From positions 1,920,001-1,952,000 of the forward strand of contig NZ_CP010341.1 in assembly GCF_000940845.1 (NCBI RefSeq): 32,000 bases of DNA. The letters are read 5' to 3'. Made by a program: the position numbers and the translations under genes. The DNA comes from Propionibacterium freudenreichii subsp. freudenreichii. GTDB taxonomy: Bacteria; Actinomycetota; Actinomycetes; Propionibacteriales; Propionibacteriaceae. Shown here piece by piece: positions 1-32,000 of the stretch (its first letter is position 1; each line of letters opens with the position of its first letter). Below the pieces are notes generated by a model, which did not search any database, was not told the origin of the DNA, and saw only the letters and a program-made list of their open reading frames with translations.

Positions 1-1893
1 GGCGACCAAGATTGGCCGTCCGCGCTCGACGATCTTGGTGATCGGCGACCATACGTCCTGTGGACTCGTGGCGCTTCCTCGTTCCTGGCGCGACCGCTCC
101 GCGAGTTTGTCACGATCACCGGCGCCAGGGCCGCGACGTCCTACGGCGAGCACGTGGCCGGAGAACTGGCTTCCGACCTCGCCAACGCTGAGCGGGTCGT
201 GGTTGCGGGCGGTGCGTACGGCATCGAAGGAGCTGCCCATCGAGCGGCCCTGGCATCCGGTGGCGACACGATCGCGGTCATGGCGAACGGCGTTGATCGC
301 CCCTACCCGATGGGTCACCGCGAGCTACTTGAGCGAGTGGCGGACCTCGGCCTCATGGTCAGCGAGGTTCCACCCGGTGCCGTGCCTACGCGCCACCGCT
401 TCCTCGCTCGGGCGCGGCTGATGGCCGCGCTCTCCGCAGCAACCGTCGTAGTTGAGGCTGGCGTCCGCTCTGGATCGATGGCCGTCGCACGGCGCGCGCA
501 CGAGCTCGGCCGCGCCGTAGGTGCTGTTCCCGGTCCGGTGAGCAGCGCAACGAGTGTTGGTCCGCATCAGCTCCTGCGAGACCGCATCGCTTCCTTGGTG
601 GCGGCCCCGTTCGACTGGCTCGCCCAGGCGATGGGTGCCGCCGCCGGGTGGCTGTTCGACGCGGTCTGGTCGGTGTTCGACACCACCACGCTGGTGGATG
701 TCACCAAGCCCGGCTACGTCGCCGTCTACAACCTGCTGTTCGGCATCGCGGTCTTCGTGATGCTGATCTTCTTCTGCCTCCAACTCATCACCGGCCTGAT
801 CCGCCGAGACCCCACCGCGCTCACCCGTGCCGCGCTCGGGCTGGCGAAGTCTGTCCTCGGTTCGTTCGTGGTCATCACGCTCACGGCGCTGTTGTTGGAA
901 GTCGTCGATCAGCTGTGCATCGGGGTCGTGCAGGCTGCCGGGGAGACTACCGAATCGATGGGCGACAAGATCGCCCTCCTCGCAGCGGGACTGGTCGGCA
1001 TCAACATCGCTGCGCCCGGGGTCGGGGGGATCATCACCATCTTCATGGCCGGCCTCGCCATCACCGCTGCCGCGATCGTGTGGCTCTCGCTGCTGGTGAG
1101 GAAGGCGCTGCTGCTGGTCGCGGTGGTGTTCGCTCCGCTCGCGTTCAGCGGTGCATCCTGGGACGCCTCGCGTGGGTGGATCGGGAAGTGGGCGATGTTC
1201 GTCGTCGCCCTGATCTGCTCCAAGCTCGTCCTGGTCGTCATGTTCCTCGTGGCGATCACCCAAGTTTCCGCACCCATCGACGCGGACTTGGCGTCGGTCA
1301 GTGATCCCATCGCGGGGATCGTGCTGATGGCGATGGCCGCGTTCGCCCCGTATCTGACCTACAAGTTCATCGCGTTCGTCGGGTTCGACATGTACCACGC
1401 GATCGGCTCCGAACAGGACGCCAAGAGCGCCCTCAACCGCCCGATCCCGGTTCCGCCCAAGCCGCAAGGCGGCGCAGACCCGAAGAAGGTTCTCGACGGC
1501 AGCAGTGGCGGAGGGAACGCAGGTGGAAGCTCTGGCGGAGGGGGTGGGAGCAGCGCGCCACCGCCGCCGAAGACCCCGGCGCCGACACCCGCGGCGAGCG
1601 GCGGAGGCGCGGCAGGCGGAGGCGGAGCAGCCGCTGCCGGTCCCGTGGCCGCAGGCATGGTGGTTGGGGCGAGTGTCGCCAAGGGCGCCGCCACCGCCGG
1701 CCCCAAGGCCGGGACGGCGCTGGGAGCCCAGGGCGAGCACGCCGCCGACGCAGCAGCCCAGACACCACCACCGCCCGCAGCATCAACGGCGGAACCGCCG
1801 CCGAGCCCCGCGCCGCGCCCGCCAGGCGCTGACCCGTCACCGCCACCGCCGAAGCAGCCCCCGCCGCCTGCCCCACGCCCACCGAAGGAGTAG
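1..1893 (+). CDS. ORF entering from upstream of the window. A DprA/Smf-like Rossmann domain (nt 1 to about 600) continues without a stop into a TrbL/VirB6-like polytopic conjugation membrane protein with a Pro/Gly/Ala-rich tail (possible independent start ATG 631).
   Basis: Frame 1 is open from nt 1 to TAG 1891-1893. The N-terminal part shows the DprA motif order: VVAGGAYGIEGAAHRAAL, IAVMANGVDRPYP, RFLARARLMAAL, VVVEAGVRSGS, GAVPGPV, HQLLRD. From about nt 631 there are six to seven hydrophobic helices (FGIAVFVMLIFFCLQLITG, VLGSFVVITLTALLL, IITIFMAGLAITAAAIVWL, LLLVAVVFAPLAF, WAMFVVALICSKLVLVVMFLVAI, IVLMAMAAFAPYL), then a PPPP/GGGG low-complexity tail (nt about 1440-1890). It is the first gene in a T4SS gene string. 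Confidence 0.6.
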   Translation, partial: GDQDWPSALDDLGDRRPYVLWTRGASSFLARPLREFVTITGARAATSYGEHVAGELASDLANAERVVVAGGAYGIEGAAHRAALASGGDTIAVMANGVDRPYPMGHRELLERVADLGLMVSEVPPGAVPTRHRFLARARLMAALSAATVVVEAGVRSGSMAVARRAHELGRAVGAVPGPVSSATSVGPHQLLRDRIASLVAAPFDWLAQAMGAAAGWLFDAVWSVFDTTTLVDVTKPGYVAVYNLLFGIAVFVMLIFFCLQLITGLIRRDPTALTRAALGLAKSVLGSFVVITLTALLLEVVDQLCIGVVQAAGETTESMGDKIALLAAGLVGINIAAPGVGGIITIFMAGLAITAAAIVWLSLLVRKALLLVAVVFAPLAFSGASWDASRGWIGKWAMFVVALICSKLVLVVMFLVAITQVSAPIDADLASVSDPIAGIVLMAMAAFAPYLTYKFIAFVGFDMYHAIGSEQDAKSALNRPIPVPPKPQGGADPKKVLDGSSGGGNAGGSSGGGGGSSAPPPPKTPAPTPAASGGGAAGGGGAAAAGPVAAGMVVGASVAKGAATAGPKAGTALGAQGEHAADAAAQTPPPPAASTAEPPPSPAPRPPGADPSPPPPKQPPPPAPRPPKE

Positions 1894-1896
1894 ACG

Positions 1897-3366
1897 ATGA
1901 GCAGCACGAACAACGACCGGCAGACTGCGGGCGAGCTGGTGCCGGTGAAGTTCTCCCGCCTCACCCGACGCGGTGTCCTTCTCGGGCTGTCGCTGACCCA
2001 GCTCATCGCCCTCGCCATTGGTGGAGCGACGTTGATCGGCGCGTTCTATGCCGGCGGCGGGATGCTGCTGGCCTACACCGCACCGGTCTGGGTACTCGCC
2101 GCCGCACTGACCTGGATACCCATCGCGGGCCGACCGAACGTGGAATGGCTACCTATCGCCTGCTGGTGGCTGTGGCGCACCACCGGCGGGCAACTGCTGT
2201 ACCGGCGCCGGATCGTGGTGCCTCGCCCCGTCGGGACGCTCGCTCTGCCTGGTGACATGGCGCGGCTGCGTGAGTACACCGACCCTGACACGGGCGCTGG
2301 GATGATCCACGACCCGCACGCCGCCACCCTGACGGTGGTGTGTGAGGTCACGCATCCCGCGTTCGTGCTCCTCGATCCTGGCGAGCAGGAACGCCGCGTC
2401 ACATCCTGGGGCCGAGTCCTCGCGACCGTGTGCCGGTCCGGGCGCATCGCGACCCTGCAAGTTCTCGAACGCACCCTCCCAGACTCCGGCACCGGCCTGG
2501 CCGAATGGTGGGCCGCTCACGGCACCCCGGACGGGTCATGGGCCGCCGACACCTACGCCGAGTTGATTGAGCGTGCCGGTCCCGCCGGTGAGCGCCACGC
2601 CACCACGCTCTCGCTGTCGCTGGACATGCGAGCCAGTGCCCGGCAGATCAGAACCGCCGGTGGCGGGATACGCGGTGCAGCCGCCGTCCTGCGGCAAGAA
2701 ATGAGCACCCTGGTCGCTGCGCTCCGCTCCGCCGACCTGTCACCCTCGGGATGGCTCACCGCAGGGCAGATCGCGGTCATGCTGCGCTCGGCCTACGACC
2801 CGGCGATCGCCGCGACACTGGAACGTCACGGCCGGCTCGGCCAGTCGCTCGCGACAGCGGGACCAGTTGCAGTCACCGAGACCTGGGGCCGGTTGCGCAC
2901 CGACTCCGCTCACCATGCGGTGCTCTGGGTCAGCGAGTGGCCGCGGTCGCTGGTGTATCCGGGGTTCTTGTCGCCGGTGCTGCTGTCCACCGGCATCCAG
3001 CGCTCGTTCTCTCTGATCTGCACCCCGATGCGCTCCGACCAGGCCGCCCGCGACATCCGCAAGAAGAAGGTCGAGCACATCTCCGACCAAGCCCAGCGCG
3101 CGAAGATCGGCCAGATCGAAGACGCCTCCCAGACCGCCGAGTACCACGACGTGCTCCAGCAGGAAGCCGACCTCACCGCCGGGCACGGCATCCTGCGCTA
3201 CTCCGGCCTCATCGCCGTCTCCGCACCCACTATCGAAGAACTCGACGCCGCAGTCGCCGCCATCGAACAGGCCGCGATCCAGGCCTCCTGCGAGACCCGA
3301 CTCCTCGTCGGACAGCAAGCCGCCGCCTTCACCGCCGCAGCGCTCCCGCTCTGTCGCAGGGTGTAG
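1897..3366 (+). CDS. Conjugation membrane protein, SCO6880-like. It has a PrgI/VirB3-like N-terminal pair of TM helices plus a large soluble domain.
   Basis: ATG 1897 lies 3 nt after the upstream stop. The N-terminus reads FSRLTRRGVLLGLSLTQLIALAIGGATLIGAFYA, with a second TM AYTAPVWVLAAALTWIPI, followed by about 380 aa of soluble sequence. The family assignment is recalled from the pattern and the T4SS context and was not searched. Confidence 0.6.
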   Translation: MSSTNNDRQTAGELVPVKFSRLTRRGVLLGLSLTQLIALAIGGATLIGAFYAGGGMLLAYTAPVWVLAAALTWIPIAGRPNVEWLPIACWWLWRTTGGQLLYRRRIVVPRPVGTLALPGDMARLREYTDPDTGAGMIHDPHAATLTVVCEVTHPAFVLLDPGEQERRVTSWGRVLATVCRSGRIATLQVLERTLPDSGTGLAEWWAAHGTPDGSWAADTYAELIERAGPAGERHATTLSLSLDMRASARQIRTAGGGIRGAAAVLRQEMSTLVAALRSADLSPSGWLTAGQIAVMLRSAYDPAIAATLERHGRLGQSLATAGPVAVTETWGRLRTDSAHHAVLWVSEWPRSLVYPGFLSPVLLSTGIQRSFSLICTPMRSDQAARDIRKKKVEHISDQAQRAKIGQIEDASQTAEYHDVLQQEADLTAGHGILRYSGLIAVSAPTIEELDAAVAAIEQAAIQASCETRLLVGQQAAAFTAAALPLCRRV

Positions 3367-3369
3367 AGG

Positions 3370-5064
3370 CTATGCGGACGGCAACTCAGCAGCAGAGGCA
3401 ATGGCAGCCCGAGCTTCGGTGCGACCAGAAGCGCCATCTGCGATCACAGTCACCAGGGCATCGATGCTCTCGTGGTCGGCGTCAGCAGGGAACATCCACT
3501 GGACGTCACTTCGTTCTGTAGTGACGCCGATGGTTGGCCGCACTCGCTCTCCGTGATTCGTTCTCGGACGCACGTACTTCACCTCATCGAGTGGGTACGT
3601 GGTGCCGAGCTCGCCACGACGTAGAAGCGCCTTCGGTGTCGCGGTGACGATTCGACGGTCTGTCACCGCGACAAAGGTGCTGGACGTGAGCATTTCGGCC
3701 ATCGCGCCGGCCCTTCCGGGGGCGAGCGCGTCCCAGGCCGTATCGACACGCTTGGCCAGGAGCACTGGCACCACTCCTGCGAGGTTGTGTGCGCCGGTCT
3801 CGTACGGGAATGCAATGCTGCGGAGTTGTTCACCGTCTTCCAGGAACCACCGAAGCACGTGCAGATAGGGATCAAGATCGAGCCCTTCGGGTGCGCACAC
3901 TGTGGACGGCACTGCTGGCATCTCGACTGCTGGCTGGAGCATGTCGGCCAGGGGCTCGATGGCTTCGAGGAGCTGCTTGCACGTGAGCTGAGACGCCTTT
4001 GCATCTTTCCGCTTCTTCGTGAGAGGCACGGTAGCGCGACCGGGGAGCTCGGCGATGATCCGCAACTCACGCACGAGTGACTCGGTCAACGAGCGGATTT
4101 CGGAGAGCGACTCGTTGATCTCGGCGGGAGTGTTCCGGGCGATCCGGTCGAAGAGCTGCGCTTCGCTCTCGTCATTGGTGCTTCGTGTTCTGGCGAGGGC
4201 AGCCCGGACCGCCTGGTACTCCGCGTGGGTCTTCAGCGAGCTGAGCAACGCGTAGGTATCGAAGACGATTGCTTCGGCGTTGGATTCGAGGTACTGGCGG
4301 CGAGCGCGACCCTCCACCTTCCCGAGTTCCTGGACGTGGCCTGCCACGTTCTTTCGGTACAGCTTCAGTTGCTTGCGGATGTTGGGGCCGCTGGGAGCGA
4401 TGGGCTCCCAGACAGAGTCTGTGATGGCGTCGAGTTCGCGGGTCTCCTTGACCGCCTCATCGACGGACTCGGCCAGTCCTTCAAGCTCCGCCCATTGCTC
4501 GTTTCGGATGGCTTTGAGCGTCTGCGTCGTGAGCTGGATGTTGGTACGAACGAGGCCGGATATCTCGCCGAGCTGCATTTGGAGCGCGATCATGGCGACG
4601 GCCGGGCCGATGGCTGCGATCGCTGTAGCGGCTGTCATCGAAGCGGGGATGAAACGCGCCTGGGCGACCAGTTCGCCGTTCTTGAAGATCGCCCCGAGCT
4701 TGGCGCCGTCCTTTGCTGCCATCTGTCCGCCGCTCTTCAGCAGGGACAGCGTGGCGTCGTTGACGCGGAAGAGGCCTTGCGCGCTCGATACAGCTTCCGC
4801 AACGTTTCCGACGATGGTGCCTGCGTTGCCGAGGGAGCCAAGGGCGGTGGAGAGCTGGGCGCGGTCAAAGGAAGGCACCATGTCGAGGCTGATGAGTTCA
4901 AGACCGTCGGGGACTTCGCCGAATACGACTGCGACACCTGGTGTCACCTCGACGAGGATCGTGGACGTTGCGAGTTCAAGCGCGTCGGACCTGATCTGAC
5001 CATCTTCTTTGGCCTGCCCGCCAATAGCCTCGTCGCTACCGGACTCGCCGCGCGCGTCGTCCAT
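3370..5064 (-). CDS. Hypothetical 564-aa protein. It has an acidic N-terminus, one strongly hydrophobic helix, a long helical/coiled-coil region and a C-terminal bacterial-PH-like region. No family was recognised.
   Basis: ATG at 5064 is preceded by SD GAAGGAGAG (5070-5078 on the plus-strand complement). The track ORF 3370-5208 is trimmed to this start. The hydrophobic helix ASMTAATAIAAIGPAVAMIALQMQL maps to nt 4570-4644. The C-terminal motif FVAVTDRRIVTAT...YPLDEVKYV...VQWMF resembles bPH/YokE-type domains at pattern level only. Confidence 0.7.
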   Translation of the reverse strand: MDDARGESGSDEAIGGQAKEDGQIRSDALELATSTILVEVTPGVAVVFGEVPDGLELISLDMVPSFDRAQLSTALGSLGNAGTIVGNVAEAVSSAQGLFRVNDATLSLLKSGGQMAAKDGAKLGAIFKNGELVAQARFIPASMTAATAIAAIGPAVAMIALQMQLGEISGLVRTNIQLTTQTLKAIRNEQWAELEGLAESVDEAVKETRELDAITDSVWEPIAPSGPNIRKQLKLYRKNVAGHVQELGKVEGRARRQYLESNAEAIVFDTYALLSSLKTHAEYQAVRAALARTRSTNDESEAQLFDRIARNTPAEINESLSEIRSLTESLVRELRIIAELPGRATVPLTKKRKDAKASQLTCKQLLEAIEPLADMLQPAVEMPAVPSTVCAPEGLDLDPYLHVLRWFLEDGEQLRSIAFPYETGAHNLAGVVPVLLAKRVDTAWDALAPGRAGAMAEMLTSSTFVAVTDRRIVTATPKALLRRGELGTTYPLDEVKYVRPRTNHGERVRPTIGVTTERSDVQWMFPADADHESIDALVTVIADGASGRTEARAAIASAAELPSA

Positions 5065-5200
5065 GTGGGCTCTCCTTCTCGCCGGTGACTGCCTCGTGCC
5101 TCCCTCCGACGCCTCCATCAAGTATGTCACAGCCACCTCCGACAGCCCCGGGTGCTTCACAGCGCACCTCCTCATCACACGACTCCCGAGGAGGCCGACC

Positions 5201-6028
5201 ATGCCCACGTTCTTCGATTCGACTGCTGACGCTGCTGAGGCGTCCGAGGCTTTGCGGGGGTTGGCTCATGCGAGCCGTGCGTTCGATCAGCCTGCGCAGA
5301 TGTACGGGGTGATCGGCGATCTGTCGTCGGGGATGCGGTCGCTGCGGCAGGTGCTCGATCAGATCGCCGATGTTCACGAGCGCAAGGCCGCGCACGCGTT
5401 CAATGACGACGGCAACCACGAGGCCGGAGTGCGGGATGCGTTGGCTGCTGCGGAGGAGTTGCACCTGGCGGCGAGCCTCGTAGATCGGGCCTACGACCGG
5501 ATCGCCGAGGGTTTCATCGCGGCCGGCCGGATCGCATGGCATCCTGACCCCGCCGTCGAGGAGGCCGCACCGTCCAGGTGGGTCAACGTGGTGTTCCTCC
5601 AGGGTGATGAGGCCGACAGGCCGTTGCGCATCCTCGGCGAGCTGGGGCATGTCGACGCGGTGGACTTCCTCGCGCAGTGGGACTACGGAGATGAGACCAC
5701 GCAGGCTGCGCTGGAGAACGGGTACGTCTACGACGAGCCCGGCGATGCCACCAACGACCAGGTGGCGATCTCCGGCGACTACGCGCTGGTCGTCAACCCG
5801 CACCTCGGCTACGTCTCGCTGCTGCGCCGCTACACCGAACCCGGTGCCGAGGCTCAGGAAGCCGAGCAGGCCGGGCCGTCCCCGATGCGGGACGGCCCGG
5901 AGTTGCTGGTGTCGTACTCGTCGCCAGGCGCACCGAAGCGGACGGATGCTCCTTCGAAGCGGGAGGGGTCGTGGTTTGAGCCGGCGAAGATCGCTGCGGT
6001 GAAGCAGGCGCGAGGGCTGGGGCTGTGA
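5201..6028 (+). CDS. Hypothetical 275-aa protein (helical N-terminal half, mixed C-terminal half), translationally coupled to the downstream ATPase.
   Basis: ATG 5201 is preceded by SD GAGGAGG (5188-5194). Its stop TGA 6026-6028 overlaps the GTG 6025 start of the next gene (GTGA). The track ORF 5009-6028 is trimmed to this start. No motif was recognised. Confidence 0.7.
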   Translation: MPTFFDSTADAAEASEALRGLAHASRAFDQPAQMYGVIGDLSSGMRSLRQVLDQIADVHERKAAHAFNDDGNHEAGVRDALAAAEELHLAASLVDRAYDRIAEGFIAAGRIAWHPDPAVEEAAPSRWVNVVFLQGDEADRPLRILGELGHVDAVDFLAQWDYGDETTQAALENGYVYDEPGDATNDQVAISGDYALVVNPHLGYVSLLRRYTEPGAEAQEAEQAGPSPMRDGPELLVSYSSPGAPKRTDAPSKREGSWFEPAKIAAVKQARGLGL

Positions 6029-7524
6029 CCCAGGATTGGGAGCGGCTGCACACCGCCGTTCTGGTGGCACCGTCGAAGGAACGGCGGAAGCTCCGTAAGC
6101 AGCGCCGTCGGGCAGAGGCACGGCTCCATGCCGAGCAGCGCAAGTCCGCGCTTGCGGCCGCGAAGGCGAAGGCTGAGCAGGAGCGGGCCGAGCGGCGCGC
6201 CACGGTCTACCTGCCGAAGGCCGGCGAGGCGGGTGCCGCGCGGTTGCGGACGCCGGGCCGGTTTCATCTGACGCGGCATCAGGACACGTCGGCGACGTTG
6301 GCGGGTGCGTATCCGTTCGTCGCCGAGGGTGGTCTCGGTGCGGATGGGGTGTTCGTGGGGCAGGACCTGTATTCGGGTGGGAGTTTCGTCTACGACCCGT
6401 GGGTGCTGTACGCGCGCGGGATCATCACCGCACCGAACGTGGTGGTGGCCGGGATCGTCGGCTCGGGGAAGTCGAGCCTCGCGAAGTCGCTGCACACGAG
6501 GTCGTTGCCGTTCGGGCGGCGCGTGTATGTTCCCGGCGATCCGAAGGGCGAGCACACCGCGGTCGCCAACGCTGTCGGCGGACGCGCGATCGTGCTCGGC
6601 CACGGCCTCAACACCCGCCTGAACCCACTCGATGAAGGTCACCGGCCCAGCGGCCTGTCGGATGAGCAGTGGGCCTCCACGGTTGCGGCGCGGCGGCGTG
6701 ACCTGATCGGCGCACTGGCCGAGACGGTGCTCGCGCGCGGGTTGTCGCCGTTGGAGCACACCGCGATCGACATCGCCCTGACCCAGACGGTGCGGGAGAA
6801 CGACGTGCCGATCCTGCCGATGGTCGTCGATCACATTCTCGCCCCGAGCTCGGATGCCGACGGCCGGTTGGCCGAGGACGGCAGGCTCGTCGGTCACGCG
6901 CTGCGCCGTCTCGTCGCGGGCGACTTGGCCGGATTGTTCGATGGGCCTTCGACGGTCGCGTTTGATCCGTCGTTGCCGATGATCTCGCTCGATCTCTCGC
7001 GGGTCACCGAGAACTCGACCCTGATTTCGGTGTTGATGACGTGCTCGTCGGCGTGGATGGAGTCCGCGTTGCTCGATCCGAACGGTGGGCAGCGGTGGGT
7101 GATCTACGACGAGGCGTGGCGGCTCATGTCCCACCCGGCGCTGTTGCGGCGGATGGATGCGCACTGGCGACTCGCGCGGCATTACGGGATCGCGAACATG
7201 CTGATCTTCCACAAGCTCACCGATCTCGACAACGTGGGCGACCAGGGCTCCGCTATGCGTTCGCTGGCCAACTCGCTGCTGGCGAATGCAGAGACGAGGA
7301 TCGTGTACCGGCAGGAGTCCGACCAGCTCGGGCCGACCGCGAAGGCTCTCGGGCTGACCGGGACCGAGCAGCAGCTCTTGCCGAACCTCGGCGTCGGACA
7401 AGGCCTGTGGCGGATCAAGGCCAGGAGCTTCGTCTGCCAACACCAACTCCACCCCGACGAACTCGCCCTATTCGACACCAGCAGCCGTGCAGCCGGGAGA
7501 AGCCCGCGAGTCTATGACATGTGA
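6025..7524 (+). CDS. Conjugative T4SS ATPase, VirB4/TraC-like (DUF87-type ATP-binding protein).
   Basis: Walker A GIVGSGKSSLAKS and Walker B RWVIYDEAWRL are present, with a Lys/Arg-rich N-terminus. It lies in the same string as the TrbL-like gene and the coupling protein. Confidence 0.85.
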   Translation: MTQDWERLHTAVLVAPSKERRKLRKQRRRAEARLHAEQRKSALAAAKAKAEQERAERRATVYLPKAGEAGAARLRTPGRFHLTRHQDTSATLAGAYPFVAEGGLGADGVFVGQDLYSGGSFVYDPWVLYARGIITAPNVVVAGIVGSGKSSLAKSLHTRSLPFGRRVYVPGDPKGEHTAVANAVGGRAIVLGHGLNTRLNPLDEGHRPSGLSDEQWASTVAARRRDLIGALAETVLARGLSPLEHTAIDIALTQTVRENDVPILPMVVDHILAPSSDADGRLAEDGRLVGHALRRLVAGDLAGLFDGPSTVAFDPSLPMISLDLSRVTENSTLISVLMTCSSAWMESALLDPNGGQRWVIYDEAWRLMSHPALLRRMDAHWRLARHYGIANMLIFHKLTDLDNVGDQGSAMRSLANSLLANAETRIVYRQESDQLGPTAKALGLTGTEQQLLPNLGVGQGLWRIKARSFVCQHQLHPDELALFDTSSRAAGRSPRVYDM

Positions 7525-8377
7525 GCCGCTGGCTGCCGGTCGGCGACCCAGCTGCGCAGCATGTCTAGAGCGTCCGCGGACGGGGTGCCGGGCTCTGGCA
7601 GATAGGTCGTGATCGAAAGGCCTGGCGTGGATTGGATCGCGAGCACGTCATAGCCGATGGTCAACTCGCCGACGACAGGATGGTTCAGGCGTTTCGTGCC
7701 GCTGGTGTGCGTGCGGACGGTGTGCGCACCCCACCAGGTGCGGAACTGGTCGCTGTGCGTCGAGAGTTCCCCAACAAGGCTCATCAGGGCGCGGTCGGCG
7801 GGGTCGTGCCCGGCAAGCAGGCGCAAGGCCGAGACGGATTCGCGGGCGCTTTTCTCCCAGTCGGGGTAGAACTCCTGCGACCGCGGATCGAGGAACAGAT
7901 ACCTTGTGTGGTTCAACGGCGGAGCGTTCTCCGGGAACAGGTGCGGGAACAGGGCCCGACCCAGCGCGTTCGATGCGGCCGGGTCGCCGAGCCGGGTAAG
8001 GGAGATCGCGGGTACATCTCGCATCGCGTCCAGCATCCGCGCGATTCGCTCCGATACCCGTGGTGCAGGCTTGACGCGCCCTGGCCTGCGGGGGCCGGTC
8101 GCGGTGCGGGCGAGATCGAGCAGGTGCGTTGTCTCCACGTCGTCCAGGTGGAGGGCCCGGGCGAGGGCGTAGAGGACGGACTCGGAGACCCCGGCGAGGT
8201 TCCCACGCTCCATGCGCGTGTAGTACGCGGTGGAGACCCCAGCGAGTTGAGCGACCTCCTCGCGGCGCAGGCCCGGAACCCGGCGTTCTCCGCCGAAAAT
8301 CGTCGCCCGGCCTGCTCTGGGGTCAGGCGGGCACGCAACGCGGTGAGGAACTGCTGCACCTCCCGCTTATTGTCCAT
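7512..8377 (-). pseudogene. XRE-family HTH / MmyB-like ligand-binding transcriptional regulator, disrupted by a 1-nt frameshift near nt 8301-8310 (or a sequencing error).
   Basis: ATG 8377 gives MDNKREVQQFLTALRARLTPEQAG in one frame. The expected continuation IFGGERRVPGLRREEVAQLAGVSTAYYTRMERGNLAGVSESVL... is in the next frame and runs to the stop at 7512-7514. The total length of 866 nt is not a multiple of 3. The C-terminal part (RYLFLDPRSQEFYPDWE...WWGAHTV) is typical of MmyB-like domains. Confidence 0.75.
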
Positions 8378-8404
8378 ACCCTCAAGGTTACGACCGCACG
8401 CTGT

Positions 8405-8439
8405 GGGGCTGGGAGTCATGGCCGGTATCTCCCAGCCCC
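8405..8439. promoter_or_regulatory. Perfect 11-13-11 inverted repeat (GGGGCTGGGAG-N13-CTCCCAGCCCC) in the divergent regulator/reductase intergenic region. Candidate operator.
   Basis: Read directly from the sequence: the left arm is 8405-8415 and the right arm 8429-8439. It lies 28-62 nt upstream of the regulator ATG (8377) and 65-99 nt upstream of the reductase ATG (8504). Confidence 0.35.
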
Positions 8440-8503
8440 TGGTGGCGTGGGTGATAACAGCAGTGTCTCCCGCACCCGGCCGCCTGGTGCCTAGCGTGGA
8501 CGT

Positions 8504-9385
8504 ATGGCTACTCCCACGATCACTTTGAATAATCGCGTCATGTTGCCCGCGCTCGGGTTCGGGGTCTTCCAGACCCCGCCCGATGAGACCGCGACCGCGG
8601 TGACGGAGGCGCTGCGCGTCGGCTACCGGCACATCGACACGGCCGCCGCCTATGGCAACGAGAACGGTGTCGGCGATGCGCTTCGCGCGTCGGGCCTTGC
8701 CCGTGATGAGGTGTTCGTGGAGACGAAGCTGTGGATCAGCGACTACGGCTACGACGCAGCCTTGCACGGGTTCGAGAAGTCCGCCGCGAAGCTCGGCGTC
8801 GACCAGATCGACCTGCTCCTGCTTCACCAACCCCTGACCGAGAGCTTCGACCGCACCCTTGACGCCTACCGCGCGTTGGAGCAGCTCTACGCCGACGGCA
8901 AGGTGCGTGCGATCGGGGTCTCCAACTTCATGCCCGACAAGCTCACCCGCCTCCTGACGGAGACGGACGTGGTACCTGCGGTGAACCAGATCGAGGTGCA
9001 CCCCTACTTCCAACAGCACGAGCTGCAAGCCCTGCACGCCGAACACGGCATCCTCACCCAGGCATGGTCGCCGATCGGAGGTATCACGATCTACGGCGGC
9101 GGGCAGCAGAGCACCCTGGATAACGAAACCATCGGCGAGATCGCGCGGGTTCACGGGAAGTCCCCGGCACAGGTGATGCTGCGCTGGCATGCGCAGGAGA
9201 GCCGTTCGGCGATCCCGAAGTCGGTCAAGCCTCACCGGATCGCAGAGAACTTCGACATCTTCGACTTCGAGCTAAGCGCGGAAGAACTGGCGGCGATTGA
9301 CGCCCTGGACACCGGGGTGCGCAGCGGCCCCGACCCGGACTCGATCACGATGGAGAACTACGGGATGCCCATCCCCGAAGCCTGA
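8504..9385 (+). CDS. Aldo/keto reductase (2,5-diketo-D-gluconate reductase-like).
   Basis: AKR hallmarks are present: LPALGFGVFQ, GYRHIDTAAAYGNE, ETKLW, DLLLLHQP, IGVSNF, NQIEVHPY, SPAQVMLRWH...SAIPKS. Confidence 0.92.
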   Translation: MATPTITLNNRVMLPALGFGVFQTPPDETATAVTEALRVGYRHIDTAAAYGNENGVGDALRASGLARDEVFVETKLWISDYGYDAALHGFEKSAAKLGVDQIDLLLLHQPLTESFDRTLDAYRALEQLYADGKVRAIGVSNFMPDKLTRLLTETDVVPAVNQIEVHPYFQQHELQALHAEHGILTQAWSPIGGITIYGGGQQSTLDNETIGEIARVHGKSPAQVMLRWHAQESRSAIPKSVKPHRIAENFDIFDFELSAEELAAIDALDTGVRSGPDPDSITMENYGMPIPEA

Positions 9386-9442
9386 TCCTTCGTCGGCGTT
9401 GGACTTGACGTTTGCAGGGTCGGGGTAGGCAGGCCAGAGACT

Positions 9443-9463
9443 GGGGCTCGGCCCCTGTTGTTT
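9443..9463 (+). terminator. Small intrinsic-terminator-like hairpin after the reductase gene.
   Basis: GGGGC-tcg-GCCCC (9443-9455) is followed by TGTTGTTT (9456-9463). Confidence 0.4.
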
Positions 9464-9609
9464 CGGCAGCGGTCTCGGAAAGCCAGCGCCGTCGGAGGTC
9501 CTGCGGCCTCTTAGGGCGCACCCCGTAGGGCGCGTGCACACCTGCCAGACATGAGCCTGCACCCAGACCATGACTCCAGCGACCTCACCCCACTCCGGGC
9601 TATCGGCCG

Positions 9610-10161
9610 ATGAACCTCACCGGCCCGCGCCGATCCACCCCTACCGACGACGAGGCGACTGCTCCCGTCGAGCTGCCGCACGTCCTCGTCACCGTCGCCG
9701 AAGACGGCACACTCACCGCGATGGTAGATGGAGCACCGTTCCCGTCGCCGGACGGGACCGCGTGGACGCGGGCGACGTTCGGGCCGCTCATGGATGCGAT
9801 CACCAAGGATCGCACCATCGCGGTCCGTGTCGAGGTGCGCGAGAGCGACGGTAGCGTCTTCACCGACATCCTCCGCACCCGCAAGCCTCGACGCGCAGTG
9901 GCACCGTCCGAGAACTCGGTGCCGGAAACTCGTCGGAGTCGTCACGCCCGACGGGTGCCGCGCTTGTCTGAGGTCACGGCTCACGGGTTCGTGCCTGGCG
10001 AGGATGTCGCCGTCGCGACGATCGTCTCCCATACCGACGCCACCGGAACCGGGGAGGCACGTGCGCTCATCGACCTCGACGACCTGCCCGCCGGAACATC
10101 GCACGAGGTGATCCTGTTCGGGCGTATCTCGGGCACGCTCGCGGTGCGGCGGCTGATATGA
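9610..10161 (+). CDS. Hypothetical 183-aa protein, translationally coupled to the coupling-protein gene.
   Basis: The ORF ends at TGA 10159-10161, overlapping ATG 10158 (ATGA). No family was recognised. The start is uncertain because the SD is weak. Confidence 0.55.
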   Translation: MNLTGPRRSTPTDDEATAPVELPHVLVTVAEDGTLTAMVDGAPFPSPDGTAWTRATFGPLMDAITKDRTIAVRVEVRESDGSVFTDILRTRKPRRAVAPSENSVPETRRSRHARRVPRLSEVTAHGFVPGEDVAVATIVSHTDATGTGEARALIDLDDLPAGTSHEVILFGRISGTLAVRRLI

Positions 10162-11936
10162 ACCAGCGGCAGGCCGGGGGCATGGGCGACGAACTCACCA
10201 ACGCCGCCCTCGTTGGCCTGGTCGGCATGTTCGGGATCGCTCTCGTCCTCCGTGCCGCTGGCAGCGTCGCCGCGTTCCTCACCGGCACACCGCAGCCCGA
10301 CGTCGGCGCAGCGGCGGCGCTCGCCGTGCTGTTCAACCCCGGCGACCCGGCGACCGCGCTCGGTGCCGACGGACTCAACCCGGTGGTTTACTGGCTCGTC
10401 AGCGCGGCACTGCTCGGCGGACTCGCCGCCGGGATCGTTTGGGTCTGGATGGTCCTGCGCCGACACACGCGGAAGACAGAGACCGACCCGCACCGACTCG
10501 CCGGGATCGCGACCAGCCACGAGGTCAAGACCGTGGCATCCGCGAAAGCGCTGCTTCACCGCGCGGCCATGCTGCGGCCCTCATGGGAGTCGCCAGCACC
10601 ACAAGATGTCGGCTACCTCCTGGGTGCCAGTCGCGGGACGAAGGTCTGGGCATCGGTCGAAGACTCGATCCTGCTGATCGGCCCGCCCCGCTCCGGCAAG
10701 GGCCTGCACGTCGTCATCAACGCGATCCTCGACGCACCCGGCGCGGTCGTCACCACCAGCACGCGGCCCGACAACCTCACCGCGACCCTCCGCGCCCGAC
10801 GCCGCAAGGGCGGACCGGTCTCCGTATTCGACCCTCAACACCTCGCCGAAGGCATCCCCGCCGGGCTGCGCTGGTCACCCATTCGCGGCTGCGACGATCC
10901 GCTGACCGCGATGATCCGCGCCAACGGCCTCGCCTCCGCCACAGGACTCTCCGCGGGAGGGGTCGAGTCAGGCGGGTTCTGGGAAGGCAAAACCCGCACC
11001 GCACTCCAAAGCCTGCTGCACGCCGCAGCGCTCGACGGCCGCCCGCCCGCCGAGCTGTTCAGGTGGACCCTCGATCCCAGCGCCGCATCCGAGGCCGTCG
11101 CGATCCTCAACTCCCACCCGAACGCCGCGATGGGCTGGGACGACTCCCTGGCCGCGATGATCGACGCCGACCCCAAGACCCGCGACAGCATCTGGCAAGG
11201 TGTCTCCCTCGCGCTCGCCGCACTCGCCGACCCACGAGTGCTCGATGCGGTCACACCAGGCCCGCATGAGCACTTCGACCCCGAGACCTTCCTCACCGAA
11301 CAAGGCACCCTCTACCTGCTCGCCACCGGTGCCGGTGCAGGAGCCTCCGCATCGCTGGTCGCGGCATTCGTCGAAGACCTCATCGAAACCGCCCGCAGGC
11401 TCGCCGCCCGCTCACCCGGAGCGCGACTCGACCCGCCAGTGCTGCTCGCGCTCGACGAGATCGGAAACCTCGCACCACTGCCGTCACTGCCGACGCTCAT
11501 GGCCGAAGGCGGTGGCACCGGGATCACGACCATGCCGGTCTTGCAGTCCCTCGCACAGGCTCGCGACCGATGGAGTGAACACCAGGCCGGCGCGATCTGG
11601 GACGCCAGCATCGTCAAGATCATCCTCGGCGGCGCGTCGAACAGCCGCGACCTTCAAGACCTCTCCACCCTCATCGGTGAGCGTGACGAGTACACCGACA
11701 GCGTGACCCTCGGCGACCACGGCACCCGCTCGAACCAACGCTCGATCCGCCGCGTCCCGATCCTGCCTCCAGACCGCATCCGCACCCTGCCATTCGGCAC
11801 CGGCATCACGATGCTGCGCTCCGCGCCACCCATCGTCACCGACCTGCGGGCCTGGCCGACACGGTCTGACGACGCGCAGCTCCGCAGCGATCGCGACGAA
11901 CTCGAAGCGCTGCTGCGCCACCGCCCCGCCTCCTGA
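10158..11936 (+). CDS. Type IV coupling protein (VirD4/TraG/TraD family).
   Basis: Two N-terminal TM helices are followed by Walker A LLIGPPRSGKGLHV and Walker B VLLALDEIGNL. Its length of 592 aa and the T4SS context fit the family. Confidence 0.88.
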   Translation: MNQRQAGGMGDELTNAALVGLVGMFGIALVLRAAGSVAAFLTGTPQPDVGAAAALAVLFNPGDPATALGADGLNPVVYWLVSAALLGGLAAGIVWVWMVLRRHTRKTETDPHRLAGIATSHEVKTVASAKALLHRAAMLRPSWESPAPQDVGYLLGASRGTKVWASVEDSILLIGPPRSGKGLHVVINAILDAPGAVVTTSTRPDNLTATLRARRRKGGPVSVFDPQHLAEGIPAGLRWSPIRGCDDPLTAMIRANGLASATGLSAGGVESGGFWEGKTRTALQSLLHAAALDGRPPAELFRWTLDPSAASEAVAILNSHPNAAMGWDDSLAAMIDADPKTRDSIWQGVSLALAALADPRVLDAVTPGPHEHFDPETFLTEQGTLYLLATGAGAGASASLVAAFVEDLIETARRLAARSPGARLDPPVLLALDEIGNLAPLPSLPTLMAEGGGTGITTMPVLQSLAQARDRWSEHQAGAIWDASIVKIILGGASNSRDLQDLSTLIGERDEYTDSVTLGDHGTRSNQRSIRRVPILPPDRIRTLPFGTGITMLRSAPPIVTDLRAWPTRSDDAQLRSDRDELEALLRHRPAS

Positions 11937-12020
11937 CGACTGGCGCTTGGGCGCCAAAGCGCACCTGCCTGACAGAGCGACCCACACGCAGTTGGTCGCC
12001 CGAGTCAGGAGGAGGCCATC

Positions 12021-12461
12021 ATGGCCATTCACACGCAGGAATCGCTGTCAGGCTTCATCGCGTCGGAGCCGTTGCTCACCGAGACGGCCAAGGGAGACGC
12101 CAGGTTCTTCGCCCGTATCGGCAAGGAGCATTTCCGCCGCGAGGACGACGGCTCTTTCACGCAGACCGAGACGACCTACCACCACTTGGTGATGTTCGGG
12201 CGTTCCGCTGAGCATGCGCACGCGAACTTCGCGCAGGGCGACAACTTCGTCGCCGAGGGCTACACGCGGCCGGTCAGCTACGAGCGCAACGGTCAGGCGA
12301 TCGAGGGCGAGGAGTTCGTTGCCAAGAAGATCGGCCATGACGCCGCGCGAACCCGCTACGAGGTGGACCGCACGCCGCGCAATGGAGTCGGCCGGGACGC
12401 AGCGGCGTACGAGCCGACGCAGCGAGCAGCGACCGCGGCGCACGCCCCGGTCTCCATGTGA
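12021..12461 (+). CDS. ssb: Single-stranded DNA-binding protein (OB fold), ICE-borne and lacking the canonical acidic C-terminal tip.
   Basis: SD AGGAGGAGG precedes ATG 12021. The N-terminal SSB pattern is LSGFIASEPLLTETAKGDARFFARIG...HHLVMFGRSAEHA..NFAQGDNFVAEGY. The C-terminus ends ...AAHAPVSM rather than D-D-D-I/P-P-F. Confidence 0.8.
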   Translation: MAIHTQESLSGFIASEPLLTETAKGDARFFARIGKEHFRREDDGSFTQTETTYHHLVMFGRSAEHAHANFAQGDNFVAEGYTRPVSYERNGQAIEGEEFVAKKIGHDAARTRYEVDRTPRNGVGRDAAAYEPTQRAATAAHAPVSM

Positions 12462-12480
12462 GTTCGGGAGCGACAGCACC

Positions 12481-13038
12481 ATGAACGATCAGCATGAGAT
12501 GGATGAGCCGGACGTCTTCGACGGGCCGCCCCGTGTCACCAACGCGGACATGCCCGAGCCGCCTCACCCCGTGAACTGGAACCTGCTGACGGCGCACGAG
12601 CTGGAGCAGGAATGGCTCGCGCTGAACCGGTGGGTTGATTGGCTGCGTCGCACCTACGGCCTCACCGTCGCGGTGGTGCCGCCGTTCTGGCATCACCACC
12701 CGGAGATGGTTTGGGAGCTGTCGGCGCTGCACCTGCATTGGCTCGGTGCCTACGACCCCGAGCAGAACGCCTCCGCGCCGCTCGGCTGGCACCGCGACTT
12801 CGCCGACGCACGAGAGCGCCTTCGCTATTGGGTCACCGCCTGCGGTACTCGTGGAGACCGAGACCGCCCGACCCGGCAAGCTGCTTGGCCTGGTGAGGAC
12901 CCGGCGCCGACGATCCAGGACTTCACCTTCACCGACCGCGACACCGAATTCGTCGAGTTCGTCATCGCGCAAGTCCGCAAGCGCCAGGAGGCCGAAGACG
13001 AGTTCTACGCCAGCCTGGACGACGACGAAGCGCCGTAG
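12481..13038 (+). CDS. Hypothetical Trp-rich protein (185 aa), possibly DUF4913-like. This kind of gene commonly follows coupling-protein genes in actinobacterial ICEs.
   Basis: ATG 12481 is preceded by GGGAG. The track ORF 12214-13038 is trimmed because its upstream part overlaps ssb. The motif WLALNRWVDWLRRTYGL...FWHHHPEMVWELSALHLHWLGAY is present. The family name is recollection only. Confidence 0.6.
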   Translation: MNDQHEMDEPDVFDGPPRVTNADMPEPPHPVNWNLLTAHELEQEWLALNRWVDWLRRTYGLTVAVVPPFWHHHPEMVWELSALHLHWLGAYDPEQNASAPLGWHRDFADARERLRYWVTACGTRGDRDRPTRQAAWPGEDPAPTIQDFTFTDRDTEFVEFVIAQVRKRQEAEDEFYASLDDDEAP

Positions 13039-13042
13039 ACCG

Positions 13043-13270
13043 ATGAGCCGCTACGCCAAGAAGACCGATCGACGCCCGTATGAGGAGCGGTCGTTCTCCG
13101 TACGTGCCATCCACCGCGAACGCGCCGACCTGCACAAGCTCGCCGAGGTTCTCATCCGGCTGACGTTGCAGGAGACCGGCGAGAGCCGCGCGGCCCGCGC
13201 GGCCGATCGGGTCCCCGACACCTACCGGGCGCCGACGAATGTCCTGGCCGCCCCAGAAGCCGCCCGGTAG
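13043..13270 (+). CDS. Small basic hypothetical protein (75 aa) immediately upstream of the recombinase gene.
   Basis: ATG 13043 lies 4 nt after the preceding stop, and the ORF is in frame with track ORF 12635-13270. No motif was recognised. Coding status rests on position and frame only. Confidence 0.4.
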   Translation: MSRYAKKTDRRPYEERSFSVRAIHRERADLHKLAEVLIRLTLQETGESRAARAADRVPDTYRAPTNVLAAPEAAR

Positions 13271-13452
13271 AATCAACCGTGCAAGCCTCGCGATGCGGGG
13301 TGTTGTGGCCTAAACCTCGCCGCTCGGCGGGCAACACGCACCGAGACCATCGGGTCTCGCCCTACAGCCTTCATCGGCTGCTCTCACGATCAACACCCCT
13401 CCCACGAACAGTTGGGAGCGCGAGGGTCGAACCGCGTGAGAGTGAGCCCCCG

Positions 13453-15207
13453 ATGACCACCATTGCCGATGATCCGGCTGTCAGCCTCATCGACCCGCCC
13501 AAGACAATGGCTGCCGCCGTGTCGTACCTGCGGGTCTCGACCCGCGAGCAGGCCGAGAAGGGCGGGACCGACGAGGGCTTCTCGATCCCGGCCCGGCGCG
13601 AAGCGACCCGGCGCAAGGCCGAACAGCTCGGTGCCGGCATCGTTGAGGAGTTCGTCGACGCGGGAGCCTCAGCCAAGTCGTCCGACCGGCCCGAGCTGAT
13701 GCGGATGATCCAGTACGTCAAGGCCAACAAGGTCGCGTACTGCATCGTTCACAAGGTCGACCGGCTCGCCAGGAACCGCGCCGACGACGTGAGCATCCAC
13801 CTCGCACTCCAACAGTGCGGGGTCATGCTTGTGTCCGCGTCGGAGAACATCGACGAGACCCCTTCCGGGATGCTGCTGCACGGCATCATGTCCACCATCG
13901 CCGAGTTCTACTCTCGGAACCTCGCCACCGAGGTCGCCAAGGGCATGACCCAGAAGGCCATCGGTGGCGGCACGAACGGGCGCGCGCCCATCGGCTATCT
14001 GAACGTCCGCAAGCGCGACGAGCTCGGGCGTGAAGTCCGCACCATCGAGCTCGATCCTGAGCGGGCGCCGATGATCGAGTGGGCGTTCAAGGCGTACGCC
14101 TCAGGTAACTGGAGCGTGAGCCAGCTCCACGACGAACTCACCTCGCGGGGGCTGCGCAGCCTGCCGACGCCGAAGCGGCCGGCGAAGCCGTTGGCGGTGT
14201 CTACCATCCATCGGCTCCTGACCAACCCGTACTACAAGGGCGATGTCATCTACCGAGGCACCCGCTACAAGGGCAACCACCCGGCGCTCGTGCCTGCCGA
14301 GGTCTGGTACCAGGTCCAGTCCGTGCTCACCGCGCACCAGTGCGCCGTCGAGGCGACCCAAGTCCACGGCCACTACCTCAAAGGCACCGTCCACTGCGGC
14401 CAGTGCGGGTCCCGGCTCATCGTCTCGAACGCGAAGAACCGGCACGGCAACGTCTACTGCTACTTCGTGTGCTCGGGTCGGCACTCCAAGCGCACCGACT
14501 GCACGCGCCAGGCGATGCTCATCGAAGACGTCGAGAAGCTCGTCGAGGACTACTACACCCGCGTCCAGTTCACGCCCGCCCAGCAAGACGCCCTCGCAGG
14601 GATGCTCCACCACGAGTTCGACCGACTCATGGCCGCCGAAACCGAAGCACTGGAACGACTCACCACCAACCGCGACCGGCTCGAAAGCGAGCAAGACCGC
14701 CTCATGCAAGCGCACTACGCCGACGCGATCCCGCTCTCCGTGCTCAAGCGCGAGCAAGACCGCATCGTCGCCGAACTCGATCAGGTGACCCGCCGTATCG
14801 ACGCCCACTTCGGTGACTACGCCGACGCTCGCGCCCACCTCGACGACGCCCTCGGCCTGCTCGCCAACTGCGCTGACATCTACACTCGCTGCGACGACAC
14901 CAACCGGCGGCTATGCAACCAGGCGTTCTTCACAAAGGTCTACATCGACGAGGACAACGAGCTGCGCGTCGAGCACAACCGGCCCTTCGAAATGCTCCTC
15001 GATCCGCAGGTCAACGCCAACGCGCTGACCTGGGCCGCAGACGTGAACAAGGCCCGAACCTCTGCCAACGTTTCCATTGGCAAGGGTTCGAGCCTTGTGC
15101 GTGCGGTGGAGCTAGGGGGATTCGAACCCCCGACCTTCTCATTGCGAACGAGACGCGCTACCAACTGCGCCATAGCCCCAGATCATCGAGCCCAACGAGC
15201 TCTTTGA
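13453..15207 (+). CDS. Large serine recombinase (integrase of the element), 584 aa.
   Basis: The N-terminal resolvase domain reads AVSYLRVSTREQAEKGG...ARREA...DRLARN. The recombinase domain follows, then a zinc ribbon CGQCGSRL...CYFVCSGRH...C with a coiled-coil after it. The start ATG 13453 was chosen over track start 13279. The last 101 nt overlap tRNA-Ala antisense. Confidence 0.9.
   Translation: MTTIADDPAVSLIDPPKTMAAAVSYLRVSTREQAEKGGTDEGFSIPARREATRRKAEQLGAGIVEEFVDAGASAKSSDRPELMRMIQYVKANKVAYCIVHKVDRLARNRADDVSIHLALQQCGVMLVSASENIDETPSGMLLHGIMSTIAEFYSRNLATEVAKGMTQKAIGGGTNGRAPIGYLNVRKRDELGREVRTIELDPERAPMIEWAFKAYASGNWSVSQLHDELTSRGLRSLPTPKRPAKPLAVSTIHRLLTNPYYKGDVIYRGTRYKGNHPALVPAEVWYQVQSVLTAHQCAVEATQVHGHYLKGTVHCGQCGSRLIVSNAKNRHGNVYCYFVCSGRHSKRTDCTRQAMLIEDVEKLVEDYYTRVQFTPAQQDALAGMLHHEFDRLMAAETEALERLTTNRDRLESEQDRLMQAHYADAIPLSVLKREQDRIVAELDQVTRRIDAHFGDYADARAHLDDALGLLANCADIYTRCDDTNRRLCNQAFFTKVYIDEDNELRVEHNRPFEMLLDPQVNANALTWAADVNKARTSANVSIGKGSSLVRAVELGGFEPPTFSLRTRRATNCAIAPDHRAQRAL
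15107..15179 (-). tRNA. tRNA-Ala (anticodon CGC).
   Basis: Cloverleaf folded by hand: acceptor GGGGCTA/TAGCTCC with the G3:U70 alanine identity pair, D arm GCGC-AGTTGGTA-GCGC, anticodon arm TCTCG-TTCGCAA-TGAGA, T arm GGGGG-TTCGAAT-CCCCC, discriminator A. CCA is not encoded (the 3' flank reads CCG). Confidence 0.92.
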
Positions 15208-15254
15208 GCGGGAACCATCCTAGCACCTCACGGCGACTGGACCCCACTCGATTC

Positions 15255-16058
15255 CTACTCCCCGACCGCCCTGGGCAGATCGCCCTCGTCGCCACCGTGA
15301 TCATGGCGACCGTCCTGCGCGGCCCGGATGTCAGTTGTGTCGTCGACATCCTCGGGACGCTCGGCGGTCACCGGCATCTTCGGTTGCGCCGGCGGATCAG
15401 CCGTCATCGTCAGATCGATGGTGCGCACCGAACGCGGCACCAACGGCTTCGACACGTAGGTGGGCGGCGTGACCGCAATCGGCTCCCACAGGTCACCGAT
15501 CGTGGAGTCCACCGGCAGGTTCAGCGGAATCGAGATCTCGGTGTTCTCATCATGCACATGGGTGAGGTCCACCTCACAGACGGTGACTGTGTCCTCGGCC
15601 CAGTCCTGATCGGCGGCTTCCAGCTGGTCGGCGATCATTGCGTTGACGGTGTGCACGCTGATGCGGCTGAGCACCACGAACACGGCCAGCACGCCCACAC
15701 CCACCAGGGCAAGCCACCAAGGGGCGGGGGTGATCACCGAGACCACCACGCCGGCCACCATCACCAACAGGCTGCCCAGGAAACCGGTACGACGGCGCCG
15801 CATCGCAATCTGGGCGGCCCGACGCGTCTGGAACAACACCGAGTCGCGCTGCAGCGGCGTGGAGATCTGCAGGCTCGGATCGGTGGGCTCCGCGAAGTCA
15901 TCCTGTCCGCCACGGCGCACCAGGTGCATCGGGCTGGCCAAGGCGTCGCGCGCCGCGCTCAACGTGGGGGAGATACTGACCTCTTTGTGCAACAGGAACC
16001 GCGGCACGAGATAGGCCAACCAACCGGCGACGATCGCCAGCCAGATAAGCCCAGTCAT
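15255..16058 (-). CDS. sepX: Divisome membrane protein SepX/GlpR-like (267 aa).
   Basis: ATG 16058 was chosen (MTGLIWLAIVAGWLAYLVP...), giving an N-terminal TM and two central TMs (FLGSLLVMVAGVVVSVI, WWLALVGVGVLAVFVVL). It sits downstream of the glp-GNAT pair, as in the conserved actinobacterial locus. The assignment rests on position and architecture. Confidence 0.6.
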   Translation of the reverse strand: MTGLIWLAIVAGWLAYLVPRFLLHKEVSISPTLSAARDALASPMHLVRRGGQDDFAEPTDPSLQISTPLQRDSVLFQTRRAAQIAMRRRRTGFLGSLLVMVAGVVVSVITPAPWWLALVGVGVLAVFVVLSRISVHTVNAMIADQLEAADQDWAEDTVTVCEVDLTHVHDENTEISIPLNLPVDSTIGDLWEPIAVTPPTYVSKPLVPRSVRTIDLTMTADPPAQPKMPVTAERPEDVDDTTDIRAAQDGRHDHGGDEGDLPRAVGE

Positions 16059-16132
16059 TCCCACGAGCCCAACGGTATGGGCAATGGGCCCGCGCCTCTC
16101 AACGCAACGCCGCAGGCACGCAAACTGCCTGC

Positions 16133-16843
16133 TCAATCCACAGCATCGCCGGCCGCTTTCGCCGGGTTCGTCGCGGCGTCCTGCACCCGCTGCTCCACCA
16201 GTGCACGCACCAGTCCCCCGGCCGGGCATTCCTCGCTGGTCATCACGAACACCAGGTGGTCGCGCCAGTCACCGTCAATGTGCAGGTAACGGGGCCGCAG
16301 GCCCTCCCGGCGATACCCGAGCTTGTCGACCACGCGCAGGCTGCGTTGGTTCTCCGGACGGATGCAGATCTCCAGGCGGTGCAACTCGAGCACCTCAAAG
16401 CAGTAGTCGGTGGCGATCGCCGCAGCCAGCGGCACCAGGCCGCGGCCCGCATGGCCCTCGTCGATCCAGTAGCCGATCGAGGCGAAACGGCCCGCCCCGT
16501 AGACGATGTCGGCAACCGTCAGCTGGCCGACGATCGGGGCGCGCCTCCTGCGACGTGCCTCCCCGCCGCCTGCCGCCCCGGGGTCCAGGGTCAGCAGCCA
16601 CGACAACTGCGTGGCAGCACGTCCCCGGGCGCGCTGTTCGGCCACCATGCGCCCGAAGGTCAGCGACCGCGGCACGCCCTGCGGCGGCACCGTGGTGTCC
16701 CAGGGGCCGGTCCACTCACGGTTCCGGGCTCTCAGTTGACGCAATTCGGCCGCGTCCCGCCGTTCGATCGGACGCAGCGCGAGCGGGCCGAAGCGCAGTG
16801 TCAGGGGCCAACGGTGTGCCCGGGGCAGGTCCAGGTCGACCAT
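16133..16843 (-). CDS. GNAT family N-acetyltransferase (RimJ/RimL-like).
   Basis: The sequence LRPIERRDAAELRQLRARNREW...IGYWIDEGHAGRGL...LHRLEICIRPENQRSLRVVDKLGYRREG is typical of a GNAT core. Confidence 0.85.
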   Translation of the reverse strand: MVDLDLPRAHRWPLTLRFGPLALRPIERRDAAELRQLRARNREWTGPWDTTVPPQGVPRSLTFGRMVAEQRARGRAATQLSWLLTLDPGAAGGGEARRRRRAPIVGQLTVADIVYGAGRFASIGYWIDEGHAGRGLVPLAAAIATDYCFEVLELHRLEICIRPENQRSLRVVDKLGYRREGLRPRYLHIDGDWRDHLVFVMTSEECPAGGLVRALVEQRVQDAATNPAKAAGDAVD

Positions 16844-16846
16844 GGT

Positions 16847-18133
16847 TCAGTCGCGATCGAGCAGCCAGCAGGTGACCACGGCGCCGGCGGCGATCGTGCC
16901 GAGCTCGGCCGGCAACACGATCAGGGCGTCGGCATCCACCAGGGTGGTGAGGCTGCCCTGGGCAAAGTCCAGGGGCGTCACCGACCATTGTTGGGCGTCG
17001 CGGGTGATCACACCGGCAACCACCTGCATCAGTCCCGCCTCGCCGGAGACGTCCATCGTCAACCGGCAGTCGGCGCTGGACAGCGCCATGTCACGCGCAC
17101 CCATCAGGGTGCGGATCAAGGGGTGTGCGAACAGCTCGAAGGCCACATAGGCCGCCAATGGATCGGCCGGCAGCATGACCACCGGCACCTCGTCTTGGCC
17201 AATGATCCCGAAGCCCTGCAGGCCGCCGGGCTCCATGGCAACCTCGGCAAAATCGGTCTGCCCGAGGGATTTCAGGCTGCGCCCCACCAAGCTGTCCCGT
17301 CCGCCGGCCGTGCCACCGCAGATCACCATCAGATCGGCCCGGATGAGCTGGTCAGAGACCACTTCGGCCACGTCATCGGGCGTGGTTCCGGCCACGGATT
17401 CGCGCCACACCTGGGCGCCATCGGCCTTGGCTGCGGCCGCGACCATGTGCGACGCGGCGTCGCGGCGTCGTTCCGCCATGGAGGCGGGCGCGTCGTCGGC
17501 CAATTGCTCCCCCACGGCCAGCACGACGATCCGCGGGCGAGGGCGGCAGAAGACCTTGTCGAAGCCGGCGCCGGCGAGCAGGCCGATCGCCCGGGCGTCC
17601 AGCTGCTTGCCGGCATGGATCAGCACCTCGCCCATGGCTGCATCGATGCCGGTGGGACGGACGTGTTCTCCGGTCACCACCGGCGCCAGCAACGAGAGCT
17701 CCTGACCCTCGCGGCGCACCTGCGCCAGCGGCAGCACCGCATCGGCACCGGGCGGCATGGGCTGACCGGCATAGACGGGAACCGCCGAGCCGACCTTCTG
17801 CACATCGCCACGCACGCTCAGCTGCACACGCGTGCCCACTGCGGCGTCGCGCACATCGAGCGCAATCACCGCATAGCCGTCGCTCTCGGCCTCGGGCAAC
17901 GGGGGCAGGTCACCGTCGGCCACGAGGTCCTCGCACAGCGACAGTCCCCAGGCGTCGAGCAGGCGCATGCCGAAGGGCATCAGCGGCTGCACCTTCGACA
18001 GCAGGAAGTCACGGTGCGCCGAAACCGACCGCAATCCATTGGCCTGCGGTGCGGGCGCACCGGGCAACGTGGGGTCGGGTTCTGGCTCCGGTTCGGCGGC
18101 GACCGGCGCCTGCTTGCGTCCAAAGAGGGCCAT
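16847..18133 (-). CDS. glp: Gephyrin-like molybdotransferase Glp (MoeA family), 428 aa.
   Basis: ATG 18133 was chosen (MALFGRKQ...). MoeA motifs are present (ESDGYAV, GEHVRPTG, RPRIVVLAVGEQL, ADLMVICGG). It is adjacent to the GNAT and SepX/GlpR-like genes. Confidence 0.85.
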   Translation of the reverse strand: MALFGRKQAPVAAEPEPEPDPTLPGAPAPQANGLRSVSAHRDFLLSKVQPLMPFGMRLLDAWGLSLCEDLVADGDLPPLPEAESDGYAVIALDVRDAAVGTRVQLSVRGDVQKVGSAVPVYAGQPMPPGADAVLPLAQVRREGQELSLLAPVVTGEHVRPTGIDAAMGEVLIHAGKQLDARAIGLLAGAGFDKVFCRPRPRIVVLAVGEQLADDAPASMAERRRDAASHMVAAAAKADGAQVWRESVAGTTPDDVAEVVSDQLIRADLMVICGGTAGGRDSLVGRSLKSLGQTDFAEVAMEPGGLQGFGIIGQDEVPVVMLPADPLAAYVAFELFAHPLIRTLMGARDMALSSADCRLTMDVSGEAGLMQVVAGVITRDAQQWSVTPLDFAQGSLTTLVDADALIVLPAELGTIAAGAVVTCWLLDRD

Positions 18134-18147
18134 ATTGCCTACGATAG

Positions 18148-18861
18148 GTGCATGTCTGGGCCCAACACCGCGGGACGCACCGCGCCCGATGCAGGCGGGC
18201 AGAGCACGCCCCCGCCGCGGGCGGGCCGAACGCGCCCCCCACCGAGGGCGGCCAGAACACAAAGGCGCAGCTGCGTCGCCTCGCGCGCCGCCGCCGGGCC
18301 GACCGCACTGCCGACGAACGCCGCGAGGCCACCCGTGAACTCACCGGGCGCGTGCTCGACCTGGCCCGTGGCCGCATTCCGAACGACGCGGTGATCGCCA
18401 GCTACCTGTCGCTGCCCGATGAGCCGGACACCCATCCCCTGGTCGATTCCTTCCTCGAGGCCGGCTACCGGGTGATGGTGCCCTATATGACCGGCGGACC
18501 GGCCGCCGACGACATCGACTGGGCCTGGTACACCACCGGCTCGGAGCTGTCCCCCGGCGTCCTGGGCATCGATCGACCCCGGGGCGAGCCGCTGGGCGCC
18601 CCTGCGCTCAGCCGGGCGAGCGTGGTGATCCTGCCGGGACTTGCCGGCGGACGCGACGGCTCACGCCTGGGCATGGGTGCCGGCTGGTACGACCGTGCGC
18701 TGGCACACACCCGCCCGGGCACCCTGCTGTGGCTGCTGTTGTTCGATGACGAGGTCACCGACACCCTGCCCCAGGAACCCCACGACCATGCCGTGGGCGT
18801 GATCATCACCCCCCATCACACGATCGTGACCGCCGACAACGGCAACCGCCCGGCCGTGTGA
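18148..18861 (+). CDS. 5-formyltetrahydrofolate cyclo-ligase.
   Basis: The sequence KAQLRR...ASYLSLPDEPDT...VLGIDRPRGEP...VILPGLAGGRDGSRLGMGAGWYDR is typical of the family. GTG 18148 is the only canonical in-frame start upstream of the conserved K-x-x-L-R region, so the start is uncertain. Confidence 0.8.
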   Translation: MHVWAQHRGTHRARCRRAEHAPAAGGPNAPPTEGGQNTKAQLRRLARRRRADRTADERREATRELTGRVLDLARGRIPNDAVIASYLSLPDEPDTHPLVDSFLEAGYRVMVPYMTGGPAADDIDWAWYTTGSELSPGVLGIDRPRGEPLGAPALSRASVVILPGLAGGRDGSRLGMGAGWYDRALAHTRPGTLLWLLLFDDEVTDTLPQEPHDHAVGVIITPHHTIVTADNGNRPAV

Positions 18862-19016
18862 ACGCACCCCGGCAGCCACCTGCCGACCCCGACGTCCGGC
18901 ACGGCGCCGCCGTGGACCATCTCGGGAATAGCGCACCTGATTCGGGTGTTACGTGGATCGCACTTAGAATTGCCGGGGCCCCGCAGCAACGCGAGGCCAT
19001 GAGGACGAGAGACGCG

Positions 19017-19424
19017 ATGCCGACCTACGAATACACCTGCACCGATTGTGGACACGACCTGGAGGTCTTCCAGAAGTTCTCTGACGACCCGTTGACCGTC
19101 TGCCCCGACTGCAACGGCCACCTGCGCAAGGTCTTCAGCCCCGTGGGCGTAGTCTTCAAGGGATCGGGGTTCTACGCCACCGATAACCGCACCTCGGGAG
19201 CCTCGACGGCACCGGGCTCGTCGCTGCACGACACCGAAAGCGCCCACGGCGCCGATTCCTCGCAGGCTTCGGAGTCTGCCACCCACACGTCCGGGGACGC
19301 CTCGACCGGCAGCAGCACCGCCTCCGGAGCCACCACGAGTGGCTCGACGTCGACGTCCGGGTCCACGACGCCCACCGCATCGACTGCCGCAGCCGGCTCC
19401 GGCACGCAGGCCAAGGTGGCCTGA
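19017..19424 (+). CDS. FmdB-family zinc-ribbon protein with a Ser/Thr-rich tail.
   Basis: MPTYEYTCTDCGHDLEVFQKFSDDPLTVCPDCNGHLRKVFS carries two CxxC pairs. ATG 19017 is preceded by GAGGACGAGAGA. Confidence 0.85.
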   Translation: MPTYEYTCTDCGHDLEVFQKFSDDPLTVCPDCNGHLRKVFSPVGVVFKGSGFYATDNRTSGASTAPGSSLHDTESAHGADSSQASESATHTSGDASTGSSTASGATTSGSTSTSGSTTPTASTAAAGSGTQAKVA

Positions 19425-19443
19425 CCGCACCAGCACCCCCGTT

Positions 19444-19489
19444 CCACAGTTCTGCCCGCCTTCCCTGCGGAGGGCGGGCAGAACTGTGG
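19444..19489 (+). terminator. Perfect 17-bp hairpin after the FmdB-like gene.
   Basis: CCACAGTTCTGCCCGCC (19444-19460), a 12-nt loop, then GGCGGGCAGAACTGTGG (19473-19489). There is no U-tract. Confidence 0.5.
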
Positions 19490-19508
19490 ATAACCGCTTG
19501 ACCACCCG

Positions 19509-20165
19509 GTGTGCACACACGGTGTGGGTGTGACTCCTCCCGCTTGGCTCAATTCCCTCGTTCGTGCCGTCCGCTGGCATCGCCGCGGCCTCGGCCTCAT
19601 CGCAGCGGCCATCTGCGTGGTGGCCGTGCTCACCGCACTGGATCCCTCGGCCTCCTCCTCACACACCGTGGTGATCGCGAGTCGTCCGCTGGCCGCAGGC
19701 GTGGCCGTGGGCGCCGACGACGTCACCACCCTGCAGGTTCCAGCCGAGGTCGCCACCTCGGCCACACTGGCCGACCCCGGGGCTGCGATCGGCCAGGTGG
19801 TCGCCGTGCCCCGGCCGGCCGGCACGGTGCTCACCAGCTCAGATTTCGTGGGCAAGGGGCTGGTGGCCGACTCAGACGGGCTCACCCTGGTGCCGTTCCG
19901 CATTGAGGACAAGGGCGTGGCGGGTGTACTGGGCGTCGGCAACCAGATCAGCGTCGTGGGCGCCAACCCGGGCGCCGACACCCGGGTGATTGCCAGCCGG
20001 GTGCGGATCGCGGCCCTCCCCAGCCCGGGTTCCTCGGGCGCGCTGGATGACAGCTCATCGTCGAGCGGGGCGCTGGTCATCGTGGCGGCAGACTCCCGCA
20101 CCGCACGGGAGCTGGCAGCCGCCGCCTCCGAATACACGCTGAGCGTGGTGTTGGAAAGCGATTGA
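19509..20165 (+). CDS. SAF-domain protein (RcpC/CpaB-like), N-terminally membrane anchored.
   Basis: A TM LGLIAAAICVVAVLTAL is followed by VVIASRPLAAGVAVGADDV...LQVPAE. It sits between the FmdB and mscL genes as in other actinobacteria. Candidate starts are GTG 19509, 19524 or 19530. Confidence 0.7.
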   Translation: MCTHGVGVTPPAWLNSLVRAVRWHRRGLGLIAAAICVVAVLTALDPSASSSHTVVIASRPLAAGVAVGADDVTTLQVPAEVATSATLADPGAAIGQVVAVPRPAGTVLTSSDFVGKGLVADSDGLTLVPFRIEDKGVAGVLGVGNQISVVGANPGADTRVIASRVRIAALPSPGSSGALDDSSSSSGALVIVAADSRTARELAAAASEYTLSVVLESD

Positions 20166-20257
20166 CCGGGCTCCCGCGAACCCGCCGACGATGCCCTCCA
20201 GGGGGTGCCGTAGCGTGAAGACCTCCACCGATCCCCTCGAGTGACATGGAGGACAAT

Positions 20258-20701
20258 GTGAAGGGCTTCAAGAACTTCATCATGCGCGGCAGCCTCATCG
20301 ATACCGCTGTCGCCTTCATCATCGGCGCCGCCTTCGGCGCGGTGGTCACCAGCTTCACCCAGATCGTGCTTGACCTGCTGGGCAAGCTCGGCGGCACCCC
20401 GAACTTCAGCAGTTGGGCTCCCGGAGGGGTGCACGTCGGCACCTTCCTCACTGCGCTGATCTCATTCCTCATCCTGGCGGCAGTGGTCTACTTCGCGATC
20501 GTGGTGCCGATCAACAAGATGCGTGAATTGCGCCATCCTGATGCCGAGAAGACCCAGACCGAGGCCGAGATCCTCACGGAGATCCGCGACCTGCTGGCAC
20601 GCAATGAGGCACAGGGCATCGAGCGGGTCAACGACCTCGCGGCGTCCAACAGTCCTTCCCTGGAGGGCCGGACGCAGGCACGCCGTTCAAGCGACGGTTG
20701 A
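20258..20701 (+). CDS. mscL: Large-conductance mechanosensitive channel MscL.
   Basis: The sequence KGFKNFIMRGSLIDTAVAFIIGAAFGAVV...LILAAVVYFAIVVPINK fits MscL. GTG 20258 lies 4 nt after GGAGGA and gives the canonical M-K-G-F-K N-terminus. The track start ATG 20246 is the alternative. Confidence 0.92.
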   Translation: MKGFKNFIMRGSLIDTAVAFIIGAAFGAVVTSFTQIVLDLLGKLGGTPNFSSWAPGGVHVGTFLTALISFLILAAVVYFAIVVPINKMRELRHPDAEKTQTEAEILTEIRDLLARNEAQGIERVNDLAASNSPSLEGRTQARRSSDG

Positions 20702-20747
20702 GGCATCGGCATCGACGGGGCTGCCAGCTGATCCACCCCACTCGCCT

Positions 20748-20773
20748 CTACGGATCAGCCAGCTGATCCGTAG
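20748..20773. terminator. 12-2-12 perfect palindrome between convergent genes.
   Basis: CTACGGATCAGC-CA-GCTGATCCGTAG. It overlaps the stop codon (20755-20757) of the minus-strand gene. Confidence 0.45.
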
Positions 20774-21165
20774 TGCGGCGGCAGATCAGCCATGAGCCGG
20801 CGGGTCTCGGCATCAAGGGGTTGGGAGGCGTCGCGCACCCCTGCGTCGCGGCTGTCCAGGTTGAGCGCGACCACCACCTCGGACACCCAGGCATGGAAGC
20901 GTGCGAACCCGCCGGGAGCGGGGACGCCGATCGGCAGGGCCATGGGCCAGCCCTGCCCGTCATGATGGCGCTGGTCGCGCAGCGCAGCCAGTCGCTGCGG
21001 GGTCCAGCCATGGTCGCGCAGCACCGCCAGTAGCTGCCCCGGCTCACTCACCTCGGGACGTGCACCGCCGAGATAGTGCCCGGTCAACGCGAAACTGGCG
21101 CACTGCGCCAGATCCGGAGCGGATCCGTCAACGGTCGAGTCATCCGACGGGGCGGGACTAGTCAC
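20755..21165 (-). CDS. Hypothetical protein (about 136 aa), start uncertain.
   Basis: GTG 21165 overlaps the upstream stop within GTGACTAG. The alternative start is ATG 21201. No motif was recognised. Confidence 0.45.
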   Translation of the reverse strand: MTSPAPSDDSTVDGSAPDLAQCASFALTGHYLGGARPEVSEPGQLLAVLRDHGWTPQRLAALRDQRHHDGQGWPMALPIGVPAPGGFARFHAWVSEVVVALNLDSRDAGVRDASQPLDAETRRLMADLPPHYGSAG

Positions 21166-22531
21166 CCTGCAACAGCTCCCCGTCGGGCACCGTGCCGCCA
21201 TCCGGGCCCAGGTCAACTGTCCCGCGCACACGCACGCCGGTACCGAAGTGCCAGTCGCCCTCGACGGTCAACGACGTGGCCTCCACCATCCCCAGCGGGG
21301 CGGGGATGCGCTCGTCGAAGTCGTCGACGAACTTGTAGTCAGCACCCAGGTCAACACCCGGAATGCGCTCGACCCGGGCGTGCAGCCGGCCGTCATCACC
21401 GATCGAGTAGACATCGGAGCGCAGCAACAGCAGCTCGTTGGTCTTCTTCACCGGCACGAAGCGATCACGACCCACCAGCAGCACGCGCGCGTCATCGAAC
21501 ACCTCCACCGCAGCACCCATGGCGCTCTCCACCTGGATCACGGCCGGGCTGCTCGGGTCGGTGGGGTCCACCGTCTTCTCATTGCGGATGAGGGGTAGGC
21601 CCATCACCCCGTGTCGCTCATCGAGCTTCTGCTTGAGGGCCACCAGGTCCCACCACAGGTTGTTGGCGTGGAAGTAGCGGTGCACATGCTCGTCGGTGAA
21701 GTACTTCATGTCCTCGGGTGCGGTCTGGGCCGTGTCCCGAAGGATCACCCGACCGTCGGACTTGCGGATCGCCAGGTGCCCGCCCTTCTTGTCGTTCACC
21801 GTGCGCACGCACACCTCGGAGCACCAGTCGCCGCCGGTGGACGCGAACCAACCGGCGATCCTCGCGTCGGGGGCCGCCCCCAGGTTGTCGGAGTTGGACA
21901 CCGCCGCATAGCGATATCCCTTGTCGATCAGCGTGGACAGCAGGCCCGAGTCGTACAGCGCGGCGTAGATGTCACCATGGCCCGGCGGACACCACTCCAG
22001 CTCGGGGTCAGCGGGCCAGTCGACCGGAGAGAGGTCGTCGGCCCGCAGCTTGGGTTCCTTGCTCTGCAGGAAGTCCAGGGGCAGGCCATCCACCGCCAGG
22101 TCGGGATATTCGGCAAGGGCCGCCATCGTGTCGTCATGGGTACTGAAGGAGTCCATCAGCAGCAGCGGCAGCTTGACGCCCCATTGCTGGCGGGTGGCGC
22201 GCACCTGCTGCACCACGATGTCGAGGAAGCTCTTGCCGTCGCGCACCTGCAGCAGGGACTTTGCATGGGCCAGCCCCATCGACGTGCCGAGCCCCCCGTT
22301 GAGCTTGATGAACACCGTCTTCGACAAGGCGTCACGGGCCTGCTGGTCGGTAACCACCACATCGGCCAGGCTTGGGGGGTTCTCGATGGGCCGGATACTG
22401 CTCTCGGGGATGATGCCGGTGGCACCGGTTTCCAACTGCTTGTAGTAGTCGCTGAACACCTCGATGGCGGTGCGTCCGACGCCGGCGGACGCCATCTTGT
22501 CCCGCGCCTGCTGAAGACCTTGCTCGCTCAT
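21158..22531 (-). CDS. UTP--glucose-1-phosphate uridylyltransferase, eukaryotic-type UDPGP family (457 aa).
   Basis: Motifs seen: KLNGGLGTSMG, LLLMDSFSTHDDT, PPGHGDIY, SNSDNLGA, NNLWWDL. Confidence 0.9.
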   Translation of the reverse strand: MSEQGLQQARDKMASAGVGRTAIEVFSDYYKQLETGATGIIPESSIRPIENPPSLADVVVTDQQARDALSKTVFIKLNGGLGTSMGLAHAKSLLQVRDGKSFLDIVVQQVRATRQQWGVKLPLLLMDSFSTHDDTMAALAEYPDLAVDGLPLDFLQSKEPKLRADDLSPVDWPADPELEWCPPGHGDIYAALYDSGLLSTLIDKGYRYAAVSNSDNLGAAPDARIAGWFASTGGDWCSEVCVRTVNDKKGGHLAIRKSDGRVILRDTAQTAPEDMKYFTDEHVHRYFHANNLWWDLVALKQKLDERHGVMGLPLIRNEKTVDPTDPSSPAVIQVESAMGAAVEVFDDARVLLVGRDRFVPVKKTNELLLLRSDVYSIGDDGRLHARVERIPGVDLGADYKFVDDFDERIPAPLGMVEATSLTVEGDWHFGTGVRVRGTVDLGPDGGTVPDGELLQGD

Positions 22532-22933
22532 GGGCTCAGCCTAGCGAGCGGCTGCGGGTGGCACGGGAGCCGTCAACCAACGTCGGATCGGGTGCCACGC
22601 TGCACCACTGACCAACCCCGGACAGATAGGAAGGTGACGTTCCGTCGAGGAGCCGAAGCTGTCTGCCCACCCCCAGGAGACCTACAACGGCGAAACGTCA
22701 CCTTCAACTACCATTTTAGAGCATCTTTCACTGGGTGTAGCACCTCAGGGTCCATCTCTGAGAGGAATTCTCAGATGGTTACGTAAACTCGTACGCCGAT
22801 TCCGCCCCCGCCCACGCAAGTGGCGTGAAACCAGCCGAAAGACGCGTGATCTTGTTGCACACAACGTCGGCTGCCGCTGCAGCCAGCCGAGCGCTGGCAG
22901 CGTCGTCACCGCAGCGGCTAACCTAGGTGCTCT

Positions 22934-23009
22934 GGCCCCGTAGCTCAGGGGATAGAGCAGTGGTTTCCTAAACCATGTGTCGGAGGTTCGAATCCTCTCG
23001 GGGCCGCCA
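22934..23009 (+). tRNA. tRNA-Arg (anticodon CCT), CCA encoded.
   Basis: Acceptor GGCCCCG/CGGGGCC, D arm GCTC-AGGGGATA-GAGC, anticodon arm GTGGT-TTCCTAA-ACCAT, T arm GGAGG-TTCGAAT-CCTCT, discriminator G followed by CCA. Confidence 0.92.
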
Positions 23010-23105
23010 GCATCGTCGCCCGGCCCACTCCGGCGTTGTCACCTGCCCTGAATAGTGTGGAGTCACCACCCCATCAGGAAGACCCACCAGCAAGGAGACA
23101 GGGCA

Positions 23106-23438
23106 ATGAACCGAGAAGACAAGGCCATCGGCTGGCACCTCAACCTGGCCATCCGGGTGAATCCGCCCCTGGCCGACGACAACGAGCTCCTCGACCTGAT
23201 CGAACGGCTGGCGCGCCAACACACGGCGGCCAGCATCTCCCCTGACCACAAGACGATCACCATCGCCTCCACCGTCTATTCACCCGATGTCATGACCGCC
23301 ATCGTGGGCGCGGTGCCGGCCGTGCTGGTTGCCCTGGAACAGGGTGGCTACGACGGCCGGGTGGTGCATGTGGACGCCATGGATGAGCAGGCCTTCATGG
23401 CCAAGCAGTCTGAGCTGACCGACCCGTCGGCGAGCTGA
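23106..23438 (+). CDS. Hypothetical protein (110 aa).
   Basis: ATG 23106 is preceded by AAGGAGA. The track ORF 23055-23438 is trimmed to this start. No motif was recognised. Confidence 0.55.
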   Translation: MNREDKAIGWHLNLAIRVNPPLADDNELLDLIERLARQHTAASISPDHKTITIASTVYSPDVMTAIVGAVPAVLVALEQGGYDGRVVHVDAMDEQAFMAKQSELTDPSAS

Positions 23439-23582
23439 GCCATGCGTCCGCACGACCTGCGGACATGACAAGGCGGCGCCGCAGGCGCCGACCCCACACA
23501 GGGGATCGATCGTCCCGCGACGCCGCTCGATGCCACGGTGGTTGCGCGCTTCAGCCGTGCGCAGCACCACCCGGCGGGTGTC

Positions 23583-24203
23583 TCATTCCAGCTTCAGGAA
23601 GATGCCGGCCTCGATGAGGTCCTCGACGAATCCGCCCGCGGTATCGGTGCGGTTCCAGTCACGCTGCAGCTCGCAGGCGAGCTGGGCAATGCTGATCAGC
23701 TGTGCCCCGGCCTGCTCCACGCGGCGCAGGGCCGTCTGAAGGGCCTCCACCGAGGTGCCGCCCACGGCGTCCACCACCGGATAGACCTCATAGCCCTCAC
23801 GGATCGCGTCGAGGGTGGGGAAGGTGAGGCAGGCCTCGGTCCACAGGGCCGCGATGATCAGCTTCTTGCGGCCGGTCGCCTCCACGGCCTTCTTGAAGTC
23901 GGCGTCCTCCCAGGCGTTGATCGCGGTGCGGTCATAGGAAGGCACCCCGGGCAGCAGCTCCTTGAGCTGGGGGATGGTGTCCTTGTTGCGGCCATTGGCC
24001 ACGTTCACGGTGGACAGCACCACGGGCACCTTGTAGGTCTGAATGATCTTCGTGGTCACGGCGATGTTGTCGATCAACTTCGCCCGGTCCATCGAGTTGA
24101 TCGAGTCCACCTGTGTGGGCTGGTAGTCGATCAACACGAACGCCGAGTTCTCCGGGGTCAGCAGTTCATCCGAGACAGGGTCGCGACGGGTTGCACTAGT
24201 CAT
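23583..24203 (-). CDS. Isochorismatase-family hydrolase (YcaC-like).
   Basis: Motifs seen: SAFVLIDYQPTQV, KVPVVLSTV, LIIAALWTEACLTFPTLDA with the catalytic Cys context. Confidence 0.88.
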   Translation of the reverse strand: MTSATRRDPVSDELLTPENSAFVLIDYQPTQVDSINSMDRAKLIDNIAVTTKIIQTYKVPVVLSTVNVANGRNKDTIPQLKELLPGVPSYDRTAINAWEDADFKKAVEATGRKKLIIAALWTEACLTFPTLDAIREGYEVYPVVDAVGGTSVEALQTALRRVEQAGAQLISIAQLACELQRDWNRTDTAGGFVEDLIEAGIFLKLE

Positions 24204-25009
24204 GATTCAGGTCGTCCTTCATCCAATAGGTAGTGGTTGAGAAACTGCACTGTCTGGTCGTAGACGTCATCCAAGTAGCCCTTGGCATGACGTGAGCCAC
24301 TGAGGAACTGGGCCACAACCGGCACATCGTTGCGCACCATTGCCTCAGTGAAAGTCAGCACCCCGCTGGTGGGGACGAACTCGTTCAGGGAGTTCGCCAG
24401 GTACACCGGGCCGGTCTTCGGCGAGACGCGGTGCACCGGCGTCCCCTCGGTCAGGCGGTCGGTGCGCTCGTGGAAGTAGTTCATGATGAACCACTTGTAG
24501 AAGGCGTCGTTGGCGCCGCCCTGGTTGATGCCCGAGCTCGCTCCGGCGAAGTTCTGCGGGTTGTCGGGGGCCGGGACGACGTCGGCATGCTTGGTCAGCC
24601 AGTCATCGATGTCGAGGATCCCCGACAGGGACACGGCCGGGATGCCGTACTTGATCGCCAGCTCGACGCTCATGTTCCCACCGGCCGACGAGCCGACGGC
24701 CCCGATGCGGTGACGATCGAAGGTCAGGTCGCTGGCCTGCAGCCACTGCCAGACATGGTCCATGTCCTCCAGCGGCGCCGGGTAGTAGCCATCGGGTACA
24801 TCGTGGTACTCCGGCACGACCACCAGATAGCCCTCGGCGGCGAGGCGTGAGGCCCAATCGGCGTCCTTGTCCTTGCTCCCCCGGAACCATCCGCCGCCAT
24901 GGATATCGATCACCGCCGCCCCATTGGCATGGTCGGGATCGTGGTACACATCAAGCTTCGATACGCCGTCAGAAGAATAGGCGATATCGGTGGTCGTGGA
25001 GATGCTCAC
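24200..25009 (-). CDS. Alpha/beta hydrolase (esterase/lipase type).
   Basis: It has the HGGGW oxyanion motif and the GSSAGG nucleophile elbow. The start is GTG 25009. The 4-nt ATGA overlap with the isochorismatase gene implies an operon. Confidence 0.85.
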   Translation of the reverse strand: MSISTTTDIAYSSDGVSKLDVYHDPDHANGAAVIDIHGGGWFRGSKDKDADWASRLAAEGYLVVVPEYHDVPDGYYPAPLEDMDHVWQWLQASDLTFDRHRIGAVGSSAGGNMSVELAIKYGIPAVSLSGILDIDDWLTKHADVVPAPDNPQNFAGASSGINQGGANDAFYKWFIMNYFHERTDRLTEGTPVHRVSPKTGPVYLANSLNEFVPTSGVLTFTEAMVRNDVPVVAQFLSGSRHAKGYLDDVYDQTVQFLNHYLLDEGRPES

Positions 25010-25161
25010 TGGGAAAAGCCTCGCTTTGATGAACTGACAACCTGATGATCACAGAATACGCGCGACGACAAGGGGAAACGCCTTGAATCGGTGAGCTACT
25101 GTGCTGTTCACACCAACAACTCTGACAACCGCGCGGAGTTGCGATCAGCAAGGAGACACAG

Positions 25162-25521
25162 ATGCTTGATGTCGAGGATTCGCTGCGCCGGGTGGCGACC
25201 ACGGTCGACCACCATTACCAGCACATCGCCAACCGCCATGAGTTCATGCGTGCATGGGCGGTGCAGTTCGAGCTCGCCTATACCGACTTCCGGGTGATCC
25301 AGCTGGCCCTCCAGCTTGACGGCAAGGAGCACGAGCTGCTCGAGCGCTTCACCGCCACCTACGACGACGTCTACGAGTACGAGTACGCGTTCGCTGCTGG
25401 TGGACTCGAGGGATTCGATGCGAAGTTCTCCGGACGCCTCGACTCGTACAAGTCCGACGTCGACCTGCTGCTCGGCACCATCTCCGAGATCCAGTCCCTG
25501 GACCGCCATCCCCAGTCGTGA
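25162..25521 (+). CDS. Hypothetical protein (119 aa), predicted helical.
   Basis: ATG 25162 is preceded by AAGGAGA. No motif was recognised. Confidence 0.55.
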   Translation: MLDVEDSLRRVATTVDHHYQHIANRHEFMRAWAVQFELAYTDFRVIQLALQLDGKEHELLERFTATYDDVYEYEYAFAAGGLEGFDAKFSGRLDSYKSDVDLLLGTISEIQSLDRHPQS

Positions 25522-25568
25522 GAACGACTCTGGCTGGCACAGCGTGAGAACGACTCTGGACAGCACAG
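25517..25568. repeat. Two tandem 26-nt units (CGTGAGAACGACTCTGG + 9 nt), with a degenerate third start.
   Basis: Unit 1 is 25517-25542 and unit 2 is 25543-25568. Their first 17 nt are identical. Unit 1 overlaps the stop codon of the upstream gene. Confidence 0.8.
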
Positions 25569-25578
25569 CGTGACGACG

Positions 25579-25618
25579 AAAGAACCGGTCACCACCTGCA
25601 GGTGGTGACCGGTTCTTT
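25579..25618. terminator. Perfect 18-bp hairpin between convergent genes (bidirectional terminator candidate).
   Basis: AAAGAACCGGTCACCACC-tgca-GGTGGTGACCGGTTCTTT, with A/T runs at both bases of the stem. Confidence 0.7.
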
Positions 25619-25658
25619 GTATGAGTCCTGGGAGCCGGTTGGGCGGCTCTGAGGGGGA

Positions 25659-25994
25659 TCAGGCGTTGGCGGGCTCGAAGTCACGCACCTGCGAGATCAG
25701 CGCATCAAGCGCCTGCCGGTTCAGCAGTCCGGCATTGCGGTAGATCAGCTTGCCGTCCTTGAACGCCATCAGCGTCGGGATCGCCTGGATCTCCAGCGAT
25801 GCGGCGAGCTGCTGCTGCGCCTCGGTATCGACCTTGCCGAAGGTGATGTCGTCATTGGCGTCACTGGCAGCGTCAAAGATGGGCGAGAAACGCTGACACG
25901 GGCCACACCAATCGGCCCAGAAGTCAACGAGCACAATGCCCTTCTGCAGGGCGGTCTGCTCGAAGTTGTCGGTGGTCAACTCAACGGTAGCCAT
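25659..25994 (-). CDS. trxA: Thioredoxin.
   Basis: A 111-aa protein with the WCGPC active site (DFWADWCGPCQ). Confidence 0.92.
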   Translation of the reverse strand: MATVELTTDNFEQTALQKGIVLVDFWADWCGPCQRFSPIFDAASDANDDITFGKVDTEAQQQLAASLEIQAIPTLMAFKDGKLIYRNAGLLNRQALDALISQVRDFEPANA

Positions 25995-26109
25995 AATGTC
26001 CTTTCAAAGTCCGGGTGCCCGCGCAATGCACCGGGCGACAATTGGGGAACGCCGCGGTGGGGTCGAAGTATTCCCCGTGATCCGGGGCTCCCCTTCGGCC
26101 CAGCGCTGA

Positions 26110-26787
26110 CTAAAGGGCGCTCACACGCAGCGACGGCGCGTACTTCTCGGGCACGTGCAGGGCTTTTCCGCCCTCGCTCGCCACGACATAGTCCTCGCCG
26201 TCGCGCGACAGGTCAACGGTGGCACCGGGATGGATCCCGGCGGCATCGACCGCCTCGAGGAAGTCCATGTCACTTTGTGCGTACTCATCGATGAGCACGA
26301 AGCGTGCCTTGCCCAGGCCCTTCTGCTCGGCCTCGAGCAGGTCGACGCCGTAGTCCTCCAGCGAGGAGGCCTCCGGTGCATCGGGATGCGGGATCGGCGT
26401 GCCATAGGGGGTCGAGACGGGCGTGCCCAGCATCTCGCACAACCGGTTGGCCACTTCCTCGCTCATCACGTGTTCCCAGCGACAGGCCTCGTCGTGGGCC
26501 GAGGCATAGTCCATGCCCAGCCCATTGACGATGAAACACTCAGCCAACCGGTGACGGCGCATGACGGCGCGTCCCTCGTTGTAGCCGGTGTCGGACAGCT
26601 CGATGGTGCGACCGTGACTCAGGCCCAACAGGCCGTCACGTTCCATGCGTGCCACGGTCTGGGAGACCGTCGGGCCGGCCTGGTGCAGACGCTCCACGAT
26701 CCGCGCCCGACGCGGCTCAACCCCTGACTCCAGAAGCTCATAAATGGTGCGCAGATACATCTGCGTGGTGTCGATGAGTTCACTCAT
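26110..26787 (-). CDS. ideR: Iron-dependent repressor, IdeR/DtxR family (225 aa).
   Basis: MSELIDTTQMYLRTIYEL...GPTVSQTVARMERDGLL...RRHRLAECF...EACRWEHVMSEEV closely parallels IdeR, including Met10 and the Cys102/Glu105/His106 context. ATG 26787 with GGAGGA/GGAGAG upstream was chosen over track start 27048. Confidence 0.9.
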   Translation of the reverse strand: MSELIDTTQMYLRTIYELLESGVEPRRARIVERLHQAGPTVSQTVARMERDGLLGLSHGRTIELSDTGYNEGRAVMRRHRLAECFIVNGLGMDYASAHDEACRWEHVMSEEVANRLCEMLGTPVSTPYGTPIPHPDAPEASSLEDYGVDLLEAEQKGLGKARFVLIDEYAQSDMDFLEAVDAAGIHPGATVDLSRDGEDYVVASEGGKALHVPEKYAPSLRVSAL

Positions 26788-26963
26788 TGCGCGCTCTCCG
26801 TCCTCCCGCCCACAGAACCTATGAGCACCCCGGTTACACCAATTATTCCCCGCCGCACCAAGCCGCGCTCGGGGCGGGCCATACCGGCGGGTCCCCCAAC
26901 CGTGCCACACCGGCCCACTGGACCGTGCTGCAGCCGCTCCGCTGACAGTGAAACAATCCGCAG

Positions 26964-28085
26964 GTGACTGATCTGCGTATCCCCACCGACCTGCTCCCCC
27001 GCGACGGACGCTTCGGATCCGGCCCCGCCAAGGTTCGACCCGAGGCAATGGCCGCCCTGGCGCAGAGTCCGCTGATGGGCACCTCCCACCGCAAGCCGCC
27101 GGTGAAGTCGTTGGTCGCCCACATCCAGGAGCAACTGGCCGCGCTCTACTCCCTGCCCGACGACTACCGCGTGGTGCTCGGCGACGGCGGGGCCTCGCTG
27201 TTCTGGGACCTGGCCTGCGTCAGCCTGGTGCGACGCCACAGCTCGCACGGGGTCTACGGCGAGTTCAGCCGCAAGTGCGCCGCGGCCGTGTCACGCACCC
27301 CGTGGCTCGACAAGCCGACGATCGTCGAGGCCAACTACGGCTCCGGGGCCTTCCCCGCCACCGACGAGCATGCCGACCTGTATGCGTGGGCACAGAACGA
27401 GACCTCCACCGGGGTTGCCATGCCCGTGCAGCGCCCCGCCGGCATCGCCGACGACGCCCTGGTGATGATCGACGCCACCAGCGCGGCGGGCGGGCTCGCC
27501 GCCGACGTGCGGCAGGCGGACGCCCTCTACTTCGCACCGCAGAAGAACTTCAGCTCCGACGGTGGGCTGTGGCTCGCCCTGTGTTCCCCGGCCGCCCTGG
27601 AACGCGCCGCCGAGCTCACCGCGGCTCCCGATGGACGCTGGGTGCCCGATGTGTTGAACCTGACCCTCGCTGCCGACAACTCCGCCAAGCACCAGACCCT
27701 GAACACCCCGGCCATCGCCACCCTGGTGCTGCTGGGCAACCAGCTGGACTGGATGATGGACAACGGCGGCATGGACTTCGTGGCCGGCCGCACGACCGAT
27801 TCGGCCCGGCGCCTCTACGACTGGGTCGAGGCCCACGAGGTCGCCCGTCCGTTCGTGGCAGACCCTGCGCTGCGCTCCAATGTGGTGGGCACCGTGGTCT
27901 TCGACGAGCGCGTCGACGCCCCGCAGCTGTGCAAGGTGCTGCGCGCCAACGGCATCGTCGACATTGAGCCCTACCGCAAGCTCGGCACCGACCAGATCCG
28001 CGTCGGCATGTTCGCCTCGGTTGATCCCGACGACGTCTCGGCGCTGCTCGCCTGCATCGATTGGGTGCTGGAGCGCATCATCTGA
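26964..28085 (+). CDS. serC: Phosphoserine aminotransferase, actinobacterial type.
   Basis: The start is GTG 26964. The sequence reads IPTDLLPRDGRFGSGPAKVRPEA...MGTSHRKPPVK...YFAPQKNFSSDGGLWLA...NTP. Confidence 0.88.
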   Translation: MTDLRIPTDLLPRDGRFGSGPAKVRPEAMAALAQSPLMGTSHRKPPVKSLVAHIQEQLAALYSLPDDYRVVLGDGGASLFWDLACVSLVRRHSSHGVYGEFSRKCAAAVSRTPWLDKPTIVEANYGSGAFPATDEHADLYAWAQNETSTGVAMPVQRPAGIADDALVMIDATSAAGGLAADVRQADALYFAPQKNFSSDGGLWLALCSPAALERAAELTAAPDGRWVPDVLNLTLAADNSAKHQTLNTPAIATLVLLGNQLDWMMDNGGMDFVAGRTTDSARRLYDWVEAHEVARPFVADPALRSNVVGTVVFDERVDAPQLCKVLRANGIVDIEPYRKLGTDQIRVGMFASVDPDDVSALLACIDWVLERII

Positions 28086-28093
28086 GCCCGACC

Positions 28094-28113
28094 GGCCGGG
28101 TGATTCCCCGGCC
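28094..28113. terminator. 7-bp GC hairpin between convergent genes.
   Basis: GGCCGGG-tgattc-CCCGGCC. Confidence 0.35.
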
Positions 28114-28127
28114 AGCGGGGCAGGACG

Positions 28128-28514
28128 CTATTCCGCCTGCTCGGGGGCGTTCTCGCGTCGTGAGCGGATGAAGACGAAGACCGCAGCGAGCGCCGCGAGC
28201 ACGCCGGTGGCGATGAGCGCCATGAACGTCTTGGTGCGGCCCGGGCCCTTGCCGGACGACGTGGCGCCTGCCGTGGCGCTGGCGGTGGCCAGGGGCCGTG
28301 CAGTCGCCGTGGTTCCCACGGTGGCCGGCGAGGTGGCCGGCGATGACGTCGAGGGCACGGCCGTGGTGGTCGAGGCGACCCCGGGAGTGGCCCCGGCCGT
28401 GGGGGGCGTGGCGGCCAGCACCCCGACGACGAGCAGTAGGGCGGTCACCAGCACGGCGATCGGAACCCTGCCGAAACGCGCTGCTTGACCGGGCCGCCGG
28501 CTCTGCGCCGTCAT
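28128..28514 (-). CDS. Small Thr/Ala/Ser/Pro-rich membrane-anchored protein (128 aa).
   Basis: ATG 28514 was chosen (MTAQSRRPGQAARFGRVPIAVLVTALLLVVGVLAA...). It has a C-terminal TM FMALIATGVLAALAAVFVFI followed by RSRRE. No LPXTG or LAXTG motif was seen. Confidence 0.6.
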   Translation of the reverse strand: MTAQSRRPGQAARFGRVPIAVLVTALLLVVGVLAATPPTAGATPGVASTTTAVPSTSSPATSPATVGTTATARPLATASATAGATSSGKGPGRTKTFMALIATGVLAALAAVFVFIRSRRENAPEQAE

Positions 28515-28620
28515 CGCATCATCCTCACCATCCGTCGTCGCATCACTCCGCGACGGGCTGTCCACTGTCGATGACTCTAGGCCACGCACCCGCGATGGCG
28601 CCGCGCCCGCCACGATGGAA

Positions 28621-28652
28621 CACCGGGCCCCCGCCAGTGCGGGAGCCCGGTG
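28621..28652 (-). terminator. Two-tier GC hairpin downstream of the permease gene.
   Basis: CACCGGGC-c-CCCGC-cagt-GCGGG-a-GCCCGGTG. Confidence 0.45.
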
Positions 28653-28675
28653 TCGTCCATCAGGAACGGGACCGA

Positions 28676-30247
28676 TCAGGTGCCGGCGATCCACTTGGTG
28701 ATCACGCCCTGGCCGAAGTAGATGACGAACAGCGCGCTCACCACCCACATCAACGCATGCACGTGACGGGCCTTGCCCTGGAACACCTTCAGCAGCACGA
28801 AGATCACGAAGCCTGCGCCGATACCGGCGGTGATCGAATAGGCGAAGGGCATGAACACGATGGTGAAGAACGCGGGAATCGCGTCCACCAGGTGGTTCCA
28901 ATTGATCTCGGACACCTGCTGCATCATGAGGAAGCCGACCAGGACCAGCACCGGGGCCACGGCCTCGGCCGGCACCATATTGGTCAGGGGCGACAGGAAC
29001 ACGGCCAACAGGAACGCCAGGCCGGTGACCACCGAGGCAAAGCCGGTGCGGGCGCCCTCCGCAACGCCTGCGGTGGACTCGATATACGAGGTGTTCGACG
29101 AGGTGGACGCCAGGCCACCGGCGAGTGCGGCGATCGAGTCGACCAGCAGGATCTCGCGCAGTCGCGGCGGCTCGCCCTCGGAGTTGAGCAGCTGCCCCTC
29201 CGAGCCCACGGCCACCACGGTGCCGACGGTGTCGAAGAAGTCGGCCAGCAGCAGGGAGAACACCAGCATCACGGTGGTGAGGATGCTGGCCGCGGTGAAG
29301 TGGCCCTCACCGTTGGCGAAGGCACCGATGATGTCCACCCGGCCGAGCAGGCCCAGGTCGGGAAGCTTGAACGCCGCCAGTCCGGGCCAGCTGGGCACAT
29401 TGAGCGCCCATCCCGCCGGGTTGGTGGTGTCGTCCGACAACGTGGCCGGCACCTTGACGACGGCCTGCACGATCATGGCGAGCACGGTGGTGGCGATGAT
29501 GGCGATGAGCATCGAGCCGCGCTTCTTGCGCACGTACAGGAACAGCAGCACGAGCAGGCCGATCACGAAGATCAGCACCGGCCAGGTGCTCAGCGAGCCG
29601 TTGAGGCCCAGCTGTACCGGCGTCCCGGAACCGGGCGTGATCACATGGGCGTCGACCAGGCCCACGAAGGTGACGAACAGGCCGATGCCCACCGAGATCG
29701 CCACGCGCAATTCCTTGGGCACCGCCCGAAAAACCGCCTCGCGGAAGCCCGTCAGCACCAGGGCCGTGATGATGATGCCCTCCACGGCGATCATCCCCAT
29801 GGCACGCGGCCATGTGGTGGTGGGGGCGATCACATAGGCGATCATGGCGTTGAGCCCGAGTCCGGCGGCCAGGCCGATCGGGAAGCGTCCGACGATGCCC
29901 ATCAGGATCGTCATCAGGCCCGCAACGAGGGCCGTGGCAGCGGCCACCATCGCGATGGAATGGCCCACCGCCGCCTGGTCCACCACCTGGTGTGCGGCAT
30001 CCAGGTACTTCGGCGCCCCGCTGACGAGCTCACCGCGTGAATCAACGGCGGTGCCGATGATCAGCGGGTTGAGGGCCAGGATGTACGCCATCGTGAAGAA
30101 GGTGACCAACCCGCCGCGCACTTCGCGTGAGGCGGATGAGCCGCGGGCCGTGATGGAGAACCACCGGTTGAAGGACGACAATTTTGCGCTGTCGTCGGCG
30201 CTTGCCACAGGGGTTTCCCCAGGGGATTGCGAGACCATGGGCGACAC
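28676..30247 (-). CDS. NCS2-family purine permease (adenine/guanine/hypoxanthine, AzgA/PurP-like).
   Basis: The sequence REVRGGLVTFFTMAYILALNP...TSSNTSYIESTAGVAEGARTG with about 12 TM helices fits the family. Confidence 0.9.
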   Translation of the reverse strand: MSPMVSQSPGETPVASADDSAKLSSFNRWFSITARGSSASREVRGGLVTFFTMAYILALNPLIIGTAVDSRGELVSGAPKYLDAAHQVVDQAAVGHSIAMVAAATALVAGLMTILMGIVGRFPIGLAAGLGLNAMIAYVIAPTTTWPRAMGMIAVEGIIITALVLTGFREAVFRAVPKELRVAISVGIGLFVTFVGLVDAHVITPGSGTPVQLGLNGSLSTWPVLIFVIGLLVLLFLYVRKKRGSMLIAIIATTVLAMIVQAVVKVPATLSDDTTNPAGWALNVPSWPGLAAFKLPDLGLLGRVDIIGAFANGEGHFTAASILTTVMLVFSLLLADFFDTVGTVVAVGSEGQLLNSEGEPPRLREILLVDSIAALAGGLASTSSNTSYIESTAGVAEGARTGFASVVTGLAFLLAVFLSPLTNMVPAEAVAPVLVLVGFLMMQQVSEINWNHLVDAIPAFFTIVFMPFAYSITAGIGAGFVIFVLLKVFQGKARHVHALMWVVSALFVIYFGQGVITKWIAGT

Positions 30248-30277
30248 CCTATAGGCGTTTCACAGGTGCTCTAGCAT

Positions 30278-30625
30278 GTGCTCATGGCCCCAGCATCGAA
30301 TCCAGCGAATGGCACCGGATCCCACACGTCGGACGCCGAGATCTCCGACAAGGAGCGCTTCTTCGTGCAGGCACCCGTCGCTCCCCTGCGCGAGGACGGG
30401 CTCATCGCCTTCACCATCGGCACGGTGGTGTTCATCGTGTTGGCGATTGCGGCATATTTCTGGCGGGTACCGCTGGGCGACGCCGGCCTGGGCTGGTGGT
30501 TCTGGGTGGCAGTGAGCGGCGCGGTGATCGGGGTGCTGGCCATCAGCTACGGCATCCTGCGACGCCGGCGCATGGGCCAGACCCGCACCACCGCCTCGGA
30601 TGCGGCCGCCAAGAAGCTGCCGTAG
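30278..30625 (+). CDS. Small two-TM membrane protein, DUF2530-like.
   Basis: Two TM helices are present: IAFTIGTVVFIVLAIAAYFW and WWFWVAVSGAVIGVLAISYGIL. The start is GTG 30278 or ATG 30284. The family name is recollection only. Confidence 0.6.
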   Translation: MLMAPASNPANGTGSHTSDAEISDKERFFVQAPVAPLREDGLIAFTIGTVVFIVLAIAAYFWRVPLGDAGLGWWFWVAVSGAVIGVLAISYGILRRRRMGQTRTTASDAAAKKLP

Positions 30626-30630
30626 CAGCA

Positions 30631-30664
30631 CAAGGGCCGCGCGGAATGATCCGCACGGCCCTTG
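30631..30664. terminator. Two-tier hairpin between convergent genes. A second 7-bp hairpin lies at 30676-30694.
   Basis: CAAGGGCCG-c-GCGGA-atga-TCCGC-a-CGGCCCTTG, then GGGGCGG-gtcat-CCGCCCC. Confidence 0.5.
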
Positions 30665-30702
30665 GGACAGCCACTGGGGCGGGTCATCCGCCCCGGCATG
30701 AA

Positions 30703-31482
30703 TCAGTCGAACAGCGACTGCTCGATGCTGATCGTGTCGTACACCGGCTCGGGCAGTTCGATGCCACGCTCGTCGGCCACCACATCGGAGTGTCCACCGC
30801 AGCCGTGGTCGACGCTGACGACCTTGCCGTCGCGCGGGGCGAAGGAGTTGGTGCACACCCCGAACTCCACCCCCAGCGATCCGGACAGCCGCTGGAAGTA
30901 GCCGCAGGTGAGGCAATAGGCCGGCGCATGTTCGGTTGAGGGATTGTCGGGACCCGCCGCACCCTCGATCCAGCGCTGCGCGGCCTCGCTGCGTCCCTCG
31001 TGCGACAGCACGCGCTCACGGCCCAGGCCGAGGTCCGCGACGATGGCACGGGTCTCCGACCATTCAGCCGGATCATCATCGGCAGCCATCTCGCCGCCGG
31101 TGAATCCCGGCTCGAGGCGGGGATCATTGTCGGGCGTGGGCAGCAGTGAACCCGGCGTCACATCGCCGGGGCGCACGCGCTGCGACCACGGAACCCATTG
31201 CGGGGTGGGTAGTGCACCCTCGCCGGGCAGTAACACCACCTCGTCGACGGTGGCGGTGCGGGCGCGCGGCGGACGCGTCAGCGTGACGGCCCAGTGCCAA
31301 CCCACATAGCCCGGATGCGGGCAGGCGAAGAAGTGCGTGAGCACCCGGTCGCCCTCCATCCGGAAGCCGAGATGCTCACCCACGCCGAAGTCACCGGCCT
31401 GGTGTTCAGCGGCTGTCTGGGCAACCTCGATTGCCGCTGACAACACCGTGTCCGGTTTGAGAGCCGCTTTCACCGTGGCCAT
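30703..31482 (-). CDS. DUF3027-like protein with a C-terminal Cys cluster.
   Basis: A 259-aa protein with the motifs CPHPGYVGWHWAV and CLTCGYF...CTN...HGCGGHS. It lies immediately downstream of the cold-shock gene, as in other actinobacteria. Confidence 0.7.
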   Translation of the reverse strand: MATVKAALKPDTVLSAAIEVAQTAAEHQAGDFGVGEHLGFRMEGDRVLTHFFACPHPGYVGWHWAVTLTRPPRARTATVDEVVLLPGEGALPTPQWVPWSQRVRPGDVTPGSLLPTPDNDPRLEPGFTGGEMAADDDPAEWSETRAIVADLGLGRERVLSHEGRSEAAQRWIEGAAGPDNPSTEHAPAYCLTCGYFQRLSGSLGVEFGVCTNSFAPRDGKVVSVDHGCGGHSDVVADERGIELPEPVYDTISIEQSLFD

Positions 31483-31485
31483 AGA

Positions 31486-31872
31486 TCACTTCTCCAATTC
31501 ATCGGCGACGCCGCGCAGCATGGCGGCGATCTTTGAGGCCTGACCCGAGCTGGGGTACCGGCGACGACGGTAGCCGTTCGACAACCCGTCGAGCATCTTG
31601 ATCAAATCCTCCATCATCGCCGCCAGGTCCTCCGGCTTGCGACGGGTGGCCTTTGACAGCGACGGCGGCGGATCGATCAGCTCAACCGACAGCGCCTGCT
31701 CACCGCGCCGGCCATCGACGATGCCGAACTCAACCCGCTGACCCCGCTTGACGGAGGTCACCCCGTCGGGCAGCACATTGGCGCGGAAATAGACCTCTCC
31801 ATCGCCCTCGTCCTTGGTGATGAATCCGAAACCCTTATCGGGGTCGAAGAAACGCACCCTGCCGCTTGGCAT
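31486..31872 (-). CDS. Cold-shock-domain protein with a C-terminal extension (128 aa).
   Basis: ATG 31872 is preceded by GAGGG. The CSD reads GRVRFFDPDKGFGFITKDEGDGEVYFRANVL. The track ORF 31486-31965 is trimmed to this start. Confidence 0.88.
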   Translation of the reverse strand: MPSGRVRFFDPDKGFGFITKDEGDGEVYFRANVLPDGVTSVKRGQRVEFGIVDGRRGEQALSVELIDPPPSLSKATRRKPEDLAAMMEDLIKMLDGLSNGYRRRRYPSSGQASKIAAMLRGVADELEK

Positions 31873-32000
31873 CTGCACCCTCACACTGCTCGGGGATCGC
31901 TGGGCGATCCGACGTATATCGTTCTGAACCGCTGTTGACGATCCGCGTGGCCCTGACCACTTCATCGGTGACCGGGAGTTCCCCCGGAGCCTTCCGGACG

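What the first reader, a model, noticed from the sequence alone, without database searches (positions are those of the whole stretch)
3370..6028. Orphan divergent gene pair wedged into the conjugation operon (564-aa membrane/coiled-coil/PH-like protein plus a 275-aa partner)
Seen in the sequence:
- The plus-strand transfer genes (TrbL-like, SCO6880-like 1897-3366, VirB4-like ATPase 6025-7524) are split by a minus-strand gene (3370-5064, strong SD). Its stop codon lies only 3 nt from the stop of the SCO6880-like gene, so head-on transcription meets with no room for a terminator.
- They are also split by a plus-strand gene (5201-6028, strong SD) whose stop overlaps the ATPase start (GTGA).
- The two genes diverge from a 136-nt spacer (5065-5200).
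- The 564-aa product has an acidic N-terminus and a segment GNAGTIVGNVAEAVSSAQGLFRVNDATLSLLKSGGQMAAKDGAKLGAIFKNGELVAQARFIP.
- It also has a single very hydrophobic helix (nt 4570-4644), about 230 aa of helical heptad-like sequence, and a C-terminal region of about 110 aa (about nt 3430-3780) whose pattern resembles bacterial PH domains.

I recognise no named family for either protein.

Inference: reverse orientation with its own SD and promoter region is what ICE cargo expressed in the integrated state looks like. Examples are entry or surface exclusion, abortive-infection or anti-phage effectors, and membrane-active toxins with a partner. Collision with operon transcription could make its expression reciprocal to transfer-gene expression.
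Basis: partly seen in the sequence, partly recalled or inferred. Interest (0 to 1): 0.75.

Follow-up and report, generated by a model that had tools for sequence, protein, structure and literature searches.

The report
Swappable cargo gene in ICE hotspot
The two genes are not a pair: the 275-aa gene is a fixed part of the conjugation machinery of an actinobacterial mobile element. The 564-aa gene is an uncharacterised, self-contained cargo gene in a swap-in/swap-out slot that elsewhere holds phage-defence-type genes, so it is a plausible but untested new defence candidate.

Summary
The sequence features hold. A 564-aa minus-strand gene (ORF A, 3370-5064) and a 275-aa plus-strand gene (ORF B, 5201-6028) lie between a SCO6880-family gene and a VirB4-like ATPase. 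The element is a Propionibacterium freudenreichii T4SS ICE.

They are not a pair. ORF B is a backbone gene: in every related element it lies directly upstream of, and usually overlaps, the ATPase gene. In 33 of 56 ORF-B-sampled elements it directly follows SCO6880, 10-119 bp away.

ORF A fills a variable hotspot between the SCO6880 stop and a conserved G(C/T)GCACCT leader. Other elements carry DUF6602/NucC-like nuclease, DUF4062/PDC-S60 and several unknown genes there. Nearly all are antisense and end 0-22 nt from the SCO6880 stop.

ORF A belongs to a family named only from Actinomycetota (337 clusters at 50% identity) with no Pfam, NCBIfam, PADLOC or PHROG match. It keeps its own extended -10-like motif. 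It survives intact in decayed ICE fragments and occurs beside BREX, RM, NACHT, SoFic and TIR-like genes, and in one prophage-like region.

The model shows an unresolved N-terminal domain, an invariant hydrophobic helix, a helical bundle and a PH-like domain.

Best reading: an autonomous cargo gene, probably a membrane-acting conflict or defence factor. Function is untested.

The parts
1897..3366 (+). SCO6880-family T4SS gene. Its stop codon is the left edge of the cargo hotspot.
   Evidence: NCBIfam SCO6880_fam 5e-139. It is conserved at 67-100% identity in related elements. Its last few codons and its stop codon vary with the cargo.
3370..5064 (-). ORF A: 564-aa cargo gene of an uncharacterised family named only from Actinomycetota.
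   Evidence: Searches give the ORF. Searches found no family match. Homologue searches gave 759 clusters at 90% identity and 337 at 50% identity. It is present in only a subset of related ICEs and also outside ICEs.
4645..4968 (-). ORF A aa 33-140: conserved N-terminal domain of strands and helices. The fold is unresolved.
   Evidence: It has many invariant residues, but pLDDT is below 50 in both models.
4570..4638 (-). ORF A aa 143-165: near-invariant Ala/Gly-rich hydrophobic helix with motif (A/S)(I/V)GPA(V/I)AM(I/L)A(L/I)Q. It is a candidate membrane-inserting segment.
   Evidence: Kyte-Doolittle 1.91. It is the top hydrophobic window in most of 37 homologues. G153, P154, A157, M158 and Q162 are invariant.
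4045..4557 (-). ORF A aa 170-340: bundle of long helices.
   Evidence: AlphaFold pLDDT is 80-92 over aa 190-340.
4000..4044 (-). ORF A aa 341-355: conserved basic linker, LPGRATxPLTKKRKDAK.
   Evidence: The sequence is conserved and is a low-confidence loop in the models.
3388..3912 (-). ORF A aa 385-559: PH-like beta sandwich with a C-terminal helix.
   Evidence: Foldseek matched PH domains, including bacterial 3dcx and 3hsa. Pfam bPH_3 matched 3 of 37 distant homologues.
5119..5129 (-). Extended -10-like motif TGACATACTTG, 65 nt upstream of the ORF A start. It is the candidate promoter that travels with ORF A.
   Evidence: It is the only match in the window, against 0.02 expected by chance. 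It sits at the same offset in almost all ICE copies and in non-ICE copies down to 64-69% protein identity. Promoter function is inferred.
5065..5150 (.). Cargo-specific part of the spacer, holding the ORF A 5' region. It is conserved only among ORF A-bearing loci.
   Evidence: Alignment of the regions upstream of ORF B across different cargo types.
5162..5200 (+). Backbone leader of ORF B: motif GCGCACCT (5162-5169) through the SD GAGGAGG (5189-5195). It is the right edge of the hotspot.
   Evidence: It is conserved upstream of ORF B whatever the cargo, and a GTGCACCTG version is present in empty junctions.
5201..6028 (+). ORF B: 275-aa conserved backbone gene of the T4SS operon, apparently translationally coupled to the ATPase gene.
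   Evidence: It is 100% identical to P. freudenreichii proteins. It always lies directly upstream of the VirB4-like gene. It directly follows SCO6880 in 33 of 56 sampled elements.
6025..7524 (+). VirB4-like ATPase, matching the C-terminal half of VirB4/TraC models.
   Evidence: NCBIfam conju_CD1110 1.9e-18, TraC 2.4e-12, VirB4_CagE 8e-10.

Best explanation
The region holds two unrelated things.

(1) ORF B belongs to the transfer operon of a broad-host-range actinobacterial SCO6880-type T4SS ICE. It is read through into the VirB4-like ATPase gene by a GTGA overlap.

(2) ORF A is a self-contained cargo gene. It is inserted antisense in a recombination hotspot bounded by the SCO6880 stop codon and a conserved G(C/T)GCACCT leader about 40 nt upstream of ORF B. 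Different elements carry different genes in this slot.

Shown: ORF A brings about 85 nt of its own upstream DNA, including an extended -10-like motif. Inferred: it is therefore transcribed independently of the normally silent transfer operon, in the integrated state.

Inferred from context and anatomy: ORF A is a single-protein conflict factor, most likely anti-phage and abortive-infection-like. It benefits the host, which would explain why it stays intact when the rest of the ICE decays.

Proposed mechanism (inference only): the helical bundle and PH-like domain hold the protein in an inactive, membrane-associated or oligomeric state and act as sensor or regulator. A trigger then releases the invariant hydrophobic GPA helix with the N-terminal domain to insert into and disrupt the membrane.

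Variants fused to an ADP-ribosylglycohydrolase domain and paired with an NrtR-like regulator hint that ADP-ribose or NAD-related signals can feed into it.
For: ORF B is backbone:
- It is identical in many P. freudenreichii assemblies and always abuts the ATPase gene.
- In an ORF-B-seeded metagenome sample, 33 of 56 SCO6880-to-ORF B junctions are 10-119 bp with no insert.

The slot is a hotspot:
- 20 junctions hold other inserts and 3 hold ORF A (a fourth, L061, lacks SCO6880 on its contig).
- Other occupants are DUF6602 (PADLOC PD-DExK/NucC-like), DUF4062 (PDC-S60, 5e-22), a 343-365-aa family, and TM, Cys-motif and ABC-F genes.
- Two rearranged P. freudenreichii assemblies carry a GmrSD_N gene next to an ORF A stub.
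- Cargo is almost always on the minus strand, with its stop 0-22 nt from the SCO6880 stop.
- The conserved right boundary is present in filled and empty sites alike.

ORF A is autonomous:
- The motif TGnSATACTTG lies at -65 in ICE copies and in diverged non-ICE copies.
- ICE fragments in Serinibacter, a Tessaracoccus MAG and Actinomyces keep ORF A with only stubs of its neighbours; it is confirmed full-length in Serinibacter.
- It is a solo gene in Streptomyces, Microbispora and gut-metagenome chromosomes.

Defence association:
- The ARH-fused variant, with its NrtR-like and DUF5067 neighbours, lies next to BREX and NACHT, next to a type III RM, and next to a DUF1156/helicase pair.
- In Corynebacterium pacaense (L051) large genes directly upstream fit the BREX models (PglZ, BrxL) hit in the pooled scan; the per-locus assignment is by gene size.
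- Immediate neighbours match PDC-S02, a TIR-like effector and SoFic.
- AbiE, type I MTase, PDC-S01/S56 and Schlafen-like genes lie within 5 kb.
- One copy lies at the edge of a prophage-like region next to a SNIPE nuclease.

Anatomy.
Against: - There is no experimental or expression evidence.
- There is no homology to any known defence protein. PADLOC found nothing, PDB sequence search found nothing, and Foldseek found only generic PH and helical matches.
- Only 3 of 20 immediate neighbours tested in non-ICE loci hit defence models.
- Several chromosomal copies sit among ordinary genes.
- About 25 of 41 species-level occurrences are in this very ICE slot, including a diverged Microbacterium ICE lineage. 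A role tied to the ICE is therefore not excluded.
- The N-terminal 160 residues are not confidently modelled.
- The hydrophobic helix is Ala-rich and borderline for a true transmembrane segment, so the membrane mechanism is conjecture.
Confidence: 0.5

Rival explanations
1. ORF A is an accessory function of the ICE itself, such as entry or surface exclusion, mating-pair modulation or donor-cell protection. On this reading it has co-evolved with this ICE family at this position.
For: - About 25 of 41 species-level ORF A loci lie in exactly this slot.
- These include a Microbacterium ICE lineage whose ORF B is only 43-47% identical while ORF A is 65-72% identical.
- The protein has a candidate membrane helix.
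- Only 3 nt separate its stop from the SCO6880 stop, suggesting tight integration with the operon.
Against: - It is absent from 53 of 56 ORF-B-sampled junctions.
- Other cargo takes the same slot in closely related backbones.
- It is kept while its ICE flanks decay to stubs.
- It is present as a solo gene or in BREX/RM islands without any T4SS gene.
Confidence: 0.13
2. ORF A is host-beneficial cargo unrelated to phage or MGE conflict, for example an envelope-stress or lipid-binding membrane protein. It hitch-hikes on mobile elements as metabolic cargo does.
For: - Bacterial PH domains are typically membrane-associated. This is established knowledge; the fold match is.
- Several chromosomal copies lie among ordinary genes.
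- The same ICE carries clearly non-defence cargo: an aldo-keto reductase with an MmyB-like regulator, and an ABC-F gene with a dehydrogenase in L090.
Against: - It lies repeatedly beside BREX, RM, NACHT, SoFic, TIR-like and PDC genes in independent contexts.
- Defence-type genes share the hotspot.
- Its distribution is patchy, with 97-99% identity across different orders. This is typical of conflict genes.
Confidence: 0.2
3. ORF A and ORF B form a divergently transcribed two-gene module, either toxin or effector plus partner or an exclusion pair.
For: - The two genes diverge from a 136-nt spacer and both have strong SD sequences.
- Adjacent locus tags for homologues of both occur in one MAG.
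Against: - ORF B is present with empty slots and with every other cargo.
- Only about 40 nt upstream of ORF B is shared across cargo types. The rest of the spacer belongs to ORF A.
- No complete ORF B accompanies ORF A outside the ICE.
Confidence: 0.04
4. ORF A is an addiction or stabilisation toxin. It would penalise loss of the element, as in post-segregational killing, rather than defend against phage.
For: - It is a single conserved gene with a putative membrane-active helix on mobile elements.
- Toxin-antitoxin genes (PhdYeFM, AbiE) lie nearby in some islands.
Against: - No conserved small partner or antitoxin gene lies next to it in any context.
- It persists as the only intact gene of decayed elements. 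This is the opposite of what an addiction module is selected for.
Confidence: 0.08

Closest known systems
Defence-gene hotspots of integrative conjugative elements, e.g. SXT/R391 ICE hotspot 5 (LeGault et al. 2021; from my own knowledge, not read here)
   Same: It is a fixed site between conserved transfer genes where closely related elements carry different, mutually exclusive cargo. Much of that cargo is phage-defence type.
   Different: - The ICE lineage is different: actinobacterial SCO6880/SCO6881-type T4SS with a serine recombinase.
- The slot lies inside the split-VirB4 part of the operon.
- Cargo is almost always antisense, with its stop codon 0-22 nt from the upstream gene's stop.
- Defence activity of the cargo here is inferred, not shown.
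ICE-borne abortive-infection genes such as ICEBs1 spbK/yddK (from my own knowledge)
   Same: It is a single cargo gene on an ICE, expressed in the integrated state, that protects the host population from phage.
   Different: SpbK is a TIR-domain protein. ORF A shares no detectable sequence or fold with it, and no phage phenotype is known for ORF A.
Bacterial PH-domain proteins (Pfam bPH families; PDB 3dcx, 3hsa)
   Same: The C-terminal approximately 175 aa of ORF A adopt a PH-like beta sandwich with a C-terminal helix. Some distant family members reach Pfam bPH_3 at about 6e-4.
   Different: - The window protein itself does not match any bPH model.
- The PH-like part is a minority of a 564-aa protein that also has an N-terminal domain, a hydrophobic helix and a helical bundle, none with a known counterpart.
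Single-protein membrane effectors of abortive infection and signalling defence systems, such as the TM effectors of CBASS/Pycsar and bacterial gasdermins (from my own knowledge)
   Same: The proposed logic is the same: a latent membrane-disrupting segment held in check by a regulatory domain. Some homologues lie next to trypsin-like proteases, and a conserved basic linker could be a cleavage or lipid-binding site.
   Different: - No homology was found.
- No cyclase or dedicated protease partner is conserved.
- Membrane activity is purely inferred from hydropathy.

Membership tests
Backbone of the SCO6880-type actinobacterial T4SS ICE (tested for ORF B) | The gene is present at the same operon position in related elements, whatever their cargo. 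| tested here: met
   ORF B lies directly upstream of the VirB4-like gene in almost every related element that carries both genes (L126 is rearranged). It follows SCO6880 within 10-119 bp in 33 of 56 junctions.
Backbone of the SCO6880-type actinobacterial T4SS ICE (tested for ORF A) | The gene is present at the same operon position in most related elements. | tested here: not met
   ORF A is in 3 of 56 ORF-B-sampled junctions. 33 are empty and 20 hold other genes.
Two-gene module ORF A + ORF B | The two genes co-occur wherever either is found. | tested here: not met
   ORF B occurs without ORF A in most ICEs. ORF A occurs without a complete ORF B in at least 15 distinct non-ICE contexts.
Known anti-phage defence families (PADLOC-DB 2.0) | Significant match to a model of a known or candidate defence protein. 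| tested here: not met
   There was no hit at E <= 1 for ORF A or ORF B.
Candidate defence gene by guilt-by-association (defence-island criterion of Doron et al. 2018; from my own knowledge) | A majority of family members lie within about 10 genes of known defence genes, in diverse contexts. | tested here: inconclusive
   - Defence genes lie near roughly half of about 17 distinct non-ICE loci: BREX (two loci), type III RM, NACHT, SoFic, TIR-like, PDC-S02, AbiE and others.
- Defence-type genes share the ICE slot.
- Only 3 of 20 immediate neighbours hit defence models.
- No background rate was computed.
Bacterial PH domain (Pfam bPH_3, PF14470) | Sequence match above the Pfam gathering threshold. 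| tested here: not met
   The window protein has no hit at E <= 0.1. 3 of 37 distant homologues match weakly, best 6e-4.
PH-like fold | Seven-stranded beta sandwich capped by a C-terminal helix, with structural similarity to solved PH domains. | tested here: met
   pLDDT is about 83-89 for the core strands. Foldseek gave probability 1.0 and TM 0.6-0.68 to 3dcx, 3hsa and eukaryotic PH domains.
Integral membrane protein | At least one hydrophobic segment long enough to span the bilayer, and experimentally membrane-bound. | tested here: inconclusive
   One 19-residue window scores KD 1.91 and is conserved across the family. It is Ala/Gly-rich with a central Gly-Pro and was modelled with low confidence. 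Localisation cannot be tested with these tools.

The most novel reading that the evidence does not exclude
ORF A founds a new family of single-protein abortive-infection defence, so far named only from Actinomycetota. A PH-like/helical regulatory module would gate an invariant membrane-inserting helix. In some lineages the protein would be wired to ADP-ribose/NAD signalling through an ADP-ribosylglycohydrolase fusion under an NrtR-like regulator. It would spread between orders as interchangeable cargo of a previously undescribed defence hotspot inside the T4SS operon of a broad-host-range ICE.
Probability: 0.25. Interest if true: 0.7.

Novelty: new variant of a known kind. Interest (0 to 1): 0.55.

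Why it matters
Defence repertoires of Actinomycetota are far less explored than those of Proteobacteria and Firmicutes. The phylum includes industrial dairy propionibacteria, for which phage is a practical problem.

This locus gives two testable leads:
- A precisely bounded cargo hotspot in a widely transferred ICE family. ORF A copies are 97-99% identical in Propionibacterium, Pseudonocardia, Microbacterium and Tessaracoccus. The slot could be mined as a catalogue of candidate defence genes.
- A widespread, strongly conserved 564-aa protein family with no annotation. Its context and anatomy suggest a new membrane-acting immune effector.

If ORF A proves not to be defensive, the hotspot and the correction of the 'pair' reading still stand. 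The protein would then be one more conserved unknown.

Tried and rejected
Searches that gave nothing for ORF A:
- Pfam, NCBIfam, PADLOC and PHROG scans. For ORF B only an unknown-function PHROG matched.
- A profile search of PDB sequences with the family alignment: nothing below E = 1.
- Three Foldseek searches. Two AlphaFold models against PDB and one against BFVD gave only PH-domain and generic helical matches (Sec7-PH, DH-PH). I treat the latter as architecture resemblance, not homology.
- IMG/VR viral contigs and INPHARED phage genomes: no relatives. The gene is therefore not typical phage cargo, despite one prophage-edge copy.
- The sigma-70 consensus scan found no promoter in 3000-6300 and no convincing terminator between the convergent genes. 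The promoter proposal rests on motif conservation instead.

Technical failures:
- The diverse alignment A2 could not seed a genome scan, so A1 was used. This biases that sample toward close relatives.
- The look-up of P0023 failed.

Other leads and an early reading I dropped:
- hhalign of the family profile against a 405-aa hotspot protein from L066 gave a collinear but weak match (probability 14%, E 0.002). I recorded it as a lead only.
- I first read Serinibacter L001 as a free-standing chromosomal gene. blastn then showed it is a 2.4-kb ICE fragment.
- I first took the GmrSD gene in L005/L009 for a simple cargo swap. It is a larger rearrangement that removed SCO6880 and left 24 codons of ORF A.


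Full report
**What is in the sequence**

The window is high-GC. Its ORF B protein is 100% identical to proteins found in many Propionibacterium freudenreichii assemblies.
- ORF A runs 5064 to 3370 on the minus strand and encodes 564 aa, with an AAGGAGAG ribosome-binding site.
- ORF B runs 5201-6028 on the plus strand and encodes 275 aa, with GAGGAGG upstream.
- The stop of the upstream plus-strand gene (TAG, 3364-3366) is 3 nt from the ORF A stop.
- GTGA at 6025-6028 links ORF B to the next gene.
- The upstream gene is a clear SCO6880-family protein (5e-139).
- The downstream gene matches the C-terminal halves of VirB4/TraC models.
- A VirD4/TraG coupling protein lies at 10158-11936.
- A large serine recombinase lies at 13279-15207.

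This is therefore a T4SS-type integrative conjugative element of the kind noted, but not dissected, in P. freudenreichii genomes (PMC5644110). The gene at 154-1893 is a DprA-domain/SCO6881-family fusion. I could not confirm the 'TrbL-like' label.

**ORF B is backbone**

Every contig that encodes an ORF B relative places it directly upstream of the VirB4-like ATPase.

I sampled the element family without reference to ORF A, by seeding a metagenome scan with an ORF B alignment. I then located the window's backbone proteins by tblastn. Fifty-six contigs carry both the end of SCO6880 and the start of ORF B in collinear order.
- In 33 of them the two genes are 10-119 bp apart, with nothing between.
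- Those are the more distant lineages, with SCO6880 at 67-93% identity.
- Only about 40 nt upstream of ORF B is conserved across elements: a G(C/T)GCACCT motif through the ribosome-binding site. The same motif sits in the empty junctions.

ORF B is thus a fixed operon member of unknown function. Its only family match is phrog_23219 (1.4e-13, aa 126-211).

**The slot is a cargo hotspot**

Among closer relatives of the window's element (SCO6880 at 91-98% identity), every junction is filled, and with different things. All-against-all clustering of ORFs in the gap sequences gave these groups:
- the ORF A family, 26 loci over all samples;
- a 343-365-aa family, 7 loci, with a weak PADLOC PDC-S66 hit in a low-complexity region;
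- a DUF4062 protein, 3 loci (Pfam 2.9e-06; PADLOC PDC-S60 5e-22);
- a DUF6602 protein, 2 loci (Pfam 1.3e-19; PADLOC PD-DExK and NucC-like);
- a 174-aa protein with an N-terminal hydrophobic segment;
- a 272-277-aa Cys-motif protein;
- 187-, 254-, 259-, 287- and 405-aa unknowns;
- an ABC-F ATPase with a zinc dehydrogenase.

Two rearranged P. freudenreichii assemblies carry a GmrSD_N (type IV restriction-like) gene next to the first 24 codons of ORF A.

Nearly all occupants are antisense to the operon and end 0-22 nt from the SCO6880 stop. The last few SCO6880 codons and the stop codon itself differ with the cargo. This suggests the left recombination boundary lies just inside the end of SCO6880. 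In the ORF-B-seeded sample ORF A fills 3 of 56 junctions. A fourth, L061, lacks the SCO6880 side.

**ORF A as a family**

ORF A has no match in Pfam, NCBIfam, PADLOC or PHROGs and none in PDB sequences.

It is nevertheless a large and strongly conserved family.
- Searches found 759 clusters at 90% identity and 337 representative clusters at 50% identity.
- Every hit that carries an informative name is from Actinomycetota. These include Serinibacter, Rhodococcus, Actinomyces, Schaalia, Microbacterium, Tessaracoccus, Cryobacterium, Streptomyces, Microbispora and Saccharomonospora.
- Copies 97-99% identical to the window's occur in Pseudonocardia, Microbacterium, Tessaracoccus and Aeromicrobium genomes within the same ICE. 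The element has therefore moved very recently between orders.

A species-level genome scan found 41 loci.
- About 25 are in this ICE slot, including a diverged Microbacterium lineage (ORF B 43-47%, ORF A 65-72% identity).
- The rest have no T4SS genes.
- That scan was seeded from close relatives, so it over-represents the ICE.

**ORF A is autonomous and outlives the ICE**

The 85 nt next to the ORF A start are conserved only among ORF A-bearing loci.
- They contain TGACATACTTG (5119-5129, minus strand), an extended -10-like element.
- It is the only match in the window, against 0.02 expected by chance.
- The motif TGnSATACTTG sits at -64 to -69 in almost all ICE copies.
- It also sits there in non-ICE copies as diverged as 64-69% protein identity.

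Three loci that first looked free-standing are ICE fragments.
- Serinibacter L001 matches window 3038-5436.
- A Tessaracoccus MAG, L033, matches 3469-5417.
- Actinomyces L038 matches 3256-5143.
- In each, stubs of SCO6880 and/or ORF B flank the ORF A sequence. ORF A is confirmed full-length in Serinibacter (567 aa).

Keeping one gene while the element around it decays argues that ORF A benefits the host independently of conjugation.

**Contexts outside the ICE**
- An 871-aa variant carries an N-terminal ADP-ribosylglycohydrolase domain fused to the ORF A module. It has a divergent NrtR-like NUDIX/winged-helix gene and a downstream DUF5067 gene. This three-gene unit lies next to BREX and a NACHT protein, next to a type III RM, and, on Rhodococcus plasmid pYLC1, next to a DUF1156/helicase pair.
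- In Corynebacterium pacaense, large genes directly upstream of the ORF A homologue match in size the BREX PglZ and BrxL models that were hit in the pooled neighbour scan.
- In Schaalia it lies at the edge of a prophage-like region beside a SNIPE/T5orf172 nuclease.
- In Rhodococcus it lies in an integrase-bounded island with Fic, trypsin-like and antitoxin genes.
- Across 11 further loci, genes within 5 kb match AbiEi/AbiEii, SoFic, type I MTase, PDC-S01/S02/S56, Schlafen-like, SLOG and SIR2-like models.
- Of 20 immediate neighbours, three are PDC-S02, a TIR-like effector and SoFic.
- Other copies are solitary genes among ordinary chromosomal genes.
- No relatives were found in IMG/VR or in phage genomes. 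Four actinobacterial megaplasmids carry one.

No partner gene is conserved across these contexts.

**Anatomy of ORF A**

Two AlphaFold models were built, with 19 and 58 sequences (mean pLDDT 57 and 66). They agree on the following layout:
- an acidic, variable tail (aa 1-30);
- a conserved but poorly modelled strand-and-helix domain (aa 33-140);
- a near-invariant hydrophobic helix (aa 143-165);
- a confident bundle of long helices (aa about 170-340, pLDDT 80-92);
- a conserved basic linker, LPGRATxPLTKKRKDAK;
- a PH-like beta sandwich with a C-terminal helix (aa about 385-559).

The hydrophobic helix is the top Kyte-Doolittle window in most of 37 diverse homologues, at 1.6-2.06. Foldseek confirms the PH fold, including bacterial PH structures 3dcx and 3hsa. 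Otherwise it finds only helical-plus-PH architectures such as Sec7-PH and DH-PH. I regard these as resemblance of layout, not homology. Pfam bPH_3 matches three distant members weakly.

**Interpretation**

Shown:
- ORF B is backbone.
- ORF A is cargo in a bounded, variable, mostly antisense hotspot.
- ORF A is a solo gene with its own conserved upstream motif.
- It is found in several defence islands and outlives the ICE.

Inferred, at moderate confidence: ORF A is a conflict or defence gene expressed in the integrated state.

Inferred, at low confidence: it acts at the membrane through the invariant helix, under control of the helical/PH module. ADP-ribose-related inputs would matter in the fused variants.

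The main rival is an ICE-linked role such as exclusion. It is weakened by ORF A's absence from most elements and its survival without them. A non-conflict membrane function cannot be excluded.

The head-on, stop-to-stop arrangement is real and shared by most cargo in the slot. Nothing here tests that.

**Novelty and score**

Defence-cargo hotspots in ICEs are known. This particular hotspot, its tight antisense geometry and its occupants do not appear in the literature I could search. The ORF A family is unannotated in every library available here.

I rate the finding a new variant of a known kind, with interest 0.55. It is a solid, testable lead with a corrected anatomy, but without functional evidence.

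Noticed in passing
window 7512-9385: This is a second cargo insertion in the same operon. An MmyB-like regulator (7512-8213, minus strand; PF17765 3e-51) and an aldo-keto reductase (8504-9385, plus strand) sit between the VirB4-like ATPase and the conserved 183-aa gene. Related elements L005, L009 and L010 go straight from the ATPase to the 183-aa gene, and the L005/L009 blastn alignments skip window 7500-9606.
   Followed up: partly
window 154-1893; L004, L006-L008: The SCO6881-family gene carries an N-terminal DprA (DNA_processg_A) domain here. In other ICE lineages a DprA-like gene lies downstream of the ATPase instead. Some P. freudenreichii assemblies split the fusion into two ORFs. An ISL3 transposase lies just upstream, so the left part of this ICE copy may be rearranged.
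   Followed up: no
L002 9260-13285; L003 5787-9812; L145 7327-11352: A three-gene unit recurs beside three different restriction-like systems: BREX, type III RM and a DUF1156/helicase pair. The unit is an NrtR-like NUDIX/winged-helix gene, an ADP-ribosylglycohydrolase fused to the ORF A module (871 aa), and a DUF5067 gene. This suggests a link to ADP-ribose or NAD signalling.
   Followed up: partly
L001 9633-12029; L033 9652-11596; L038 9924-11811: These are chromosomal fragments of the ICE (80-85% identical to window 3038-5436) in Serinibacter, a Tessaracoccus MAG and Actinomyces. Stubs of SCO6880 and/or ORF B flank the ORF A sequence, which is confirmed full-length (567 aa) in Serinibacter.
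   Followed up: yes
L005 and L009, 5774-7864: In two P. freudenreichii assemblies, homology to the window starts at 4991, leaving only the first 24 codons of ORF A. Beyond that lies a GmrSD_N (type IV restriction-like) gene, and no SCO6880 occurs within 8 kb. This is a larger rearrangement rather than a clean cassette swap.
   Followed up: yes
L066 gap ORF (405 aa, minus strand, between SCO6880 and ORF B): This is another occupant of the hotspot. It has a weak, collinear profile match to the N-terminal half of the ORF A family (hhalign E 0.002, probability 14%) and a C-terminal hydrophobic segment instead of the PH-like domain. It may be a distant, shorter relative.
   Followed up: partly
window 5162-5169 and the equivalent sites in L085, L089, L091, L121: A conserved G(C/T)GCACCT motif lies about 40 nt upstream of ORF B in both filled and empty junctions. 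It could be an internal promoter, an operator or a recombination boundary.
   Followed up: no
L141 7968-8831; L013 14685-15713; L014 8751-9788: Trypsin-family protease genes lie close to ORF A homologues. One is directly upstream in Streptomyces davaonensis, and others lie within 3 kb in Rhodococcus islands. ORF A has a conserved basic linker that could be a cleavage site. This is anecdotal.
   Followed up: no
L121-L125, L130, L134, L136, L139: In one ICE lineage ORF B matches in two pieces (about aa 1-125 and about aa 115-211) that lie about 300-570 nt apart. The family therefore tolerates an inserted domain between its helical N-terminal part and its conserved C-terminal domain.
   Followed up: no
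L027 and L031: MAG contigs labelled Hyphomicrobiales and Prevotella carry this high-GC actinobacterial ICE with ORF A at 84-87% identity. This is most likely a binning error rather than cross-phylum transfer.
   Followed up: no
L028, L029, L030, L037, L046, L062 (about 880 nt between SCO6880 and ORF A): Several ICEs have extra DNA between ORF A and SCO6880. Its only ORFs (96 and 126 aa) look non-coding or out of frame. In L026 and L031 the same position holds an intact 272-277-aa Cys-motif gene. The slot can therefore hold two cassettes, and one appears degraded in some elements.
   Followed up: no
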